This document shows, one piece after another, positions 1 to 64,000 of a stretch of 64,000 bases of DNA. The stretch lies in IMG/VR virus record IMGVR_UViG_3300017917_001573, positions 1 through 64,000 of that record; one strand, written 5' to 3'. The position numbers were made by a program, and so were the translations under genes. This DNA comes from a virus. The notes beneath the pieces are model-generated. The model made no database searches. It worked only from the letters and a program-made list of their open reading frames with translations, and was not told where the DNA came from. Position 1 is the stretch's first letter; each line of letters begins with the position of its first letter.

Positions 1-179
1 CCAGGATCTCCTTCCTCAATGACTTCAAGAGACCATACTTCTGAATCAATATAAAATGATCCAAAAGTACCGTCTGAATTCTTTGGTAGTGATTTACCAA
101 AGACACCTAAGAAATCATCAGAGTCTACGAGGTAGCAATTACCGCTTACGTAGATAGCTTCCTGATGTGTATGTAACAT
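1..179 (-). CDS. Hypothetical protein, partial (runs off left edge)
   Basis: Read manually: ATG at 179, open to position 1 (MLHTHQEAIYVSGNCYLVDSDDFLGVFGK...), A/T-rich upstream, co-oriented with 339..770. Confidence 0.65.
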   Translation of the reverse strand, partial: MLHTHQEAIYVSGNCYLVDSDDFLGVFGKSLPKNSDGTFGSFYIDSEVWSLEVIEEGDP

Positions 180-300
180 AAAAATAGAGTTAATGAATAA
201 AAATTAGTACAATGTAGCGACATTGTGGTACACTCTTCTCATCGCTTGAGAGAGGTTCTTTGACAACAAGTATAAGTCACTATGGTGTCAAAGGATAATT

Positions 301-340
301 AAAGAATAGCACACTATGAAAATAGTGTGCTATATTCTTT
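301..340 (-). terminator. Long hairpin directly after the stop of 339..770; probable terminator or processing stem
   Basis: AAAGAATAGCACACTAT-GAAA-ATAGTGTGCTATATTCTTT inverted repeat. Confidence 0.6.
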
Positions 341-770
341 ACTTCTGAGTAGCTACCAGATTTGTATCTACACAAGCCCAATAAACCTTGGAACCTGTGG
401 AAGTCATCATGTATTTGCCGTCGCCATCAGGTTTAGAGCTTCTAACTTGAAACTCAATTGTTTGTCCCTCTGTAAGTTCAACATTGGACGACACCAATTT
501 AACGGGTTTTTGTTGTCCGTCAAACTCAACAAGTCCACAAGCCTTTTCAGTGGTAACTGCAAAAGTAGTTCCATCAGTTCGGGTTTTTACCTCACCCTTA
601 ACCGATTTTCCCATACCGAGGAATCGACCTTTGTAGATTTTCACCTCAATTCCATCAGATGTGGTATGTTGCGAAATTGGTTCACCCAATTCCGCAACAC
701 GTGCAAAAGGTGCTTCCAATAAACCAAAGGGTTGAAATGTTTTTGCTTCAATTTTTGCTTCACCAGCCAT
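339..770 (-). CDS. Hypothetical protein (beta-rich, possibly OB-fold-like); first gene of leftward block
   Basis: 143-aa ORF with ATG start and A-rich leader; the overlapping + ORF looks like shadow. Confidence 0.75.
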   Translation of the reverse strand: MAGEAKIEAKTFQPFGLLEAPFARVAELGEPISQHTTSDGIEVKIYKGRFLGMGKSVKGEVKTRTDGTTFAVTTEKACGLVEFDGQQKPVKLVSSNVELTEGQTIEFQVRSSKPDGDGKYMMTSTGSKVYWACVDTNLVATQK

Positions 771-860
771 TTTAATAAAATTTTAAGTTAAACGAAATTT
801 AGCTAAACAAAGAGTCCAATACATTCTTTTTAGAAAATTTCTTTTCTGAATAAGTATGTA

Positions 861-1190
861 GGGGAACCCCAGGTCAGCTATTTGCTGCGGGGTGTTTTTA
901 TGTGGGGTCCTCCCATCACACGTCATTACACAAAAAAATTTTTAGAAAAAAAAATTTAAAAAACATCCTTAACTCCCACCTCTCAATACCCACCTTTTTA
1001 ACTCAACCCTACTAACTCAAACCTATATACTTAAGTATATATTACTATACTGAGTAAATATTTATAACCTATTGAGTCATAGTTTTTTACAAGGAAGCAA
1101 AATGAACTTTTTGTACTTTTTAACCCTGTTTTATACTAAAAAGTACGATACAGTGAACTTTTTTATTTTCCCATACTAAAAAATATTTTT
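861..1190. other. Strand-divergence region with GC hairpins, C-rich tracts, palindrome and short repeats; candidate origin or genome-terminus region
   Basis: ACCCC...GGGGT and GTGGGG/TCCCATCAC stems (861-920); perfect 18-bp palindrome TATATACTTAAGTATATA 1024-1041; TAACTCAA x2; TGAACTTTTT x2; GTACTTTTT/AAAAAGTAC inverted repeat. Confidence 0.4.
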
Positions 1191-1199
1191 TAAAAATAG

Positions 1200-1229
1200 T
1201 TGCATACTAAGAAACCTTTCGTATATTTG
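1200..1229 (+). promoter_or_regulatory. Bacteroidota sigma-A type promoter P1
   Basis: TTG at 1200 and TATATTTG (-7 TAnnTTTG) at 1222-1229. Confidence 0.65.
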
Positions 1230-1231
1230 TA

Positions 1232-1355
1232 AGGCAATCTATTGCACAGTTCAATGAGTTCCTGGTTACTTCATTTAAAATTATTAACCAGTGTTTTTTA
1301 AAAGAGACTTAATTACGTTAAGTAATCTGTCTAAGAGGGGAAACCCTCTTTTTTT
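1232..1355 (+). ncRNA. Candidate small RNA (or 15-aa peptide mRNA)
   Basis: Bounded by promoter P1 and a terminator; stems GCAAT/ATTGC, CTGGTTA/TAACCAG, AGAC..ATTAC/GTAAT..GTCT. Confidence 0.5.
1333..1355 (+). terminator. Intrinsic terminator
   Basis: AAGAGGG-GAAA-CCCTCTT followed by T run. Confidence 0.85.
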
Positions 1356-1371
1356 AAAAAATAAAAAAATG

Positions 1372-1402
1372 TTGTGTATAACAAAAAAGATGTGTATCTT
1401 TG
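1372..1402 (+). promoter_or_regulatory. Bacteroidota-type promoter P2
   Basis: TTG at 1372, TATCTTTG at 1395-1402. Confidence 0.65.
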
Positions 1403-1404
1403 GT

Positions 1405-1760
1405 GCAACTCTGACAGGTTAAACAACATAAAAAAAAATATTAAGGACAACCCCTTAGTTTTAGTAGTATGTTGTTTAACTTAGTCAGAGGTTAAAATAA
1501 GATTCTCCTAAAAAACTAAGGGGTATTTTATTTTACGGTGTAGGAGAATCACTGGTAAAATAAACATCTGAACTTGTATACTACAATATACTTGGATCGG
1601 GTAAAATAAATCCCTTGTAGATAGCATTAGATTTTCTGATTTTTTAGTGACTGTAATGACCCCAACTAATACACTAATACAACGGTACAACTTACCACAT
1701 AGAGCTTGGTAAACTCAATTTTAAAATCAGCAAGGGGTCGAAATTTCAAAAATCTACCAT
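1405..1760 (+). ncRNA. Candidate large structured RNA / attenuator with kissing-loop or alternative pairings
   Basis: Perfect complementary pairs 1409-1415/1484-1490, 1418-1430/1468-1480, 1450-1462/1512-1524, 1501-1510/1541-1550, 1527-1536/1555-1564, 1636-1643/1723-1730, 1658-1663/1734-1739, 1628-1635/1749-1756; no substantial ORF. Confidence 0.6.
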
Positions 1761-1795
1761 AAGTTATAGCTCAATTTATTTTTTAGTATACAAGA

Positions 1796-1827
1796 TTTGT
1801 AGCATACTAAAAAAACGTGTATATTTG
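1796..1827 (+). promoter_or_regulatory. Bacteroidota-type promoter P3
   Basis: TTTG 1796-1799, 20-nt spacer, TATATTTG 1820-1827. Confidence 0.75.
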
Positions 1828-1845
1828 TATTCTAAATAATTCAAT

Positions 1846-2073
1846 ATGGAAGAACTAACATATGGACAAAAAGCTGTAGGAATTAAATTTAATCCTGGAC
1901 AGCTAAGTGAAGTAGATGTATGTAAACAACGATTTGCAGATCTAATTGATATGATGAATGATCTCAGGAATACTACAAAATCAATAGAAACAAAACGACT
2001 ATGTAGTATTGCAATTACAGAATTACAAGGATCACAAATGTGGGCAGTAAAAGCTATAACTTGGAAAGATTAA
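1846..2073 (+). CDS. Acb2/Tad1-hairpin-like small protein, candidate anti-defence nucleotide sponge
   Basis: VGIKFNP...KQRFADLID...RLCSIAITELQGSQMWAVKAIT resembles the helical-hairpin family related to Acb2/Tad1. Confidence 0.6.
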   Translation: MEELTYGQKAVGIKFNPGQLSEVDVCKQRFADLIDMMNDLRNTTKSIETKRLCSIAITELQGSQMWAVKAITWKD

Positions 2074-2098
2074 AAAAATAGTTTGATAAGGTTTAGGT

Positions 2099-2123
2099 AA
2101 GAGGTGTTTATCACCTCTTTTTT
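2099..2123 (+). terminator. Intrinsic terminator
   Basis: AAGAGGTG-TTTAT-CACCTCTT + T run. Confidence 0.8.
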
Positions 2124-2124
2124 A

Positions 2125-2158
2125 TTGTATACAAGTTTAGTAGATGTGTGTATCTTTG
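2125..2158 (+). promoter_or_regulatory. Bacteroidota-type promoter P4
   Basis: TTG 2125, TATCTTTG 2151-2158 just before ATG 2163. Confidence 0.6.
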
Positions 2159-2162
2159 TGAT

Positions 2163-2648
2163 ATGAATAATCCTTTTGTAGTAGGTGAGAAAATAGAGTT
2201 GATAAGAATTGGAAGAACTAAGTTTATTTCCAATACTAAAAGTGATGGTGTACAAACACTCAACCACTCCTATACTACAATTAGAGACAATGTATTTATT
2301 GATAAGGATTCAAGAGTTTCTTTGTATAAACCAACTGATTTAAGGAATTTATTTTGTTCTTTTAATGGTGTTACATTAAAGTTGTATGTGTATATTGCAT
2401 TGTCTTTACAAAAGGATTGTGATTATGTAAAAGTAGATTCTAAAGATTTTATGCTTAGGTCAAATGTTAAATCAAAAAGCTCATTTTACAAAGCTATAGA
2501 AGAATTAGAAACATACTCTATCATACTAAAAAAAGAGAAGAATTATTATTGGGTAAATCCATTTTTGCTTTTCAATGGTAATAGAGTTGCCTACTTCCAA
2601 ACTAATTATCCTGAACAGATAAGTATAGTGGCAACAATTAAAAAATAA
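2163..2648 (+). CDS. RepL-like winged-helix replication/maintenance protein
   Basis: C-terminal SFYKAIEEL...YWVNPFLLFNG motif typical of RepL family; ATG 2163 preferred over GTG 2148, which overlaps the promoter. Confidence 0.65.
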   Translation: MNNPFVVGEKIELIRIGRTKFISNTKSDGVQTLNHSYTTIRDNVFIDKDSRVSLYKPTDLRNLFCSFNGVTLKLYVYIALSLQKDCDYVKVDSKDFMLRSNVKSKSSFYKAIEELETYSIILKKEKNYYWVNPFLLFNGNRVAYFQTNYPEQISIVATIKK

Positions 2649-2651
2649 AGT

Positions 2652-3299
2652 ATGAACAAACCAAAACCAAATGGACCTAAAAATCCCATTAAGAAGTTTG
2701 AGGCAATCTTGTCTCCAGAACAAAAGAGTGCTAAAGCTATAATTTATGCTAACAAAGTTACTGTACTAAAAGGTAAGGCGGGAACAGCAAAATCTTTTGT
2801 AGCATGTAATGCAGCATTAGATATGTTGAGTAAGAAACAAGCAGATAAGATTTACATTATTAGACCTGCTGTTGCAATTGAGGATTTAGGTTTTCTTCCT
2901 GGTGATATTAATGAAAAACTAGGACCTTATTTTATTCCTATTTTTGAGAATTTGGAGAAGCTAGAAAATAAAGAAAAAGTGGAACAGTATTTGAAATCAG
3001 GTACTATTACAATTGTTCCCGTTGCTTTTATACAAGGAATGACTATTGATACAGTAGCTATTGTTGATGAAGCACAAAATATTACAGAACAACAAATGAA
3101 GATGTTGCTTACTAGATTGGGTAAACAAGGTAAATATATTATTACAGGAGATACTGATCAAGTAATGCTTAGTAAAAATGAAGTGTCGGGATTTGAAAAA
3201 CTTCTAGCATTAGAAAATAAAATTGATAACTTTGCAGTAGTAGAACTTCTAGAGAATAGAAGGGATCCGTTTGTAAAAGATGTATTAGAAAAATGGTAA
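2652..3299 (+). CDS. phoH: PhoH-like ATPase
   Basis: GKAGTAKS, RPAV, GFLPGD, DEAQN, TRLG, GDTDQ motifs. Confidence 0.95.
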   Translation: MNKPKPNGPKNPIKKFEAILSPEQKSAKAIIYANKVTVLKGKAGTAKSFVACNAALDMLSKKQADKIYIIRPAVAIEDLGFLPGDINEKLGPYFIPIFENLEKLENKEKVEQYLKSGTITIVPVAFIQGMTIDTVAIVDEAQNITEQQMKMLLTRLGKQGKYIITGDTDQVMLSKNEVSGFEKLLALENKIDNFAVVELLENRRDPFVKDVLEKW

Positions 3300-3577
3300 A
3301 ACCAGAAGTACCTCTGTTAGTAGAGGATAAAATAGAAGCTCTTTTAAAGAAGTTTGATTTAGGGGAGTATATACAAGATGAAAGATTAGTTAAGCTTTTA
3401 TTCAATGTATACTGCCAAGCGCAATTAGATTTTATTAATGAACATGTAGATGAATTTACTACACATACAGGAGCATTAACACAAGTCCACATACTACAAA
3501 TGATGGACCATTTAAATAACACTGAAACCTTATTTTGTAAAAATTATAAATCAAATTTTAAAGATGATACTCATTAA
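3293..3577 (+). CDS. Hypothetical protein
   Basis: 94-aa ORF overlapping neighbours in operon. Confidence 0.7.
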   Translation: MVKPEVPLLVEDKIEALLKKFDLGEYIQDERLVKLLFNVYCQAQLDFINEHVDEFTTHTGALTQVHILQMMDHLNNTETLFCKNYKSNFKDDTH

Positions 3578-3920
3578 ACTAAAAACACATTTTATTCCAG
3601 CTAATGCTTGTGAAGCATTGAATGAATTATGTAATACATTAGAAGAAGAACATGATCATTCCCAAATTGGTAAAAGTAATCCTATTCCATTTGATCCATA
3701 TACTAATAAAGAGTATTTACATCACTTGGATGAATGTGTTGAAATCAAAGAATTGTATCATAATCTAGAAGGTCATATTGTACAAGAAGTATATTCTATT
3801 AAATACAAAAATAGAGATTGTACAAAAATCTGTTTTACAGATATGACAGATCTAGTTATTGAAGAATCTATTGATGATGTAATTGCTAAATTTAAACAAG
3901 CAGGATATACAATTGTATAA
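3564..3920 (+). CDS. Hypothetical protein
   Basis: 118-aa ORF in operon. Confidence 0.75.
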   Translation: MILIKLKTHFIPANACEALNELCNTLEEEHDHSQIGKSNPIPFDPYTNKEYLHHLDECVEIKELYHNLEGHIVQEVYSIKYKNRDCTKICFTDMTDLVIEESIDDVIAKFKQAGYTIV

Positions 3921-3970
3921 TTTGCTATATTACAACAAGACTAGGATTTAATCATTTTAGGTTAAGTATT

Positions 3971-3996
3971 AAAGGGAGATTCACTAATCTCCCTTT
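3971..3996 (+). terminator. Hairpin/terminator overlapping a downstream -7 promoter element (TATCTTTG 3996-4003)
   Basis: AAAGGGAGATT-CACT-AATCTCCCTTT. Confidence 0.7.
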
Positions 3997-4020
3997 ATCT
4001 TTGTAGTATATATCAAACAA

Positions 4021-4350
4021 ATGGAAAATAAAACGTTTAAAAAAGAGGTTGAGAGTGTTAGAGAGGTGTTTCTCAAGATTATCTTTAGAGGATATTTAGG
4101 GTACACTATTTCTGATTCTCAAATTAAGGTTCTCTGCGAGTTGATGGATAAACCTTACCATACTTCAAATCTAAACGAGTTGGCGGTAAAAGTAAATCTT
4201 TCTGAACAAGTAGTTAGAAATATTCTCTCAAAGTTTAAGAAGAAAAGAATTTTAGATGTGATCAATGGAAATTACACTATTAACAAATTTCTTAATATCT
4301 TTGATGAAGAAATTAGTTTAACATTTGTTTTAAAGAGAAAAGAAAAATGA
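4021..4350 (+). CDS. Winged HTH DNA-binding protein
   Basis: ELAVKVNLSEQVVRNILSKFKKKRIL..NGNYTIN HTH-wing pattern. Confidence 0.7.
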   Translation: MENKTFKKEVESVREVFLKIIFRGYLGYTISDSQIKVLCELMDKPYHTSNLNELAVKVNLSEQVVRNILSKFKKKRILDVINGNYTINKFLNIFDEEISLTFVLKRKEK

Positions 4351-4709
4351 TTGAATATGATGTGATCAACAAAATGACTTCTTGTAGAGTTGGTAAAGAC
4401 GTTGATGAGGTTAAGTTTATTATGAACACTTACTGGAACAACATCCAAAAGGTTTTGTCTAGTGGTGATGCATCTGTAATAAACATTCCTAATTTTGGGA
4501 AATTTAAAATTGCATACAGCCAATTACACAAAGAATTTGCAAAGAAGAAACGAGTTGCAGAACAATCTATTGTAGTATACAATGACCATCCTAGTGAATA
4601 CAACAAAAATAAGATGGAAACTTGTATTGCTGCATACGAAGAAATTCTAAAACGATTTGTAGAAAAGTATGATGTAGAATATATTCAAAATGAAAAAAAG
4701 AAAGATTAA
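4347..4709 (+). CDS. HU/IHF-like DNA-binding protein
   Basis: VINIPNFGKFKI motif; IHF-like genes are typical of crAss-like phages. Confidence 0.65.
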   Translation: MIEYDVINKMTSCRVGKDVDEVKFIMNTYWNNIQKVLSSGDASVINIPNFGKFKIAYSQLHKEFAKKKRVAEQSIVVYNDHPSEYNKNKMETCIAAYEEILKRFVEKYDVEYIQNEKKKD

Positions 4710-4977
4710 CATTCGTCAAATCTTAGAAGGTTGGGGTAATGAAGTTCTAGACACATTTGATGCACTAGACCCAGAAATTAAACAACTATCTAAAGACAGA
4801 TTAGAGATTTGTATGTCATGTCCTTTACGTACTCATAGCACATGTGATGTGAATAAAAGCATCATCATTGACAATGTAGAATATTATGGTTGTGGTTGTT
4901 ATTTACCAGCTAAATCAAAATGTGTAGATTGTGAATGCCCTGCTAATAAATGGGGAGGAAATGAAAGTAAAGATTAA
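4690..4977 (+). CDS. Small Cys-rich Zn-binding phage protein
   Basis: RLEICMSCP...C...GCGCYLPAK...CPANKW. Confidence 0.75.
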   Translation: MKKRKINIRQILEGWGNEVLDTFDALDPEIKQLSKDRLEICMSCPLRTHSTCDVNKSIIIDNVEYYGCGCYLPAKSKCVDCECPANKWGGNESKD

Positions 4978-5152
4978 TTGGCATGAAATAGAAGAACTAT
5001 CTGATCTATTAGAAGTGTTTAGTTTAATGTTTAACGGATTTGTAGTATATGATGATGTTAAACAAAAAGAAATAATCAAACAAATTAAAGCGTATAACAA
5101 GAAACACAAAACAAAAGTTGTGTTTGAAATTGAAACAAAAAATGGAAATTAA
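4961..5152 (+). CDS. Hypothetical protein
   Basis: ATG 4961, overlaps both neighbours. Confidence 0.6.
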   Translation: MKVKINWHEIEELSDLLEVFSLMFNGFVVYDDVKQKEIIKQIKAYNKKHKTKVVFEIETKNGN

Positions 5153-5528
5153 ACCACACAATGATGTAATTCTATTGGAATTACCTAAAGAACTAAAAGC
5201 AGTTATTGAATCAATTGATAATTCGACTATTGTTGTATCAGAAGATACATTAAACGAACGTAAACAAGAAGCAGTAAGAAAATTTTATGAAAATTCTGGA
5301 GTATTTACAGTTCATTCAGTAGGTCCGCTTGTAGAAGGTATTGTTAAAGGTGATAGAATCGTAATTGATGGTGATCCTTCTCAAGTATCTTTTTATCACG
5401 ATGGAAAACTAGAAATTTATTTTCGTATTAAATCTTATCAAGTAGATGCTGTAATTACAGGTCTTATTGAAAAAGAAGTTATTCGTAAAAATACAACTGC
5501 AACAAAGAGCGGTATTCTACTCTCTTAA
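5142..5528 (+). CDS. GroES-like (Cpn10) co-chaperonin
   Basis: IKPHNDVILLE...VHSVGPLVEGIVKGDRIVI pattern. Confidence 0.6.
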   Translation: MEIKPHNDVILLELPKELKAVIESIDNSTIVVSEDTLNERKQEAVRKFYENSGVFTVHSVGPLVEGIVKGDRIVIDGDPSQVSFYHDGKLEIYFRIKSYQVDAVITGLIEKEVIRKNTTATKSGILLS

Positions 5529-5550
5529 CCCCCTTTTAAATTTGATCCAT

Positions 5551-5820
5551 ATGAGCGTTCAGTTACAATTACAAACAAAAATTCTAATGGTGTTGCAGGA
5601 CATTGCCAATGAAACAAAAGGGGAACCTTTGTACATGCATTTACAATTGGCTTTTTCTGAACGCTCATTGGATTCTATTTCTGGAGATAAAGACTTGTAT
5701 GACATTCTTTTATACTACAGAAGTTTGGTTGAATTAAACAACCAAAAACATTTGCAGGATCCATTTGGAGATGAGCCAGATGATGATTATAGTTCGTTAG
5801 ATGATGATTTTACATACTAA
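5551..5820 (+). CDS. Hypothetical protein with acidic C-terminus
   Basis: ATG 5551; stop abuts next start. Confidence 0.7.
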   Translation: MSVQLQLQTKILMVLQDIANETKGEPLYMHLQLAFSERSLDSISGDKDLYDILLYYRSLVELNNQKHLQDPFGDEPDDDYSSLDDDFTY

Positions 5821-6363
5821 ATGTTTACAATACAACAAAACTCTGTAGTATTAGATCAACATGTATTTATAGTACCTGAATACAAAGCTGTTATGGAAAC
5901 ATACGGTGATTATGGTATTCAGGTATTTAAATACATTTATATGAGATATGACTTTAGAGTACCAGGATATGCAAATCTTTCAGAAGATGAAAGAGAAAAA
6001 GTTTGTCAAAAAGACTTTAATGTAAAAGAAGATGATTCTCCAGTATTTGAATCAGACTGTCCTATTATTAAGGCAGCTGTAGTCAAATATAAAGAGTTAC
6101 AAGAAACACCTTCTATGCGTTTGTTTTTTGCTGCTAAAAAATCTATGGAACAATTAACTAACTATTTAGATAGTTGTGAAATAGATCCTTATTTAAGTAC
6201 AAGAGATAAAACATCAGAAATTAAAACATTAACGGATACACAAGTTAAGATTGCATCCATTGTAGATTCATACAAAAAACTTGAAACACAAGTTAAAATG
6301 GAAATTGCACAAGGTTTAGCAAGAGGTAATGCGTATGTATCATCAAGAGAAATACCGAAATAA
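5821..6363 (+). CDS. Conserved crAss-like protein, putative terminase small subunit
   Basis: Helical protein just upstream of TerL; function inferred from synteny. Confidence 0.5.
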   Translation: MFTIQQNSVVLDQHVFIVPEYKAVMETYGDYGIQVFKYIYMRYDFRVPGYANLSEDEREKVCQKDFNVKEDDSPVFESDCPIIKAAVVKYKELQETPSMRLFFAAKKSMEQLTNYLDSCEIDPYLSTRDKTSEIKTLTDTQVKIASIVDSYKKLETQVKMEIAQGLARGNAYVSSREIPK

Positions 6364-6749
6364 TGGAAAAAAGAAATATAAATACAGTAGTAAATATGTT
6401 CTTGTCAGAACTATTTGCATTTAGAAATGATGTTCATTTGGCACATTTGAATGTACATGGACCAGCTGCACATGCTGCACATATTGCGTTAAACGAATTG
6501 TATGATGCAATTTTAGAGTTTGCTGATGAATTAGTAGAAACCTATCAAGGACAATATGGGTTGTGTGATTTAACTATTCGGTCATCTAATACTTTAGTAT
6601 GTAAAGATCCATGTCAAGTAGTAGAAAAAATTATTCAATTTGTAAATACAAATAGAGCATGTTTTATAGATAGTCACCTACAAAACATTGTGGATGAACT
6701 AATTGCTTCTGTATACAAAGTATATTATAAACTAGAAAACTTGAAATAA
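6363..6749 (+). CDS. Ferritin/Dps-like protein
   Basis: HLAHLN..G..AHIALNELYD....DELVETYQG four-helix pattern. Confidence 0.8.
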   Translation: MEKRNINTVVNMFLSELFAFRNDVHLAHLNVHGPAAHAAHIALNELYDAILEFADELVETYQGQYGLCDLTIRSSNTLVCKDPCQVVEKIIQFVNTNRACFIDSHLQNIVDELIASVYKVYYKLENLK

Positions 6750-9700
6750 TGCAAATTTGGAGTGGATATGACCCAATAGATGATTGTGATCTACATTTAC
6801 TTAAACAGTATAAAGATGTAGATTATACTCCTGGGAAATATAAATGGTCTAAAACTAAAGAATTTTCTGTAGTAGGTAGAAGGTTTCAACTTACTGGAAA
6901 ATACTGTGATTATATGGAAGGTTCTCCTGCCTATGATGAATTCTGGGATATGGAAGAATATAAAATTAAGCATGGTATGATTAATAGTGATGGGCATTAT
7001 ATATGTGGTCCAATGTACTCCTATTTGAACTATGGTATCATTTATGATAAGAAACAAAAGAAATCTATTCAACCTGATTTTTGGGATTCTGATGCATACT
7101 TCTGGATAGAAGATTTAAAATCTGAAGTAAGAGGTGTGATGCTAGGTGGTACAAAAGCTCGCCAAAGAGGATATTCTCTAAAAGGAGCGCATAAAGTTAT
7201 TTTAAAATTTTATCACGTACCAAACTCCATTTCTTATGTTGGTGCATATATTGATGATAAAGCATCTAAGTTTTGGGAAATGGTTGAAGCAAATGCTAGA
7301 CATTTAGATTTAAATACTCCGTGGCATAAAAATAAAACCCCGTCTACAAAAGAATTTTGGAAAGCTCAAGTACAAGTAACTGAAGATACTGGTAAAAAAG
7401 TATTTAAAGGTTATATGTCTGAGTTTCATAAGGTTACATTTAAACAAAGCCCATCAAGTGGGGTAGGTGGGGCGTGTCATGGAAAAGACACCAAAATTGT
7501 TATGTCTGATGGGACATTAAAAAATGTACAAGATATAAAAGTAGGAGAATATGTAATTGGCGAAGATGGTAAACCTAAAAAAGTTTTAAATTTATTTTCT
7601 GGGCAAAAAGAATTGTTTTTAGTAGAACAAATAAAAGGTCAATCTTTTACAGCAACAGGTGATCATTTATTGTATTTAAAAAACAGAGATGTAAAAACTT
7701 CAGATGATTTTTTTACAGTACAAGTAAAAGATTGGAATAATTTATCCGATTGGAAAAAAACGGTTTACGTTCAAGTAAAAAATAGAACAGTTATACCATT
7801 TTGTAATATTGATCCAACAATTGATCCTTATTATTTAGGGTTATGGTTAGGTGATGGATTTAGAGATTCAATGCGCATTATTGTAAATAAAACAAAAGAC
7901 ATTGAAATATTCAATTACATCAAATCCTTTTTAGGTGATTATTCTTTGTATACAAGAAAAGAGGTAAATCGTTACAATGACGAAATGTATATAATGGGTA
8001 GTAAAATATCTATTGATCGTGAAGACACGCCTCTGTTAAAAGAATTTATAAAGTATAATTTGTTTTATAATAAACACATTCCTAAAGAAGTATTTAGTGC
8101 TTCTCCAGAATATAGATTAAACGTATTAGCGGGACTAATTGATTCTGATGGATATTTAAATAGTGTCAACTCATATGAAATATCCTGTAAAAGCGAGGAA
8201 TTGGCTAAACAAATTAAACTATTAGCTGGTGGATTAGGAGCATATGGTAATATATCAAAAAGAAGAAACAAATCTGGAATGTCTTCTCCAGATAGCATTT
8301 CACATGTTGTAAGATTTTATTTTACAGAACAAATAGTACCATGTTTATTGCCTAGAAAAGTAAACACATACAAAAAAGTAAAAGACACATCATCATCACC
8401 TATAAAAAGTATTACATCAATTGGAGTAGATAATTATTATGGTATTGAAGTAGAGGATCATTTGTATTTCTTAGAAGATTATACACTGACTCACAATTGT
8501 GACATGTTTGTATACGAGGAACCTGGTTTATCACCTACTTTAATGCAAACAATCAAGTATCTAGAACCCGCAATGTCAGATGGTGATTATAGAACTGGTC
8601 ACTTATGGGCATTGGGTTCAGTAGGGGAATTAAAAGATTCTAAAGACTTAGAAAAAATTGTACGTTCACCTAAAGACTATGGTTTTGCAGAATTTCCAAA
8701 TAATTTTGATCCTAAGAAATCAAATCCACCTTGCGGTTGGTTTCACCCTGCATCATGGTCCTATAAAGGGTATATTGATGAAGAAGGTAATTCTGATGTA
8801 GAAGGTGCAACAAAACGTATTTTTGAGAAACGTGATAAAGCAATTAGACAATCACCTAAAGATTATATTCTTGCAATTACACAAGATCCATTGACTGTTG
8901 ATGAAGCATTCCAAGCAAGGGATGTAAATAAATTTCCTGTTAAACTTATTTCTAAACGTTTAGCAGAATTAGAAGAATCTGGATTTAGAGGAACCTATGT
9001 CGATTTACAATTTGGTAAAGACGGTATTGAATGGGAATTAAGTGAAGACTATCCTGTTACAGATTTTCCTGTAAAAGAACATTCATACAAAAAAGGTTGT
9101 ATAGAAATATTTGAGTTTCCAGATATAACATTATCATTTGGTACATATGTTGCAGGACTTGACCCTTATAAGTTTGATGAATCAAAATATTCAGATTCTA
9201 TTGGATCTATTTATATATACAAAAGGACAGTAACATTAGAAGGTTCTTATCAAGATAGAGTTGTAGCATGTTATCATGGTAGACCAGATAACTTGGATAT
9301 ATTCTATGATAATATTGAAAAACTTGTAAAATTCTACAATGCACAAGTATTGATAGAAAATGATGTCAATGATATTATCCGACATTTCCTACAAAAAAAC
9401 CTACACAAATACTTAGCTAAAACACCAGGTTGGATTAAAGATGTAGCAAGTAATACATCTGTAAATACAGAATATGGTATTCGAGCTACTGTAAAAAATA
9501 TTGAACACTTTGAAAATTCTATTATCAAATATTGTATAGATGAGATTGGATCTCGTTTTTCAGAAGATGGAAAAGTGTCTGTACCTATTTATGGTGTAGA
9601 AAGAATTGATGACAAAATGCTATTGATAGAATTATTGGCTTATACTAAAAATGGTGGTAACTATGATAGGATACGTTCTTTTGGAATTACTTTAGCATTT

Positions 9701-9835
9701 GCTAATGGTATGGACCGTGTGTATACCAAAGGTGATGAAGCACCTGACTATAGTTATATGGCAGAAAGAGTAAAACACAAAGGTCCATTTGCTGCTAGTT
9801 CACATTCAACAATTCGTAAAAGACCTAGACGATGA
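6749..9835 (+). CDS. terL: Terminase large subunit with intein
   Basis: KARQRGYS Walker A, MFVYEE Walker B, AGLDPY RNase-H nuclease motif; precedes portal. Confidence 0.95.
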   Translation: MQIWSGYDPIDDCDLHLLKQYKDVDYTPGKYKWSKTKEFSVVGRRFQLTGKYCDYMEGSPAYDEFWDMEEYKIKHGMINSDGHYICGPMYSYLNYGIIYDKKQKKSIQPDFWDSDAYFWIEDLKSEVRGVMLGGTKARQRGYSLKGAHKVILKFYHVPNSISYVGAYIDDKASKFWEMVEANARHLDLNTPWHKNKTPSTKEFWKAQVQVTEDTGKKVFKGYMSEFHKVTFKQSPSSGVGGACHGKDTKIVMSDGTLKNVQDIKVGEYVIGEDGKPKKVLNLFSGQKELFLVEQIKGQSFTATGDHLLYLKNRDVKTSDDFFTVQVKDWNNLSDWKKTVYVQVKNRTVIPFCNIDPTIDPYYLGLWLGDGFRDSMRIIVNKTKDIEIFNYIKSFLGDYSLYTRKEVNRYNDEMYIMGSKISIDREDTPLLKEFIKYNLFYNKHIPKEVFSASPEYRLNVLAGLIDSDGYLNSVNSYEISCKSEELAKQIKLLAGGLGAYGNISKRRNKSGMSSPDSISHVVRFYFTEQIVPCLLPRKVNTYKKVKDTSSSPIKSITSIGVDNYYGIEVEDHLYFLEDYTLTHNCDMFVYEEPGLSPTLMQTIKYLEPAMSDGDYRTGHLWALGSVGELKDSKDLEKIVRSPKDYGFAEFPNNFDPKKSNPPCGWFHPASWSYKGYIDEEGNSDVEGATKRIFEKRDKAIRQSPKDYILAITQDPLTVDEAFQARDVNKFPVKLISKRLAELEESGFRGTYVDLQFGKDGIEWELSEDYPVTDFPVKEHSYKKGCIEIFEFPDITLSFGTYVAGLDPYKFDESKYSDSIGSIYIYKRTVTLEGSYQDRVVACYHGRPDNLDIFYDNIEKLVKFYNAQVLIENDVNDIIRHFLQKNLHKYLAKTPGWIKDVASNTSVNTEYGIRATVKNIEHFENSIIKYCIDEIGSRFSEDGKVSVPIYGVERIDDKMLLIELLAYTKNGGNYDRIRSFGITLAFANGMDRVYTKGDEAPDYSYMAERVKHKGPFAASSHSTIRKRPRR
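7475..8497 (+). mobile_element. Intein with LAGLIDADG homing endonuclease (aa 243-583)
   Basis: Starts CHGKDT, block B TGDH, LGLWLGDG and LAGLIDSDG, ends THN followed by Cys +1. Confidence 0.93.
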
Positions 9836-12501
9836 TTATAGAAAATATAAAAGATTCTAAAGCATACGTAACCTATTTGGATAACTTTAGGTTGTATGTA
9901 CCAGATCAATTTGTACCAGATAAAGTTAAAAGAAGTCCTGACTGGATTAAAACAGCAATGGACTATTATTATACAATTGCTTTATCACAATGGAAAACAA
10001 ATACAAAACTTAAAAAACCTTACGAATTATTGGAAGGTAATTTAACAATGGAAGATTACTATTCAGCAGACTTACAACAAGCTGTTGATTTTATGTCTTC
10101 TGCAAATGTACAATTACCAGATTATATTAAACACTACCCTATTGTTAATCCACCAATCAATACTCTTTTAGGAGAAGTTAATGATCGACCAGATAACAAT
10201 AGATTTATTGCTATTGATTCATATACTAGAACAGCTTCTGTAGAAGAACAGAATGAATTTCTACAATCTAAAGTAGAAGAGTATGTGAACAATGTGATGA
10301 TGTTAAAAGCTCAAAAAGCAGGATTGCTTCAACAAAAACAACAACTTGCTGAACAAATTCAAGAATTGCAGCAAACTGAAGATCCAAATGCACAACAACA
10401 ATTAGAGCAATTAAATCAACAAATCCAACAAATTGATCAAGAAATTCAAGGATTTACACCAGAATGGTTTAAGTATGACAAATCTTCTAGTACACAACAC
10501 ATACTACAGGAATGGTCAAATCTTAAATTAGAACAACTTAAATTAATGTTTCAAATTCCTCACAAGAATACAGAAGCATTGAAAGACCTTTTGGCAGTAG
10601 CCAGAGAATTTCATCACGTATATATTGATAATGAATCACATGCTGGACTAGGATATGAAATTCTAAACCCTAGAAAAGTATGGTTTTTGTCAGAACCAGA
10701 TCCTATTTTAACAAACGATTGTTATGCAATTGGATATTTGGATTATTGGGAAATATCAAAAATCATTTCTAGATTTAAATTATCAGAAGAAGAAATTGAT
10801 CATTTAAAAGCTCATAAACACGATTATATGGGTTTACCAACAGGTGATAAAAACGTGTGGGAAACTACTGAAAAATCTTGGGCATCTATGTCTTTACCTC
10901 AACACGATCCATCTAAAACTTTGCAAGAAGCTGTATGGAGAAGTGAATTTGAACAAGACAATATTTTATCTACATACAAAGAAGAGTCTGGAGATTATGC
11001 TCCATCTGGTTATCATGGGCATGATAGCAGAATGTACAAATACTCTGTATGTATTGCATACTTTAAATCTAAAAGAAAAGTTGGAAAACTTACCTATACA
11101 AATGAAGATGGTGAGTTAGAAACTATTGTAGTATCAGATGATGTTAAATTGCCAGATACTACCTATACTATTGAATGGGAATGGAAAAACGTTTGGTACA
11201 GAGGTGTTCGTATTGGAGTAGGCATATACTTTATGGAACCATTGTATTATACAGATCTTCCTCCAATTATGGGAGTATTCCAAAAGAATAAAAATGCACT
11301 ACCTACTTCTACAGTAGATAAAATGAAAGTATATCAGATTATCTACAATATTTGTATGAACCAAATCTATTTGCTACTAGAAAAAGAGATTGGTAAAGTT
11401 CTTTTGTATAACATGAGGCATTTACCTAAATACAAAGATTTCCAAGATTCAGAAGCATTGGATATGTTTATTGATATTGCAAAAGGAGAAGGTATTATTG
11501 GATTAGATGATTCACCTGAGAATGTAAAAGGGGCTTCTACATTTAATCAATTTACAGCAATAGATTTAACTCGTACACAAGAAATTAAATCTCGTATTGA
11601 GTTGGCTACATGGTGTAAGTATGCATGTTGGGAATTGTTAGGATTTACCCAACAACGTTTGGGTTCAACTACTGCTACAGAAACTGCAACTGGTGTTGAA
11701 GCAGGTATTACACAATCATATGCTCAAACAGAACCTCTTATTGCATTACATGAACAATGTATGATGAAGGTGTATCAATTGTTGATTGATACTGCACAAT
11801 TTGTAGAAGCTGATAAACCAGACGCATCTATTCATTTTGTAAATAGTGAGCAACAAGAAATTATGTTTAGAATAAATGGTTCTAAACTTAAGTTGGCAGA
11901 TTTTGCTATTTTCCCATCTGATAGAAGAAAAGACAAACGTAGATTAGATGAACTTCGTCAAAGAAGTTTGGAATTTGCACAAAATAATCTACACCCATAC
12001 TACATTTCTGTAATTAACAGATCAGAAAGTGTACATGAGATTGAAAAAGTTCTTAAACAAGATTATGAACAAAAGCTTCAACAAGAAGCTCAAATGCAAC
12101 AAATTGAGCAACAAAAGCAACAACAACTTCAAGAAATTGAACAACAGCGTTTCCAATTACAACAACAACTCGTTAAAGAAGAACAAGCCTTTAAAGCTAA
12201 AGAAAATGCATTGGATCGTAAGAAGGACATTATGATTGCACAAATCAATGCATTGAAATTTGCTAAAGACAATGATGTGAATACTAACAATGTTCCTGAT
12301 GCATTGGAAATTGAGAAGTTTAATGCTGAGTATGCACGATCAATGCAAGAACTTAATCAACAAAAAACAAATGCATTAAATGACTACAATGTAAAACTTA
12401 AAGAACTAGATTTGAAAGAAGAAGAAATTAGATCTAAAGAACGCATTGCTAAAGACAAAAATAAAACAATGTTGAAAAACAAAGTAGCTGGAGAGAAGTA
12501 A
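9832..12501 (+). CDS. Portal protein
   Basis: crAss-type HYPIVNPPINTLLGE, FNQFTAIDLT and GFTQQRLG motifs; long C-terminal coiled coil; position after TerL. Confidence 0.9.
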   Translation: MIIENIKDSKAYVTYLDNFRLYVPDQFVPDKVKRSPDWIKTAMDYYYTIALSQWKTNTKLKKPYELLEGNLTMEDYYSADLQQAVDFMSSANVQLPDYIKHYPIVNPPINTLLGEVNDRPDNNRFIAIDSYTRTASVEEQNEFLQSKVEEYVNNVMMLKAQKAGLLQQKQQLAEQIQELQQTEDPNAQQQLEQLNQQIQQIDQEIQGFTPEWFKYDKSSSTQHILQEWSNLKLEQLKLMFQIPHKNTEALKDLLAVAREFHHVYIDNESHAGLGYEILNPRKVWFLSEPDPILTNDCYAIGYLDYWEISKIISRFKLSEEEIDHLKAHKHDYMGLPTGDKNVWETTEKSWASMSLPQHDPSKTLQEAVWRSEFEQDNILSTYKEESGDYAPSGYHGHDSRMYKYSVCIAYFKSKRKVGKLTYTNEDGELETIVVSDDVKLPDTTYTIEWEWKNVWYRGVRIGVGIYFMEPLYYTDLPPIMGVFQKNKNALPTSTVDKMKVYQIIYNICMNQIYLLLEKEIGKVLLYNMRHLPKYKDFQDSEALDMFIDIAKGEGIIGLDDSPENVKGASTFNQFTAIDLTRTQEIKSRIELATWCKYACWELLGFTQQRLGSTTATETATGVEAGITQSYAQTEPLIALHEQCMMKVYQLLIDTAQFVEADKPDASIHFVNSEQQEIMFRINGSKLKLADFAIFPSDRRKDKRRLDELRQRSLEFAQNNLHPYYISVINRSESVHEIEKVLKQDYEQKLQQEAQMQQIEQQKQQQLQEIEQQRFQLQQQLVKEEQAFKAKENALDRKKDIMIAQINALKFAKDNDVNTNNVPDALEIEKFNAEYARSMQELNQQKTNALNDYNVKLKELDLKEEEIRSKERIAKDKNKTMLKNKVAGEK

Positions 12502-12626
12502 GGGTAAAACCTTACTTCTTTTCACTTAACCAAATTTGATTAATTTGCTATAAGTTTAAAAACAACGATTTAGTGTATACAGAAAAAACTTTAAAATAAC
12601 GTAAATAATAAACAATTTTGTATCAT

Positions 12627-13679
12627 ATGGAAGAAAATTTTATTGATGAACTAGGTCTTTTGGATACCTATAATGAAGACCCAACTAAAACTCAAGATCC
12701 AGATGTAGATCCTACTAAAAAGAAGGACTCCACACCTAAGACAGATGAGTTTATCGAAGGTACTGAACCAACTGAAACACCTGATGCTGTTGATTTGTTG
12801 AATGACTTTGAAACATCAGAAGAAGTGGACACTACACAATCTGCATCTATTGCATCATTTGCAAAAGGTCTTGTAGATAGTGGTTGGTTGGAAGCAGATG
12901 AATCTGAGATTACTGAAAACATGACTCATGAAGATTTTATTAAACTTTACAAGAAAACTGCTGAGAAAGAAGTTTCTAAAAAGTTTGATGAACGACTTGA
13001 ATCATTGGACGAAGCTAAACGTAATTTTGTAAAAGAAATCATGGAAAATGATGTTGACTTTACAGAATACTACAAAGCGCATTTGAATTCTGAAACAGTA
13101 GAAGATTTTGATGTATCCGATGATACAGATTCTGAAACATTGATTCATGAAGAAATGAAGATCAAAGGTTTTTCAGAAGATGAAATTCAAGAACGAATTG
13201 AGTTTTTGAAAGACAAAGGTAAACTCTCTGATACAGCAGAAAAAGCTAAACAAAATCTAAAGGCTCATTTTGAAAAACAAAAAGAGAAACTTAGAGAAGA
13301 AGCTAATAGAGCAAAAGTTGAAAAACAAGCTAAACTAGACGAATTTAAAAATAGTCTAGCATCTACTGTATCAACTGTTGTAAAAGCTGGTGAACTAGAT
13401 GGAATTAAGTTTACAGAAAAAGATAAATCTCAACTTGTAGACTTTATTACTAAACCAGAACATAGATTGGAAAATGGACAGGTATTAACTGGATTCTATA
13501 AAAAACTTGTAGAAATTCAGAATAACCCTGAAAAGCTTGTAAAGCTTGCAAAAATTCTACAATCTGATTTGGATGTATCTAGTGTAGTAAAAGTGAAACG
13601 TGAAACTGAAAAAGAAAAACAGTTTGATGATTCAAAAAAACGAGGTAATGCTTTCCCTAGAAAAGAAGCATTTATTTAA
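12627..13679 (+). CDS. Acidic scaffold-like head protein
   Basis: Very acidic, coiled-coil, lies between portal and major capsid as in crAss-like phages. Confidence 0.7.
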   Translation: MEENFIDELGLLDTYNEDPTKTQDPDVDPTKKKDSTPKTDEFIEGTEPTETPDAVDLLNDFETSEEVDTTQSASIASFAKGLVDSGWLEADESEITENMTHEDFIKLYKKTAEKEVSKKFDERLESLDEAKRNFVKEIMENDVDFTEYYKAHLNSETVEDFDVSDDTDSETLIHEEMKIKGFSEDEIQERIEFLKDKGKLSDTAEKAKQNLKAHFEKQKEKLREEANRAKVEKQAKLDEFKNSLASTVSTVVKAGELDGIKFTEKDKSQLVDFITKPEHRLENGQVLTGFYKKLVEIQNNPEKLVKLAKILQSDLDVSSVVKVKRETEKEKQFDDSKKRGNAFPRKEAFI

Positions 13680-13722
13680 TTAAAAACAATAACGTAAAAC
13701 TTAACCTTAAAAATATTTAAAC

Positions 13723-15327
13723 ATGGCTAATTATCTTCCTGGTACAGGTAAATCTAGGTTTGTTGTACAAGAACATAGTTCTATGCACCGTGACGCACTT
13801 GGTAAATTGACTTCATCTAATCACTTGAGTCAATTGTACAAAGATCGTCCAGCAGAATATGATCGTAAGATTATCACTTTGTTCGCACAAACCGCACTAT
13901 ATTCAAATGATTTCTTGAATCTTTTGAATGCATCAGACACATTCTTCATTGGTGGTAACACTGAAACTGTAGAATATGCAATTGATGTAAAAACCGAGCT
14001 TCCTAAAATTGTCGAAAACCTTGCAGTAGGTATTGCTAAACCAGGTGCTGGTGGTGGTACTATTGAATTGGTATTTGATAAAAAAGAATTCGTAAAAGGT
14101 GATCGTCTTACTGCAAACCGTCGTCAAATGGACGTACAGTTGTATGTAACAAAAGATCCTATTCCATCTGGTAAAAACTGGCGTTATACATTCACCGCAA
14201 TTGGTGGACAAACTGCATCATCTTTTGTAAACCCACAATTCTTGCGTGTTGGTACAGAGTATATGAAACTCGACAACATTACAGGTGAAAATACCGTAGA
14301 TCTTTCTGGTCTTAGCTCAACTGCAAGTAAGTTGAAATTGGTATTCACACTTTGTGAAGGATTTGGTGTTGAACACACTGTAACAGAATCTGCTAACTTC
14401 CGTGAAGTTACTAAACCTAATGGTGAAAAATATACACTTCGTTTGACTGAACGTAACAACATGGTTCAAGATTTGACTATGATTGCTAAACGTAATGTAG
14501 GTCAAGACGGACGTGAAATTACAGTCGATGTACGTTGGGCTAAAACAGTAGACGTTTTGATGCAGAAAGAAATGCTTGACATGCGTGTTAAGAAACTTAT
14601 CTGGGGACGTTCTGGTTCAGTTAAAGATGAAAACAACAACTTGATTCCAGTTGGTGCTGGTTTGTATCAACAAATGAAAGAAGGTAACTACCATACTTTT
14701 AATCGTGGTGAGTTTTCATTGAATATTATCCGTCGTCGTCTATCTGACTTGTACTACAATCGTGTACCAATGGCTGATCGTAAAACCCTTATTTGGACTA
14801 ACGAAGCAGGTCTTGAATTGGTAAACAACGAATTGCGTAAAGAGGCAGGTAAAATTACTTGGACTACTCTTCGTACAGAAACAGGTGCTGGTGTTATTAA
14901 AAACGTAGAAGGTGGTATGCATGGTTATCCTGCAATGGGTATCGGTTATACTTTCAACGAATTTATGACTACTGATGCAGGTCTTGTACAATTCAAACAC
15001 ATGCCAGCTCTTGATGATCCTATCACTAACTCTGAATATGGTGAGAACCAAAAAGCTCCAGCAGTATTCATGATTTTTGATATTTCAAATTCTACTACTG
15101 GTATGCCAACTGGTGTTCGTCTAGTACGTTCAAAAGGAATGCCTTCAATGACTTGGGGTTATATTAACGGTACCAGCCACTACTTGGGACACGCTGCTTC
15201 TCAAGGTATGGAATCTGCTAATATGATGCCTGGTTACAAAGCTTGGATGAAAGACCGTGTAGGTGTATTCTTGGAAGACCCTACTCGTTGTATGATCATC
15301 GAAGAAATTCCAGCATTTGGATTCTAA
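13723..15327 (+). CDS. Major capsid protein
   Basis: 534 aa, highly biased codons, crAss MCP-like motifs (GAGLYQQM, C-terminal DPTRCMIIEE), followed by strong terminator. Confidence 0.9.
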   Translation: MANYLPGTGKSRFVVQEHSSMHRDALGKLTSSNHLSQLYKDRPAEYDRKIITLFAQTALYSNDFLNLLNASDTFFIGGNTETVEYAIDVKTELPKIVENLAVGIAKPGAGGGTIELVFDKKEFVKGDRLTANRRQMDVQLYVTKDPIPSGKNWRYTFTAIGGQTASSFVNPQFLRVGTEYMKLDNITGENTVDLSGLSSTASKLKLVFTLCEGFGVEHTVTESANFREVTKPNGEKYTLRLTERNNMVQDLTMIAKRNVGQDGREITVDVRWAKTVDVLMQKEMLDMRVKKLIWGRSGSVKDENNNLIPVGAGLYQQMKEGNYHTFNRGEFSLNIIRRRLSDLYYNRVPMADRKTLIWTNEAGLELVNNELRKEAGKITWTTLRTETGAGVIKNVEGGMHGYPAMGIGYTFNEFMTTDAGLVQFKHMPALDDPITNSEYGENQKAPAVFMIFDISNSTTGMPTGVRLVRSKGMPSMTWGYINGTSHYLGHAASQGMESANMMPGYKAWMKDRVGVFLEDPTRCMIIEEIPAFGF

Positions 15328-15344
15328 TTTAATCTACGGAAATA

Positions 15345-15374
15345 AGAAAGGGTTGCAAAACCCTTTCTATTTTT
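15345..15374 (+). terminator. Intrinsic terminator
   Basis: AGAAAGGGTT-GCAA-AACCCTTTCT + T run. Confidence 0.85.
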
Positions 15375-15429
15375 GTAATTTTATGCGAATTTAAATTAAT
15401 CATTTAATCAATTAAAATAACAAACAAAA

Positions 15430-16482
15430 ATGTCAAAATCAAACATTAAAAAACTTGTCCCAGTTCCATTTGATCCAATTACAAATCAAAACGATCCTCA
15501 GTATAATTCTGTGAAGAATCAACTTGAACGTATGGGACATAAACAATTTCCTAATACTAAGTTTTCTGTAATGCCTGTAAAAGATCCTCGTACAAAAAGA
15601 TACTTGACAGGTTTGGATGTAGATGCTATTAGTATTAAAAATATTGAAGATACAGAAGTTCGTGAAGCTGAAATTAAACGTATCACTACACTAAAAGCAG
15701 AACTAGAACGTTTGACAGGTCTTAATTTGGATCCTATTACTACAGATCCATCAAGACCTTGCTACTACGAATTGATTTCAAGATCTAGTACTGATGATCT
15801 TCCTCTTGGATTTGTATTTAATAACCCTTCTGTAGGTGAAGTATTTGATTTGTCTTCTCCAATGAAACAAATTGATTTTCTTTGGTTGTGTGAAACACCT
15901 TTCGTATTGAAATCCTTTATTGAGTATGAAAGGGGATATAATGCATATGCTCGATACATTGTAGAAGATATTGAAGCTGAAAACAAAGTAAAAGCTGACA
16001 AATACAAAATTAAAATGGATGCTACTACAGGGCTTAATGCATTCTACAATTCATCTAAAGTAGATAAACTTGCTACATTGTTGAATATTCCATATGCATA
16101 TGATGATAGTCAAGATGTAATTCTTGCATACGTTGCAGAATATTTGGATGGTATCACTAATTCATATATTACAGATGATCTTAAACAGTTTGTGAAATTT
16201 ACAAAGTTGAGTCCTGAACAATTGGATGCAAACTACTTTGCTACTCTATTTATTCGTGAAAGTATTGTTACAGAACAATATGGTGGTATAATTAGAGAAG
16301 GTGTTGATGAATATGGAGAGCGTCTATCTGAATCAGGTAAACAAGGTCTAGTTGAATATTTGCTAGATGCTAAAAACTCTGAAAAATATGCAATGCTTCG
16401 TGGTGCATTGGAAGAAGCAATTCAATCTAAATATGGTGTAAGAGTTTCTACTAAAATCCAAAAACGAAGTAAAGCTGTTTAA
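15430..16482 (+). CDS. Conserved crAss-like protein downstream of MCP
   Basis: 350-aa ORF, RYLTGLD motif, synteny. Confidence 0.7.
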   Translation: MSKSNIKKLVPVPFDPITNQNDPQYNSVKNQLERMGHKQFPNTKFSVMPVKDPRTKRYLTGLDVDAISIKNIEDTEVREAEIKRITTLKAELERLTGLNLDPITTDPSRPCYYELISRSSTDDLPLGFVFNNPSVGEVFDLSSPMKQIDFLWLCETPFVLKSFIEYERGYNAYARYIVEDIEAENKVKADKYKIKMDATTGLNAFYNSSKVDKLATLLNIPYAYDDSQDVILAYVAEYLDGITNSYITDDLKQFVKFTKLSPEQLDANYFATLFIRESIVTEQYGGIIREGVDEYGERLSESGKQGLVEYLLDAKNSEKYAMLRGALEEAIQSKYGVRVSTKIQKRSKAV

Positions 16483-16507
16483 TAACCTACCTTAATAATT
16501 TAATCCA

Positions 16508-17209
16508 ATGATCAATATAGTTGAATTTTCTAAAAGTATAGATGAAACATTAAATAAACTTGGTACAAACAAGAATTTCAATGTATCTATTCCTGCTAAA
16601 GTTAGAGCAATTAATCTTGCTCAACTAAAACTTATTAAAAATAAGTTAGGTATTCTGAATCCTTCTAAAAAAGGATTTGAATCTTTTAGACGTAGATTTG
16701 ATGAATTGGATTTTCTAATTGTTCCCAATAAGGAGGTATCTGTACAAACAATAGATGATTCTTTGTATGCAGATACTTCTTTATTGGAAGATTATATGTA
16801 CTACATCAAATCATATTGTACTGCTACAAAAGGAAAATGTAAGAATAGAAAACTTACTAATCACTTAGTTAATCATAATGATTTGATCAACTATTTGAAA
16901 GACAAAAATTACAAACCTTCTTTTGAATGGGAAGAACAGTATGTAACACTTTCTAATGGTAAATTAGAAATTCACAAAGCGGATGATTATACAGTAAATA
17001 AGCTATACTTGTATTATATACGCCAACCAAAACCTGTTAATCTTAGTGGATATACACAAAATGGCGTAGCTTCACAAAATATTAACTCGGAATTTCCAGA
17101 ATCTCTTAGAGATGAACTATTGGATATGACTTGTCAATTAATCGCTTCTAACAATGTAGATATGGCACAATATCAATTTACAGAAGCAAGAATCTCAAAA
17201 TCTGAATAA
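16508..17209 (+). CDS. Tail ring / head-tail adaptor protein
   Basis: YKPSFEWEE, YLYYIRQPKPV, EFPESLRDEL motifs of crAss ring proteins. Confidence 0.75.
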   Translation: MINIVEFSKSIDETLNKLGTNKNFNVSIPAKVRAINLAQLKLIKNKLGILNPSKKGFESFRRRFDELDFLIVPNKEVSVQTIDDSLYADTSLLEDYMYYIKSYCTATKGKCKNRKLTNHLVNHNDLINYLKDKNYKPSFEWEEQYVTLSNGKLEIHKADDYTVNKLYLYYIRQPKPVNLSGYTQNGVASQNINSEFPESLRDELLDMTCQLIASNNVDMAQYQFTEARISKSE

Positions 17210-17245
17210 ACTAAACTTTTTTGTTAAACTTAATTTAATTTTAAA

Positions 17246-18583
17246 ATGGAATACCGTAATACACAACTGTTTGTCCTTCCTACAAACGCAATTGCTGCTG
17301 ATGGACTTACTACTGTAGCTACTGTACAAAGTGGATCATCTTCTCCTGGTTCAACTGCTGTTAATGCTGTTGCTGATGGTGTAGTTGGTTTTGCAATTAA
17401 TGGTGCAAATAAAAATGCTACCACATTCAAAGGAATGCCTTATACTGTTGATAGTACCAATATTTCTGCTGGTGACTGGACTGGTATGGCAACTAATCCT
17501 AAATCAGTAAAAGTAATTCGTGGATTTAATCCTACCGATGATTTGTCTGCATGGGCTGGTGTAATGGAATCTGGAGATATTTTCTTCAACAACATCACCT
17601 CTATTCGCCAAGTCAACCCTTCGACTACTGAACAAGTAATGATTAAACAAGTTGGTTTTGATGCAACATCATTGAACAAATCTTGTTACGAATCTTTACG
17701 TATGGTATGTGGTAACACATACAGTTTGCAACTTCGTGCTAAATCTTTCTTGGCAGATTCTATCAGTGCAAAAGGTCTTGTTAAATCATACACTGTAAAC
17801 ACTGGTTGCTGCGAAGATCAACACTGCACAAACAAAGGTAACGCTCTTCAAATTGCATTCTCTGCTGCATATGATTTGGTTAATCAAATCAATACTGATC
17901 CAATGATGAAGGGTTATATTACTGCTCAAGTTGTAGGTTTTTATACAGCAGATCCTGCTGGTGCAAAAACAAAAACTCTTTTGACAGGTTCTACTACTCT
18001 AGCTGGTATTACTGCTGATTTGGCACTAGCTCCAGCTAATGATGTTGATGTTGAAGGAACTGATTGGGCTGTTGGTTTTAAATTGACTGGTGTAGCTGCT
18101 CCAAACTGGAATAACCCTTCTAACCCAATTGATTTCCAATTCCGTAATGATGGCGTTATTATTGGTGCATACTTCTCTAAAGGAAAACCAGTTGGTGAAC
18201 CTTATGTATGGGATGCTTGTACATATGCTCCTGTAACTCTTATCCAAGATTTGAAATTCAAAAAGAATACTGGTAAAGAAATTCAACAAATGGAAATCAT
18301 CCACAATGATTCTCATAACATTTTCAAAGAAGTATTCTACAATACCGCATACAATACTGTAAATCTTCCTAAGTATACAGACATTGCTCAGTATTACACA
18401 TTGTACTACATTGATTATAAAGTACAGGAAGACAATGCATATAACTCTAAAGTACCTCAAGATCGTAGAGTTATTCTTGCAGTACCTGTTGGATCAAATG
18501 CTGGTAGTTCTGTAGATAGCAATATCTCAGATATGATCACATTGCTTTCTACAAAATCTGGAGTACCAATTATCACTGAATAA
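17246..18583 (+). CDS. Abundant structural protein, probable auxiliary capsid protein
   Basis: High-expression codon bias, beta-rich, synteny, own terminator. Confidence 0.6.
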   Translation: MEYRNTQLFVLPTNAIAADGLTTVATVQSGSSSPGSTAVNAVADGVVGFAINGANKNATTFKGMPYTVDSTNISAGDWTGMATNPKSVKVIRGFNPTDDLSAWAGVMESGDIFFNNITSIRQVNPSTTEQVMIKQVGFDATSLNKSCYESLRMVCGNTYSLQLRAKSFLADSISAKGLVKSYTVNTGCCEDQHCTNKGNALQIAFSAAYDLVNQINTDPMMKGYITAQVVGFYTADPAGAKTKTLLTGSTTLAGITADLALAPANDVDVEGTDWAVGFKLTGVAAPNWNNPSNPIDFQFRNDGVIIGAYFSKGKPVGEPYVWDACTYAPVTLIQDLKFKKNTGKEIQQMEIIHNDSHNIFKEVFYNTAYNTVNLPKYTDIAQYYTLYYIDYKVQEDNAYNSKVPQDRRVILAVPVGSNAGSSVDSNISDMITLLSTKSGVPIITE

Positions 18584-18599
18584 TCTACTCGAAAAACAG

Positions 18600-18623
18600 G
18601 GGTGGGAAACCACCCTTTTTTTT
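18600..18623 (+). terminator. Intrinsic terminator
   Basis: GGGTGG-GAAA-CCACCC + 8 T. Confidence 0.88.
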
Positions 18624-18646
18624 GATAGTTATTAAACTTTTCAATC

Positions 18647-20923
18647 ATGCTTTGTATAGATAAAAACGATTTGTTTCTCAGAAAAGACTTCTTTACTTGT
18701 GATGAAAGTAAAGGTGTGTCTCTTTCTGCACTCATAAAAAAATTTGCACCAACTCCTGTTGTAAATAATGATGGTAATGCTACCTCTCATTATTTTAAAC
18801 TTGGAGCAAATGGCACTTTAAAAAGTATTCTTCTTTCTGATACTATTATTCATCCTGTAAAATTTGATTCTACAGAATCCATTGCTGTATCTTTTGATAC
18901 AAATAGTAATACATTTACATTTGATTTAGTAGGAGGTGCAGGTTTGGAAGCAAGTCTTACTGTACAAGATGAAGATGGACATTCTGAAAAATTAGTTTTA
19001 AATGATCCATTAAATTCTGCTGTTTTAACATTTGGTCAAGGTACTATGATTGTACCTACATACAATCCTGCTACAAATAAAATTAAATTTGATTTTAATC
19101 CAGGTGGTACACTTGCAGATTATGTAACAGGTGCTGGTACTAGAGCTACATTCCCAACACAAATTACAGCGTTTACTAACAACGCTGGCTACATTACATC
19201 TTCTGCATTAACACCATATTTACAGTCTTCTGTAGCAGCTACTACATATTTTCCACTATTAGGAGGTACAATTACTGGTACAGCAGGAAGCGGTTTTATT
19301 GGATTGCCTTCTCAAAATACAAATCCAACAGCAGAATCAGGAATTACTAAAATATATGCTGACTCCACAGGTAGATTTTCTTGGATTACAGGACTTGGAT
19401 TTAGAAGAACATTTACATCTACATCACTAACCGCTGACCGTGTATATACCCTAAAAGATGCTAATGGTACATTAGCTTTTACAAGTGATATTCCTACAAC
19501 TGTAAGTTCATTTACAAATGATTCAGGATATATTACATCATCTGCTTTATCTCCATATTTAACATCTTCTACTGCTGCTTCAACATATTTTCCATTAACA
19601 GGAGGAAGTATTACAGGTACTGGTGGTTTAGGATTTTTTGGAGCTATTGCACAAGCTTCTACACCTTTTGCACCAGCATCAGGATTTAGATTATTTGCTG
19701 ATTCATCTGGTAGATTTAGTTGGGTTGCTACTAATGGTTTAGTAAGAACATTTGATGCTACAGGCAATACAACAAATAGATCATACACACTCCCTGATTA
19801 CGATGGAACATTTATTCTATATGGTAACACTAATACATTAGGCTCTAATAGTTTATCATTATCTACTACAAATACAGGTAGTGGAAATACATTTTTTAAT
19901 TTAACAAATGGTTCTGCTGTAAACGTATTTAGAGTTTTTGCTGATGGTACACTTTCTCAAGCTCAATCCAGAACGGGTTTAACTACATCCACAACTATTT
20001 CTTCTTTTAGCACAACAATTGGAATAACCGATTCTAATAACGTAGTTTCTAAAATAATAGCATATAGTATTGATCCTACAATTACAGGAACGGGTTATAC
20101 TAATAAAACGATTGTAGGTTTGTCTATTAACCCTAATTCTAGAGGTACAGTAAATACTAGTACGAACAGAGTTAGAGCATTGGAGGTATTTCTAGGAAAT
20201 AGTACAAATAGCCTGACTCCAGATGAAGTATCTTTTTATGCAGGATCATCTTCTGTAAAAATTATTAGTAGTGGCGGATCAAGAGCGGATTTAACCTTTA
20301 ATACAAATGATACAACACAAATTGCACAATTTTTCCATCAAGGTTCTGGTACAACTAATGGTATGATAATTAGAAGTATTACTGGTAACTATGGTGTAAT
20401 TCTTCAAACAAACCTTAGCTCTACAAATAATACCAATATCTTAACATTTCAAAATGGTCAAACTGGATTTTTGAATATGGGATCTTCTGTATCAAATGTC
20501 AATTTAATGGGTTTGGCTGTGAATCTTGGTACAACTGCTTCGAGATGGACTGCTGGTTCTAGTGGTACAACAGTAACAGGTATTAACTGGTCTTTACCTG
20601 TAGCTTATGCTGATGGTACTAACTATTCAACATCAGCTATTTGTTTATTAGGAGATTTTGATATTACAGAAATTGGTACACCATCAGCTAGAGCTGCTTA
20701 TTATGGATTTAGATTTAGAAACACTAGATTTATGTCTGGTTTGAATCTTGGTAATACTGCCCCTGCTGCTGTATTAGATCTTGGTCAACATGCTGATACA
20801 ACAATTCCTACATTAAAAATTGCAGAGTCAAATACTACAGCTCCTAGCAATACTAGTACACCTACTGCTTGGTGTCGTATAGTAGTTAATGGAACTACAT
20901 ATAAAATGCCTTTATACAGTTAA
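18647..20923 (+). CDS. Tail/head fibre protein with internal duplication
   Basis: T/S/G-rich, FTNDSGYIT fibre repeats, C-terminal WCRIVVNGTTYKMPLY fibre end. Confidence 0.8.
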   Translation: MLCIDKNDLFLRKDFFTCDESKGVSLSALIKKFAPTPVVNNDGNATSHYFKLGANGTLKSILLSDTIIHPVKFDSTESIAVSFDTNSNTFTFDLVGGAGLEASLTVQDEDGHSEKLVLNDPLNSAVLTFGQGTMIVPTYNPATNKIKFDFNPGGTLADYVTGAGTRATFPTQITAFTNNAGYITSSALTPYLQSSVAATTYFPLLGGTITGTAGSGFIGLPSQNTNPTAESGITKIYADSTGRFSWITGLGFRRTFTSTSLTADRVYTLKDANGTLAFTSDIPTTVSSFTNDSGYITSSALSPYLTSSTAASTYFPLTGGSITGTGGLGFFGAIAQASTPFAPASGFRLFADSSGRFSWVATNGLVRTFDATGNTTNRSYTLPDYDGTFILYGNTNTLGSNSLSLSTTNTGSGNTFFNLTNGSAVNVFRVFADGTLSQAQSRTGLTTSTTISSFSTTIGITDSNNVVSKIIAYSIDPTITGTGYTNKTIVGLSINPNSRGTVNTSTNRVRALEVFLGNSTNSLTPDEVSFYAGSSSVKIISSGGSRADLTFNTNDTTQIAQFFHQGSGTTNGMIIRSITGNYGVILQTNLSSTNNTNILTFQNGQTGFLNMGSSVSNVNLMGLAVNLGTTASRWTAGSSGTTVTGINWSLPVAYADGTNYSTSAICLLGDFDITEIGTPSARAAYYGFRFRNTRFMSGLNLGNTAPAAVLDLGQHADTTIPTLKIAESNTTAPSNTSTPTAWCRIVVNGTTYKMPLYS
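19172..19810 (+). repeat. Two tandem ~113-aa (339-nt) diverged repeats in fibre
   Basis: FTNNAGYITSSALTPYL...ADSTGRFSW at 19172 vs FTNDSGYITSSALSPYL...ADSSGRFSW at 19511. Confidence 0.85.
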
Positions 20924-20945
20924 TCTTAAACTAAACAATACTAAT

Positions 20946-21254
20946 ATGGCTTTAACTTCTGATCCAGTTGTTTCAAAAATTCAATACAATAATGGTTCTA
21001 TCAACTTGTATATTGAAACATCTTACATCTTTATTTTACCAACATTCTCACAACAAGGATGCGAAGTACAAATTGCTTTATACAATACAAGAGAAGATTA
21101 TTTAGAAAGTAAACTTCCTTCATATACAATCAATCTTGGTACAACAGACATTTTTATTTCTGATAATGAACTTTCAGAAAAGTTACATACTTTTGTGCTA
21201 ACGTATTTAAATGAAAAATCTCCTGATACATGGAGTGTAACATCTTTAAAGTAA
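20946..21254 (+). CDS. Hypothetical fibre-associated protein
   Basis: ATG 20946 with A-rich leader after fibre gene. Confidence 0.65.
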   Translation: MALTSDPVVSKIQYNNGSINLYIETSYIFILPTFSQQGCEVQIALYNTREDYLESKLPSYTINLGTTDIFISDNELSEKLHTFVLTYLNEKSPDTWSVTSLK

Positions 21255-21275
21255 ACTTTAATTAAACAAATAAAC

Positions 21276-21449
21276 ATGGAACAACTAACATTTAATCTAA
21301 CACTAACTGATCAAGAGGTAGCACTAATTGGTCAAGCACTAGCAGAACTACCTTTGAAAATTTCTAAACCACTATTTGATAAAATTCAAAATAGTATTTA
21401 TGAACAGTCTCAACCTAAAGAAGAATTTGTAACAACAACTGAAAGCTAA
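21276..21449 (+). CDS. Small 57-aa protein (fibre chaperone-like), missing from ORF track
   Basis: MEQLTFNLTLTDQEVALIGQALAELPLKISKPLFDKIQ...; TAATG coupling to amidase. Confidence 0.75.
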   Translation: MEQLTFNLTLTDQEVALIGQALAELPLKISKPLFDKIQNSIYEQSQPKEEFVTTTES

Positions 21450-22000
21450 TGAAACTTTTTTTATCCGCAGGACATGCTATCAAAGCTTCTGGTAAAGATC
21501 CAGGGGCTACTGGAAATGGATATTGGGAAGGTGATTTAGCATTTGCATTTGTATCACTTCTTAATACAGAACTACTTAATCTTGGTGTAAAAGCTACAGT
21601 AGATAATAAATCTAATATCTTAGTAAATACACTTAGTGTAATTAAATCTTTAGCTACTACAGAAGATTGGTTACTTATTGAATTTCATTTTAATGCTGGT
21701 GGTCCAACTGCTACTGGTGTAGAAGTTGTAATACCTAAAGTATATGATTCAAAAGAACAAAAAGTAGCAAAAGATATTGCTGATATTATTTCTAGAAAAT
21801 TAAACATTAAACTTCGCGGTAAGGCAGGTGTTATTACAGAAGATTTAACTGCTAGAGGCACACTAGGTTGGATGCGACCTACAGGAAAAAATATTCTTGT
21901 AGAATTGTGTTTTATATCTAACAAAAGTGATATTGATTCATACAACAAAAACAAAGTTGAATTAGCTAAAGCAATAGCTCAATATCTAAAGAACGTTTAA
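21449..22000 (+). CDS. N-acetylmuramoyl-L-alanine amidase (Amidase_3) endolysin
   Basis: SAGH, E, FHFNA, VELCFISN zinc-amidase motifs. Confidence 0.92.
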   Translation: MKLFLSAGHAIKASGKDPGATGNGYWEGDLAFAFVSLLNTELLNLGVKATVDNKSNILVNTLSVIKSLATTEDWLLIEFHFNAGGPTATGVEVVIPKVYDSKEQKVAKDIADIISRKLNIKLRGKAGVITEDLTARGTLGWMRPTGKNILVELCFISNKSDIDSYNKNKVELAKAIAQYLKNV

Positions 22001-22021
22001 CTTTAATAGGGAAATACAGTT

Positions 22022-22669
22022 ATGCTTTTAGAAGAATCGCTTCAACATATTGTTGTATCTAATTTATTCCAAACAATAAATACTGTTTTATCTTCTGGGA
22101 TTGCTTTATACATCATAAAAGAATCCATCAATAAAAAGAAAAAACAAAAAGAACAACTTCAAGATAAAGACCCCTTAGCATCTATTGCTAAAAAGGAAAA
22201 ACTTCGTAGTATAGAAGAGTTTATTTATTTAAGGCTTACTGGTAAAAATAAACGCCCTAAAATTATAGCCCCCTGGTACTTTACCAATGGCACATATACA
22301 ACAGGTGGACTATCTATTAAAAAAATGCATTTGGCAGATGAATCATTTAATGACACTTCTGTACAAGGAATGATCAACCAATTACAAGATATTAAAGTAG
22401 ATTACTACGAACGTTTACTTAAACCATTTAGAGATGATCCATATTTGAAATGGTATTACTCTGATGAAACAAAAGTTCAAGATGGATTGGCTGCTACACA
22501 TAAAGAATGTGGTGGAAATCATATTTATATTTTTCCTGTTAGACATCTGTACAACAATATTCTAGTTGGGCTTTTAGTATTGAAATTTGAAGAATATCCT
22601 GATCTTTCAGAAGCAGATATTGAATACTTAGAAATTCAAACATCTAAAATGTGGGATTGTATAATTTAA
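22022..22669 (+). CDS. Single-TM protein with GAF-like domain, T4 T-type holin candidate
   Basis: N-terminal hydrophobic helix then FTNG...YIFPV...VGLLVLKF GAF-like pattern; inside lysis cassette. Confidence 0.5.
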   Translation: MLLEESLQHIVVSNLFQTINTVLSSGIALYIIKESINKKKKQKEQLQDKDPLASIAKKEKLRSIEEFIYLRLTGKNKRPKIIAPWYFTNGTYTTGGLSIKKMHLADESFNDTSVQGMINQLQDIKVDYYERLLKPFRDDPYLKWYYSDETKVQDGLAATHKECGGNHIYIFPVRHLYNNILVGLLVLKFEEYPDLSEADIEYLEIQTSKMWDCII

Positions 22670-22679
22670 TTAACTATCT

Positions 22680-22922
22680 ATGATTCTAAAAACATGGTGG
22701 AAAAACTTTGTAGCAAAGACTCCACAAAGAAATAAAAAATTAAGAAATGTAGCTGTGAGTATTATTACCGCAGCTACTTCTTTAGAAGCAGTATTGAAAG
22801 TATCACCTCAATATCTTCAGTATTTACCTTCTTATACAGAAAAACTACTTGCATATATTATTTTATCTGGTGTAGTATTTGGTTTGTATCACCAATCAAA
22901 ATCTCAAGAAAATGAAATCTAA
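22680..22922 (+). CDS. Small two-TM holin/antiholin
   Basis: Basic N-terminus and two hydrophobic helices, adjacent to endolysin. Confidence 0.65.
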   Translation: MILKTWWKNFVAKTPQRNKKLRNVAVSIITAATSLEAVLKVSPQYLQYLPSYTEKLLAYIILSGVVFGLYHQSKSQENEI

Positions 22923-23472
22923 ACTTCTATTTATACTTTCTATTGCAGCATTAACATGTTTAGTATTGCTTTCTGCTTGTAGTACAGAAAAGAAATGTAT
23001 TAAAAAACTAAACTATATAGAGTCACATTGCCCTCAACTACTAGGAAGAGACTCGCTTAAAATTGATACTGTAATTAAAGAACGTACTCTTGTAGATACG
23101 GTTACTGTAAATGTAGATACTACAGGATTAGATTCTTTGTTTTATACAGTAGATTCTTTACTTAAAGAATCTGGTAAAACAGATACTCTATACAAAAATA
23201 AACTTGTAAAATACATTCAATATAAGTATGTAAACAAGTCATCTAATGATTCATTAATTGTAGATTCAAATGGTGTACATTTAAGAGCATGGTTATACGA
23301 TGGTAGAATATATGCTTCTGTATCAGTAGATAGTATGTACATTCAATCTAAAAAAGCTATTAATTATTCTAAAACACCTATTACAGAAACCAATAAATTT
23401 AATTGGTGGAAAGTATATTTTTTTATCTTGCTGGCAATTACTATACTGATAGTTATTAAAAAATTGAAATAA
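22912..23472 (+). CDS. Lipoprotein with C-terminal TM helix, unimolecular spanin candidate
   Basis: Signal peptide + LSAC lipobox, beta-rich middle, WWKVYFFILLAITILIVIKKLK tail. Confidence 0.7.
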   Translation: MKSKLLFILSIAALTCLVLLSACSTEKKCIKKLNYIESHCPQLLGRDSLKIDTVIKERTLVDTVTVNVDTTGLDSLFYTVDSLLKESGKTDTLYKNKLVKYIQYKYVNKSSNDSLIVDSNGVHLRAWLYDGRIYASVSVDSMYIQSKKAINYSKTPITETNKFNWWKVYFFILLAITILIVIKKLK

Positions 23473-24017
23473 TGAAAAGTCAACTCAAAGTTCACATAGA
23501 TAATAGCAGCCTGTATACAATAGGGTTTCGAGATGAATCAGATTACAATCTTGAAATCGAAATTCAAGAACCTCTTTTAGTAGTAAAAGCTCCTAACTTT
23601 TCTGCAAAAAGTATAGAATTTACACCGTATACTTGGAATACTGTAAATTCTAAAAATTTAGAGATTGCACAATGTGATTCTTTTGAAGTATTACCAGATG
23701 GCATCTACTATTATAAATACAGCAATGTACCACATGAACGTATTTTTGTAGAAGGACATTTTATGAGAACTGCTATACTACGTTCTTTGTATCAGAAAAA
23801 ATTATTGGATGTGTCTACACAAATTTCTTTAGTATCTGTTACCGACAATCCTCTTGTAAAACAATTACAAGAAATTAGTTTTCATATTGATGCAGCAGAG
23901 GCTAATGTGAATGAATGTTGTTACAATACAAATATTGCCATTCAACATTACAAAAAAGCACAATCTCTTTTGGCAGCATTTAAATCATACGATCATGTGT
24001 CCACTTGTCAGGTGTAA
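23472..24017 (+). CDS. Tail hub-like structural protein
   Basis: LPDGIYYYKYS motif and C-terminal helices as in crAss tail hub proteins; synteny. Confidence 0.6.
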   Translation: MKSQLKVHIDNSSLYTIGFRDESDYNLEIEIQEPLLVVKAPNFSAKSIEFTPYTWNTVNSKNLEIAQCDSFEVLPDGIYYYKYSNVPHERIFVEGHFMRTAILRSLYQKKLLDVSTQISLVSVTDNPLVKQLQEISFHIDAAEANVNECCYNTNIAIQHYKKAQSLLAAFKSYDHVSTCQV

Positions 24018-24081
24018 GATTTGTAATACTCCAACACCATCTTGTGATTTAGAAAGAAAAGTATGTAAAAAATGTAGATAA
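23995..24081 (+). CDS. 28-aa Cys-rich microprotein
   Basis: MCPLVRCKICNTPTPSCDLERKVCKKCR*, TAATG-coupled to next gene. Confidence 0.55.
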   Translation: MCPLVRCKICNTPTPSCDLERKVCKKCR

Positions 24082-24287
24082 TGGATAATTATACTAAACT
24101 AACATGCAAGTATGCATACAAAACAAATAACATGCTTTTTAATAGAAGGTTTGGTATGAAAAAACCTGTAGACTTTGATACTATATTTTTTATACAACAA
24201 TCTCTAAAAGCACTAAAAGATGATTTTCTTACATCATCTGAAAAACAATTATTGTTAGACAATCTTAAACTTATAAGCAATGAGTAA
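24081..24287 (+). CDS. Hypothetical tail-region protein
   Basis: 68-aa ORF coupled to neighbours. Confidence 0.65.
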   Translation: MDNYTKLTCKYAYKTNNMLFNRRFGMKKPVDFDTIFFIQQSLKALKDDFLTSSEKQLLLDNLKLISNE

Positions 24288-25404
24288 ATGCGATACATGC
24301 CTACAAACAATATCGTCTAATTGTATAAAATATACAGGTAATCCAATGTTGGAATTGGGTTTACAATGCGACATTCCTTTGAATGATGCATTTTATATTT
24401 TTGGACAGTATTTGATACAAGCATTAAATGATAGAAAAATTGATTTATCTGGAATTGATTCAGCATGTGTTGAATTAACCAACAATGAAAAAACATCTAT
24501 CACACTACTATTTAACAAACTATTTCAGTTGTATTGTGATGTAACTACAACTGGTGTACAAATTGCATCTCTACCAATTGATAGAGTTCTTTTTGTAGTA
24601 TCTAAATTGGATGAATATGTAAATGGAGATTTTTGGGGATCTATGACTCCAATGAGTTATTCAACACTTACTGAAACTAAGAATGTTGCTCAACTCTTCC
24701 AATACATTCTAACTCAAATAGATGCAACGTATGCTACAAAAACTTCTGTCACAAATCTTCAAACATCTGTGACAACATTACAAGCAAGTTTGACATCTTT
24801 GACTACTACTGTAAATAATTTAGATTTTACTGTTACAGCAGATTGGTGTTCTGGTACAGGAAGTAAAACTTTAGCTAATGCTATTATTTACATGTATACA
24901 AATATCAAAGCATTAAATAGCTCTATTTCTGGAAGTTCTTGTACATCCAGCTTTTCATTATCTAAAACAGGATACACAGGTTTTTCTTCTGTAAAAGCAG
25001 CAATGGAATATTTGATTGATCAAGCATCTGCAAATACTTCAAATTGTGTAGGATTTAATGTTACTACTGACATGGGTATTCCTGGTGCAGGAATTGATTT
25101 TGGTACAGGAACATTTACTATTAAAGGTGTATCAAATCCTGCTACTATTTCTCTAATTGCAGTAGATACAGAATTAAGTGCTGCCCCAGTAATGATTGAT
25201 TTAAAATCTACAACATCTTCCACATTTTGTACAGTAACCTCTGCTTTATCTGTAGTATCACCAGGTACTATTTCTGGTACATATGATTATACTGTATCAA
25301 TTAATCTTAAATCTAAACAAGCTACTCTTTATTTTATGTCTGGTGTAGGATGTAAAAAAACTATGACATTTAGTAATACTAGCGGTTCAGGTTCAATTTC
25401 GTAA
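24280..25404 (+). CDS. Tail fibre/spike-like protein
   Basis: Cys-rich N-terminus (NCIKYTG), trimeric coiled-coil segment, S/T-rich C-terminus. Confidence 0.65.
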   Translation: MSKCDTCLQTISSNCIKYTGNPMLELGLQCDIPLNDAFYIFGQYLIQALNDRKIDLSGIDSACVELTNNEKTSITLLFNKLFQLYCDVTTTGVQIASLPIDRVLFVVSKLDEYVNGDFWGSMTPMSYSTLTETKNVAQLFQYILTQIDATYATKTSVTNLQTSVTTLQASLTSLTTTVNNLDFTVTADWCSGTGSKTLANAIIYMYTNIKALNSSISGSSCTSSFSLSKTGYTGFSSVKAAMEYLIDQASANTSNCVGFNVTTDMGIPGAGIDFGTGTFTIKGVSNPATISLIAVDTELSAAPVMIDLKSTTSSTFCTVTSALSVVSPGTISGTYDYTVSINLKSKQATLYFMSGVGCKKTMTFSNTSGSGSIS

Positions 25405-25425
25405 ATTTAAATAAACTAATAAACT

Positions 25426-26238
25426 ATGTGTCAATGTCAAAACTTATCATTGTCCGATTGTAATTGTAATAGAACACAACCTTGTGTTGAAGAACCTATC
25501 CCATCTACCTGTTCTAATGAATGTGTAGATTTTACAAAAGCACAATGTGTTCGATTTATAGGAAAAATTTCTAACAACATCGGTTTATCTGAAAATCCAT
25601 TGTTGTCTCAATTTATGGTAAAGGTTATTGCTCGTTTGAATAATATTCCACCATCATTTGAATCTACTTCTGTATCAGATTTTATCTTTGAAAATACATC
25701 TGTATTAGCTGGTACATTTACCCTAAAACAAAATGGACTTGCTGATATTATTACAGATGTATCATACAAATTACAAGGTATTTTTGCTAAAACCAATACT
25801 GGAACATTTTCAATTAACTCTACATCATCTGATACAAAATTAGTATTTGATACTGGTACTGTAATTAATGATTCCTTCAACCTTGTTTTATCATCTGGTA
25901 ATTATAACACTATTGAATCAAATGCTACCCTTACTGCTAGAGCTGGTAACCATGCTGTAGATTTTAAAATGTCTTTTAGTACAGAACAAACCAAAACATT
26001 GACATTTAAAATTAAAGTGAACAATGGTTCTGGTGCAACAGTTCTAACTAAACAAACGATTCAAACTACTGGTACAACAGGTGTACCTAAATACTACGAT
26101 GTAAATCTACAAACTATGTATGAAGCAGTTACTGGTGGTATGTTGTATACAGTAGAAATTGAATGTTTGGATTCAGGACATTCTGCAAATATTACAATAG
26201 AATCTGGTTCTATTGTTGTAAAAGAAGCAACTTTCTAA
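25426..26238 (+). CDS. Tail fibre-like protein with C-terminal jelly-roll-like domain
   Basis: Cys-rich N-terminus (QCVRFIG paralogous to previous gene), beta-rich C-terminus. Confidence 0.6.
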   Translation: MCQCQNLSLSDCNCNRTQPCVEEPIPSTCSNECVDFTKAQCVRFIGKISNNIGLSENPLLSQFMVKVIARLNNIPPSFESTSVSDFIFENTSVLAGTFTLKQNGLADIITDVSYKLQGIFAKTNTGTFSINSTSSDTKLVFDTGTVINDSFNLVLSSGNYNTIESNATLTARAGNHAVDFKMSFSTEQTKTLTFKIKVNNGSGATVLTKQTIQTTGTTGVPKYYDVNLQTMYEAVTGGMLYTVEIECLDSGHSANITIESGSIVVKEATF

Positions 26239-26257
26239 CTTTCCATATATTTGTTTG

Positions 26258-26285
26258 AGGTGGGGTATTGAACCCCACCTTTTTA
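26258..26285 (+). terminator. Intrinsic terminator
   Basis: AGGTGGGGT-ATTGA-ACCCCACCT + T run. Confidence 0.85.
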
Positions 26286-26290
26286 TTTTA

Positions 26291-26322
26291 TTTGTATACT
26301 ACAAATCAATCAATTATATTTG
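26291..26322 (+). promoter_or_regulatory. Bacteroidota-type promoter
   Basis: TTTG 26291-26294, 20-nt spacer, TATATTTG 26315-26322. Confidence 0.75.
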
Positions 26323-26351
26323 TAGCATTAGTTAAACTAAATCATTAAGAA

Positions 26352-27443
26352 ATGACTAAAAAAGAATTTGCAAAACAATATCTATATGAAAAGGTGGAAA
26401 ATTGTTTTACATGGAATCAATACGCAGAGCATTTAAACGCTAAAAACGAAGGTTTTGTATATACTACAGGTGAAGCAGTACGTAAATTAATTGGTGTACT
26501 CCCAAAAGATTTAAATCCTATTTCTACAAATCCTGTAACACCAGATCAACTAGATTTGAAAAAAGTGTGGTATAATGGTAAAACGTGGTGTCAATCATAT
26601 GCTGTAAATGATTCAAATCTTGTACAATTTAAAGAAGATTTGTTAGAAGAACTTTCTGAAGTAGGAGGATTTAATTTTACTACAACAGAATATGAAGAAA
26701 CGGATTATATGGCAGAGCTTTGTCTTCCAGACTATCACTTTGGTAAAATTGATGGAAAATCTATCCATGAACAAAAAAATAACTTTGTTAGAGCAGTTTC
26801 AAAAATGGCTTCTTTTGCGACTACTTATACGATTGGTAAGTTCGTTTTTCCTATTGGTAACGATATATTTAACACTGATAATTCTCATTATACTACTACT
26901 GCTGGAACACCTCAAAAAAACAATACACACTGGCATACAATGTTTCATGTTGCATGGACCGCAGTTGTACAATCAATTGAATTACTTGTAAAAATTGCCC
27001 CTGTTGAAGTAGTTGTTGTACAAGGAAACCATGATTGGCAATCTTCCGTACATTTAGGAGAAGTTATTTCAGCATACTTCCATAATAACCCTAGTGTTAC
27101 TGTACACAATGATGCAGCTACTCCACGTAAATATATTTCTTTTGGAAACACTCTATTGGGATATACACATGGAGATAAAGAAAAACCACAAGATCTACCA
27201 TTGATTATGGCTACAGAAGTACCTGCATTATTTGCAGAAACCAAATTTAGAGAATGGCACATTGGACATCTACATAAACATTCTATACAATCATATAGAG
27301 GTATTAAAGTAGAAGTTCTTCCATCTTTAGTAGGTACGGATGAGTGGCATAAACAAATGGGTTATGATTCATTAAAAGAGGGTATTGTTAAAGTATACAA
27401 CAAATATTCTGGACCTGTGGCAGATTTTAAAGTACGTCTTTGA
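26352..27443 (+). CDS. Calcineurin-like metallophosphoesterase (Mre11/SbcD-like)
   Basis: DYH, GND, GNHD, HGD, GHLH motifs. Confidence 0.88.
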   Translation: MTKKEFAKQYLYEKVENCFTWNQYAEHLNAKNEGFVYTTGEAVRKLIGVLPKDLNPISTNPVTPDQLDLKKVWYNGKTWCQSYAVNDSNLVQFKEDLLEELSEVGGFNFTTTEYEETDYMAELCLPDYHFGKIDGKSIHEQKNNFVRAVSKMASFATTYTIGKFVFPIGNDIFNTDNSHYTTTAGTPQKNNTHWHTMFHVAWTAVVQSIELLVKIAPVEVVVVQGNHDWQSSVHLGEVISAYFHNNPSVTVHNDAATPRKYISFGNTLLGYTHGDKEKPQDLPLIMATEVPALFAETKFREWHIGHLHKHSIQSYRGIKVEVLPSLVGTDEWHKQMGYDSLKEGIVKVYNKYSGPVADFKVRL

Positions 27444-27471
27444 TATTGATACTATTAAAAAGCTATAATAT

Positions 27472-27500
27472 AAAAGAGGAGGTAAAACTCCTCTTTTTTT
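27472..27500 (+). terminator. Intrinsic terminator
   Basis: AAAAGAGGAG-GTAAAA-CTCCTCTTTT + T run. Confidence 0.85.
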
Positions 27501-27556
27501 ATTTTAAAAGATCAATACTAAAAAATGAATATCTTTAAGACTTTATTATTTAACCT

Positions 27557-28246
27557 ATGACAAATAGAGAAATTATATCAGATATACGGAAAGCCAATAA
27601 ATTTATGGAGTATGATACAATGGTATCAGATAGATTTCTATTGTCTCTAGCTTTTAAATATAGTTTACTATTAATTCAACGTGAAACAAATAAACGTAAA
27701 CTTTGGAATTTATCCAATGCTTTTCATACAATCAATTGTTTTAAATTGGAACAAGTTCCTTTATCGCAATGTTTGGATTTTACATCTTCTGAAATTATTT
27801 CTAAATCAGTAGATAAACTCCCTAATGTAGAAAATGGATATTATGGGAATCTTATACAAGGTGTATATGATATTGAAGGACGAGTTGAAATTAAGGCTAC
27901 TTCTTTAAAACAATATCAAAACTATTTAAAACTCAATAAATTTAGGTCTTTAAAAAAAGAAGCATTTTATTTTATTGAAGAAGGTTATTTGTATATAACA
28001 CACCCTTCCATAGAGGCTGTAAAAATAGTTGCATTATTTTCAGAATATGACGTAAATTTGTCAAAGTATAAACAATGTGATTGTGATTGTTGTGATGATG
28101 ACGATTGTTATGCGCCATTAGATGAAGAGTTTAAATGTCCTGGATATTTAACCTCTTCTGTACTAGAAATGGTAAATAACCAATTACGTGTTTATGCACA
28201 ATTGAGAGAAGATAAGACCGATAATGGTGATGCTGATACTCAATGA
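27557..28246 (+). CDS. Tail ring protein
   Basis: crAss ring-like motifs (GYLYIT, DEEFKCPGYL); synteny before IHF/ring/muzzle. Confidence 0.7.
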   Translation: MTNREIISDIRKANKFMEYDTMVSDRFLLSLAFKYSLLLIQRETNKRKLWNLSNAFHTINCFKLEQVPLSQCLDFTSSEIISKSVDKLPNVENGYYGNLIQGVYDIEGRVEIKATSLKQYQNYLKLNKFRSLKKEAFYFIEEGYLYITHPSIEAVKIVALFSEYDVNLSKYKQCDCDCCDDDDCYAPLDEEFKCPGYLTSSVLEMVNNQLRVYAQLREDKTDNGDADTQ

Positions 28247-28269
28247 CGTAAATCATAATCTAAATTAAA

Positions 28270-28995
28270 ATGCCAAAAAGAGTACATCCTCTGAAAATTG
28301 CACAAGTATCCTATAACAGTGGTACTATGAAATGCTACAAACATTATTGTAGACAATGTGATAAATTTAATAAAACACCCCTTGAATACAAAGAATGGAG
28401 AGCTATTGTGCTAGAAGCAAATGAATTGTTAGCTGATAAAATTCTAGAAGGTAAACATATTAAATTACCGTTCTTACTATCATCTTTTCTAATTGCTGAA
28501 TTTAAACAAAAGGTAATTAAGAAAAACAAACGTTTAAATTTACCTATTGATTGGCAAAAAACAAAAGAGTTGGGTACATATGTATACCACACAAACTCAC
28601 ATACTAATGGAAAACTTCTAAAGTTCTTCTGGCATAAATCAGATGCATCTTTTAAATACAAAGAAATTTATGCGTTTAAAGTAGTACGTAAAGTTTCAAG
28701 AGCTATTGCACCTTTACAGAAATCAGAAGACAAACCACAATACATTGCTTTAGAAACAGTATCTGTTAAAAAGAAAACAATAGCCAAGTATCCAAAAGAT
28801 ATTCCAGTAGTTGAATTTGATGGTAAGACAAAACAACCTGTAAAAAGATGGAATAACTATATGGAATTGTTAAAGCATTATGAAGTATCAATGGCACATT
28901 TTACAAAACTTATTTCACTTCCATCTAAACGTTGGTTAAGAGGTAAAACATATTTAGTATACGATTTTAAAAATGAGTATGAACATATACAATAA
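28270..28995 (+). CDS. IHF-like protein with NUMOD1-like C-terminal domain
   Basis: IKLPFLL..IDWQKTKE..YHTNSHTNG crAss IHF-like motifs; PVVEFDGKTKQPVKRW tail. Confidence 0.65.
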   Translation: MPKRVHPLKIAQVSYNSGTMKCYKHYCRQCDKFNKTPLEYKEWRAIVLEANELLADKILEGKHIKLPFLLSSFLIAEFKQKVIKKNKRLNLPIDWQKTKELGTYVYHTNSHTNGKLLKFFWHKSDASFKYKEIYAFKVVRKVSRAIAPLQKSEDKPQYIALETVSVKKKTIAKYPKDIPVVEFDGKTKQPVKRWNNYMELLKHYEVSMAHFTKLISLPSKRWLRGKTYLVYDFKNEYEHIQ

Positions 28996-29830
28996 ATATC
29001 AGTACGAATTTGAATCTCCAGAAGGTTTGTACGCAGAAATTAAAATGGAACTGAGATCTTATTTTGAATCAGGTGCAGTTGATGATACATTGTTTTTAGC
29101 ATACACAGATACTTGTCTACAAAAGATAGGTCGTTCTATGCTACAAACAAAATATTCAATTATAGAATTGAAAAATCACAAGGCTATCTTACCCGAACAT
29201 ATTAAATACCTAAACGATGTTTTGTATGCAGGTGAGACATCAACCATTGTTTCAAAACCTTTTCTAAAACATGGTCATTCAGAAATTAAATATTTCAAAG
29301 ATGATGAACTTGGAGAAAATTCAGATCCTATCTGTAAAAAAATTATTGTATATCACGATGAATTTAAACAAGAGCAACAAACTACATTTACATATACAAG
29401 ACTAGTTCCAGTAGATGTAGAATCTAGGGAACTTTGTGAAAATCCGTGGTATAGAAATATGACTGAATTTACGGCATGGTACAGAACAAACGGTCGTATA
29501 CTAGAATCCAATATGAGAAATGGATACATTCTTGTATCATACAAAAGAAGATATGTGAATGATGATGGTTATTTATTGATTCCTGCTGAACAAAAGTTTT
29601 ATGACCTATTATCTAATTACATTAAGTATAGATTGTTTGAACAACTCTGGCATGTTGTAACAGATGAAAGTTCAAATCAAATACAAAACAAAATGTTGTT
29701 CTATAAACAACAATACGAAGAATCTCTAATTATTGCACGAACAGAATTTAATTCTAAGTCTTACAATGAACAATTAGATAGTACACGTAAAAGACAAAAT
29801 AGATTTAGACGCAAATACGATATATCATGA
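28973..29830 (+). CDS. Tail ring / tubular protein
   Basis: DDGYLLIP, YIKYRLFE motifs; directly before muzzle. Confidence 0.7.
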   Translation: MSMNIYNKYQYEFESPEGLYAEIKMELRSYFESGAVDDTLFLAYTDTCLQKIGRSMLQTKYSIIELKNHKAILPEHIKYLNDVLYAGETSTIVSKPFLKHGHSEIKYFKDDELGENSDPICKKIIVYHDEFKQEQQTTFTYTRLVPVDVESRELCENPWYRNMTEFTAWYRTNGRILESNMRNGYILVSYKRRYVNDDGYLLIPAEQKFYDLLSNYIKYRLFEQLWHVVTDESSNQIQNKMLFYKQQYEESLIIARTEFNSKSYNEQLDSTRKRQNRFRRKYDIS

Positions 29831-32800
29831 ATGATGTAAACAAACATACAATTAGTACACCAACTAAAGGTTTAAATTTAGATAATATTACCTCTCAAAT
29901 TGTTGAGGGGTTTTATTCTTTAATGATGAATGGTATTAACCAATCTACAGAACACAAATATGCGGTATCTAATGAATCATCTACTGTAAAACTTACTACA
30001 TTTAAACCTGGTTACTATGTTATTGGAACAGGTGTTTTAATGGACAATAAATGTATTGTTGCACTAGTAAATCCTACTACCAACTTTTCTGAAATTGGAT
30101 ATTTTGATATTCAAGTAAAATCTGATTTAGAAGAACAAATTAAATTAAATCAAACTATTTCTGTACAAAAAACAGCTGAATATTTAGAACAAAATCAAAC
30201 TACATATACACCCCTTGTATACTCTACCAAAGCAAATCAATACGGATATTCAGCTAGTGATTATTATTCAAATATATCTATTACAGGAGATCCACAAGAT
30301 ACTCCACCTGTAAAGCCTACTCCATCTGTAGTATGTAATGGATTGATGTTTGATATTAATTATCCTGTTAGAAATATGGTTGTTAAACGAGACCTATTTA
30401 AAACCTATGTATTCTTTACAGATGGAAATATGGAACCTCGTTACTTAGTTCTTAGAGATATTGATACTACACCTTATGTAGATAATTCTCAAAGAGTTTC
30501 AGTAGGGCAATGTGAAGAACAACAATACTTAAACGAGCTTGACATACAAAAAATAAATATCTTTTCTAACAATAGACAACCTATTGTAGATGCTTTAGAA
30601 ATTGTAGAACAAGGTTCTATTCCTGTTGGTTCTGTTCAATTTGCAATTAGATATACAGACAAAGTAGGTAATCCTATTTCTCAAGTATACAACATTACAA
30701 ATCCTGTATATATTACAAAAGATTCATATTCTAAATCTTACAATAGTATTGAGGGTTCACCTATTCAATTATTTTCATCTAAAGCTGTTAGACTTGCTGT
30801 AAGAAATCTAGATACAAAATATGATTACTATCAACTAATGATCATTGAACAAGTAAATGGTGCAAAAAACTATTTTGCTCAAGGACCTATTAGTACAGAA
30901 CAAACATCTATTTTGTATACAGGAAATGAACAAATTAAACAAAAAATATCACTAGACGAATTTTATCAAGTTAGACCTAATATTCAGGCAGCAGATGCTT
31001 TAACAGAAGTTGATGATAGATTGGTACTATACAATATTACAGAAACAGTAGAACCTAATTTACAACGTGTAACAAACAATGTAAAACTTACGTGGTCTGC
31101 TGCTGCATTGCCTACTCAAATTGTATCTAAATCTTACAAAGATGGCGTATTTGCTGCAAACCATAAAGGTTATATGGGTGGAGAAGTATATCCATTTTCT
31201 TTTCAGTATGTATATGATGATGGTTCAGAATCTAGTTTATATCATATTCCAGGCAGAAAATTACAACCGTCTGATTTAAAAGAAGATCTTTCTGTATTAG
31301 ACTTTCCACAATCTACATCTTGTGATGATACTACATATCCATATTGGAAGTTGTATGACACATCTACTGTAAAAATTACTAAACAATGGCAAGACATTAA
31401 AGATGGAAAAATAAATAATCTTATACAAAGTGGTAAGGACAAATTTGTATCAGATGGTGTTGTAAAACTGACTACCTTTTTTAATGATGGGTACTTTGAA
31501 TTTTCTGGAAATCCTACAAATGGAGAGTATGTGACCATTACATTTAGAGATAATGATACTAAATCAGATACAGATTTTGATTTTGTATTTGTAAATACAT
31601 TACCTACTGGTACATTCTACAAAACTAATATTGACAACACTTCTTCATACTACATTTTATATGGTGTAATAAATGTTTTAATTGGTGCAACAGATGCAGA
31701 AACATTTGAAAACTTTGGTAAAGCTGTTGATTTATATAATGAAATATTTAGTTATGATATGCCTGTACCTTATAGACAAGGTACATACAATACCTATACT
31801 ATTTCAGGAGCAAGTGTATCTTTTTCTTTTGTAAAACGTTCTACTAATAATGGATATTTTGTAAGACTTGGAACAGGATCTACATCTATTTTTAATGAAA
31901 CAACAGCATCTTCTTGTCAAGGTTTGTCTAATCAACAAACATATTTGTCTAATCTTATAGATAATGCCACAATTAATTTTAAAACAAATACAGTAGATCC
32001 AGCAAATATTTTAAATAGTATTGTATCTAATCAATCATTTTATACAGATTATCCTATATCCTATGATTTGTATGATAGTGCAAATAATCTAGCTTACACT
32101 ATCTATGAATTTACAGGAGAGTTTTATGTTACTACAACATATGAAGTAGAATATAACACATCTGTACCGTCCATTGCCTTACTATTAAAATATGTAGAAT
32201 GTAATCCTATTACAGCATATGAAGGAGATTTTCAATACTGGGAATCCACTGAATACTATCCTTGTGATACAGAAGTATGGGGAGAATTAGCTGGTACACC
32301 TATTAGACATCATAAATTCCCAGAACGTTATACAGTTCCACATTTCCAAAATCTATTGGATATATCAGACAAGTATGGTTTAAATTATACATTCCTACAT
32401 CCATTTGCTGTAAAAGTAGACCATTCTTCTGTACTACAATCTATTAAGGATTCTGTTGAACAAGGTATTATATCTAAGAAAGATGCATCTAGAATTGTAG
32501 GATATAAATTGTATAGAGGTAATCGTGTAAATGATGCTTCTGTAATTGCTAAAGGTCTTTTGTATGATGTATGGGAACACAATAAAAAATTGTCTGCTGA
32601 TACTTCACAAAAGTTCTTTTATCAAAACTATCCATTTAATGACTTACATGCTGACCCATTTATTCTAACAAACAATGCTCACATGAGTTCCTTAAGTGAT
32701 TCTCAATCCATAGATTATATTAAAAATTCTAGTAATTGGATTAGACCTCTGAATGATGGCGAATTCAATAATAGGTTTACATTATTATCTCCAGATACAA

Positions 32801-35550
32801 GTTTTTGGAATATTCCTCTTTCTGGTAGATTACATGTAGATATGGAAGTATATGGTAAAGCTAAAGGACACTATTATCCAGTATTTGATCATGCTAAATA
32901 TAGACGTTTAAAAAATAGAGCGCATATTGGTTCTTGGGGTATTGCTGGTACATTAGCCACACTAGACAATTTAACAATTGGTACTACTGTAAATATTAAA
33001 GCTGGACAAATTCTACCAGAAACTGTCCAACTACAAGAAAGTATTCAAAAGCTTTTAGAATTAGGTACACCACTCAGACAATACGTATATCAATACAATG
33101 GTGTTGGTGAATACAACAGGTGTATACTAAATCCTGTAAAAGGTCAATTGTGGAGAGACATTGATATTGCTACATATTTAGACAGAGATATTGTAAATGT
33201 TGGAGATGTTAATCAATTCAACAATTTCAATAGAGAATCTTCTATGTATCTAAAATTAAACAACAATATTAGATCAACTACAATCAAAGATAATTCTAGA
33301 TATAAACCATCTGAATTAAAAATTAATCCAGAAGATTTTACACAACGAGATATTTCATCTTATTATGTATCTATCAAAAGACAGCTACCTGATCAGTATG
33401 GACAAGTTCATTCTATTGATTATTGTTATACTGGACAAATGTGGTTTATTAATCAACAGTTATTTCAAAACCTAAACTCTATCACACCCAATACTACAAA
33501 ATCTGTAATATCTAATACTACAGAATATAACGATAGTGTATTTGGTGGAGATGTGTATATTACAAAATTTGCATCCATTCGCTCACATAGTTATTTTGTA
33601 GACAACAGAAAAGGTTTTGTAAATGATTCTGGACAAGGTGTATCTGTAAACTATTCTCAACTATCCAATGTTGGTTATCCTGCGTATTTCTTAGATACAG
33701 AATTTACAGGTTTTGTATCAGACAACAATGAGATTTCTGAATCACAAGCTGAGATATTTGAACAATATGCTACAGAACAACAAAACGATTTAGATTCTAC
33801 TACTAAAACAGGCGATAATGTACAAACATCAGGTTTGAGAAAGACATTCAAAAAAATGAAACTTGCTATTAAATCTATGCTTACGTCTTTAATTAATCCT
33901 GCTAGAGAAGTATTGGATTATTCTGAAACAGATCAATCTAACATTATTGGACAACAAGGTATTATGTATCTAGCGTCTATTGGTATTCCTACCTTTTATG
34001 TTGAGTCTGTTATCAATACGGAAATGAGACATTCTGGAGAAAATTATGATGAAGATTTTTATCCTCGTATTTCATCAGATGTACCAGATACATTCTTAGT
34101 ACGTAAACCATTGGACAAAGACAACACGTATTTATACAACAGAGATTTCTCAAATCAAAATGTAGACAATGTTGCATTTCCAATGTCTATAAACTATTCT
34201 CCAAGAGATAATAAAAAGTATTATGCTAACAGAGCTGTATGGTCACAAAAAGGTTCTATTGAAGAAACATTACATAATTATGCATTATTTAGAGTAAATG
34301 ATTACAAGGATTTCAATACTAAAATTACATCTATTGCAGGTGTCTCTGGTGGTAAAACAGTTGTAACATTCCCTAATAAAACACACATCTACAATGCATA
34401 TTCTACCATAGACTCTAATAACAATACCAAAGCTCTATACTTTGGTACAGGAGATTTGTTTGAAAATGGACAATCTTTAGTAGATTCTGTAACAGGATAT
34501 TCTGGTTCTCAAGTAAAACAGTTTCTTTCTTGTGAAGTGGGTTCTTTTTGGGTAGATAATATTAGAGGCGCAATCTTTTCTTTTACAGATACATTGTCTG
34601 AAATATCTTTGTCTAACAAAGAATGGTTTAGAAAATATTTACCTTTCCAAATCATTAAACATTTTCCTAATTGTAAAATAGACAATACCTATCACTACAA
34701 CAAAGTAGGTATGACTATTGGATATGACAATACATTCAATAGAGTTCTATTTACAAAACATGATTATATTCCTCTAATCAATGGTATTACATACAATGAA
34801 ACATCTCACCGTTTTTATGTAAATAATAAAGAAGTATTTTTAGAAGACACCAATTATTTTAGGAATGTATCATTCACTATTTCATACGATGCACATATGA
34901 AAGAATGGAGTTCATTCCATTCATACAAACCTTCTACATACTTACATAATCAAAACAAGTTTCTTAGTATACTAAATAACAGAACATACATTCATAACAT
35001 TCAAGATAAATCATATCAAATTGTATATGGTAAATTGGAACCCTTCATTGTTGAAACACCTATATTTAATGGTACAACAGATATGTTACAATATGTAGAA
35101 AGTTATACTACTGTATATGAAAAAACGCTAAAAGGTACTATACAAGTATTTGATAAGTTTTACAATAAAGCAATTGTACACAACAAATATCAAACAACAG
35201 GTTTATTAAATCTTGTATACAAAGATGAAACCAACGATGATTTAGCTATAACTCATCCTTTTAGACGTATAGACTCTACCGACATTTTGTATTCTAACAA
35301 AGACAATGTTTATACCTTTAATCATATTTGGAATATTTTGAAACAACAAAAAGAAGTATTTATTCCAAATACAAAAGATCTAATTATACGAGATTTGAAT
35401 TTAACTCAATCTGATTATAGTATAGATCAAGATCAAATGGATAGAATAAGAGGCAAAGAATGTTTTGTTAGACTTATACAAGACTATACAGACAAATATC
35501 AGTTGATTACTGTATTTAATACAAATCATTCTCAACCTTCCGTTTATTAA
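29827..35550 (+). CDS. Muzzle / tail stabilization protein (P22 gp10-like)
   Basis: KGLNLD, YMGGEVYPF, YWESTEYYP, IRHHKFP, WSSFHSY motifs of crAss muzzle proteins. Confidence 0.88.
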   Translation: MNDVNKHTISTPTKGLNLDNITSQIVEGFYSLMMNGINQSTEHKYAVSNESSTVKLTTFKPGYYVIGTGVLMDNKCIVALVNPTTNFSEIGYFDIQVKSDLEEQIKLNQTISVQKTAEYLEQNQTTYTPLVYSTKANQYGYSASDYYSNISITGDPQDTPPVKPTPSVVCNGLMFDINYPVRNMVVKRDLFKTYVFFTDGNMEPRYLVLRDIDTTPYVDNSQRVSVGQCEEQQYLNELDIQKINIFSNNRQPIVDALEIVEQGSIPVGSVQFAIRYTDKVGNPISQVYNITNPVYITKDSYSKSYNSIEGSPIQLFSSKAVRLAVRNLDTKYDYYQLMIIEQVNGAKNYFAQGPISTEQTSILYTGNEQIKQKISLDEFYQVRPNIQAADALTEVDDRLVLYNITETVEPNLQRVTNNVKLTWSAAALPTQIVSKSYKDGVFAANHKGYMGGEVYPFSFQYVYDDGSESSLYHIPGRKLQPSDLKEDLSVLDFPQSTSCDDTTYPYWKLYDTSTVKITKQWQDIKDGKINNLIQSGKDKFVSDGVVKLTTFFNDGYFEFSGNPTNGEYVTITFRDNDTKSDTDFDFVFVNTLPTGTFYKTNIDNTSSYYILYGVINVLIGATDAETFENFGKAVDLYNEIFSYDMPVPYRQGTYNTYTISGASVSFSFVKRSTNNGYFVRLGTGSTSIFNETTASSCQGLSNQQTYLSNLIDNATINFKTNTVDPANILNSIVSNQSFYTDYPISYDLYDSANNLAYTIYEFTGEFYVTTTYEVEYNTSVPSIALLLKYVECNPITAYEGDFQYWESTEYYPCDTEVWGELAGTPIRHHKFPERYTVPHFQNLLDISDKYGLNYTFLHPFAVKVDHSSVLQSIKDSVEQGIISKKDASRIVGYKLYRGNRVNDASVIAKGLLYDVWEHNKKLSADTSQKFFYQNYPFNDLHADPFILTNNAHMSSLSDSQSIDYIKNSSNWIRPLNDGEFNNRFTLLSPDTSFWNIPLSGRLHVDMEVYGKAKGHYYPVFDHAKYRRLKNRAHIGSWGIAGTLATLDNLTIGTTVNIKAGQILPETVQLQESIQKLLELGTPLRQYVYQYNGVGEYNRCILNPVKGQLWRDIDIATYLDRDIVNVGDVNQFNNFNRESSMYLKLNNNIRSTTIKDNSRYKPSELKINPEDFTQRDISSYYVSIKRQLPDQYGQVHSIDYCYTGQMWFINQQLFQNLNSITPNTTKSVISNTTEYNDSVFGGDVYITKFASIRSHSYFVDNRKGFVNDSGQGVSVNYSQLSNVGYPAYFLDTEFTGFVSDNNEISESQAEIFEQYATEQQNDLDSTTKTGDNVQTSGLRKTFKKMKLAIKSMLTSLINPAREVLDYSETDQSNIIGQQGIMYLASIGIPTFYVESVINTEMRHSGENYDEDFYPRISSDVPDTFLVRKPLDKDNTYLYNRDFSNQNVDNVAFPMSINYSPRDNKKYYANRAVWSQKGSIEETLHNYALFRVNDYKDFNTKITSIAGVSGGKTVVTFPNKTHIYNAYSTIDSNNNTKALYFGTGDLFENGQSLVDSVTGYSGSQVKQFLSCEVGSFWVDNIRGAIFSFTDTLSEISLSNKEWFRKYLPFQIIKHFPNCKIDNTYHYNKVGMTIGYDNTFNRVLFTKHDYIPLINGITYNETSHRFYVNNKEVFLEDTNYFRNVSFTISYDAHMKEWSSFHSYKPSTYLHNQNKFLSILNNRTYIHNIQDKSYQIVYGKLEPFIVETPIFNGTTDMLQYVESYTTVYEKTLKGTIQVFDKFYNKAIVHNKYQTTGLLNLVYKDETNDDLAITHPFRRIDSTDILYSNKDNVYTFNHIWNILKQQKEVFIPNTKDLIIRDLNLTQSDYSIDQDQMDRIRGKECFVRLIQDYTDKYQLITVFNTNHSQPSVY

Positions 35551-35564
35551 TAAATTAAACAACT

Positions 35565-38500
35565 ATGTTGATACCTAATAAAAATAAATCTAAATCCAGT
35601 GTTCCTCAAGAACAACGTCCTATAAGTAATGATTCAGACAAAGACATTACTCAAATGATGGATTTATGGAATGTTATATCAGAAGGACCTACTACGGGTC
35701 CTTCTTTTGATAATCTATCAAACACACTATCTAATACTACAAATACAATTAAATCTAAAGTAAATAAATTTGTCCAAACACCACAAGCAAAAAAACTTTC
35801 TGATTTAGGACATCTTTCTTTAGATATTGGAGCAGGTGTATTACCTATGTTGAATTCTTATATGGATTCTCAAAATGCAGTACAACAAGCAAATGATACT
35901 ATTCAATCAAATGTATTTGGTCAAGTATCCCCTAAGAAACGTTTTAATATGGATTTTGTAGGAGAGAATGATCCACTGTTTGCATTACATGCTAAAGATG
36001 GTGCATCTATTGGAACAAGTATGGATGGTAGTGTGCCAGTAAATGCAGAAGGTGGAGAACTATATTTGAAACCTTCTACTGGAGAAGTATTACCAATTGA
36101 AGGTAAATCACATGCTGAAGGTGGTGTTAACTTTAAAGCTGAAGATGGATCTTTTGTATTGTCTGATACTTTAAAAATATCTAAAGAAGACCTTGAAAAG
36201 TATGTAGGAATTAAAGTTAAAACAAAAGAATTTACTATTGCGGAAGTAGTTAAACGATTTCCACATCATTTTGATGTATCCAAAGAACAAGAAATGCTAG
36301 ACAATCAAGCATTAGATCCAATACAAAAAAATACTATTGGTTTTAATATGAAACAAAAGTTAGAAAAGCTTTCTAAACTTTTAGCATACCAACAAGAAAA
36401 GAATGGTAACAATGGTGAAGAAATGATGATGTATGGTGGTGAAGCAACATATGCAAAAGAAGGTGCTAGTATACAGGATTATCTTGTTAAAAAAGGTATT
36501 GATGGGTCTTACGAAAATAGAAAAAAATTATTTTCTTCTATTATACCAAATTATTCTGGTACAGCAGAACAAAATACACTATTATTATCTAAATTTGAAT
36601 CTGGAGAAATAAAAGTGGATTCTTCTAATAATATTATCGCAAAAAAAAATAACAATAATCTTTTTGGTACAGGTGATTATATGAAAGATGTAATTAAAAA
36701 TAATTCAAAATATAATCCAAATCCTACAACAACAGAAACAACTCGCTATAATTCAATATCTAAGTTTAATAAAACAACTCAGGATATAATAATGGAAGTT
36801 GCAAAAAGAAATAATGGAAAAGTTCTTATTACAGATAAAGGATCAAAACAAACTATTGCAGGAACAATAAAAAATGGTAAAATTGATCTTATTGCGTTTC
36901 CTGTTTTAACAGGACAACAAGATAAACCTGGTCAATATCCTGATGGATACACATTTAATGAGGCTTCTAAAAATAAAAATGTTAGAATTACACCAACGGG
37001 GGCATTTTCTGTAAATAAACAAGATATATATGGTGAAACAGGTTTTAATTTAAATGGTCTTATGGATGCGTATCATATAACTTATCCTGATGAGAAAAAA
37101 ATAAGAGAACCCAAATATAGTGATAATAATCCAAACAATAATAATATGAGTTGGGGCTGTGTTAATTGTAGAAAAAAAGATATTGACTTTTTATCTGCAA
37201 ATTTTAATACAAATGATTCAGCATATATTATTGATACACGACTTCCATATGAGGAAAATATAAATATAATAAATACAAATTTTCACGTAAAGAAAAAAGA
37301 AATGGGTGGTCAAAATAATATCATTGCTAAAAAAGGCTCTAAAAATAAATACCAAGAAGCACAATCTAATTTTACTGTACAAGATAAAGCAGAATTTAAT
37401 AAACAATTAGAAGAAGCTGTTAAAAGAGGTGATAAAACATTTAATTTTAAAGGTTTGTCATATGCTGCAAAACAAGATCCCAATTACAAGTCTGGTATGA
37501 TGAAAAACAGTAACGGATTAACATTGGGTGATAATTATACAGATGATGATGCTAAAGCGTATTATGGAAATCCTAATGCTACTCAATTTCCAGCTTCAAA
37601 TTTAAGATCTAAAAACTCTTCTGTTCAGACTACTAAAAATGCAGGTTATGCAACAGTAGATATGTCAAATCCAGATTATCAAATGGATTTTAGAAATAGA
37701 CATTCTGATGTATGGCAACAATTTAATATGGGTGATTGGAAAGCATCTGATTATATGGATCGTACTAAAGTAAAAGCTGTACAAGAAGCACTCAATAAAA
37801 AAGGATACAATATTAAAACCGATGGTTATTTTGGACAAGAAACATTTCAAGTACCTGGCACAATGGGTAATCTTGAGCCTCTTAATGCACTTCTTGATAT
37901 TGCAGAAAGTCCTTTTGTACCTAAAGAAACGATTACATCTAGTACACCTGATTCTAATCGTGCTAAACCAAAACCTAAACAAGATTTGTATAAAGCTAGA
38001 CTTAAAGCATCTGATTATTTAAATCTTATTGATGACCCATCTAGCACAAATTACCATCCTGTATACAACAATGATGAAGTTAACCCAAATTTGATTTCTT
38101 TAAGATCAGCAAAAAATGATATTGCATCTCAATTCAATACACTTGTTAATTCTAATACAGGAAATCCTTCTGTAGATAATTTAAGAAAAAATGCTGGTTT
38201 TGCAGAAGTAATGAAAGCTAATTCACAAATTGCAGAACAAGAAAACAATACTAACGCTGGAATACTAAATCAATTTGCTCAATACAACAATGGTATAAAA
38301 CAACAAAACATGCAATTGCAACAAGCAGCAAATCATCAATTTGTTACAGAAAACAATCAGGATTTAGCTGCTAGACTTGATGCAAAACGTAAAAAGTTTT
38401 TAGACTTTGCTGAAAATGCTAGAAAAGTAGACCAATACAATGCACAATTAAATTTACTACAAAAAACATTTGGTGATCATTTTAAAATTGTAAATACTCC

Positions 38501-38687
38501 AGATGGACCTGGTATAGAACGTAACGGAAAAATTGTTAACTTTGATGGATTAAATAATATCACTCAACTAATGCAATGGCAACAAGCATTACAAACAAAT
38601 CCATATTCAAAAACAGAAGATGCAGACAATGGAAAAACAACTAAGAAAAAAATGGGTGGTAAGAATACTAAAAAACGATTACTGTAA
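35565..38687 (+). CDS. Ejection/cargo protein 1 with L,D-transpeptidase-like and peptidoglycan-binding domains
   Basis: EGGE..GKSHAEGG crAss cargo motif; TPTG..AYH..SWGCVN YkuD motifs; VQEALNKKGY..DGYFG PG-binding motif. Confidence 0.75.
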   Translation: MLIPNKNKSKSSVPQEQRPISNDSDKDITQMMDLWNVISEGPTTGPSFDNLSNTLSNTTNTIKSKVNKFVQTPQAKKLSDLGHLSLDIGAGVLPMLNSYMDSQNAVQQANDTIQSNVFGQVSPKKRFNMDFVGENDPLFALHAKDGASIGTSMDGSVPVNAEGGELYLKPSTGEVLPIEGKSHAEGGVNFKAEDGSFVLSDTLKISKEDLEKYVGIKVKTKEFTIAEVVKRFPHHFDVSKEQEMLDNQALDPIQKNTIGFNMKQKLEKLSKLLAYQQEKNGNNGEEMMMYGGEATYAKEGASIQDYLVKKGIDGSYENRKKLFSSIIPNYSGTAEQNTLLLSKFESGEIKVDSSNNIIAKKNNNNLFGTGDYMKDVIKNNSKYNPNPTTTETTRYNSISKFNKTTQDIIMEVAKRNNGKVLITDKGSKQTIAGTIKNGKIDLIAFPVLTGQQDKPGQYPDGYTFNEASKNKNVRITPTGAFSVNKQDIYGETGFNLNGLMDAYHITYPDEKKIREPKYSDNNPNNNNMSWGCVNCRKKDIDFLSANFNTNDSAYIIDTRLPYEENINIINTNFHVKKKEMGGQNNIIAKKGSKNKYQEAQSNFTVQDKAEFNKQLEEAVKRGDKTFNFKGLSYAAKQDPNYKSGMMKNSNGLTLGDNYTDDDAKAYYGNPNATQFPASNLRSKNSSVQTTKNAGYATVDMSNPDYQMDFRNRHSDVWQQFNMGDWKASDYMDRTKVKAVQEALNKKGYNIKTDGYFGQETFQVPGTMGNLEPLNALLDIAESPFVPKETITSSTPDSNRAKPKPKQDLYKARLKASDYLNLIDDPSSTNYHPVYNNDEVNPNLISLRSAKNDIASQFNTLVNSNTGNPSVDNLRKNAGFAEVMKANSQIAEQENNTNAGILNQFAQYNNGIKQQNMQLQQAANHQFVTENNQDLAARLDAKRKKFLDFAENARKVDQYNAQLNLLQKTFGDHFKIVNTPDGPGIERNGKIVNFDGLNNITQLMQWQQALQTNPYSKTEDADNGKTTKKKMGGKNTKKRLL

Positions 38688-41290
38688 TGAATAGATTTTC
38701 TAAAATAGTAGATTCTCCAAAATGGGAAGCAGATGTTCCTATTGAAATGTTACAAAAGGCTCTTTTGTATAAAGAAGATTTGTTCAATAAAAATCAAAGT
38801 ATTGTTGCACAAACATTACAAGCATCTAAAAAAATTGGTGACAGTATTATCAATGATGAAGCTCGTGCTAAGTTTAATGAACAGTACTCTAAGATTAAAG
38901 ACAATATCAATTCTAAATATTCATCTGATGTAGATTTATCTGATATGAATGTACTAAGTACAATCACATCAGAATTTTCTCCATTGGTAGACAACCATGA
39001 ATTAACCAGCACTATTTCAAAAGAACTTACTATTAGAGATAGTATGAACCTAATGAACAAGTTTAAATTAGATAACGATGAACGATATAGTGCTGAACAT
39101 GAAAGAACATTTCAATTAGAACTTCAGCAATATAAACAAAGTCCTATGGGTGCTAATTTGAATCCTTCATACAGAACAGCCTATGATGCAGATGGTGAAA
39201 TACAAAAATTAATTGCGGCATACAAACCAGACCATGTAAAAACAACTAGAGTTAAACCAGGTGGTTATTTGTATGAAGAAGAAGATGCTTCTGTAAATCA
39301 AGAAAAATTATATAATTATATACAAGCAAATCTTTCTAATCAAGGAAAAGAAGAATTGTTATATAGAGGTTATGGTCAATATTTGGCTAACTATGCTATG
39401 AATCCAGATCCTTTAACTAAAAATTTATATAAAGCAGGTTTAGTAGAATCATATCAATTCCAAGTACAGTCTAAATTAAAAGCACTTGATGTAGACATGA
39501 CTTCTACAAAAGCATCATTGTTGATTCATAAAGATAACCCTGAGTTAATTTCAACACTTACACAAAAACTAAGTGAACAAGAAAATGATAAAAAAGAACT
39601 TACTAATAAATTAAACTTTACATCTAATCCTAATAACGTATCAGATAAAATGCTTTTGGGTTTAGCATCTGACACACATTTTTTGAATACCATTGGTGTA
39701 AAAGCTGCTACAAATGCACACATTGATAATTCCAAAGATATTAAAGTAGATGAAACATATTTTAAACAACGTACATTAAATTTAGAACAAGCTAAAGTAA
39801 ATGAGTCTATTAGGCAACATAATTACGAACACCAAGATCGTATGTTAGAACTACAAGCTAAATATGGTAATACAACAAGTCCATTTGGTGGTTCACAAGA
39901 TGGTGTTGTTATTGGAGATGGTCCAGTTAATCCTGATGAAGCTAGAACAGTGTATGGTCAAGTTGTTTCTAATATAGAGAATACATTTCAACAAGGTTTG
40001 CAACAAATTCAAACAGAATTCTTTGATGATTATCTAAATTCTATTATTACAAATGGTACAGATGCTCAACGTAAAGCTGTTATTAGTATGCTTCCTAAAG
40101 ATAGACAAAAAGCATTTGCTAGTAGATCAGCTAGATTAACAGCAGATGATGTATTTGCTTTAGAAAACAATGCTACGTTAGTATCAGAATTTAATAATAC
40201 CGTTACTAATTATATGAAGATGCCTCCAGAAAAACGTCCTAACTATGGTTGGATTAAAGATTGGAATAATAATCCTCAACGTATTGCATGGCAAACAGCA
40301 TATGACAAACACGCTAGACTACAAGAAAAACTGACAAAAGATTTTAACGATGATGTAACTATTGTAGATCCTAAAACAAACAAAAAACGTAAACTTACTA
40401 GTACGGAACAATTTAAATTAGCTAATTTAATGAAAGAAATTGAATCTGCTAATTATGGTGGTTTAACGGATTATGCAACATTGAGTAATTTAAAAGGTGA
40501 GCAAGAGCAACAAGATAAACTTTTGAAAAAAGGTATTTTTGCAAATAAAGCTGAATTAGAATATTATCTCGATATTGTACATAATACAATGGTTGGAGAA
40601 ACAACGGGGATTGGTTCTCAAATTGTAAATGCATTAGGTGGACCATTAAAAATGAGTCCGTTGTCTCCAGGAGGATCGGGAGGAGCCGAAGGATGGTTAA
40701 ATAGTGCATCCAAAAAATTAAAAAGTGCAGATTTAAATAACATTGGTCAACTACCTAGTATAACACTTAGATACAACAAAAAAAATGCTGGTGATGTACA
40801 ACGTAACACAAATCTTATTGCACACATAAACAAAGATCTTCAATCAAAAGGATTAACTTTGTTACCAGATGAAGCTGTAATTACAGCTTTTACTTACAAT
40901 AGTGTGACATATAGTCTTGGTTCAACAAGTACTACGGAAGATGGTGAAAAAACATATTCTCCTGCAATGAAAACTGTTCCTATTGATGGGTTTAAAATAC
41001 CTGGTGTTAGAGAAATACTTGCACAAGGTATGACAGAAATTGAAGCAAAAATTCCTAACTCTACTTCTGGTAGAATGATTTATGGTACAGGTAATCATAA
41101 TGTTTCTGCTACTACAACAAAAGAAGGACGAGTAAAAGTGAATATTGATGGAAAAGAATTTGCAGATTATCAATTGGCTGCTATTATGAAACTACAACCT
41201 AAATCTTGGGCGGATGTGGTAAACTTTTTCAATGCTATGCCTCCTGTAGAACAAGAACGATTTATTAATCAATTAAACACTCAACAATAA
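38687..41290 (+). CDS. Ejection/cargo protein 2
   Basis: 867-aa helical ORF in cargo cluster. Confidence 0.65.
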   Translation: MNRFSKIVDSPKWEADVPIEMLQKALLYKEDLFNKNQSIVAQTLQASKKIGDSIINDEARAKFNEQYSKIKDNINSKYSSDVDLSDMNVLSTITSEFSPLVDNHELTSTISKELTIRDSMNLMNKFKLDNDERYSAEHERTFQLELQQYKQSPMGANLNPSYRTAYDADGEIQKLIAAYKPDHVKTTRVKPGGYLYEEEDASVNQEKLYNYIQANLSNQGKEELLYRGYGQYLANYAMNPDPLTKNLYKAGLVESYQFQVQSKLKALDVDMTSTKASLLIHKDNPELISTLTQKLSEQENDKKELTNKLNFTSNPNNVSDKMLLGLASDTHFLNTIGVKAATNAHIDNSKDIKVDETYFKQRTLNLEQAKVNESIRQHNYEHQDRMLELQAKYGNTTSPFGGSQDGVVIGDGPVNPDEARTVYGQVVSNIENTFQQGLQQIQTEFFDDYLNSIITNGTDAQRKAVISMLPKDRQKAFASRSARLTADDVFALENNATLVSEFNNTVTNYMKMPPEKRPNYGWIKDWNNNPQRIAWQTAYDKHARLQEKLTKDFNDDVTIVDPKTNKKRKLTSTEQFKLANLMKEIESANYGGLTDYATLSNLKGEQEQQDKLLKKGIFANKAELEYYLDIVHNTMVGETTGIGSQIVNALGGPLKMSPLSPGGSGGAEGWLNSASKKLKSADLNNIGQLPSITLRYNKKNAGDVQRNTNLIAHINKDLQSKGLTLLPDEAVITAFTYNSVTYSLGSTSTTEDGEKTYSPAMKTVPIDGFKIPGVREILAQGMTEIEAKIPNSTSGRMIYGTGNHNVSATTTKEGRVKVNIDGKEFADYQLAAIMKLQPKSWADVVNFFNAMPPVEQERFINQLNTQQ

Positions 41291-41293
41291 AAT

Positions 41294-44200
41294 ATGCCTA
41301 CTACAACAGATATATCAAATATTATTACAGGTCAAAAACCTGTTTCTGTACAACTTGCAGAAATGCATTCTGATTTGTTAAACAATATCAGAGAAAATGT
41401 TATACCTATAACACCACAAGCATCAAGTAATTATGGATTAACACCAACTGCTGCACCACAACAAAAATCATTTGCAGAAGTTGCAGCAGAAGTATTCAGT
41501 AATCCTATTAGAAACAGTACATTCGTTGCACCATATGAATATGCTAAAAAATATGATGATAAACAATTGGGATTTAATGCTGCACGTTCTTTTGAAGACC
41601 AAGAAGATATGTATGCTGATAAATTGTATTCTAGTTTTGGTGGTGCATTGTTAGGTATTGGTAAAGGTGTTGCAAGTAGAGGTTTATCTATTATTCCTAA
41701 ATTTTTAAGTTCCGCAGGTGTAATAGGTGGTTTTACAGCAGACATTTTTAGTGGGAATTTATACAACGGAAAATTAAATTACACCACTGATAACTTCTTT
41801 TTACATCTAATGGATGGTATAGATGAAGGATTAAGAGAAGTAATGCCTATATATGCAGACAAAGACTATTTTGAAGGTGGTTTACTTTCTAAAATGGGTA
41901 CTATGAAATTTTGGGCAGATGACTTCTTTGATGGTGTAGCATTTGCTGTTTCTTCTTATGGTAACGTTGGTTTGCTAAATGCGGCAGGTAAACTTGGTAG
42001 ATTAGGTAAACTTGGAAAAGCGGCAATGGCAGTAGAGGAAGGTGTTGATGCTTTATCAGATGCTGAACGTTTTGTACAAGGTAGTGAAACTATTAGAGAA
42101 GCTGCTACCTTGTCTGCTAAAGAAATGATGCAAGGTTTTACAAAAAACTACAAAGGTTTAGACATTAATTTTCTAGCATCAGATGCTGCAAAAGCTACTT
42201 TAAAAAACTGGGCTAAATCTGGTGGTTATGCTACATTTAATACTGTAACTGAAGCTGGAGCTGAAGCTAGAGACTTTAAAAAGCAATACAAACAACAATT
42301 AATTAACGAAGGTTTTTCTGAATCAGAAGCAAATGATATTGCATCAGAAAAAGCACTTAATGTATTCAACGGTAATATCATTGCTTTACTAGGCTCTAAC
42401 ATTATTGAGGTTAGAACAATGTTTCCATCTTTGTTTGGTACTACTGAAAATGCATTAGCAACAGCTAAACGAGCAATTGTTAATGGTGAAAAAGTAGCTA
42501 CACAAAGTTTGGCTAAAACAATGCTAAAAGGTATTGGGTTGAATATTGCAGCAGAAGGCATGTATGAAGAAAACATTCAAACGTCTATACAACAATTTGA
42601 GAAATCTTCTTCCCCTGACAATACTTCATTTATGGATATGGCTACCAATTCTATAGCCACTATGCTAAATAACATTGGTTATTTTGGATCAGCTCTAACA
42701 GGTTCATACAAAGACATGTCTGCTGATCAAAAAGAAGCAGTTGACTCAATTGTATTAGGTGCATTGATTGGTGGTTCTATGGGATCAAAAGGTTCTTATA
42801 GTGAACATAAATTATTAGAAAATCAAATCAAAACATTTGGTTCTCAATATGAAGGTTTAAAAAATAAACAAGCTGAAATCTTTTCTGTACTAGGAGAAGA
42901 CTTGAAGAATATATACAAAAAACAAGTTGTTCAAAATCCAGATGGAACTACTACCGAAACATATCATGATGAGAATGGTAAATTAGTATTTGATGAAGAC
43001 AAAATTGCAAAACTAGCATTCCTTAATATTGAAAATCAGAAGTTGGTAAATGAATACTTGTATCGCATTACAAACAATGATAAAAAAGGTGCTGATATAT
43101 TGTTAGATCAACTACATGCTAGATATGCATTTCAAACATTAACAAATCCTATTTGGGATGGGGATGCAGATTTAGCATTGAAACATATGGAGAATTCATT
43201 GGATTCATTTGAAGACAAATCAAATCCATTGCTTGCTACATGGCAATCTAATAAAGAACGTATTAAAGAGTATACAGAAATCTTTAAATCCATACAACAA
43301 GAACAACTCAATAAAAAGATTGATAATGTTGCAGACTTTCAATTTGCTAAGTTTGCTTTAGCATCTATGTTTTATGAAAAAACTAAACAATCTACATTAT
43401 CAAGACAAGCAAATGAGTATAGAGAAGAACGTGCTGCATTAGATAACAAGTTTAAAGAACCTAAAGAGATTATTGATGAAAATGGTAAGATTGTAGATAA
43501 TCCTAACTATATAACTCCTACACAAGAGGAATCTTCAAAAATGTCTTATTTAAAAAATCAATTGTCTACAATTCAATCTCTTGTAGATAGTTCAGAAAAG
43601 ACTATAAACATGTTCAGAAGTGATTCTGAAAGAAAAGTTTTTTACAAAAGAATTTTCGAGAGACAATCTGAAATCAATGACTTATTTGACCAAAGCGATA
43701 AAGTAGATGAAGAGTTAAAAGAACTTGAAAAAGAGGTTAAAACAAAACAACAAGAACTCTCTGATTTAGAAAACAAAGAAGAACTTACTCCAGAAGAAGA
43801 AACTAAATTAAAAGAACTACAAGACGAAGTACAAAAACTATCTGATGATTATCAAAACAAATATGAATCACATGCTGCATTTGTTGCAGATTTTGAATCA
43901 AAACATAGATTTGAAGGTGATATGTGGTTGGTTAAAAACTTTGATATAAAGAAAGGTGATTATCGTTCTTTTTCTGAACAACTAAAAGATATTGATAATA
44001 CACCATTACAATACAAACCTTATCTTGAAGCATATCAAGATATGAAGTTGTCTGTAGAATTTCACAAGATTGTAAATGACTATTTGGAAAAAGCTAATAT
44101 TTCTGTATCTGAATTAATTTCTACTGTTAATAATTTTATTCAAAATAAAAAAGACATTAGTGAAGAAGATTTAGCTTTACTTGATTCTTTGTATCAGATG

Positions 44201-46960
44201 ATCAAACGTAAAAACGCTGATGACAAACAAAACAACGTATTAGTAGATTTAAAAAATGTAGTTCTTACTCCATACTATCATCCTAAAATATCTAATGTAG
44301 TAGGTTTGTCAGCAGAACTATTGTACAGTGATTTAGATGAAAATGAGGAAACTATTGAAGAAGTTACAAAAGAACCTGTAAGTGTATTTAAAGAATCATA
44401 TGAAAATTATTTACAAACTGTAGAAAGTTCAAAAAATAAAATTGCCGATATTCAATCTTTAATTGAATTTGAAAAACTATTAAAGAAAATGAAATTAGAT
44501 GGTGGTCCTGTTTCTTTAAATAAAGGTTTTGTTACAAGTAAACGTAATTGGGCATTAAACAAGCAATCCATAGGATACTACAAAACATCGACTAATCCAT
44601 CTGATTTTGAATCACCATCTATCTTGTTGATTGATACACTTGGTCCGTTAGCTAGATTCTTTTTTGAAAGAGGTTATATACTAAATCAATTAGCATTAGC
44701 TCAATCTAAGTTTGAAGCATATGATGCATTGTCTGATAAATCTATGTATACAGAAAGTCCTACTGCTCTACAAAATTTGTATACTACATTAAAAGCTTGG
44801 CAAAAACTAATTAAAGAAAAAGATAGAAAAAATACTGGTTTTTTTGATGGTTTATCTGATAACATTGATCAAGCATTAAACAATGTAGATACTATGTTGG
44901 ATGCTGCAATGAAATCTGGAGACAATAGAATTGCAATGCAGAATAAAATGTTTATGTTGAATTTACAACAACATTTTATATCTATGGGTTTTGATTTAAC
45001 ATCTGGTACACTTAAAGCGCATGCTACTAGTCCGTTAAATCAGTTTTTAAATCATCCTAGAATTAAACCACTTTGGGAAGATAAAGATGTTGCATCTTTG
45101 ACAGAATATGATTTTGAAACTATTGCTGTTGGATTAAGAACTGTAATGACACCTACTGAAATAAATACTATAACTCAGCAATTAATTACATCTAATAAAC
45201 AAACATACAGTGTATTTAAAAGTGTAATTGGAGAAAGATCAACTGTATATCCATCTGATTATATTGGTTATTTTATGTTGGAACTATTTAAAGTAGAATC
45301 AGATAGTATTGATAAATTTAAACAACATCAAAATCTACTAATTCTATTAGAAGATTTAAAATCAGATAGTACATCCAAATTTACCATAAGAGGTAAAGAT
45401 TATACTAAAGATGAAATCATTAATCTTGTAGAAAATTTACTAACACACAATTTAAATGAAACCGCTATCTTAAACTTGAATACTGATTTTGTATACAAGA
45501 ATTATTTGACAAAGCTTGATAAATATGAAAAAACTCAATCTATTGGTCTATCATCAGAACAAAGAATGAGTCACATGATTTTTTCTAAGTATTTGTCAAT
45601 GAAAATCAATTACAAACCATTGATGTTAAATGCTGTTGCTGGTTCTGGTAAAACATCTACCTTTAAATGGTTGTTTGCTACAAATGAAATTACAGCAGAA
45701 AATACTCAATTCTTTGCTACAACAGATACTTCTGTATCTAGTCTACAAAATTCATTGTCTGCAAATAATGTAACTGTAAAAAATATATCGACAATAGATC
45801 CAAAGGCTGATTATTCTAATACTAAACATCTAGTAGTAGATGAAATTGGTTTAATTAGTGACAGTAATACAACTACTCTTAGAAAAATTGCAGAAAAAAA
45901 TCCTCACTTAAAAATTATATTTTTAGGTGACAACAACCAACTTCCAAAAAATGCAATTCAAGTATCTCATTTGTTTTCATTCCAATTACTTTACAATACA
46001 CCTTTGACACTATCTTTTAGAGCAAAGGTTACATCTATATCTGATGCATTCTCTAAATTTAAAAACAAATCTACTGTACCAGATACAGTAACATTGTCTG
46101 CATCTGGACCTATTGGAAAATCTGTATATGGTGTACATTCTGTAAATGGAAATGATTCTGTGCAATCTGCAAAATTTGATGAACAAATTCAAATTGAAGT
46201 AGACAACAATGCTGATATATTGATTATTACCTCTACCGATAAAATTGATTCATACAAAAAGAAATTTCCTTCTGCTACTGTTGTTACACCAATTGATGCA
46301 CAATCTCTTTCTAAAGACAAAGTATTTATTGATGTATCCTATGCAGACTATACATCTGCAAGAACTGGTGTACCATATTATGCACAAAGTACCCAAGAAG
46401 TTAAGAATACATTGTTCAATACATTGATGTACGTGGCAATTAGTCGTGGTTCTGAGTATGTGATGATCAAAGATTATGACAATAGATTTTCTAATACAGA
46501 AGATACGAATTTACAACAATCTGTAGCAGACTCTATTCAAAAATCAGAAATTGAAATACAAAAAAACAAAGTTCTATTTCAAGATTGGATTAAAGATGAA
46601 TTAGCTAAATTTGGTGCAAAACCAACTGTGTCTAATACTACACAAACCCAACCTCAACCACAGACACAACCTCAAACAGAACCTACTACTGAAACTGAAT
46701 CAGAAACTGAATCTCAAACTGAAAATGAAACTCAAAATAATTCAAATTTATTTGAAGATACATTATCTGATACAGAAAAAGATTTAGTATCAAGATACCC
46801 AGAAGTATATGCTATATTAAAATGGGTATATGATACAAAAGGTAGTGAACAAATGCCTGACACTATGTACAAAGAAATGCTATCTTTGGTGTATCAAAGA
46901 CTAACTGATGAAGAATCTACTTTGATTCAATCATACATTAAAAAGCAATCTGAATGTTAA
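41294..46960 (+). CDS. Giant cargo protein: N-terminal membrane-spanning region, coiled coils, C-terminal SF1 helicase-like domain
   Basis: G/A-rich hydrophobic segments; AVAGSGKT, VVDEIG, LGDNNQL, SFR, AQSLS, YVAISRG. Confidence 0.78.
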   Translation: MPTTTDISNIITGQKPVSVQLAEMHSDLLNNIRENVIPITPQASSNYGLTPTAAPQQKSFAEVAAEVFSNPIRNSTFVAPYEYAKKYDDKQLGFNAARSFEDQEDMYADKLYSSFGGALLGIGKGVASRGLSIIPKFLSSAGVIGGFTADIFSGNLYNGKLNYTTDNFFLHLMDGIDEGLREVMPIYADKDYFEGGLLSKMGTMKFWADDFFDGVAFAVSSYGNVGLLNAAGKLGRLGKLGKAAMAVEEGVDALSDAERFVQGSETIREAATLSAKEMMQGFTKNYKGLDINFLASDAAKATLKNWAKSGGYATFNTVTEAGAEARDFKKQYKQQLINEGFSESEANDIASEKALNVFNGNIIALLGSNIIEVRTMFPSLFGTTENALATAKRAIVNGEKVATQSLAKTMLKGIGLNIAAEGMYEENIQTSIQQFEKSSSPDNTSFMDMATNSIATMLNNIGYFGSALTGSYKDMSADQKEAVDSIVLGALIGGSMGSKGSYSEHKLLENQIKTFGSQYEGLKNKQAEIFSVLGEDLKNIYKKQVVQNPDGTTTETYHDENGKLVFDEDKIAKLAFLNIENQKLVNEYLYRITNNDKKGADILLDQLHARYAFQTLTNPIWDGDADLALKHMENSLDSFEDKSNPLLATWQSNKERIKEYTEIFKSIQQEQLNKKIDNVADFQFAKFALASMFYEKTKQSTLSRQANEYREERAALDNKFKEPKEIIDENGKIVDNPNYITPTQEESSKMSYLKNQLSTIQSLVDSSEKTINMFRSDSERKVFYKRIFERQSEINDLFDQSDKVDEELKELEKEVKTKQQELSDLENKEELTPEEETKLKELQDEVQKLSDDYQNKYESHAAFVADFESKHRFEGDMWLVKNFDIKKGDYRSFSEQLKDIDNTPLQYKPYLEAYQDMKLSVEFHKIVNDYLEKANISVSELISTVNNFIQNKKDISEEDLALLDSLYQMIKRKNADDKQNNVLVDLKNVVLTPYYHPKISNVVGLSAELLYSDLDENEETIEEVTKEPVSVFKESYENYLQTVESSKNKIADIQSLIEFEKLLKKMKLDGGPVSLNKGFVTSKRNWALNKQSIGYYKTSTNPSDFESPSILLIDTLGPLARFFFERGYILNQLALAQSKFEAYDALSDKSMYTESPTALQNLYTTLKAWQKLIKEKDRKNTGFFDGLSDNIDQALNNVDTMLDAAMKSGDNRIAMQNKMFMLNLQQHFISMGFDLTSGTLKAHATSPLNQFLNHPRIKPLWEDKDVASLTEYDFETIAVGLRTVMTPTEINTITQQLITSNKQTYSVFKSVIGERSTVYPSDYIGYFMLELFKVESDSIDKFKQHQNLLILLEDLKSDSTSKFTIRGKDYTKDEIINLVENLLTHNLNETAILNLNTDFVYKNYLTKLDKYEKTQSIGLSSEQRMSHMIFSKYLSMKINYKPLMLNAVAGSGKTSTFKWLFATNEITAENTQFFATTDTSVSSLQNSLSANNVTVKNISTIDPKADYSNTKHLVVDEIGLISDSNTTTLRKIAEKNPHLKIIFLGDNNQLPKNAIQVSHLFSFQLLYNTPLTLSFRAKVTSISDAFSKFKNKSTVPDTVTLSASGPIGKSVYGVHSVNGNDSVQSAKFDEQIQIEVDNNADILIITSTDKIDSYKKKFPSATVVTPIDAQSLSKDKVFIDVSYADYTSARTGVPYYAQSTQEVKNTLFNTLMYVAISRGSEYVMIKDYDNRFSNTEDTNLQQSVADSIQKSEIEIQKNKVLFQDWIKDELAKFGAKPTVSNTTQTQPQPQTQPQTEPTTETESETESQTENETQNNSNLFEDTLSDTEKDLVSRYPEVYAILKWVYDTKGSEQMPDTMYKEMLSLVYQRLTDEESTLIQSYIKKQSEC
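46630..46745 (+). repeat. Low-complexity QP/ET linker with GAAACTGAA-type repeats
   Basis: TQTQPQPQTQPQTEPTTETESETESQTENET. Confidence 0.7.
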
Positions 46961-46961
46961 T

Positions 46962-49900
46962 ATGAATTGTTTTACTGAATTAGACAGACTAGTTGTTTCA
47001 ATCCAAGTATCAAAAGACCTGAAAGTTAATTTTGGGTCTTTTGATGTTCATATGAAACACATTTATACTACAAAACCATTACCTAAATCAGAAGGTTTAG
47101 AATACTACGAAAAGTATACAGAGTTATATAATTCTGTAGCATCTATGCTAGGTTTAGAATCTAGTTTAAATGTAGATGATGTTGTAGATTGGTACAATAA
47201 AAAACATAATCCTGTTACAGGACAAGGTTTACAATTTCCTTCAAGAGAACACATTAGACGTTCTAAAGACCAAGATGAAGAAAATGTGGGTAAATTTAAA
47301 GAAGGTGATGAAGTATTTTTAATCAAAGATGCAAATGGGAAAGTTGCTTTAGTAGGTAATCCAACTGCGTCTTTGTATAATGTACTTGCTGTATTGTCAG
47401 ATGATGAACTAACATTTCGATTCAAAGCATATACACCACTTACAGTATCTTCTAGTATACTAGAAAACAAGATAAATATTGAAAATGTATTTAATGCTCC
47501 AAAAGCAAAAGTAACTTTAGCAGAACCTGTAAAAACAGTATATGGAAATAATATACAAAATATTGAACCAGATCAAGTACAAGGTTCTTTAAATGCTATT
47601 GCTACAATGTTTGATGACTTAAATGACACTCAAGGAACTATTCCGTTACTAAGTATTGCAACACATTCTAATACAGATGAAGACTTTTTATTGGGTAGAC
47701 CTGTTGTAAAAATGCTCACATTAGATAATAATGGACATTATAAAATGGTTCCATTCCAAGTAGCATTGAACAAAGCGGCATTGTCAACAGATTCTCCTGT
47801 ATACAAGATGATGCAAACATTTTATGATAATGCTGTTATATTAAATAATGCTGGATTTCCAATGGGTTCTATTGAATTTGAAACATTGATTAAAGATGTA
47901 GCAAAATCATTTGTAAATGGAGAAATTTTATCCCAAAAGAAAAATGTACTTGTTTCTAAGTATGGACAAAGTGTATTTGATTCAGCATTGCAACTTGTGC
48001 AATTAACACATGGTCAAGAAAAAACTAAATATAGAAGTACATCTCTTGTAGATTTTTATACTACAGTAGGATTAAACGATAATCAAATACAAAAAAGAAA
48101 AGAACAACTTAAAAATCTGTTTGATGATTTTCAATTAACCGATGAACAAGTTGATCAAATTTTAAATTTGAATGATTTACTTTCAGGTAAAGTATTTGAA
48201 ATTGTATTTGGTATAAAGAATTCTGATTCACCTAGAACTCCAAAAACTAAAACTGTTGAAAAAGATGGTCAAACATATTTGTATACAGATTTGTTAGAAC
48301 AATTCAGAAAAAATATTCAACCATTGTTATCAGTAGAAACATCTGCTGGTGGTAGATATGAATTAAATCGTGTTGGAGATAAACTTGAAGAAAAACAAAA
48401 GATCAAAGGTGTTAGAACACCGCGTACTATTTTTACAAATAGAAACACAATTACCAAATATGAAAACGGTAAAGTTGTAGAATCTTATTATAGTCCACCA
48501 TTAATGAAAAATGGATATGGACCATTGCAAAAAGCTCTTAAACAACTTATTGCTGCAAACCAAGAATCTTTCTCTGGTACTTCAAAAACAGAAGGTACAT
48601 ATGTACATAACTTATTAAAACCTTTTTTTACAACAAGAGGTTCTAATGAAACAAAAGTATTTATTACAAAAGGTTTCTTTACATCAGATGACAATACTAA
48701 AAAACTTTATTTAAAAGGTATATTTAAAACATTACGTGCATTAAGCAAAGACTACAATACTAAAAAATACGATGATTTAGAAGATATGTCTAACCTTGAA
48801 AGTTTAGTAGAAGAGTTGGATATTATCGGTTTAGCAGAAGAAGATTTAGAAATGTTGTCTAATAACTTTAGTACATTCTATAATACAGAAAGACGATTTG
48901 AATCATTAAAAGATTACATTGATGCAGAATTAGAACAAATTCAACAACGTATTGAAAATGATAAAATCAATTTATCTGCATTGGGTAATTTCTTAGATCA
49001 ATCACATATTAATCCATCTACAAAAAGATTTAAAAAAGATGGTGAAAAGAAAGGTTCTTTCATTCGTAGTAATCCTAGATTAGCAGGTGAAATAAATGAT
49101 ACATTTGAAAAACAATATATTGATTTATTATCTTTAGCATATACATACCATACTAATCCTGAATTTAAATCTTTTATGGACAACAATCCTTTTTTAGAAA
49201 CAGGTTTTAAATTAAAAGATGAAACACTTACTAATACTGATCTTTTAGATAAGATAAATAGCATGCACAAAGAAACTGTTATTTCAGAATTTGAAAAATT
49301 AGTATCTTCTAATATAGAAACATCTGGTGTAATTAGAATTGAAAATTCCAAAGTTGATATAGATTTTAATTCAAATAATACTGTAAAAGAAGAATCTGTG
49401 TTAGAAGAACCAGCTCCTTCTACACAAACAGCTCCTGTTTCTACAAATACTAAAGCTGATATAGAAAGGAGAAGACAAGAAAAGTATAATACTCAGTACA
49501 ATAATTTAGTTTCTGGTAATGTATTAGATAATCAAGGAGACCCTGTTTTTGAAGAAGATAAAGGAATAGGAGCTAATGGTTTATTTACTTTAACAGAAAA
49601 AAAATATGGTCATGGTCACGTCAGAACTAGTGGGTTAAATTCTTTAAAGGTTCTTGAAGACTTATTAGAAGGTGCTGAGTTTTCAGGGTGGTTTGGAGAA
49701 ATTGGAGAAGGACCACATTCAACATGGGAGACTGGAAACTTTATAATTGTCTCTAATAATATCTATCCGATTAAAAACGGTAAATTAAACCTAAATGAGG
49801 TTGAGATAATATTAAATGCTGGATTAACTCCTTTTGCTCAAGAGCTTGCAAACAAGTATCCTAATGTAATTATTAAAGATTTTAATGGTAAAAAATATGA

Positions 49901-50162
49901 CGCAGAACTAGATTCTTTAGAAGATACTACTCAACCTACAGATGCTAAAGCTGATATAGAAGGATTTAAAGATTTTGTTAAAAATACTGACAACGTCACA
50001 GAACAAGACAATTCTGATACTGATACAGAAATCAATAGTTCCGAATTTGATGTATCGTATACTGATATTAATGTAACAGATGAGAAAGAACCTAACTCAG
50101 AAATTAAACCAGAAGAAAATAACAATGAACCATTAGATCCTTGTGATGGATTTGGTTTTTAA
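46962..50162 (+). CDS. Giant cargo protein with repeat-bounded insert
   Basis: 1066-aa ORF in cargo cluster. Confidence 0.7.
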   Translation: MNCFTELDRLVVSIQVSKDLKVNFGSFDVHMKHIYTTKPLPKSEGLEYYEKYTELYNSVASMLGLESSLNVDDVVDWYNKKHNPVTGQGLQFPSREHIRRSKDQDEENVGKFKEGDEVFLIKDANGKVALVGNPTASLYNVLAVLSDDELTFRFKAYTPLTVSSSILENKINIENVFNAPKAKVTLAEPVKTVYGNNIQNIEPDQVQGSLNAIATMFDDLNDTQGTIPLLSIATHSNTDEDFLLGRPVVKMLTLDNNGHYKMVPFQVALNKAALSTDSPVYKMMQTFYDNAVILNNAGFPMGSIEFETLIKDVAKSFVNGEILSQKKNVLVSKYGQSVFDSALQLVQLTHGQEKTKYRSTSLVDFYTTVGLNDNQIQKRKEQLKNLFDDFQLTDEQVDQILNLNDLLSGKVFEIVFGIKNSDSPRTPKTKTVEKDGQTYLYTDLLEQFRKNIQPLLSVETSAGGRYELNRVGDKLEEKQKIKGVRTPRTIFTNRNTITKYENGKVVESYYSPPLMKNGYGPLQKALKQLIAANQESFSGTSKTEGTYVHNLLKPFFTTRGSNETKVFITKGFFTSDDNTKKLYLKGIFKTLRALSKDYNTKKYDDLEDMSNLESLVEELDIIGLAEEDLEMLSNNFSTFYNTERRFESLKDYIDAELEQIQQRIENDKINLSALGNFLDQSHINPSTKRFKKDGEKKGSFIRSNPRLAGEINDTFEKQYIDLLSLAYTYHTNPEFKSFMDNNPFLETGFKLKDETLTNTDLLDKINSMHKETVISEFEKLVSSNIETSGVIRIENSKVDIDFNSNNTVKEESVLEEPAPSTQTAPVSTNTKADIERRRQEKYNTQYNNLVSGNVLDNQGDPVFEEDKGIGANGLFTLTEKKYGHGHVRTSGLNSLKVLEDLLEGAEFSGWFGEIGEGPHSTWETGNFIIVSNNIYPIKNGKLNLNEVEIILNAGLTPFAQELANKYPNVIIKDFNGKKYDAELDSLEDTTQPTDAKADIEGFKDFVKNTDNVTEQDNSDTDTEINSSEFDVSYTDINVTDEKEPNSEIKPEENNNEPLDPCDGFGF
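49441..49961 (+). repeat. 26-nt direct repeat (24/26 identical) flanking an in-frame 495-nt unit
   Basis: CTACAAATACTAAAGCTGATATAGAA at 49441 and CTACAGATGCTAAAGCTGATATAGAA at 49936 (KADIE). Confidence 0.85.
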
Positions 50163-50193
50163 TTGTAACTTTGAAAAATATTAATATAACGAT

Positions 50194-53100
50194 ATGAGTT
50201 GTAAAGTAAAATCAATCGAACAAAAATACAGAGATGTTGCACCAAACATTGCAAACGATCTCCAAGACAATTATTCTCAAACACTAGACCTGGTTAAACA
50301 ATCGGGTCTAGTTACATTTGTAGATGGTAAATTTGTAACAAATAAACCTAATGAACTACAAGCATATTTAAGTACATACAATAAAACAGTAGATATTAAA
50401 GATGGTGTAGTATACACCAATCCATTACAGTCTACTATGTTAGAAGGTGGAATGTTAGAATCAGAAGCATTGAAATATGCTAAATCTATTTTACCTAGTT
50501 TGAAAAACAATGAATTATTGTTTGTAACAAGTTTAGCATTAAATGCAAAATTTCATACAGATGCTACTGGAGCATACAAAAATGGTTTAGTATATATTGC
50601 TTCAAACAATGGTGTAGTAGGTAAGTCTGTAATTCGACATGAAGTATTCCATAAAATTTGGAATGAATATTTATCACCTGCTGAAAAAGATTCTTTATTT
50701 AATTACTATAACAAAGACTTTAAAGCAAAAAATCTTTTTGAATTTGAGGAAATGCTTGCAGAAAAATACCAAGATTATGTATCTACAAAGAAACATAAAT
50801 CATCTGTTATTAAAACAATCTTCAATAAAATTCTAAGATTCTTTGGTTTAATTACTGCTAATACAGAATCTATTTCTAAATTCTTTGATCAAGTTGATTC
50901 AGGTGTTTTTAGTATACAAAAAGATGTTGCTGATAATACACCACGCTTTATGAAAAAAGTAGTAGAGAAAATGGGTTCTGTACAACGATATGAATTTGGT
51001 TTAGAACTAGTTAAAAGTTTTGCAACAGAAGCTTTTGGAAAAGGTTTTGCTACTTCTTTTGTAATAGATGGTAAGAATAAATTCTTAAATATTCCATCAT
51101 CAGACATTACAAACTTTCGCCTATACTCCAAAGCTGTCTTAAATCATATTAAAACAAATCCTGCATTTATTCAAAATTCAAAACTTATTGGTTCTGTATT
51201 TGATAATCCTAAGTTTGCTGATTTTAGAGAGTTGGTATTAAAAGATGCAAAAGCGGGTGAAACAAATACGGTATCACAAAAAGATAGTTTATTAGATGCT
51301 GTACAAAAACACTTTGATGAATTGTTTGCAGATGCTTTTGGTATTAAACCAGAAAAACTAAATCTTACAAAAGAAGAACTAGAAGAACTAGAAAATAATT
51401 TGATTGAAAAAGATGAAGAAGAAACTGGTAATCTTTCTCAAGAAATTAAAGATAAAACAAACATTGATGGATTTGAAAATAGTTCTCAACGTATCAAAGT
51501 ATTCTTGAGTACAATAAATGTATTAGACAATGTATTAGACAAGGAATTAGATGATGAATCTAAAGTCAAATACATGAATGCTAAACGTGTATATGCAGCA
51601 TTGGTAACAGCTATGCAGTATACAAACAAATTAGCTAAAAATGAATCATTTGGTACACAACTAGAAAAGAGTATACAAAATGGTAGACAAGGTTCTGATA
51701 AAAAAACTCTTGATGCAGTATTAAAAAAATTAGCTGCTATTGAAAAATCTATTGCAGATAGAAACAAAAGCAATTCTTCACCACTTTATTTTTTTAATGC
51801 AAATGAAGCACTTATTGTAAATAGTATCTATACAGATACAGAGTTGAGCAAAAAACAAAAACTTACTAATAAACTGTATCATTTTGATTTTGGTATGTAT
51901 GACAATTTAGAAATTGTAGATGTATCTAATGATAAATTAAAAGATGGACAGTTTGTTGTAAAAGCATATCACATTGCTACAAATAAAATATACTATGCAT
52001 TATGTGATGGAAAAGTTAGCAAAGAACCTTCTGAATTCAATAAAGCGTTTGTAGAACGTGTTCACAAACTGTTAGTTGAAAAAAAGACACCTCTAGTACA
52101 GAAAGAAAAATCTCTTATTGAATCTATTGTATCTGATTTAACAGGTACTGTAAACAATGATTTGTATACATCATTGACAAGTCATTTCTATTCTATTGTA
52201 GAACGTAACATTGCATTTATTAAATCTAAGTCTGAGTTTGAAAAGAAACAAATTCTTACAGATGAAGATGGTGAACCAATTGATATTGACATTGATGATA
52301 TTGATGAAAATACACCTGTTGAAAAACAAAGACCTATACGAACTGGTAAAATTATAAAGTCTACTGGTTCTGCTGATATTCCAATTCAAGCTGCAAAGTT
52401 TGTTAATGATTTAAATGCTGCAATATTAGAACCACAAAACGGTTTAAAAAATGCAGAGATATTATTGAATGCATTAAAAACAGAATATAAAGAATCTGAT
52501 AAACAAGCATTTTCTTTGTATAAAGCAGGTGTAATTGCAGCGTTTACAAATGCTAAATTAAAAAAATCTTATGCTGACGCGTACTTCAAAGCTATTGAAA
52601 GAAAAGATGCCAACTCTTTTACAAAAGGTGATTTAATTGAATTTTTAACACTTGTTTCAAAATTTGATAAAAATAAAGGCACACTTGATCAATACATTAA
52701 TAATGATGAATTAAGTAAAAAGATTTCTACTCCAGCAAATGAAATTGCAAGAAGTATTGTAAGTGGTTTTGATATTCCAAATGCAGTAAGTAAAACGATT
52801 GGTGGTAAAAAACAATACAAATTTGTTCGTTCTAATACTATCATGCGTAATCTAAAACAATTAGAATCGTATGGTAATAATCGTGTATACTCTAAGAATG
52901 ATGTAAATGCTGAGAATGTATTACCTGCTTGGGCAAGTAACACAAATAATTCATACTCCGTAAACCCATATGTTGATCCTACTACAAAATCAGATTTTAA
53001 AATTACAGAACATTTTTTAGTAGGTGGAGATGAATATAAGAATGCAAATGGATATGTTAATACTACTCCCTGGGCAAATTTAACTACTAAACAAAGACAT

Positions 53101-56100
53101 ATTCAAGTTCTTCAATACGCATGGGGACATGGTAAATTTAAAGAAGACGCACACCATATCTTTTTACCTCAACAAGGTGATGCTACAACAGCATATGTAG
53201 CACAAGTTCCTCTTACGTTTAATACACGTCTTGCATTAGAAAGAACTCTAATGATGCAAGCTAAAAAACTTACTAAAGAAGAACAGATTGAAAAACTAGG
53301 TTATTCACTAAAAAAATATAATTTCAATGACATTGTTGATTTTGAATTGATGGATGAAGCAGTAAAGAAAGTAACATCTAAAATCAAAAATCAAACATTT
53401 ACATCAATGACTGAAAGATGTAGATTTCTTTTGGATCCAGCTAATAAAAATCTTTTAGATGAACTAGAAAAAGAATTTGAAAAACTTATTCTTAAAGAAG
53501 TAGATAAAGAAATTCAGTTTATTGCACAAAACAAATATCATTTTACAGATAACTTTTTTGGAAATGATGTATTTGCTACACAAGTAAAAAATGCAAAAAC
53601 TCCAGAAGAAGCAGCCAACATTTTAAGTAAAGATGTTGACTTTTTGCGTGTTATTAAAAAAATTCTATATTCGCATTCATACAATGGATATTTCATCAAT
53701 CAATATTTGAATGGTGATTCAGAAACATATGGTGATGCTGCTGGTACATTAAAACGTAGAGATAGTAATGGTTCACCAAAAGAAAGTATGCGTATTTCAA
53801 ATGGTACAGCCGTAAATACAACTGGGGCAAGAGTTAAATTTAGAGCAGCTGTTGTAAAAGATATAAATATTTTTGGGAACCTAGAAGATGTGGCAGAGAA
53901 AGAAGAAAAAGAGGGAAAAGAATTAGACCCAAATCTAAAGAAATGGACTTCTGAAATGTTGCTAAATGAATTAGGTTTTACTAAAGAATCAGATCCAGAT
54001 TTGTTTAATGAATGGGAAGGTGATTACAAACCATCTGATGGTCAAGGTATTCACATTAAACGTAGAAACAATGAAATTAGAAGAAACTATGGTACTGAAA
54101 CAAATTATGGTAGAATTCTAAAACCTTTGATCAATGATAGATACACCAGAAATGGATTTGAAACTCCCTTTATTGGAAAGTATTCTAGTATCCTACTAGA
54201 TGAAAGTGTTGCTAAAGTTTCTCCAATTGCTAAACAGATTATGGATTGGATGGAAAAACACAACATTGATGAACTATTATTTGATAGTGCTATCAAATGT
54301 GGTCAAATGGATTCTCAGTATCAGATAGATTTGAATGATATTCTAAACGACACTGTACCACAATCACATATGGATAGTGCTATTGTTGAACTTAACAATG
54401 ATGCATACGGATTGCAATTAGATCCTATTTCTACTGCTACAAAAGTTACATATCCATCGCAACTATTTTATTTCCCACGTATTACACAAGATTTAAAAGA
54501 ATTTAAAACTGGTGTTAATCCCATTGATATGTATCAGTATATGGCTGATCTAATTGATTTTAGAAAAAGTGTAGATGATAGAAAAACTAAGTTTGGAGAT
54601 AAATACAATAGAACAGTATTGTTGAATAAAATCAAAGGTCAATTAGATGCTAAAAATCTAATGGGTAACGACTTACTTCAAGATTTATTGAATGCATTTG
54701 TTAAACAGAAAAAAGGAAATATTGCATTTAACTTACCAGTATTCTCTGAATTCTTAGAAAATGCGATTCTTGGAGGTAGATATAAAAATGTAGTACAAAC
54801 CAAATTCAAAGGTAAAAAGAACGTTCTAGTTTCTTCTGTACTAACAAACAACTATGGTTATAAATTTGATGAAAATACTGAATCTAAAATACCTAATCTA
54901 AAAACTTACAAAAATGATAAAGGTGAAATTGTATCACAAGCTGTTGTTCCAAAAGGAAAGTACATAACTAAGTCAGATGGAAAAAAGGTATGGAAAGGTT
55001 TGATTCCAGAAGAAGTACAAAACAAAATGATTGCTAATCAAAAAGCAGGTAAAGACATTTTAGATGGTGTTACTGAACAATTTATTTTGTTCGGTTTCCG
55101 TATTCCTTCAACTGGTATCCACTCTGCATTACCATTAGAAATTGTAGGTTTTTATGATGATAAAGGTACAAATGGTATTATTGTTCCACCAGATGTAGTA
55201 CAGAAACATGGATCTGACTTTGACGTAGATAGCTTGTTTACTATTGCATTGGATGAATTTCAAGAAGATTTCAAGGTTGGAGATACTACATACAGAAAAA
55301 ATACTGTAGTTGGTGAGAATGGTTCTTTAGAAGATATGTTGAAAGAGTATGCTGAGAAACCTACTTCAGAATTAGAAGAGTATATTACAAAAGCATATCA
55401 GAACAAGATTGCATCAGAAATGAAAAAAATCTTTGTTCATAAACACAATGCTCACATGATGACTACTACCATTAATATGCAACCATACAAAGATGTTATT
55501 GAAAGATTGTATGGTAAAAAACAAAAGATCACAGATCCATCTACTATTAATGGTATGTTGAAACAAGTTGAAGTAGCAATGGCTGGTGTAACAGGTACAG
55601 GTATTTCTGCATCTGCATTAAAATTCTTAGGTTACATTTATGAAGCTGGAGAAAATGGTATTCCTAAATTTAATCCTAAAGTATTGGAAACTATTTCTTT
55701 TGTATCTAATGGTCAAACAAAAGTTATTGATCAAGTAACTATTGACAGAGATGCTGTAAAAGAATTGGATGGTCTAGTAAACTTGAACATTGATAACATT
55801 AAAGAGTTAGGTCTAGATGCATTGAATTTGGATACTAATACTATTACATTGTTTATTGCAATGAGAATGGTAGGTTTAGATTTGAATCAATCTTCTAAAA
55901 TCATGACTTCTAAATTAATGCGTTATCTCCGAGATAACAATTTAAAAGTCAATACCGATATGTTAGTTACATTTGGAATAACGGAAGAAGCTTTTTCAGA
56001 TAAAAATATTAAACTTGATTTAGATGCATTGTTTGATCCTAAAAACAAAAAACTGTTTAATACAGATTTTAACTGGTCTGGATCTGAATATGATTATTCT

Positions 56101-58227
56101 GAATTTACAGATGCACAAAAGGAATTAACTAAACAATTACTTGTATTCTTGTATAGAATGAGTCAGGTTTCTAATATGGCACTTGAAGTAAATACATTAA
56201 TTGATGCTGTAGCTAAACCTAGAACAACAGTTGAGCAAGCAGAAAATCTAATTGATATATACAACAAATTGAATGATGAAAAAGGAACACTTCCAGAAGA
56301 TTATTCTTTTATTGCACAATTAGAACCACATTTACAAGAACTACTTAAAGAACAAGAATCTACAACTGTTTCTAATACATACATTTTTGATATTCCAAAT
56401 TTCTTTAAAGTAAACCCACATATCAAAGCTGCTGCAAAATCTGTTATTGCAGAATATGATTTTATGTCTAGAAACTTTCCATTCTATTCTTCTAAAATTA
56501 AACAGTTTATTATTGATAATCCAATACTAAGAAAAGTTAGACTTTCTGAAATTCAAACAGATGATAGAATGTTAAAAAGACAAGAGCTTATAAAATTTGT
56601 AATGTCTGCATTTTCTAAATCAAAACAAGTTAAACCTGTATACATCAATAAGACATTGTTTTCTGGTACAGATGCTTTTTACAACATGAGTGCTAAACGT
56701 TTAAAAGCCGCTAAAGAAATACTAAAAGACAATTACTTTTTAAAAGTAATCAATCCTACTTCAAAAGGTATTTTTAAATTAGAATCTAAATTAGCTGAAT
56801 TGTACAACCAAAATGCAATTAAAGAATCTTTTGATGAATTGAGATACCTTAAAGAAGAAATTCAAATTATTCCATATGAAACAAGTATTCAATTAGAAAA
56901 AGAATTAGCTGATTACAATGTTACTGCTGAACTTAAAAAAACACTTATTGAGTATGCTAAAGAAAAAGGTGTATTGGAAACTGTAGACAATATGAACGAT
57001 ATTCAAGAAGGGTATAGAATATTGAATTATACATTTACAAAAATGGATACGTATCAAGAAAATTCATATGCTGATATTATTTTTGAACAAGTTCTTTTAG
57101 ATGATGGTTTAACTAACACTTCTCAATCGTTGACTAGATATATTTCAGATGATATTATGATGAAGTATGCAAAGAATTTTACATCCTTGTTGTCTATAAT
57201 GAACTCTGCAAACGTAGATCATATGTTGGAAGATTTTACATTAGAATTTATGGTTAAACATAAAAACTTATATACAAATCTTAATTTGAGATCATTAGAA
57301 AAAACAAAAACACAATATGTATACGATGATAGTAAGCATCCTAAAGCACTACAAGTACATAGTGGTATGCATTCAGAATTGGGTTTTTATGATGCTAGTT
57401 TTCCAATAAAAGATAAAAATGATGTTAGACTTAATACAGCTAAAAAACTTATTGAGTATGATGGTGCTATTATGAAATTAATTGGACAAGAAGGTGGAAC
57501 ATTGTATTATAGAAAAATTGCTACTTTACCAAAAGGAGAAAATAGAAAGATGTCTTATTCAATGAATGATAAAATGATTTCATATCAACGTTTGATTAAC
57601 ATGGCAGATGAATTATATCTATCCGCCAATGTTGATCCAGAAATGTTTGAGATAGAAGAAAAACTTGCTAATTTATCAGACTATGTTAAAGAAGCTTTTG
57701 ATACTAAACAAATTGATGAAACAAACAACTATTACAAAGCACTAAAGCATTTTGTACAAAATGTGGTTGGAACTAAATTCTCAAACAAAGATACTGTATT
57801 AAACGTATTGAAAAGTGACATTAAGTATACACCAATTGATATTATTGAGTTTGCTAAAGATAAACCTATTATTCCTGTAAAAGAGAATAAAACTACTATT
57901 AAAATAATTAGTACAGAACGACCTGACGATAAAACTAGTGTACAGTTGTTTAACCAATTACGTATTCAATCAAAAGATTTTACATTGTTTAGAGATCCTA
58001 ACATTCAAGGTGGTTATTTAGTGACACATCTAATTAGCGATATTGGAATTAAAAACCCAACTCTTTACGAATATCATATTACAGAATTGGATGTAAAAGG
58101 TGTAACTTTGGAATTGACTCCTGTTAATAGCACAACAGATACATTTAACTTTTCAAATATAGATAAAGTAACTGATATGCTAAACGGAGACAAAGAAACT
58201 ACAATTAAACCATCTTGTAAACTATAA
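50194..58227 (+). CDS. Virion RNA polymerase (two-barrel, crAss-type) with N-terminal zincin domain
   Basis: SDGQG, FRIPSTG and GSDFDVD (55210-55230) catalytic motifs; RHEVFH at 50635-50652. Confidence 0.92.
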   Translation: MSCKVKSIEQKYRDVAPNIANDLQDNYSQTLDLVKQSGLVTFVDGKFVTNKPNELQAYLSTYNKTVDIKDGVVYTNPLQSTMLEGGMLESEALKYAKSILPSLKNNELLFVTSLALNAKFHTDATGAYKNGLVYIASNNGVVGKSVIRHEVFHKIWNEYLSPAEKDSLFNYYNKDFKAKNLFEFEEMLAEKYQDYVSTKKHKSSVIKTIFNKILRFFGLITANTESISKFFDQVDSGVFSIQKDVADNTPRFMKKVVEKMGSVQRYEFGLELVKSFATEAFGKGFATSFVIDGKNKFLNIPSSDITNFRLYSKAVLNHIKTNPAFIQNSKLIGSVFDNPKFADFRELVLKDAKAGETNTVSQKDSLLDAVQKHFDELFADAFGIKPEKLNLTKEELEELENNLIEKDEEETGNLSQEIKDKTNIDGFENSSQRIKVFLSTINVLDNVLDKELDDESKVKYMNAKRVYAALVTAMQYTNKLAKNESFGTQLEKSIQNGRQGSDKKTLDAVLKKLAAIEKSIADRNKSNSSPLYFFNANEALIVNSIYTDTELSKKQKLTNKLYHFDFGMYDNLEIVDVSNDKLKDGQFVVKAYHIATNKIYYALCDGKVSKEPSEFNKAFVERVHKLLVEKKTPLVQKEKSLIESIVSDLTGTVNNDLYTSLTSHFYSIVERNIAFIKSKSEFEKKQILTDEDGEPIDIDIDDIDENTPVEKQRPIRTGKIIKSTGSADIPIQAAKFVNDLNAAILEPQNGLKNAEILLNALKTEYKESDKQAFSLYKAGVIAAFTNAKLKKSYADAYFKAIERKDANSFTKGDLIEFLTLVSKFDKNKGTLDQYINNDELSKKISTPANEIARSIVSGFDIPNAVSKTIGGKKQYKFVRSNTIMRNLKQLESYGNNRVYSKNDVNAENVLPAWASNTNNSYSVNPYVDPTTKSDFKITEHFLVGGDEYKNANGYVNTTPWANLTTKQRHIQVLQYAWGHGKFKEDAHHIFLPQQGDATTAYVAQVPLTFNTRLALERTLMMQAKKLTKEEQIEKLGYSLKKYNFNDIVDFELMDEAVKKVTSKIKNQTFTSMTERCRFLLDPANKNLLDELEKEFEKLILKEVDKEIQFIAQNKYHFTDNFFGNDVFATQVKNAKTPEEAANILSKDVDFLRVIKKILYSHSYNGYFINQYLNGDSETYGDAAGTLKRRDSNGSPKESMRISNGTAVNTTGARVKFRAAVVKDINIFGNLEDVAEKEEKEGKELDPNLKKWTSEMLLNELGFTKESDPDLFNEWEGDYKPSDGQGIHIKRRNNEIRRNYGTETNYGRILKPLINDRYTRNGFETPFIGKYSSILLDESVAKVSPIAKQIMDWMEKHNIDELLFDSAIKCGQMDSQYQIDLNDILNDTVPQSHMDSAIVELNNDAYGLQLDPISTATKVTYPSQLFYFPRITQDLKEFKTGVNPIDMYQYMADLIDFRKSVDDRKTKFGDKYNRTVLLNKIKGQLDAKNLMGNDLLQDLLNAFVKQKKGNIAFNLPVFSEFLENAILGGRYKNVVQTKFKGKKNVLVSSVLTNNYGYKFDENTESKIPNLKTYKNDKGEIVSQAVVPKGKYITKSDGKKVWKGLIPEEVQNKMIANQKAGKDILDGVTEQFILFGFRIPSTGIHSALPLEIVGFYDDKGTNGIIVPPDVVQKHGSDFDVDSLFTIALDEFQEDFKVGDTTYRKNTVVGENGSLEDMLKEYAEKPTSELEEYITKAYQNKIASEMKKIFVHKHNAHMMTTTINMQPYKDVIERLYGKKQKITDPSTINGMLKQVEVAMAGVTGTGISASALKFLGYIYEAGENGIPKFNPKVLETISFVSNGQTKVIDQVTIDRDAVKELDGLVNLNIDNIKELGLDALNLDTNTITLFIAMRMVGLDLNQSSKIMTSKLMRYLRDNNLKVNTDMLVTFGITEEAFSDKNIKLDLDALFDPKNKKLFNTDFNWSGSEYDYSEFTDAQKELTKQLLVFLYRMSQVSNMALEVNTLIDAVAKPRTTVEQAENLIDIYNKLNDEKGTLPEDYSFIAQLEPHLQELLKEQESTTVSNTYIFDIPNFFKVNPHIKAAAKSVIAEYDFMSRNFPFYSSKIKQFIIDNPILRKVRLSEIQTDDRMLKRQELIKFVMSAFSKSKQVKPVYINKTLFSGTDAFYNMSAKRLKAAKEILKDNYFLKVINPTSKGIFKLESKLAELYNQNAIKESFDELRYLKEEIQIIPYETSIQLEKELADYNVTAELKKTLIEYAKEKGVLETVDNMNDIQEGYRILNYTFTKMDTYQENSYADIIFEQVLLDDGLTNTSQSLTRYISDDIMMKYAKNFTSLLSIMNSANVDHMLEDFTLEFMVKHKNLYTNLNLRSLEKTKTQYVYDDSKHPKALQVHSGMHSELGFYDASFPIKDKNDVRLNTAKKLIEYDGAIMKLIGQEGGTLYYRKIATLPKGENRKMSYSMNDKMISYQRLINMADELYLSANVDPEMFEIEEKLANLSDYVKEAFDTKQIDETNNYYKALKHFVQNVVGTKFSNKDTVLNVLKSDIKYTPIDIIEFAKDKPIIPVKENKTTIKIISTERPDDKTSVQLFNQLRIQSKDFTLFRDPNIQGGYLVTHLISDIGIKNPTLYEYHITELDVKGVTLELTPVNSTTDTFNFSNIDKVTDMLNGDKETTIKPSCKL

Positions 58228-58232
58228 CAATT

Positions 58233-61200
58233 ATGTGTGGTACAGACGAAGCTAAAGAAAACCTTATTCTACAGGTTCAAAAAATAATTCCAAACTTTAA
58301 ACATTTAAATCCTGCTTTTAAACAAGAGCAGGATTTAATCATTGTTGATCAACGTAATCAATCCGAGTTGTATGCTGCTATTGAAGCATCTAACACAACA
58401 CTATTTCAATTAACCAATATTGAAAATATAATTGGTGAACCACGATTTCATAAACCTGGTAAAGTAGAATTACCTTTAAATCTTACACCAAAAAATATTA
58501 GAAATAGGTACATTCAACTTGAACAACAAAGAGATCCTCAACTTTCAGATGAATTACAAGAAGCATACGATTTAGCAAAAAAGGAATTTGCTGAAAAAGA
58601 ATCATTCGATTATATCGTAGATGGTGATGTAAAACCTATTTATGATAATATGGAAAGTAAAACTGTTCAATCAAGTATAAAAGTATTTCGACACTTGTCC
58701 ATTAAAGAAGGTTCTACACTTGAACCATTACCATTTACAGATAGATTGGCTTCTATATTTGGTGATAGAAAGAAAATGAGTGTTAAAGAAATTATTAATG
58801 AAATGATTCAAAACACCAAAGTAAATGATGCACATGGTTATCACAATATCATGTACAACTTCATTTCAAATCACATTGGTGATTTTGATGTATACATCAA
58901 ACCCTTAAAGAAAACTGTTCGAGGACAATATGTATACAGTATGTCTGGTGAAAGAATTGAACTAAATATAGATGGTGTAAACGAACGTGTTTTTCTACAT
59001 GAACTTATGCATGCTGCTACTGCAAGAATTCTTAGAGTATATGAATCAAATCCTGAACAGTTAACAGCTGATCAAAAGAATGCTATTTCTGAACTACAAA
59101 CTATTTTCTCTGAACTATTGGAACAAAAACCATCTTTGGGTAAACAATATGGTTTTACTAACTTAGATGAATTTATTGCAGAATTCTTTTCAAATGATTC
59201 ATTTAGAGAATCAGTTGGAAATATGAAGTTATCTAAATCTTATAAAATTAGATACAAACTTGCAGAACTAATTGGTAGACTATTGGGTTTCTTAAATTTT
59301 GAACCATATACTAAAAAAGTAGGAGTTGTTGTTATTGATAGAGTATTGATGTTGGCACAAGGTAATTCTGCATACAATACAGATGTAGAAGTAGAACTTC
59401 AATCTATTTCTCAAAATGAAGAATGGGATATACCATTGGATCAAAATGGAAAACAAGAAGATTTCTACGAAAACTCTAATACTAAAGAACGTAGAAAGCG
59501 TATTACTTCTGCAAACAATGGTTTGTTAAATCTAATGGCTAACAAGACCAATACAGAAGATTATTTAGTATCCATCAACTATACAGAAGATGAAATAAAA
59601 AATAATGTTGAAAAAGTAACTACACGTTTTCCTAATAAAAAACTTACACCTACTGCATTTAGAGAAGAACTTAAAAAGTTTTCCAAAATAGATCAGTTGC
59701 AAGGTAGTATTAGAGAGTTATTGATTCAATTTGATATTACTAAACAACAAGAACTAAAAGATAAAGCAGACAGACTAATTGAAGAATTACAACAATTAGA
59801 TCCAGAAAAAGTGGTAGACATGTCTTTTTTAAATAGAGGTAGTGAATTTAACGTTCTGGATGAACTATACAAAAAAATAGGATATACTGGTCAACGTACA
59901 GATGTTCCTGCTGAAAAAAGAAACAATATGAATTTTGGTGTAAAAGTTACATCAAAAACATTAGGTTATATGGGTACACTTGACTTTGTTATTGATAAAC
60001 CAGATGGTTCAGTTTCATTTATAGAAATGAAAACAGGTAACTCTTTTCTTAAAGAAAAATCATTTGTATCTCTTTATTTACATGGTATTGCAGAAGGTGT
60101 TCCTATCAGTAATTTGAACAATGCTCAACTACAATTGATGTGGTATATGTTTTTGTACAAGCTACAAAATCCTAGTAAAACAATTTCAAGTGGTAAAATA
60201 TTGTATGCTAATAGTGGAAAAACAATTGAATCTAGTGATGCTGTATTTGAATTAGAAAATGATGTATTTATCAAATTGATTCATAATTTCTTATTAGATA
60301 CTAAATTCTTAACCGACAATGGTTTTCCACAAGATTTGTATGAAAAATTGGAACAAGAATATATTGCAAATGGTGGTAAATCATTTGATGAATTGTTCAT
60401 GCCTCAAACATACTACAATGATAGTCCTGAAATTGATTTAAATACTTCAACATTATCAGCAGATGATATTATTGAACAAAGTGAAAAAGATATTCTATAT
60501 AATTCAAAAGGTCTACCATTATCGAAAGGTTCCGAAACTATATATAAAGAACAAAAAGAAACACTTGCTAATAAAGCTCTTGTAGTATTGAGAAGATATT
60601 CTTCTGAGGCATTGGATTATTCTAGTGCTAATTCTCCATTTAGATTGTTGTATCAAATGAATGATTGGAACCAATCTACACTTCAAGCCTTTTCTTTGTA
60701 TACAGAAAAGAATAGACAATTATATAGTAAAGAATTAACTGAACGTTTGACTACTGTTGAGAATTTTAGAAAGAAAATCTTTGGTAGTAATATGAAAGGT
60801 TTTGTATGGAATTCTAAAAAAACATATGGTCATTTATTTACGGAACATGTTGTATTAGATAGTGAAGGTAATGAATTGAGAAAAGAAAAACGTTTATTGC
60901 ATGCAAATGAAACTGATCCTGAAAATAAAGCTAGATGGAATAGTTTATCACCACAAGAAAAAGAATTCTTAGATTACTATCATAGACGAATGAAATATTA
61001 TTATCATCCTGAAACAGGTTTGTTTGCACAAAAGAATATCAATGATATTACAATGTCTAAACAAAACATTTCTGATATTGATGTAATAAATAAAACAGTT
61101 CGTTCAACAGACCCTTTTGTATACTACGAAGGTTGGTATCCTAAAGTAGTTTTAAAGGATACGAATGAAATTTCTGAAAACCTAAACATGCAAGGTGCTA

Positions 61201-63083
61201 AAGAAAAAATCAAATCTATTGCAAAAGATATTCGTAACAAATTTCTATTAACAGAAAAGAAATCTGAAGTAGCTTCTCAACCATTGGCATTGTTGTATCT
61301 AGGTTCACCATATGCTCTAAATAATCTAAGTGATATTTATTCAGTGGATCCATTTTATGCACTTTCTGAATTGGAAAATGCTAACTTGTATAAGAAACAC
61401 ATGGAAAAAGTGTTTCACGTAGGTAGAGCATTAACACTAGGTTTTTCTGAAAATACACATACAGATAGATATGGATTGGCTACTAAAACATCAGAAGATA
61501 TTTCAAGATGGTTAAAAGATTGGTTAGATGTAAATGTTTTAAAACTTCGATCTAAAACAGAATTGTCTAGTCCAATTAACTTTGCTAAAAATAAAAAAGA
61601 AGAAGATGGTTCTACTAAACAAAAACAATATGAAGTAAATGTATCAGGTCTTGTAAATACTACAACATCTCTTTCAGCAAATGCATTGATGACATTTCGT
61701 ATATTTGGTGCAGTAGGTAACTTTACTACTTCTCAAATGCTAAACTTTAGAAAACGTATTAGCAACCAAGTTTTAAAATCATTGGGTACAGATGAATCAT
61801 ACTTAGATTATTCTTTTGGTAAAGGTCAAGGATATTTCAAGTCAAATTCTAAAACAGTAGCTTATCTCAAAGATTCTATAACAGGTAACTTAGAGAATAA
61901 TACTATGCATCATTTAGCATTGCTTTGCAATATTCCAGTTGCATTTGATGTATCTGAGAAAATGGATAACCTTGTAAAAAGTAAAAAGTCATCTATTACA
62001 AGTATTTGGGACAAAGCAAAATATTCTATGTTGAATGCATCTGAAAATGCAAACACTGTACATATGTTTAGTGCATACTTACATAACATCAAAGTTAATG
62101 GTACACCTATCATAAACTATTATGATATGTTTGAACAAACAGAAGATGGTCAGTTAGCAGATACAGAACACAATAGAACATTACTACAACAAAAGATTCA
62201 AGAATTTGGTAAAGAAAATGTAGATATTACATTGGTTCCAGGTACAGCAACAGGCAAAGTTGCAACATACTTTGGACCTATCAGGTTTAAACAAAAAATA
62301 TCTTCTGGTGGTGCTACATCTTATATAGATGTTAGAGGTTTAACTACAGAAGAAATTGCAAAAGCTAAAGCTATTTATGACAGAGCGCATGGTGAATACC
62401 GTGATAAAATGGCTATGGAAGTAAATGGTCTTGCTACTATGTTTACTATGTTGCATAGATTCTTCCCTCGTATTCTAAAAAACATTTTTGAACAACGTAA
62501 ATCACTCGCTTCAATGGGTAGATATGAAACTGTATATGATGAACTTTTACAACAAGATGTAAAAGTATGGGTCAATGGTACAGTTGAAGGTTCTCTTAGA
62601 ATGTTTGTAAGTTTATTGATGATGTTTGGTACAAATGGTGGAATTAATGGTGTTAAGAAATATTGGAATACACTAGACATTGAACAAAAGAAACATTTAA
62701 TGGGAGCATTGGTTGGTGTTGCTCAATGGATTGCTGCATATGGAATTTATGTTTTAGCATTCTCTGATGATGATGATGATAACTATATTAAAAAATGGTT
62801 TAAGCGTTATACAGTAGATAACCCACTTCAAGATATTAACCCTAACTCTTTGTTAGAATCAGCTAAATCAGTAACTGTTCCAGTACCAGTAGATATTCTA
62901 CATAGATTTACATCTGGTTCTACAGAAATTATGTTTGCTACAGGAAACTATTTAATTGGTAATGATGAAGAAGCTTTTACTCAACGTGGTGATTTAAGAG
63001 GTTGGAACAACTTTAAGAAAACACTTCCTAATGCATCTTGGGCATTTGACTTAGTAGATAAATTAGAAACTATTGGTGAATAA
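58233..63083 (+). CDS. Giant cargo protein with zincin protease, PD-(D/E)xK nuclease-like domain and C-terminal TM segments
   Basis: LHELMH...DEFIAE; GTLDFVIDKPDGSVSFIEMKTG...QL.WY; hydrophobic C-terminal helices. Confidence 0.78.
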   Translation: MCGTDEAKENLILQVQKIIPNFKHLNPAFKQEQDLIIVDQRNQSELYAAIEASNTTLFQLTNIENIIGEPRFHKPGKVELPLNLTPKNIRNRYIQLEQQRDPQLSDELQEAYDLAKKEFAEKESFDYIVDGDVKPIYDNMESKTVQSSIKVFRHLSIKEGSTLEPLPFTDRLASIFGDRKKMSVKEIINEMIQNTKVNDAHGYHNIMYNFISNHIGDFDVYIKPLKKTVRGQYVYSMSGERIELNIDGVNERVFLHELMHAATARILRVYESNPEQLTADQKNAISELQTIFSELLEQKPSLGKQYGFTNLDEFIAEFFSNDSFRESVGNMKLSKSYKIRYKLAELIGRLLGFLNFEPYTKKVGVVVIDRVLMLAQGNSAYNTDVEVELQSISQNEEWDIPLDQNGKQEDFYENSNTKERRKRITSANNGLLNLMANKTNTEDYLVSINYTEDEIKNNVEKVTTRFPNKKLTPTAFREELKKFSKIDQLQGSIRELLIQFDITKQQELKDKADRLIEELQQLDPEKVVDMSFLNRGSEFNVLDELYKKIGYTGQRTDVPAEKRNNMNFGVKVTSKTLGYMGTLDFVIDKPDGSVSFIEMKTGNSFLKEKSFVSLYLHGIAEGVPISNLNNAQLQLMWYMFLYKLQNPSKTISSGKILYANSGKTIESSDAVFELENDVFIKLIHNFLLDTKFLTDNGFPQDLYEKLEQEYIANGGKSFDELFMPQTYYNDSPEIDLNTSTLSADDIIEQSEKDILYNSKGLPLSKGSETIYKEQKETLANKALVVLRRYSSEALDYSSANSPFRLLYQMNDWNQSTLQAFSLYTEKNRQLYSKELTERLTTVENFRKKIFGSNMKGFVWNSKKTYGHLFTEHVVLDSEGNELRKEKRLLHANETDPENKARWNSLSPQEKEFLDYYHRRMKYYYHPETGLFAQKNINDITMSKQNISDIDVINKTVRSTDPFVYYEGWYPKVVLKDTNEISENLNMQGAKEKIKSIAKDIRNKFLLTEKKSEVASQPLALLYLGSPYALNNLSDIYSVDPFYALSELENANLYKKHMEKVFHVGRALTLGFSENTHTDRYGLATKTSEDISRWLKDWLDVNVLKLRSKTELSSPINFAKNKKEEDGSTKQKQYEVNVSGLVNTTTSLSANALMTFRIFGAVGNFTTSQMLNFRKRISNQVLKSLGTDESYLDYSFGKGQGYFKSNSKTVAYLKDSITGNLENNTMHHLALLCNIPVAFDVSEKMDNLVKSKKSSITSIWDKAKYSMLNASENANTVHMFSAYLHNIKVNGTPIINYYDMFEQTEDGQLADTEHNRTLLQQKIQEFGKENVDITLVPGTATGKVATYFGPIRFKQKISSGGATSYIDVRGLTTEEIAKAKAIYDRAHGEYRDKMAMEVNGLATMFTMLHRFFPRILKNIFEQRKSLASMGRYETVYDELLQQDVKVWVNGTVEGSLRMFVSLLMMFGTNGGINGVKKYWNTLDIEQKKHLMGALVGVAQWIAAYGIYVLAFSDDDDDNYIKKWFKRYTVDNPLQDINPNSLLESAKSVTVPVPVDILHRFTSGSTEIMFATGNYLIGNDEEAFTQRGDLRGWNNFKKTLPNASWAFDLVDKLETIGE

Positions 63084-63106
63084 TTTAAAAGTCTGTTGTA
63101 TATTTG
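63073..63106 (+). promoter_or_regulatory. Possible Bacteroidota-type promoter
   Basis: TATATTTG 63099-63106 with TTG upstream. Confidence 0.5.
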
Positions 63107-63142
63107 TATCACTTAAACAAGTAAACATTTAAACTTAAAATA

Positions 63143-63481
63143 ATGGAAGAAAAAGATCAACCAGAAGTACAAATGGAAGAATCTACAATGGTAGAAGAAA
63201 ATCCAACTGCTAATACACCAGAAACAGAAGAAGATCCAATTATTGGTTATAATATTGATGATGCAGCTAGTGTTACACTTTCTGGTAAACAATTTAAATT
63301 GTTTAATGCAGCACTTATGATGAGTCAAACATTGATGCAACAATATGTTCAACAACGTTTGATTAACGAAATGCCAGCTCAACAAGAAATGGATGAAGTT
63401 GTAAAGAATCTGAAAAAGATTGGTAAACTAAAACCCATTCGACAATCAGATACAATTAAAAAATCTGAACCAGTTAATTAA
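63143..63481 (+). CDS. Hypothetical protein, last gene of rightward block
   Basis: 112-aa ORF with A-rich leader. Confidence 0.75.
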   Translation: MEEKDQPEVQMEESTMVEENPTANTPETEEDPIIGYNIDDAASVTLSGKQFKLFNAALMMSQTLMQQYVQQRLINEMPAQQEMDEVVKNLKKIGKLKPIRQSDTIKKSEPVN

Positions 63482-63482
63482 T

Positions 63483-63517
63483 AAAAAAGGGAGTTATTAA
63501 ACTCCCTTTTTCTTTTT
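63483..63517. terminator. Bidirectional terminator at convergence point
   Basis: AAAAAAGGGAGTT-ATTA-AACTCCCTTTTT. Confidence 0.85.
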
Positions 63518-63841
63518 ATGAATACTTTGTAATTTGTCCTTCTTATATTGTTGTATCTCTACTTTATTTAATCCGTTGTTAGTATATAAGATTTCTAGTC
63601 TTGCTTGAATATCTGCGATCTCTTTATGTATTTCTTGTATACTAGAAGAAGGATGATTATTCACATACTGAATAATTGCTAAAGCTGTTTCTGAACATTC
63701 TTCGGCAAGTTTCAATAAATCAAATGTACAATCCACTTTTAGTATGTGATTTTCTTTGTCTATCTTAATTTCATCCCAACCTTGTAATTGTCTAAATTTA
63801 TGATTAGGGTTCATTTCTTCACTTTCTTGAGTTATGTTCAT
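63497..63841 (-). CDS. MazG-like nucleotide pyrophosphohydrolase (start may be 63814)
   Basis: KLAEECSE...EIADI all-alpha NTP-PPase motif. Confidence 0.7.
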   Translation of the reverse strand: MNITQESEEMNPNHKFRQLQGWDEIKIDKENHILKVDCTFDLLKLAEECSETALAIIQYVNNHPSSSIQEIHKEIADIQARLEILYTNNGLNKVEIQQYKKDKLQSIHKKKKGV

Positions 63842-64000
63842 CTTGAATATATTTCTGTTTCATTTTTTCTAAATACAAGATTGCATCCATATGTTCTTCT
63901 TGTGCATGGTTAATCCATTCTACCATACTCAAATCATCTCTATCTAATGTTACACTATATTTAGCAATACCTATTTCAGAACGTTGTTTAAACTTATTTA
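63819..64000 (-). CDS. Partial conserved phage all-alpha NTP-pyrophosphatase-like protein
   Basis: Manually read ...RSEIGIAKYSVTLDRDDLSMVEWINHAQEEHMDAILYLEK...; stop TGA at 63819. Confidence 0.75.
   Translation of the reverse strand, partial: NKFKQRSEIGIAKYSVTLDRDDLSMVEWINHAQEEHMDAILYLEKMKQKYIQDEHNSRK

Follow-up and report, generated by a model that had tools for sequence, protein, structure and literature searches.

A promoter-framed, strand-biased cluster of interlocking pairings in a crAss-like phage genome: a candidate bistable RNA element upstream of an Acb2-like gene

The 64 kb of DNA analysed here (the window) are the start of a 94,971-bp IMG/VR virus record, which is linear, 78% complete and has a G+C content of 29.9%. 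The genome has a crAss-like layout, with two gene arms and giant virion proteins. Only one intergenic region is longer than 1 kb, from 780 to 1845, and it is there that leftward genes (339-770 and 3-179) diverge from a rightward gene train; the minimum of the cumulative GC skew lies at about 1100-1300. The rightward train opens with the gene of a small Acb2/Tad1-hairpin protein and continues with that of a Rep-like winged-helix protein, whose family shows sub-threshold similarity to RepL, Rep3 and HTH proteins (best E = 0.003-0.02). The opening part of this train (coordinates of its first two genes in Table 1) also includes a PhoH-like ATPase. No tRNA or tmRNA was found in the window, and the structured region described below contains no protein-coding ORF of note, whether it is read with table 11, with table 4 or with TAG as Q.

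The sigma-A promoters of Bacteroidota, as known from promoter studies in Bacteroides and Flavobacterium, combine a -7 box, TAnnTTTG, with a -33 TTG located about 19-22 nt upstream. Within 780-2300, TAnnTTTG boxes are found at just four positions (1222, 1395, 1820 and 2151), all of them on the + strand, and they partition the region into four cassettes, P1 to P4. No leftward (minus-strand) -7 box occurs in 1019-1900. The promoter that precedes the structured unit, P2, fits the Bacteroidota pattern: a 22-nt spacer separates its TTG from its box TATCTTTG, exactly as in P4, the promoter of the Rep-like gene, and the cores of these two promoters are identical at 13 of 16 positions. There is no further site comparable to this core elsewhere on the + strand of the genome.

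The -7 box of promoter P4 is followed, 4-5 nt further on, by the start codon of the Rep-like gene. In relatives whose Rep-like protein is 45% identical, TATCTTTGGTAC is kept 4 nt ahead of this ATG, and the box of promoter P4 is shared together with its spacing. Such conservation speaks for a functional box, with transcription starting 4-5 nt downstream of it. Applied to P2, the same spacing would place the start at about A1407, and the first base of stem A (1409) comes 2 nt after this predicted start. At its 3' end, the unit is closed by a U-rich tract, AUUUUAUUUUA (1525-1535), in which 9 of 11 positions are U. P2, which the preliminary description had proposed as a promoter, is thus a credible prediction, given its likeness to promoter P4 and the match of its box in distant relatives. 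Transcription itself, both ends of the RNA, its termination and any regulatory consequence are inferred.

An invertible promoter, an idea taken from PMC8375218, was also considered and rejected: 11-bp repeats are present at 1573 and 1784, and the stretch between them (1584-1783) holds no -7 box.

Table 1. Coordinates of the cassettes, predicted RNA features and first rightward genes
Feature	Position	Strand	Description
Cassette P1	box 1222	+	precedes an sRNA-like unit that has a canonical terminator (1333-1350)
Promoter P2	1370-1402	+	Bacteroidota type; -33 TTG 1370-1372; -7 box TATCTTTG 1395-1402
Cassette P2	box 1395	+	followed by the structured unit 1407-1536
Core structured unit	1407-1536	+	putative ~130-nt RNA; spans the predicted start (A1407) through the U-rich tract
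Stem A	1409-1430 with 1468-1490	+	22 bp, bulged A1483, 37-nt loop
Mini-hairpin in stem A loop	1440-1446 with 1453-1459	+	pair probability 0.97
b-left	1450-1462	+	13 nt in stem A loop, complement of 1512-1524
Hairpin 2, terminator-like	1493-1535	+	A-tract 1493-1503, U-tract 1525-1535
c-left (GATTCTCCTA)	1501-1510	+	overlaps 5' arm of hairpin 2
b-right	1512-1524	+	spans loop and 3' arm of hairpin 2; ends immediately 5' of the U-tract
d-left (TTTATTTTAC)	1527-1536	+	is the U-tract itself
c-right (TAGGAGAATC)	1541-1550	+	3' of the U-tract, hence solely in a read-through RNA
d1 (GGTAAAATAAA)	1554-1564	+	complement of the U-tract
d2 (second exact GGTAAAATAAA)	1600-1610	+	46 nt past d1
Cassette P3	box 1820	+	followed by the Acb2-like gene and a terminator (2099-2119)
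Acb2/Tad1-hairpin protein	1846-2073	rightward	75 aa; PF24729, E = 1.5e-9; first gene of the rightward train
Cassette P4	box 2151	+	followed by the Rep-like gene
Rep-like winged-helix protein	2163-2648	rightward	161 aa; weak, sub-threshold RepL, Rep3 and HTH similarity

Interlocking pairings and strand bias

Five perfect pairings that interlock downstream of P2 had been reported, and all of them were found again at the same positions by direct reading, by a repeat search and by an independent scan. Stem A is made of two perfect parts, 1418-1430 with 1468-1480 (13 bp) and 1409-1415 with 1484-1490 (7 bp), which the pairs A1416-U1482 and G1417-U1481 bridge into a helix of 22 bp. Helix b joins b-left to b-right by 13 perfect base pairs, with a duplex energy of -18.3 kcal/mol, and b-right is the sole partner of b-left in the whole genome, even when two mismatches are allowed. 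Helix c (c-left with c-right) is a perfect 10-bp helix of -13.4 kcal/mol. In helix d, the U-tract segment 1527-1536 pairs with GTAAAATAAA at both 1555-1564 and 1601-1610; this segment can also pair, with one G-U, with 1493-1503. Exact GTAAAATAAA sites number five in the whole genome, both strands included, and three of these five are within 1527-1610. In the same way, GGTAAAATAAA is present as two direct copies and an inverted one, all within 84 nt. The long helices are all made of perfect Watson-Crick pairs, which would be equally expected from repeats acting at the DNA level.

It had been argued that such a density of matches is very unlikely to arise by chance, and the counts bear this out. 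Over the whole 94,971-bp genome, a census of perfect inverted repeats (arms of 10 bp or more, gap of at most 150) yielded 71 of them (0.75 per kb). Five of these 71 lie in 1418-1610, and so do two of the six 13-bp inverted repeats of the genome. In 206 nt, the five repeats observed compare with 0.15 expected. Windows of 206 nt with at least three repeats are solely those starting at 1351-1501, all the others containing at most two. When 20,000 Markov-1 sequences were simulated with the composition of the same intergenic region, at least four repeats were reached in two of them and any 13-mer repeat was seen in 0.2%. A dispersed repeat, a MITE and an assembly artefact were also considered: each of the arms is unique in the genome, so that the cluster is neither a dispersed repeat nor an artefact of assembly, and the arms are shorter than assembly k-mers.

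The folding statistics single out the same stretch. On the + strand, RNAfold gives 1407-1536 a minimum free energy (MFE) of -48.4 kcal/mol (z = -8.9, equalled by none of 200 shuffles), against -35.1 kcal/mol (z = -4.3) on the minus strand. The z-score is -6.8 over 1405-1620, and the MFE of 1405-1610 amounts to -61.4 kcal/mol on the + strand and to -45.0 kcal/mol on the minus strand. Further downstream, no structured second domain was detected in 1537-1800, where the nested fold is like that of shuffles (z = +0.5 on the + strand and -0.1 on the minus strand). Thus, the structured unit corresponds to the stretch from the promoter to the U-tract. In a G+C-corrected scan of about 1,900 206-nt windows of the genome, the + strand windows starting at 1301-1401 rank second to fourth, whereas the same windows on the minus strand are absent from the top 12. 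Furthermore, the fold includes eight G-U pairs on the + strand and two on the minus strand. Since a G-U pair becomes a C-A mismatch on the opposite strand, this asymmetry fits a + strand RNA and not a purely double-stranded DNA signal.

The repeats, inverted and direct, may nevertheless be protein-binding or strand-opening signals instead of RNA helices, the region being then part of a replication origin or a cluster of operators or iterons for the Rep-like winged-helix protein. This would agree with the location of the cluster in the only intergenic region above 1 kb, where the gene arms diverge and the GC skew has its minimum, with the weak Rep-type similarity of the 161-aa neighbour, with the perfect Watson-Crick character of the long helices and with the three GGTAAAATAAA copies. 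However, the skew minimum is upstream of the unit, and the arms are interleaved, separated by spacers of 30-50 nt and different in sequence from one pair to the next, unlike those of operators or iterons. As regards iterons, the two exact 11-mers, accompanied by one inverted copy, are 46 bp apart, which is out of helical phase. The strong strand asymmetry of the folding, the G-U bias and the exact framing of the unit by a promoter and a U-tract also argue against a DNA-level element. In addition, the block is missing from relatives that have the same Rep-like gene (see below), which weighs against a conserved origin. Overall, a DNA-level element is considered unlikely.

Competing folds and terminator character

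Stem A and hairpin 2 dominate the nested ensemble, with pair probabilities of 0.996 and 0.89-0.94, respectively, those of stems c and d1 being 0.03-0.04. Forced combinations of stem A with c or with d1 are within 2.5 and 3.4 kcal/mol of the MFE, respectively. Helices c and d1 cross with linkers of 4 nt only, and their coexistence is therefore improbable. Two competitions involve shorter segments. The CCUUAGU of the stem A loop can pair either with 1440-1446, which forms the mini-hairpin, or with 1515-1521, and the AGGGG at 1519-1523 can pair either with CUCCU (1505-1509), which forms the core of hairpin 2, or with 1451-1455 in the loop of stem A.

With respect to stem A, helix b is pseudoknotted. 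The energy of the kissing conformer that contains it was obtained by adding the costs of opening the arms to the duplex energy, tertiary penalties being ignored. Net of these costs and with the tertiary penalty excluded, this conformer is at +0.4 kcal/mol relative to the nested one in the 130-nt RNA and at -2.9 kcal/mol in the read-through RNA, in which 1541-1550 is present; other calculations of this energy came out close to these values. The kissing and nested conformers are thus calculated to be about iso-energetic before any tertiary penalty.

The preliminary description had offered either a kissing-loop architecture or an attenuator in which 1450-1524 folds into one long terminator-like hairpin. 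The first part of this proposal is supported insofar as the 13-bp helix is energetically feasible. The second is not supported: the pairing of the long hairpin exists, but stem A must open for it to form, which is 16-21 kcal/mol uphill and leaves it that far below the stability of the best fold. The long hairpin could form only if some factor acting in trans kept the 5' arm engaged. The preliminary description had suggested a termination assay with and without the upstream sRNA (1232-1355). The predicted pairing of this sRNA with the element is not significant, since 22 of 300 shuffles are as good (p ~0.07 for the whole RNA), and control by the sRNA is not supported. Against the 5' arm, p is ~0.01, a lead weakened by its being one of three sub-regions tested and by the overlap of the pairing with the own terminator of the sRNA.

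Hairpin 2 follows the same plan as the terminators of this phage, with an A-tract, a G/C core and a U-tract, and its energy is -12.4 kcal/mol, compared with -11 to -21 kcal/mol for the ordinary ones. Set beside intrinsic terminators, it combines a U-tract with 9 U out of 11 and a local G/C core of just 5 bp closed by a 9-nt loop, so that it should terminate poorly on its own; a simple terminator scan did not call it. The 13-bp helix b ends at 1524, where it abuts the U-tract, making it the strongest of the stems that could drive release there. As a helix adjacent to the U-tract is present in both conformers, the logic of a switch is not clean. Furthermore, the Acb2-like and Rep-like genes are each preceded by a promoter, P3 and P4 respectively, and a strong terminator separates them, so that their expression does not need read-through from P2.

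Relatives and described systems

The preliminary description had suggested collecting homologues of the element, and the phage, IMG/VR, metagenome and bacterial collections searched yielded none. No DNA match was obtained by blastn against 50,697 phage records, nor any match by exact-pattern scans of IMG/VR for helix b, stem A and the c/b junction. A scan of bacterial-genome contigs gave one match, an unrelated actinobacterial terminator palindrome that has the same 11-mer arms by chance. Anchoring on the Rep-like gene retrieved eight loci from IMG/VR and metagenomes, all at about 45% protein identity. They have no counterpart of 1200-2160, either at this place or elsewhere in their records, and their divergent region is about 300 nt long and carries different repeats. 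These comparisons covered the relatives at 45% identity, the closest Rep-like homologue (66% identity) being carried by a 1-kb Logan contig. The block that extends from P1 to the terminator of the Acb2-like gene has the appearance of accessory DNA, peculiar to this lineage, that was inserted where the divergent control region meets the Rep-like gene.

An orphan sequence of this kind, with no relatives in any searched collection, located in a lineage-specific block where relatives differ and contigs break, might have no present function. It would be a recently acquired or rearranged spacer behind a duplicated promoter, whose repeats may be, for example, small inverted duplications left by the insertion of accessory cassettes; that they are perfect and uneroded fits a recent origin. 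Such a scenario leaves unexplained the occurrence of five different perfect repeats within 130-200 nt past a promoter (two of 20,000 simulated sequences coming near, with at least four), the helix-extending G-U pairs of the + strand and the terminator-style layout of A-tract and U-tract. Furthermore, tblastn found no remnants of neighbouring or related proteins and no trace of duplicated coding sequence. A spacer devoid of function is rated as not very likely.

The Acb2-like gene was also used as an anchor. It is highly conserved and usually belongs to tight operons, the median upstream gap being 28 nt over 80 loci, and no similar RNA was found upstream of it in any of these 80 loci. In three phages with a long gap 5' of the gene, this gap contains tRNA genes. 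The lone blastn match among these loci (E = 0.005) is inside a coding ORF and was discarded as due to chance.

The preliminary description had not recognised the element as a member of a described family, and the comparison with Rfam agrees. When positions 700-2200 were searched on both strands by cmscan against the 4,227 models of Rfam 15, among them antisense and immunity RNAs, riboswitches and ribozymes, with E up to 10, no hit was better than E = 0.5. The best ones, given in bits against the gathering threshold, are MIR9486 (20.1/100), rli51 (19.9/48), Hatchet (16.8/51) and PreQ1 (16.4/39). The PreQ1-I riboswitch was rejected, as the likeness is limited to the A-rich tail AAAAAACUAAGG (1510-1521); the complement of this tail is 50 nt upstream, in the loop of the other hairpin, and there is no P1 helix in register.

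The crAss-like Cellulophaga phage phi14:2 produces abundant, early and persistent non-coding RNAs from long intergenic regions, with no function assigned (bioRxiv 10.1101/2020.03.07.982082). The loci of these RNAs (junctions g004-g005 and g005-g006) and the present one have in common a crAss-like phage, a Flavobacteriia-type host, a long ORF-less intergenic DNA among early genes and the direction of the adjacent arm. The expression of the phi14:2 RNAs was shown, whereas the locus described here is known from its sequence alone. Neither related sequence nor a similar density of inverted repeats was found in positions 1-9000 of phi14:2, in which blastn (word size 7) gave short AT-rich chance matches only.

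In a rival reading, the unit encodes a stable and compact RNA without any switching. A pseudoknotted body acting in trans would then be built from stem A, hairpin 2 (or helix c) and the 13-bp loop-loop helix; it might serve, for instance, as decoy or scaffold within the early accessory/anti-defence region by the Acb2-like gene, or be a substrate for processing of the RNase III type. In its favour, the energy of the kissing conformer is equal to, or slightly better than, that of the nested one, the paired segments tile without overlap, so that several helices could coexist, the 21-nt linker matches the 22-bp stem A in length, the neighbour is an Acb2/Tad1-hairpin protein, and phi14:2 offers the precedent of persistent early non-coding RNAs. 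However, none of the 80 Acb2-like loci has a homologue of the element beside it, helices c and d require sequence located past the U-tract, no target or partner was found, the only complement of the loop in the genome being intramolecular, and the nested ensemble without helix b already accounts for the z-score of -8.9. A non-switching RNA of this type appears improbable.

Functionally, the nearest described logic may be that of P4 immunity. According to a summary of its mechanism (PMC4825925), a short RNA derived from the untranslated leader pairs with copies located upstream and downstream in the same transcript, which leads to premature termination before the replication genes. The P4 CI RNA (with seqA and seqC) and the related c4 antisense RNAs of P1/P7 resemble the present element in the position of an untranslated leader beside replication genes, and their segment with complements on both sides has a possible counterpart here in 1527-1536, with its imperfect complement at 1491-1501 and its exact ones at 1555 and 1601. 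In contrast, the repeated segment is here 10 nt long, AU-rich and doubles as the U-tract, the host phylum and the promoter type are different, the downstream genes own their promoters, and Rfam reveals no match in sequence or structure. The resemblance to replication leaders, put forward in the preliminary description, can be taken as an analogy only.

In the same way, ColE1 RNA I/RNA II and R1 CopA/CopT also present complementary hairpin loops beside replication functions. These pairs consist of two RNAs made from opposite strands, whereas both arms are here on a single predicted + strand transcript. Antisense kissing control of the ColE1/R1 type was rejected on this basis and because the minus strand has no -7 box in 1019-1900. 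Kissing nuclei measure 6-7 nt in the ColE1 and R1 systems, which the 13-bp complementarity found here exceeds. As for attenuators such as those of trp and pyrBI, they likewise have a hairpin and a U-tract shortly past the promoter and segments with competing partners. The present element differs from them in lacking a leader peptide as well as any known ligand or protein, and from a classical antiterminator by its competing long-range helix, which also ends at the U-tract.

A possible mechanism and its significance

The best reading of the locus is an undescribed, promoter-framed, + strand-biased and bistable RNA structure. The observation made in the preliminary description is confirmed, and its interpretation is supported in part. 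What the analysis establishes is the pairings and how rare they are, the restriction of the structure to 1407-1536, its bias toward one strand, the likeness of the promoters and the calculated closeness in energy of the two folds; the non-coding RNAs of phi14:2 provide a precedent. That the region is a transcribed RNA element at all is judged reasonably probable, and this element is probably a small regulatory RNA or a leader. The energy of helix b, close to that of the nested fold, and its end exactly at the U-tract suggest that this helix could set the balance between termination and read-through. A lineage-specific, gene-less transcription unit in which the state of the stem A loop has this role is proposed tentatively, its chances being somewhat below even.

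In such a mechanism, the host RNA polymerase would initiate at P2, at about A1407, and the first 130 nt of the RNA would fold into stem A, as a 22-bp 5' hairpin, and into hairpin 2. This latter, with its short core, would be a poor terminator unaided. The loop of stem A could then zip onto 1512-1524 over 13 bp, forming a helix that abuts the U-tract and causes release at about 1535. The outcome would depend on whether this loop is free or occupied, either by its own mini-hairpin (1440-1459) or by another RNA or a protein. Either a short and stable sRNA (about 130 nt) would result, or read-through toward the Acb2-like and replication genes. In the read-through RNA, c-right, d1 and d2 would pair again with the former terminator arms and thereby lock an alternative fold.

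That the element represents a new switch, with a kissing loop that captures a terminator stem, is a long shot, and equally so that its daisy chain of crossing helices is an anti-defence decoy RNA. Such a loop-capture switch would require the apical loop of the 22-bp hairpin to pair with the nascent RNA just 5' of the U-tract. A host or phage RNA, a protein or a defence-related signal occupying the loop would then tune the production of the sRNA versus read-through into the anti-CBASS-like and replication genes.

As the element is an orphan of a single genome, its value is that of a well-specified experimental target and not of a demonstrated new class. crAss-like phages are among the most abundant known viruses and, to our knowledge, RNA regulators are poorly charted in Bacteroidota. 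The locus offers a compact and sharply defined candidate, with a promoter, a highly structured predicted RNA of 130 nt and two folds calculated to be iso-energetic, flanked by an sRNA-like unit and by an Acb2-like anti-defence gene, upstream of replication genes. An absence of transcription would instead make it an unusual DNA signal marking a strand-switch region. Should it be transcribed and termination be controlled by the loop-loop helix, the locus would provide a simple and mutable model of how RNA controls the dosage of early phage genes in Bacteroidota.

Predicted promoters and the start of the Rep-like gene

The extended promoter motif GTATATTTGTA has exactly three copies on the + strand (Table). 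Since each of the three lies directly upstream of a unit, these sites define a second predicted promoter class, distinct from the promoters P2, preceding the predicted structured RNA, and P4, preceding the Rep-like gene. The -7 box of P4, TATCTTTG, ends 4 nt before the ATG of the Rep-like gene. Both the box and this spacing are kept in IMG/VR relatives whose protein shares 45% identity (loci L003, L004 and L005), which implies that the gene has a leaderless mRNA, conserved across these relatives.

Coordinates of the features (window positions unless a locus is named)
Feature	Position	Strand	Remark
GTATATTTGTA copy	1221	+	directly upstream of the sRNA-like unit
GTATATTTGTA copy	1819	+	directly upstream of the Acb2-like gene
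GTATATTTGTA copy	63098	+	directly upstream of the last + strand gene, at 63143
Acb2/Tad1-hairpin protein, 75 aa (PF24729)	1846-2073	+	family match
-7 box/Rep-like ATG	2151-2165		box-to-ATG 4 nt
-7 box/Rep-like ATG	L003:496-515		box-to-ATG 4 nt
-7 box/Rep-like ATG	L004:134-150		box-to-ATG 4 nt
-7 box/Rep-like ATG	L005:1236-1253		box-to-ATG 4 nt
Perfect 11-bp inverted repeat, CTTGTATACTA/TAGTATACAAG	1573-1583 and 1784-1794		flanks 200 nt

The Acb2-like gene and its neighbourhood

Hundreds of proteins share 60-77% identity with the Acb2/Tad1-hairpin protein; the contigs that encode them are very diverse, Pasteurella and Gilliamella records among them. In the IMG/VR loci retained (80 at most), the gene for this protein mostly belongs to tight operons and the gap upstream of it has a median of 28 nt. 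In all three loci where that gap is long, it contains tRNA genes.

Folding on either side of the predicted structured RNA

The sRNA-like unit behind P1 (1232-1355, +) has a canonical terminator, but with z = -1.6 its whole fold is unremarkable. Within this unit, segment 1317-1338 is loosely similar to the 3' arm of stem A, the 5' hairpin of the structured RNA, and is predicted to pair with 1408-1430 at -16.7 kcal/mol, a value equalled or bettered by 5 of 500 shuffles.

Downstream of the U-tract, the stretch 1537-1800 was scored alone and for nested folds only. Neither strand folds better than its shuffles (z = +0.5 on + and -0.1 on -), a result that bears on the second pseudoknotted domain proposed at 1612-1760.

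Across the + strand of the genome, the 206-nt segment that ranks first for structure (16590-16860, z = -7.8) contains an almost perfect hairpin, roughly 20 bp long, with AAGGAGG in it. The segment sits within a real gene (16508-17209) that has a full-length match to phrog_15924.

Repeats and contig ends upstream of the Rep-like gene

The 11-bp inverted repeat adjoins the -33 element of P3, the promoter of the Acb2-like gene, and a related sequence, TTGTATACAAG, overlaps the -33 region of P4. In the genome, TTGTATAC shows an over-representation of about six times, which makes the significance of this repeat uncertain.

In all three IMG/VR viral contigs carrying L003-L005, the distance from the Rep-like gene to the upstream contig end is 160-1260 nt; in the contig of the window it is 2.1 kb. 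These ends suggest either that the genome terminates in this region or that assemblies break there at a hypervariable or repeat-rich site.

Follow-up and report, generated by a model that had tools for sequence, protein, structure and literature searches.

Facing terminal cysteines suggest that four giant proteins of the RNA-polymerase module of a crAss-like phage are joined end to end by disulfide bonds

Introduction

Why should four consecutive giant proteins that are otherwise almost free of cysteine carry a Cys at those ends, and only those ends, that face a neighbor in gene order? The question arises from a 64,000-nucleotide stretch of DNA (the window; positions 1 to 64,000 of IMG/VR virus record IMGVR_UViG_3300017917_001573) that belongs to a crAss-like phage. 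Crassvirales are the most abundant human gut phages, and delivery of their giant RNA polymerase precedes the reading of any phage gene. An initial annotation of the window had proposed that the four proteins are chained in gene order, by disulfides or by shared metal sites, into a train that is threaded through the tail and released upon reduction in the cytoplasm. Comparison with 69 non-redundant IMG/VR crAss-like loci (clusters <70% identical) suggests, at the level of sequence, that disulfide bonds turn the window's four proteins into a single thread, joined at their ends.

Results

The proteins p1888, p1066, p2677 and p1616 are encoded by genes separated by gaps of 1-31 nt (Table 1) and together comprise 7247 aa (823 kDa) with 10 Cys, 6 of which are located at the six facing termini. 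The single Cys of p1888 is its final residue (KKQSEC before the stop codon), and p1066 has two, at 3 (MNC) and 1061 (-6, in the terminal DPCDGFGF), so that the counts made by eye in the initial annotation, one in the first protein and two in the second, all terminal, were right. p2677 has five Cys, at 3 (MSC), 604, 1076, 1369 and 2675 (-3, in the terminal PSCKL), and p1616 has two, at 2 (MCG) and 1232. The facing residues are thus at -1 and 3, -6 and 3, and -3 and 2 for the three junctions, with no Cys at the outer ends of the series, namely the N-terminus of p1888 (MPTTTD) and the C-terminus of p1616 (ETIGE). If the number of Cys per protein is kept as observed, a Cys within 6 residues of every one of the six facing ends would arise by chance with a probability of 1.5e-13, and the head-to-tail series first noticed by eye is confirmed. 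Cys makes up 0.14% of the four proteins, and 0.055% once the six terminal residues are set aside, far below the 0.98% found for the other 30 plus-strand ORFs in the window.

Table 1. Coordinates of the module and of its genomic surroundings in the window.
Feature	Position (nt)	Strand	Remarks
Terminase	6749-9835		PHROG assignment
Portal	9832-12501		PHROG assignment
Major head protein	13723-15327		PHROG assignment
Virion structural protein	29827-35550		PHROG assignment
p1040 and p867	35565..41290	+	Cys-poor, outside the putative chain; terminal Cys absent
p1888, putative first link (X protein)	41294..46960	+	1888 aa; counterpart of crAss001 gp47 / phi14:2 g067
p1888, SF1-helicase-like AAA_30 region	45623-45946	+	aa 1444-1551
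p1888, C-terminal Cys codon	46955..46957	+	Cys1888 (-1); C-side of junction 1
p1066, putative second link	46962..50162	+	1066 aa; two Cys only
p1066, Cys 3 codon	46968-46970	+	
p1066, mobile domain cassette	49425..49979	+	aa 822-1006, ~170 aa; motif YGHGHIRTSG ... FKDFNGKKY
p1066, Cys 1061 codon	50142-50144	+	
p2677, putative third link, virion-type RNA polymerase	50194..58227	+	2677 aa; counterpart of crAss001 gp50 / phi14:2 g066
p2677, Cys 3 codon	50200-50202	+	Junction Cys
p2677, catalytic DFDVD	55216-55230	+	aa 1675-1679
p2677, Cys 2675 codon	58216-58218	+	Junction Cys
p1616, putative last link (Y protein)	58233..63083	+	1616 aa; counterpart of crAss001 gp49 / phi14:2 g065
p1616, Cys 2 codon	58236-58238	+	Junction Cys
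p1616, HELMH zincin-like motif	58998-59012	+	aa 256-260

The four genes are located downstream of terminase, portal, major capsid and muzzle-like genes. The identity of p2677 as a virion RNA polymerase, proposed in the initial annotation, holds: its DFDVD motif is part of a GSDFDVD block that aligns with crAss001 gp50 and with the RNA polymerase of the relative G001, and a tblastn search with p2677 matched RNA polymerase annotations in 49 crAss records. A phmmer search of PDB sequences with p2677 gave no match, and PHROG, Pfam and NCBIfam contained no family for p1066, p2677, p1616 or p867. The HELMH region of p1616 is kept in two relatives (L023 and L014), as a short motif with no Pfam, PHROG or NCBIfam match behind it. 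Of the two proteins encoded upstream, p1040 (Cys at 532 and 535) has peptidase and peptidoglycan-binding matches and p867 has zero Cys; these are likely ejection or channel proteins, the positional counterparts of gp45/gp46. Presence in the virion has been established by mass spectrometry for the crAss001 (PMC10172136) and phi14:2 proteins only, and the phage of the window probably injects all four giant proteins, including the RNA polymerase, into its host.

There are 454 relatives in IMG/VR. Analysis of the 69 loci resulted in 88 junctions flanking an RNA polymerase (RNAP) ORF, with Cys present on both sides in 69, on neither side in 11 and on one side in 8 (Fisher P 4.8e-8 for co-occurrence). 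Seven of the eight one-sided cases were resolved on inspection: the partner is on the opposite strand (L032, L046), the Cys is further in, at -12 or -15 (L041, L077), the start was miscalled (L080, MKITC, and also L032, MKIYC), a gene is inserted (L019), or the neighbor is a Cys-rich protein outside the module (L070). A convergent partner with a Cys pair was also found in L031, L057 and L078, such that paired partner genes may be on opposite strands and kilobases apart. The N-side Cys occupies positions 3-6 in 62 of 64 cases and the C-side Cys positions -1 to -3 in 57 of 64, and the outer chain ends of the relatives never have a Cys. Split points lie about 270, 1350-1740, 2045, 2400-2720 and 3150-3260 residues upstream of the catalytic motif, with a Cys pair at each; for example, crAss001 gp50 corresponds to two separate ORFs in G001, and the break between them has a Cys pair. 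In one lineage (L021/L034) the RNAP piece has a C-terminal Cys whose partner was not found. Across the 69 diverse loci, almost all split junctions thus have the Cys pair.

Such a pattern could in principle stem from chance, from common descent or from a signal in the DNA between genes, with Cys as its by-product, as many of the loci are related and TGT or TGC could belong to a junction motif. However, the window alone gives P ~1e-13, the 69 clusters are <70% identical and differ in their split points, and the three junctions of the window share no DNA motif beyond the Cys codon. The opposite-strand and distant partners likewise speak against a DNA signal, and we consider this explanation close to refuted. 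Three specific candidates were rejected: a DNA-level junction motif, as the partner can be on the opposite strand; an intein or trans-splicing, as intein-sized domains are absent from the ends; and lipoprotein acylation, as there is neither a signal peptide nor a lipobox.

The window proteins are collinear with fused ORFs of several relatives (L009, L007, L011, L020). The N-terminal part of p1888 matches residues 70-1589 of the L009 ORF as well as the X proteins of three-protein chains (L050, L060, L077), p2677 is collinear with L009 2207-4121, and p1616 is collinear with L009 4596-6026 and L007 4752-6075 and matches Y proteins (L019, L024, L025) as well as the C-terminal third of fused ORFs. 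Genes in the split loci follow one another as the corresponding domains do in the fused crAss RNAP polyproteins, and this also applies to the window's four proteins. The junction Cys is lost in the fused orthologs: ORFs of 4,799-6,682 aa (L009, L011, L014, L040, L067, L074, L083 and others) have 0-1 Cys, none of them terminal, and non-junction Cys in the modules of the relatives amounts to 0.050% over 363,783 residues. Fusion of a crAss module of three proteins into one polyprotein has been noted before, and the authors of the phi14:2 study proposed that cleavage turns the fused polyproteins into individual proteins (bioRxiv 10.1101/2020.03.07.982082); were this to precede ejection, there would be no need for a chain. 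Whereas those authors proposed cleavage of the fused forms, the split forms of the window look re-joined through Cys pairs, which was not considered there.

The second protein, p1066, had no match in the phage collection by megablast or tblastn, and a homologous-protein search returned only p1066 itself. A full HMMER search showed that the mobile cassette is the only region of p1066 with homologs (18 matches, <=76% identity), which occur at differing positions inside other giant proteins and also as stand-alone ORFs of ~180 aa. An AF2 model of the cassette (pLDDT 81) gave nothing at E <= 0.001 with Foldseek against the PDB and no match in the protein atlas, while the best VIA-align hits, tRNA 2'-phosphotransferase (Z 3.8) and DarT1 (Z 3.0), were both under the noise level of the tool. 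A weak match to the fused ORF of L022 (1961-2183) is positioned between the p1888-like and p2677-like parts, and the C-terminal tail of p1066 is acidic and flexible-looking. G001 had been considered as a fusion of the p1066-p2677 junction, and was dropped since the match is the mobile cassette and not an orthologous position.

Comparison with Known Systems

The cultured relatives crAss001 (gp47-gp50-gp49) and phi14:2 (g067-g066-g065) have the homologous module in the same genome place and with the same terminal Cys topology as the window; identity to the window proteins is only 25-36%, over short stretches. In crAss001, the sole Cys of gp47 is at -3 and that of gp49 at 5, with gp50 having one at 5 and one at -9; in phi14:2, the sole Cys of g067 is the final residue, g066 (the vRNAP, PDB 6VR4) has Cys only at 3 and 2179 (of 2180), and the sole Cys of g065 is at 3. 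These chains would have three links and that of the window four, the extra one being p1066 with Cys at both ends. Published work on crAss001 and phi14:2 does not mention terminal Cys or a bond between cargo proteins, and no description of a terminal-Cys rule for Crassvirales was found in the literature searched.

The statement in the initial annotation that no such mechanism had been described was nevertheless too strong, both because crAss polyprotein fusion was already on record and because there is a two-protein precedent for the bond. Cryo-EM of the pre-ejectosome of cyanopodophage A4 (Anabaena phage A-4L) revealed a Cys1715-Cys5 disulfide between gp27 and gp26 (PNAS 2025, PMC12002296), where the C-terminal helix of gp27 docks in gp26 and the bond was read as a stabilizer of a five-fold ring. 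In the A-4L sequence, the sole Cys of gp27 (1717 aa) is at 1715 (-3) and that of gp26 (1114 aa) at 5. Like the window, A4 thus has giant, Cys-poor ejection proteins from adjacent genes with facing terminal Cys (-3 and 5); unlike it, A4 has no RNA polymerase among these proteins, which number two rather than three or four, and the A4 paper describes neither a chain nor a tie to gene fission or fusion. When A-4L gp26-gp29 were compared by blastp with all proteins of the window and of the loci, no match was better than E 0.2. The resemblance is functional, with descent not indicated, and the A4 precedent is an analogy.

N4-like phages provide a second comparison. Cys is nearly absent from their giant virion RNA polymerases and from the proteins ejected with them, as it is from the fused crAss-like ORFs, and Cys suppression in the ejected proteins (N4 gp50, DEV gp71-gp73) has been explained by passage through the periplasm (PMC11445570). 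The vRNAP of Schitoviridae is one polypeptide with no terminal pairs described, whereas the split crAss-like forms keep Cys at their facing ends.

The terminal Cys could instead bond other partners, either another copy of the same protein (X-X, Y-Y or RNAP polymers) or anchors in the portal, tail or capsid. The virions of crAss001 have structural disulfides, many of them in the tail and portal vertex, and each cargo protein is estimated at about 6 copies per virion (PMC10172136), which also allows other pairings; additionally, a 374-aa protein of L021 whose sole Cys is at -1 adjoins an RNAP piece that has a Cys at -3. Against this explanation, C-side and N-side Cys come and go together (69 both, 11 neither), the outer chain ends have no Cys and fully fused proteins need none, a shell anchor would be needed by the fused proteins as well, and the A4 bond links two different proteins head to tail. 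We regard other partners as unlikely.

The nature of the link is a separate issue, since the facing Cys might be held by non-disulfide chemistry such as a shared metal ion, which the initial annotation had offered as its second option and which would be favored over oxidation in anoxic habitats and in a reducing cytoplasm. Each terminus, however, has one Cys, His accounts for 0.4% of the residues near junctions, no Asp/Glu/His ligand pattern is conserved there, and the equivalent A4 pair was modeled as a disulfide; this option appears improbable. The residues flanking the junctions (the last 90-450 and the first 85-250) were not conserved among relatives by phmmer, so that a docking interface cannot be argued.

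Discussion

Taken together, the presence of Cys pairs at split junctions and not in fused forms or at outer ends, the opposite-strand partners, the collinearity with fused ORFs and the A4 bond support the core of the original idea, chaining in gene order through facing Cys, with disulfides in preference to metal sites. We hold it somewhat better than even that head-to-tail disulfide tethers create an 823-kDa pseudo-polyprotein that is threaded whole and freed by reduction, where we infer the bond, the threading and the release alike. The four proteins would be pieces of what is, in other crAss-like phages, one polypeptide of ~5,000-6,700 residues, an RNA-polymerase module that would be packed in the capsid and then ejected into the host. 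At each split of the gene, the peptide bond would be substituted by two Cys, one within 1-3 residues of the C-terminus so created and one at positions 3-6 of the N-terminus that follows, and in the assembled particle every facing pair would oxidize to a disulfide. The product would be an almost linear 7,247-residue chain in gene order, p1888-p1066-p2677-p1616, whose joints may be thin enough for a narrow channel because the bonds are at the extreme ends, such that the chain could exit the particle as a single thread and the reducing host cytoplasm could release the pieces. A difficulty is that synthesis of the cargo takes place in a reducing cytoplasm and that anoxic guts are the habitat of many crAss phages, so oxidation must occur during or after assembly. 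A search of the 95-kb record (78% complete) revealed neither a thioredoxin nor a glutaredoxin gene.

The same Cys pairs might act not in threading but solely in assembly, by ensuring equal co-packaging, or after delivery, in re-association of the polymerase or as a redox switch. The tight gene spacing already suggests coupled synthesis, and the zincin-like motif of gp65-type proteins is thought to be RNAP-activating, with HELMH as a possible counterpart in p1616. Yet the Cys are confined to positions -1 to -3 on the C side and 3-6 on the N side, a placement that a thin joint would require and a plain interface clasp would not, and the cytoplasm, the site of both assembly and transcription, is reducing. 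A role confined to these stages accordingly seems to us rather improbable, and threading through disulfide joints the better account.

A broader reading, which we advance tentatively and at less than even confidence, is that terminal Cys pairs serve crAss-like phages as a general modular coupler, by which any protein with Cys at both ends (p1066 with its mobile cassette here, small enzymes elsewhere) could be spliced in as an extra link. Gene fission would be tolerated since disulfides would re-establish a continuous polypeptide of about 6,000-7,000 residues, to be drawn through the tail in one piece and dismantled in the reducing cytoplasm of the host. If this is true, cargo release and polymerase activation would be redox-triggered.

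A covalent rule of one disulfide per broken peptide bond, order-wide and lost on fusion, would provide a testable mechanism of ordered ejection, and with phi14:2 and crAss001 in culture the rule can be tested there at once. The terminal Cys signature would also help to find ejected cargo in uncultured phages. Finally, the rule would explain how the RNA-polymerase module of crAss-like phages has been split and fused so freely in evolution.

Identity of the Giant Proteins and Position of Their Cysteines

Within the first 64 kb of the 94,971-bp IMG/VR virus record, genes encoding the terminase, portal, major head protein and a large virion structural protein are followed by two Cys-poor proteins (p1040 and p867, named by length in amino acids) and then by four giant proteins, which we refer to as the chain, whose genes are tightly packed. 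The initial annotation had taken the 2677-aa protein for the RNA polymerase (RNAP), and this assignment holds: DFDVD occurs at residue 1675, within a GSDFDVD block common to crAss001 gp50, and tblastn matches crAss RNA polymerases at 26-36% identity. The protein before it, p1888, contains an SF1-helicase-like region and matches the X proteins (counterparts of crAss001 gp47) which precede RNAP in other crAss-like loci, and p1616, with HELMH at 256, matches the Y proteins (counterparts of gp49) which come after it. The phage is a distant member of the crAss-like group, and its RNAP module is of the usual type. The helicase-like region is conserved in fused ORFs, within their X part (loci L020, L021, and L037), and a pattern search found no classical GxxxxGK[ST] Walker A motif. 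p1040 and p867 are probably ejection proteins that digest the wall or form a channel. From 64 to 95 kb the record is a - strand block of normal Cys content, with no more candidate links.

Chain proteins and associated features, with window positions
Feature	Position	Strand	Description
p1040	35565-38687		no terminal Cys; CxxC at 532/535; PHROG match to L-alanyl-D-glutamate peptidase (aa 288-357); weak PG_binding_1 match (aa 734-761)
p867	38687-41290		zero Cys; adjoins chain on upstream side
p1888	41294-46960	+	1888 aa; Cys only at 1888, the final residue (translation)
Helicase-like region of p1888	45623-45946		AAA_30/AAA_19, SF1-helicase-like; aa 1444-1551; E 1e-12
p1066	46962-50162	+	1066 aa; Cys only at 3 and 1061 (sixth from the C-terminus, -6) (translation)
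Cassette of p1066	49425-49979		~170 aa; YGHGHIRTSG ... GKFIIVSNN ... FKDFNGKKY
p2677	50194-58227	+	2677 aa; Cys at 3, 604, 1076, 1369 and 2675 (-3) (translation)
p1616	58233-63083	+	1616 aa; Cys at 2 and 1232 (translation)

Translation of the four ORFs bore out, in every detail, the Cys positions described by the initial annotation. Six of the 10 Cys in this 7247-residue set are at the six facing termini (the C-terminus of one chain protein and the N-terminus of the next), with the outer N-terminus of p1888 and the outer C-terminus of p1616 lacking Cys. With per-protein Cys counts held fixed, the probability of six facing-terminus Cys by chance is P = 1.5e-13, and the pattern is confirmed as far beyond chance. 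Cys content is 0.14% in the four proteins and 0.055% once terminal Cys are excluded, compared to 0.98% in the window's other 30 + strand ORFs.

Junctions in Related Loci

IMG/VR was surveyed with an alignment of the RNAP catalytic region (A1) as the query; 80 loci were taken of 454 relatives, forming 69 clusters below 70% identity, and a junction was scored Cys-positive if Cys lay within 10 residues of the terminus. The position bias that the initial annotation proposed to quantify recurs across these clusters, with Cys on both sides at 69 of 88 RNAP-flanking junctions, on neither side at 11 and on one side at 8 (Fisher P 4.8e-8). The 11 junctions without Cys are boundaries with non-module neighbours or ends of fused proteins, and inspection accounts for seven of the eight one-sided cases: the partner X protein is on the opposite strand and ends in a Cys placed at -2 or -5 (L032 and L046, a convergent arrangement also present in L031, L057, and L078), the Cys is at -12 or -15 (L041 and L077), the start was miscalled by the longest-ORF rule (L080, MKITC, and also L032, MKIYC), a gene is inserted (L019), or a non-module neighbour is rich in Cys (L070). 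One lineage, that of L021 (8195-13645) and L034 (11054-13588), breaks the rule. Here the RNAP piece has Cys at -3 and no following protein has an N-terminal Cys; the next L021 protein (374 aa) contains one Cys, at -1, whereas the homolog in L034 is free of Cys, and the L034 module is split over many ORFs, perhaps through decay or use of a different genetic code.

Junction Cys occupy positions 3-6 in 62/64 N-side termini and -1 to -3 in 57/64 C-side termini, and the true outer ends of chains in the surveyed loci are without Cys. Ala or Ser follows the initiator Met in 46 of the 64 N-side termini, so that this Met is probably removed, given the known specificity of methionine aminopeptidase. Since the partner may be encoded on the other strand, kilobases away, the signal lies in the protein rather than in the DNA. 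In L003 (genome G001), a small ORF of 158 aa with one internal Cys (5439-5915) lies between a C-terminal-Cys protein and an N-terminal-Cys RNAP piece; gaps of about 480 nt occur in the same clade (L054, L062-L064, L081, and L085), with the Cys pair kept though the genes are not adjacent. L039, L055, L056, and L069 keep the terminal pairs but hold 7-20 internal Cys per protein, many more than other lineages; Cys suppression is therefore separable from terminal pairing.

Fusion, Fission and Cultured Relatives

Fused orthologs do lose the junction Cys, a point raised by the initial annotation: 12 fused ORFs, the shortest 4,799 aa and the longest over 6,682 aa, contain 0-1 Cys, none terminal, and partial fusions (L025, L029, L035, L037, L053, and L065) keep the pair only at the remaining junction. 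Upstream of the catalytic motif, splits occur at distances of about 270, 1350-1740, 2045, 2400-2720, and 3150-3260 residues, and in G001 two ORFs cover crAss001 gp50, a Cys pair flanking the point where they part. Residues 117-1807 of p1888, 60-2179 of p2677, and 183-1612 of p1616 correspond to residues 70-1589, 2207-4121, and 4596-6026, respectively, of the L009 fused ORF, which has zero Cys. This collinearity indicates that gene order equals domain order, with a Cys pair marking each broken peptide bond.

In crAss001, gp47 (2341 aa) and gp49 (1349 aa) contain a single Cys each, at -3 and at 5, respectively, and those of gp50 (2412 aa) lie at 5, 1334, and -9; gp50 and gp49 are on the strand opposite to that of gp47. 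In phi14:2, the only Cys of g067 (1797 aa) is its final residue, g066 (2180 aa; the vRNAP whose structure is PDB 6VR4) has Cys only at 3 and 2179, and g065 (1421 aa) only at 3. Each of the six has been detected in virions, and disulfides are present in crAss001 virions.

p1888 has the length of a whole X protein and p2677 begins at the canonical RNAP start, 1675 residues ahead of the motif; p1066 is thus an extra link, with Cys at each end. In a full HMMER search its homologs were confined to residues 822-1006. Homologs of its cassette, up to 76% identical, occupy very different positions within other giant phage proteins, many of which themselves carry terminal Cys, and the cassette also stands alone in ORFs of about 180 aa. 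Its AF2 model, though confident (pLDDT 81), had no clear fold match, the best being tRNA 2'-phosphotransferase (Z 3.8) and DarT-type ADP-ribosyltransferases (Z 3.0), below noise. Links with Cys at both ends are not confined to this phage; L028, for example, has one of 345 aa (MSC...RVC).

Proposed Linkage and Its Novelty

The initial annotation had proposed that these proteins are chained in gene order by disulfides or shared metal sites, an interpretation that is partly supported. Head-to-tail linkage in gene order is strongly supported by the comparison of relatives and has a structural precedent in one case, the A4 gp27-gp26 pair; the bond itself, the threading of the chain and its release by reduction are predicted. 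As to chemistry, a disulfide seems more likely than a metal site because each facing terminus offers a single Cys with hardly any His nearby. The Cys-bearing tails of p1066 (acidic) and p2677 (S/T/N-rich) both look flexible and lack sequence conservation. Cys at the extreme ends would give a nearly linear joint, which would fit the view that cargo must cross the portal and tail partly unfolded (PMC10172136).

Cys suppression in ejected proteins has been published for N4-like phages (PMC11445570). Also published are the fusion of three crAss RNAP-module proteins into a polyprotein, along with a guess of cleavage, and a head-to-tail disulfide between two ejection proteins of cyanophage A4 (Anabaena phage A-4L). 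We checked that A-4L gp27 (1717 aa) has Cys at 1715 only and gp26 at 5 only; neither has sequence similarity to the crAss proteins. In the literature searched, no paper describes a chain of cargo proteins or paired terminal Cys for Crassvirales. Given these precedents, what is new here is limited to the several links of the proposed chain, the vRNAP among them, and its tie to gene fission and fusion. p1066, its cassette and links of the L028 type suggest that this ejection chain may be modular.

Follow-up and report, generated by a model that had tools for sequence, protein, structure and literature searches.

We think it probable that the giant proteins lying next to, or forming part of, the virion RNA polymerase in a clade of crAss-like phages contain a conserved slot for in-frame domain cassettes, and that the feature analysed here, within an open reading frame of a crAss-like phage contig, is one copy of that slot. 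The unit is bounded by two conserved motifs, KADIERRRQE as N bracket and a YDAELAALE-like C bracket, and not by the two copies of a 26-nt direct repeat between which, according to the original prediction, recombination would add or remove the enclosed domain: homology breaks off within these brackets, and the right copy of the repeat is itself a further N bracket. All coordinates refer to the window, that is, the whole 64,000-nt stretch of viral DNA that was analysed.

Under this explanation, the loop position of a two-helix frame would hold a passenger of about 10 to more than 250 residues, and the DNA of the brackets, conserved even at synonymous sites, would act as a pair of homology arms. 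Co-infecting phages would recombine inside the brackets, so that the passenger would be replaced in frame and the host protein left undisturbed. The 26-nt repeat corresponds to the N bracket of this cassette and to a further one that is truncated, an arrangement known from arrays of tandem cassettes.

The cassette of the window

Table 1. Features of the host open reading frame, its cassette and the adjacent giant gene.
Feature	Position (nt)	Strand	Basis or remark
Host ORF, 1066 aa	46962..50162	+	No Pfam or PHROG family; gene directly 5' of the DFDxD giant-protein gene
Weak third repeat copy, 73% identity, NSKVDID	49339..49364	+	May be a decayed N-bracket-like motif
Left copy of the 26-nt direct repeat, TNTKADIE (residues 828-835)	49441..49466	+	N bracket begins here
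N bracket KADIERRRQEKY (residues 831-842), first helix of the frame	49452..49487	+	Codons fit the cross-phage nucleotide consensus (AAA GCT GAT ATA GAA ...)
Passenger, core of an alpha/beta domain of ~150 aa, rare unnamed family	49488..49895	+	Homologues, AF2 model
C bracket YDAELDSLE (residues 979-987)	49896..49922	+	Partly degenerate copy of the (INAK)YDAELAALE consensus
T/Q/P-rich linker DTTQPTDA	49923..49946	+	Joins the C bracket to the N bracket that follows
Right copy of the 26-nt repeat, TDAKADIE (residues 993-1000)	49936..49961	+	Second N bracket, truncated after KADIE; no C bracket after it
Acidic low-complexity C-terminal tail, ending ...DPCDGFGF	49962..50159	+	Composition
Giant protein, 2677 aa, with GSDFDVD at residues 1673-1679 (DFDVD at nt 55216-55230)	50194..58227	+	DFDxD motif

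The two repeat copies (Table 1) are identical at 24 of 26 bases, are both in frame with starts 495 nt (165 codons) apart, and constitute the top 26-mer self-match within the host ORF. Among 200 codon-shuffled versions of this ORF none reached 24/26, the maximum being 23, in two of them; the repeat is real and beyond chance. Both copies represent the same conserved protein motif, and since six identical residues with identical codons are only mildly surprising under codon bias, the 26-nt identity need not imply a recent duplication. The right copy starts 16 codons past the C bracket, a C-to-N spacing of 16 aa that resembles the 14-25 aa seen in tandem cassettes elsewhere, and the same arrangement of N bracket, short tail and Cys-containing C-terminus occurs at another locus (P0037).

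Residues 829-851 match a frame profile built from other phages only (i-E 6e-6). The C bracket is a degenerate copy and KYDAELDSLE (residues 978-988) matches the independent profile weakly (i-E 0.13); it retains YDAEL, the consensus GCA (Ala) and CTA (Leu) codons and the spacing to the following N bracket. The insert had been placed in a disordered acidic linker, of which the low complexity and the acidity are evident (46% S/T/N/Q/P/G upstream; 28% D/E in the 78-aa C-terminal tail) and the disorder is suggested by composition. The host protein's residues ~641-662 (TERRFESLKDYIDAELEQI) were considered as a candidate empty frame, but the frame profile does not detect them and the idea was discarded.

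The segment running from KADIERRRQE through GHGH to KYDAELDSLE does enclose a globular domain, modelled as a single confident alpha/beta fold (AF2 pLDDT 85.5, pTM 0.82). The domain is present once per protein in every member of its family, which also includes standalone proteins of ~180-190 aa. Its deviating codon preference holds as well (GGA 47% vs 28%, ATA 45% vs 18%, GAG 33% vs 10%), with a codon log-likelihood in the lowest 2.4% among windows of the same size and ordinary GC and GC3. The invariant residues of the family are T878, G883-H884-G885, FxGxFG at 907-912, E948, N952, K972-D973 and G976, and the invariance of H, E, N, K, D and T makes it probable that the passenger is an enzyme. 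It may be ADP-ribosyltransferase-like: the nearest solved fold neighbour is the C-terminal domain of Tpt1 (Z 3.9, rmsd 3.1, 79 residues aligned), followed by DarT1 (Z 2.9), DarTG (Z 2.3) and CteC (Z 2.2), all of these scores lying under the usual noise level of the tool. H884 (YGHG), F911 (FxGxFG) and E948 (ExILN) are invariant in 27-28 sequences, in an order compatible with H-[YF]-E, a correspondence of order and not of residues aligned to an ADP-ribosyltransferase. A Foldseek search of the passenger against the PDB gave nothing at E<=0.001, a search of the ESM Atlas gave nothing, and the passenger-domain profile matched none of the sequences of solved structures.

The remainder of the host protein offers few points of comparison. 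No homologue of residues 1-810 was detectable, tblastn of the whole protein against deposited phages gave no match, and neither did a comparison with the sequences of solved structures. Pfam and PHROGs searches of the protein and its neighbours found no family except an SF1 helicase domain in the upstream gene, the host protein itself having no recognised domain.

The bracket pair across phages

Two helices, (DIEAK)KADIERRRQEEL on the N side and (K)INAKYDAELAALE on the C side, make up the frame, which is placed between low-complexity linkers. Searched as degenerate DNA patterns in IMG/VR, KADIE[RK]RRQE matches 102 stretches and YDAELAALE 111, against 0 matches for a reversed-peptide control pattern; 596 Gb of prokaryote genomes gave only 12 matches, all of them in MAG contigs. 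At many loci both motifs share one frame, with N first and 31-286 aa between them; the open frames concerned reach 4896 aa. A profile of the minimal frame reaches at least 450 protein clusters at E<=1e-5. The motif pair is nearly invariant in amino acids across phages whose core proteins are 20-30% identical.

The original prediction envisaged the flanking helices as a hairpin stalk. A minimal frame (40-56 aa) taken from another phage is modelled with a helix at residues 3-20, a loop and a helix at 29-55 (pLDDT 84.5, pTM 0.64), so that the minimal frame is predicted to fold as helix-loop-helix, and the putative hairpin packing is that of a single AF2 model judged by its own scores. The copy in the window does not bear this out, its C bracket being degenerate and modelled at pLDDT 41. 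Foldseek found no significant neighbours of the minimal-frame model. The frame is apparently undescribed so far: a literature search for the bracket motif strings matched no paper, and neither a cassette protein nor the N-bracket DNA matched the deposited phage genomes, in a search whose low-complexity filter may mask short purine-rich matches; there is therefore no cultured system at hand. Given their kinship with crAss-like phages, the carriers of the frame probably infect Bacteroidota.

The brackets are conserved in DNA as well as in protein. Particular codons prevail at given bracket positions relative to background (ATC for Ile in 37/62 vs 10%, CTA for Leu in 36/66 vs 10.6%, GCA for Ala in 55/65 vs 33%, ATA for Ile in 62/67 vs 40%), with binomial p-values of 1e-17 to 1e-21 in tests that count cassettes as independent, and shared descent or a recent spread of the brackets would also yield such synonymous conservation. 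The N and C brackets show no more RNA pairing with each other than shuffled sequences do (-10.2 vs -7.0 +/- 2.5 kcal/mol). An earlier notion of the junction motif as a general connector was given up, as a non-circular test left only 1-2 junctions without the module that exceeded the null, and was replaced by the view of a frame running from N to C bracket.

Passengers and their exchange

The interchangeable passengers foreseen in the original prediction were recovered by motif search, which yielded 68 distinct cassettes whose 63 passengers fall into 51 BLAST clusters. Pfam searches of all 69 cassettes and of the conserved downstream flanks gave sporadic weak matches and no consistent family. 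One recognisable enzyme is found among the passengers, an AAA_33/Zeta_toxin kinase that sits exactly between the brackets (P0037), and it is at this one locus that the expectation of toxin-like passengers finds a counterpart.

The slot does not carry the same insert everywhere: in other phages, alternative and near-empty alleles are present between homologous flanks. The clearest instance is a pair of loci (L023 and L024) whose flanks share 84% and 79% DNA identity over 0.8 kb and 8.5 kb, respectively; homology ends at the end of the N bracket and restarts 17 nt before the C motif, with 259 and 415 unrelated nucleotides in between. The converse is seen in three other pairs (L024/L034, L038/L106 and L152/L178), in which cassettes 84-95% identical end at the brackets amid unalignable flanks. 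Homology breakpoints coincide with brackets in every pair examined.

The module of the window behaves in a similar manner. It is 45-83% identical in amino acids among otherwise unalignable proteins, in which it occupies differing positions, and it is placed upstream, inside or downstream of the DFDxD protein. Nucleotide homology to the module in other phages starts within about 30 nt of 49441, and in one of them (G001) it covers exactly 49441-49920 and nothing beyond. The synonymous sites of this pair are saturated, and that pair alone is therefore no proof of recent transfer; an argument to that effect from its 80% nucleotide identity was dropped, the same-codon fraction at identical residues (0.67) not exceeding that of core genes (0.60; p=0.13). 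Between G001 and a further phage (L016), 88.5% nucleotide identity (dS 0.41) extends across the module only, with unalignable flanks. Because no orthologue of the window's host protein was found, alternative and empty alleles are shown at homologous slots of other phages.

Association with the virion RNA polymerase block

The window's cassette lies 5.8 kb upstream of the DFDxD motif of the neighbouring 2677-aa protein, and a DFDxD-like motif follows 4.4-10.9 kb downstream of the cassette in 15 other loci, in 9 of these within the same ORF. The slot is thus found in, or just upstream of, a protein resembling virion RNA polymerases, in agreement with its predicted location in a cargo protein. 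GSDFDVD is conserved in the G001 and L014 homologues of the 2677-aa protein, and the portal family of the window is found in 6/6 near-complete cassette-bearing records. DFDxD is the motif of crAss-like virion RNA polymerases (phi14:2 gp66; bioRxiv 10.1101/2020.03.07.982082), and the likeness of the 2677-aa protein to them consists of motif and synteny, as it has no sequence match among solved structures. Proteins of this kind are reported to be packaged in phi14:2 (bioRxiv 10.1101/2020.03.07.982082) and in PhicrAss001 (PMC10172136), and by analogy the host protein would be packaged in the virion and injected with the genome.

Alternative explanations

The brackets could matter as protein alone, either as a hairpin for capsid targeting or docking or as protease sites that free passengers from a polyprotein, and their DNA conservation and exchange would then be side effects of the recombination, illegitimate or homologous, that is ordinary in genes that evolve fast. 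This reading is compatible with the one that we prefer, and it accords with the near-invariance of the amino-acid motif in such distant phages, with the position of the frame between linkers, like a separate structural unit, and with the standalone passenger homologues of ~180 aa, which look as if the free domain were functional; identical motifs on either side of the passenger would also suit paired cleavage. Nonetheless, it leaves unexplained the fixation of rare synonymous codons (ATC, CTA, GCA) at given bracket positions and must contend with breakpoints at the brackets in every examined pair. Phage head proteases, moreover, recognise L/I-x-E in T4 and S/A/G-x-E in phiKZ, consensus sites that KADIE does not appear to fit. 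As the whole account, we consider a protein-only role unlikely. The two 26-nt repeats as recombination substrates, with a crossover excising or inserting a 165-codon unit, we hold to be quite improbable. The repeat is real, in frame and beyond chance, deletion between its copies would keep the frame, and the KADIE...KADIE arrangement recurs at another locus (P0002). However, the mobile unit in other phages stops at the C bracket instead of running on to a second N bracket, deletion would strip an N bracket of its C partner, no deleted allele was seen, and the second N bracket is explained by the tandem-cassette architecture found at L027, L054, L038, P0028 and P0037.

We give very little credence to a repeat devoid of mobility or function, be it left over from a local tandem duplication or a charged helical motif that recurs by chance, around a domain that is fixed, vertically inherited and strongly constrained. 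Saturated synonymous sites between the window and G001 allow that purifying selection alone could maintain 80% identity, and the single domain copy in every family member agrees with this view; yet the domain occupies different positions and different genes relative to the DFDxD protein, the G001/L016 module stands at dS 0.41 amid unalignable flanks, the bracket pair flanks 51 other passenger families and the control pattern has no matches. We regard a metagenome assembly artefact as equally remote. Every locus comes from a metagenomic contig, and brackets conserved over 36-54 nt and nearly identical across co-occurring phages could in principle lead short-read assemblers to join different phages. 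But L023 and L024, which stem from separate samples, stay colinear at ~80% identity to the left and right of the slot over 9 kb, and a chimeric origin would require each contig to have been joined wrongly twice, the second join compensating for the first. Chimeras or not, the same brackets must enclose more than 50 distinct passengers in nature, and the ends of the G001 contig lie within a cassette array, showing that assemblers tend to stop there and not to join. An exchangeable in-frame slot delimited by the N and C brackets is the reading that we retain.

Significance and relation to known systems

Going beyond this reading, the bracket pair might constitute a dedicated "domain integron", in which an insulating alpha-hairpin carries any folded domain on the packaged RNA polymerase complex and DNA homology arms serve for trading injected effector domains (kinases, possible ADP-ribosyltransferases, DNA binders). 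We advance this idea tentatively, as a serious possibility that falls short of being probable; homologous recombination would be its mechanism, and it presumes a hairpin formed in vivo and an effector role for the passengers. If true, the hundreds of dark passengers would amount to a ready catalogue of domains that act early, in host takeover or against defence. Few known viruses are as abundant as the crAss-like phages, and to our knowledge the giant proteins of their RNA polymerase block are almost entirely unannotated. One pair of ~12-residue motifs delimits hundreds of autonomous domains, providing boundaries for structure prediction and expression as well as an easy means of searching for candidate injected effectors. 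The slot also shows how phages with core proteins 20-30% identical still swap protein modules in frame, and in laboratory phage-host systems the frame might be put to use as a site that tolerates insertions when cargo is engineered into virions.

The genomic block is that of the crAss-like virion RNA polymerase and cargo proteins (phi14:2 gp66; PhicrAss001 gp45-gp50, PMC10172136), with the DFDxD protein as neighbour and, in 9 loci, cassette and motif in the same polypeptide. As opposed to those proteins, there is no sequence match to the solved structures and the frame was not found in deposited phage genomes; the descriptions of these proteins considered here report no cassettes of this kind. 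A second parallel is provided by the polyvalent proteins of phages and conjugative elements (Iyer, Burroughs, Anand, de Souza and Aravind 2017; PMC5512222), giant multidomain proteins of mobile elements that are thought to travel with the DNA and that vary in their domain combinations. Relatives bearing the frame carry Zeta-toxin/AAA_33, NUDIX and SF1-helicase domains, and among viral folds the nearest neighbour to the passenger of the window bears the annotation 'Large polyvalent protein associated domain' (E 2.4e-3, TMq 0.43). The description of polyvalent proteins, on the other hand, mentions no conserved bracket or linker motif, a search of its text finding the word 'linker' nowhere and no relevant 'hairpin' (PMC5512222). 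The protein of the window matches no Pfam LPD or other family, and the exchange unit is here set by one fixed motif pair that is conserved in DNA.

In the tail-fibre adhesins of T-even phages, hypervariable segments are reportedly swapped via conserved motifs (the gp37/gp38 His boxes and glycine-rich motifs), as Tetart and colleagues are said to have described in 1998. The likeness lies in short conserved in-frame motifs that flank unrelated segments and in which recombination swaps these between phages. Those adhesins, however, are receptor-binding proteins that vary in loops, whereas here the carrier is RNA-polymerase-associated cargo, the units are whole folded domains of up to ~250 aa, and one motif pair, predicted to form a hairpin, is common to very distant phages. 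Fixed expression sites that take alternative cassettes bounded by conserved sequences are also found in antigenic variation, as in Neisseria pilE/pilS and in Borrelia vlsE with its 17-bp direct repeats, and in integrons, whose gene cassettes carry attC. In contrast to these systems, the 95-kb record holds no silent donor array, the passenger being single-copy, there is no integrase and no attC-like palindrome, the units are in-frame protein domains and not genes, and the donors would be other phages. An integron cassette proper was rejected because the bracket sequences have no complementarity beyond shuffles and the cassettes lie in frame inside a protein. The target of a diversity-generating retroelement was rejected too, as the 95-kb record contains only one match to the protein and no template repeat, and the passengers are unrelated and do not differ at adenines only. 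The slot is thus a case of motif-mediated module exchange in a new form, that of an in-frame domain-cassette slot.

The duplicated motif and the domain it encloses

The window covers the initial 64 kb of an IMG/VR virus record of 94,971 bp and has a crAss-like layout, with the large terminase, the portal (phrog_6547) and the major head protein at 6.7-15.3 kb and then a series of giant ORFs between 29.8 and 63.1 kb. The host protein matched no Pfam family, PHROG family or deposited phage. The 2677-aa product of the next ORF contains GSDFDVD, and DFDxD is the mark of the virion-packaged RNA polymerase in crAss-like phages (bioRxiv 10.1101/2020.03.07.982082; PMC7886860). In the long large terminase, the C-terminal half (residues 585-988) matches one terminase family and residues ~190-575 a second one, with weaker matches to primase and helicase families; duplication, fusion or insertion of an element might each account for this ORF.

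Features of the window
Feature	Position	Strand	Remark
Large terminase ORF	6749-9835		1028 aa, unusual length
Protein upstream of the host gene	41294-46960		1888 aa; SF1 helicase/AAA_30 domain at residues ~1436-1562
Host protein ORF	46962-50162	(+)	1066 aa
Host protein termini	46950-46970, 50140-50200		begins MNC..., finishes ...DPCDGFGF
Repeat copy 1	49441-49466	(+) ORF	encodes TNTKADIE
Repeat copy 2	49936-49961	(+) ORF	encodes TDAKADIE

The in-frame 26-nt direct repeats of the original prediction are real: the two copies, 495 nt apart, agree at 24/26 bases, a self-match reached by 0/200 codon-shuffled versions of the host ORF. The enclosed peptide reads KADIERRRQE ... KKYGHGH ... KKYDAELDSLE, and the deviant codon preferences and acidic linker setting claimed for it were both borne out, with GGA, ATA and GAG enriched, a codon-usage fit to the phage in the lowest 2.4% of windows at normal GC, and flanks of polar and acidic low-complexity sequence. 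The role of the repeats as a recombination pair was not supported. The second KADIE begins 16 aa past the C bracket (the YDAELAALE-like motif closing the cassette that the N bracket, KADIERRRQE, opens) and fits a tandem-cassette pattern, in which 14-25 aa separate a C bracket from the next N bracket (loci L027, L054 and L038, proteins P0028, with three cassettes, and P0004, and contig G001, IMGVR_UViG_3300017766_003232). The start motif is also duplicated downstream of the module in P0002, the end motif KYDAELAAIE upstream of it in G001, and both in P0006.

The end of protein P0037 matches that of the host protein in its order of cassette, N bracket, short tail and Cys-containing C-terminus (...DECNGF). 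Both ends of the 88.9-kb G001 contig (L009 end, L003:1-600) lie inside open frames of a tandem cassette array that includes a passenger resembling a helix-turn-helix domain; the repeated brackets apparently interrupted the assembly at this point.

Spread and form of the frame

The search for both motifs proposed originally was carried out on IMG/VR with degenerate DNA patterns allowing all synonymous codons; 102 and 111 stretches match the two peptide patterns, a reversed-peptide control gave 0 matches in IMG/VR, and 596 Gb of prokaryote genomes gave only 12, all on MAG contigs. Both motifs share one open frame in many loci, N ahead of C, and 68 distinct cassettes were extracted (N-to-C spacing 31-286 aa). 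Junctions of C motif, T/S linker and N motif also exist at sites apart from the window's module. Conservation extends beyond the searched letters, to (T/S)(D/N)IEAK-KADIERRRQEEL ... (K)INAKYDAELAALE, low-complexity linkers flank the frame on both sides, and a short-form profile recovers at least 450 protein clusters (143-2000 aa), nearly all 'hypothetical'. We found no published description of bracketed cassettes in the literature searched.

The shortest form of the frame has 40 residues. A 56-residue example was modelled as helix-loop-helix (pLDDT 84.5, pTM 0.64, 5/5 models in agreement), its nearest fold neighbours being ESCRT helical hairpins, at non-significant level; the predicted hairpin stalk is supported for the family and not for the window's own copy. 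INAKYDA, which opens the C bracket, is similar to IEAKKAD, which opens the N bracket, a likeness that may reflect an origin of both helices by duplication. The extended N bracket (e.g. L022:4990-5049:-) is a peptide palindrome, DIEAK-KADIE.

Exchange of passengers

At family level, our results support a hairpin-like frame by which cargo-block proteins display an interchangeable passenger. The 63 passengers form 51 BLAST clusters, with the window's module alone in its cluster, and swaps are seen both ways. The alternative and near-empty alleles sought were found at the slots of other phages: loci L023 and L024 are colinear (84% DNA identity over 0.8 kb, 79% over 8.5 kb) and carry 259 and 415 unrelated nt, respectively, from the end of the N bracket to 17 nt before the C motif; in L031 and L041, a passenger of 87 aa is matched by a near-empty form of 39 aa. 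At least 10 loci share a downstream flank (25-78% identity) around mutually dissimilar passengers of 31 to 200 aa. Conversely, three pairs of loci have the same passenger between different flanks: L024/L034 are 84% identical from N-15 to the end of C, L038/L106 are 91% identical over 828 nt, and L152/L178 are 95% identical over 272 nt.

Particular bracket codons are fixed across cassettes, some of them rare in host ORFs, and this is not a selection artefact, since the search patterns admitted every synonymous codon.

Codon fixation in the brackets
Codon	Position	Count	Background
Ile ATC	C1	37/62	10%
Leu CTA	C9	36/66	10.6%
Ala GCA	C7	55/65	33%; adjacent Ala positions use GCT
Ile ATA	N4	62/67	40%

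Such fixation points to either selection on the DNA itself or continual homogenisation by bracket recombination, and both would fit brackets acting as homology arms, with the caveat that the cassettes are not independent. As RNA, the N and C brackets show no complementarity.

The window's module lies in otherwise unrelated hosts, which beyond ~160 residues cannot be aligned with the host protein or each other, except for a few close pairs. Its gene precedes that of the DFDxD protein in the window, G001 and L016 and follows it in L013. In L014 (L014:3-10613, IMGVR_UViG_3300035182_001043), a single 3536-aa open frame combines GADYDVD, a motif of the DFDxD type, with a distant passenger copy at residues 2667-2801; the passenger is there part of the RNA-polymerase-like polypeptide itself. 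DNA homology between the window and G001 at the module spans exactly 49441-49920, with 71-80% module identity vs 19.5-33% for core proteins where alignable (TerL 25%, portal 23%, major head protein 19.5%). A codon control cautions against over-reading this similarity, identical residues sharing the codon in 67% of cases in the module and 60% in core genes (p=0.13); synonymous sites are saturated for this pair. The modules of G001 and L016, at 88.5% nt identity (dS 0.41), break off abruptly between flanks that cannot be aligned.

The window's passenger

The window's passenger is an autonomous, rare domain. Among 1.84 billion representative proteins its family comprises only 22 clusters, single-copy in all, in hosts mostly of 786-2566 aa and at widely variable positions; three clusters are standalone proteins (180-192 aa) that start just ahead of the N helix and stop at ...GKKY. 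P0010 (2400 aa) carries it near the C-terminus, and its N-terminus is homologous to the N-terminal part of the window's 1888-aa protein. P0026 (4104 aa) and P0027 (1735 aa) match just passenger residues ~28-64, eight times each, and seem to contain a repeated short unit resembling its VLDNQGDPV...GI segment.

An AlphaFold2 model from a seven-sequence alignment (pLDDT 85.5, pTM 0.82) has no clear match among solved structures; Tpt1, with its ART-like C-domain, comes nearest (Z 3.9), and DarT1, DarTG and CteC come next (Z 2.2-2.9). The top viral neighbour carries the annotation of a large-polyvalent-protein-associated domain (E 2.4e-3). The invariance of T878, H884 (in GHG), E948, N952, K972 and D973 in 27-28 sequences suggests that the passenger is an enzyme, and a site resembling the H-[F/Y]-E type of ADP-ribosyltransferases is a tentative candidate.

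Cargo and relation to known systems

Downstream of the cassette, on the same strand, 15 loci have a DFDxD-like motif at a distance of 4.4-10.9 kb (5.8 kb in the window), in the same open frame in 9/15, and the window's portal family is present in 6/6 near-complete cassette-bearing records. PhicrAss001 virions contain the RNA-polymerase-associated giant proteins of this phage, which are believed to be ejected in a partly unfolded state (PMC10172136). From synteny we infer that the host protein is packaged in the virion, and the passengers may act as injected effectors. One recognisable enzyme was found among them, the AAA_33/Zeta-toxin P-loop kinase of P0037 (E 2e-16, residues 1365-1515), bracketed at 1356 (N) and 1532 (C); frame-bearing proteins also have NUDIX and SF1 helicase domains in other places. 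With these domains, frame-bearing proteins resemble the polyvalent proteins of Iyer et al. (2017), who describe no such brackets; we read the frame slot as a case of module exchange mediated by conserved motifs.
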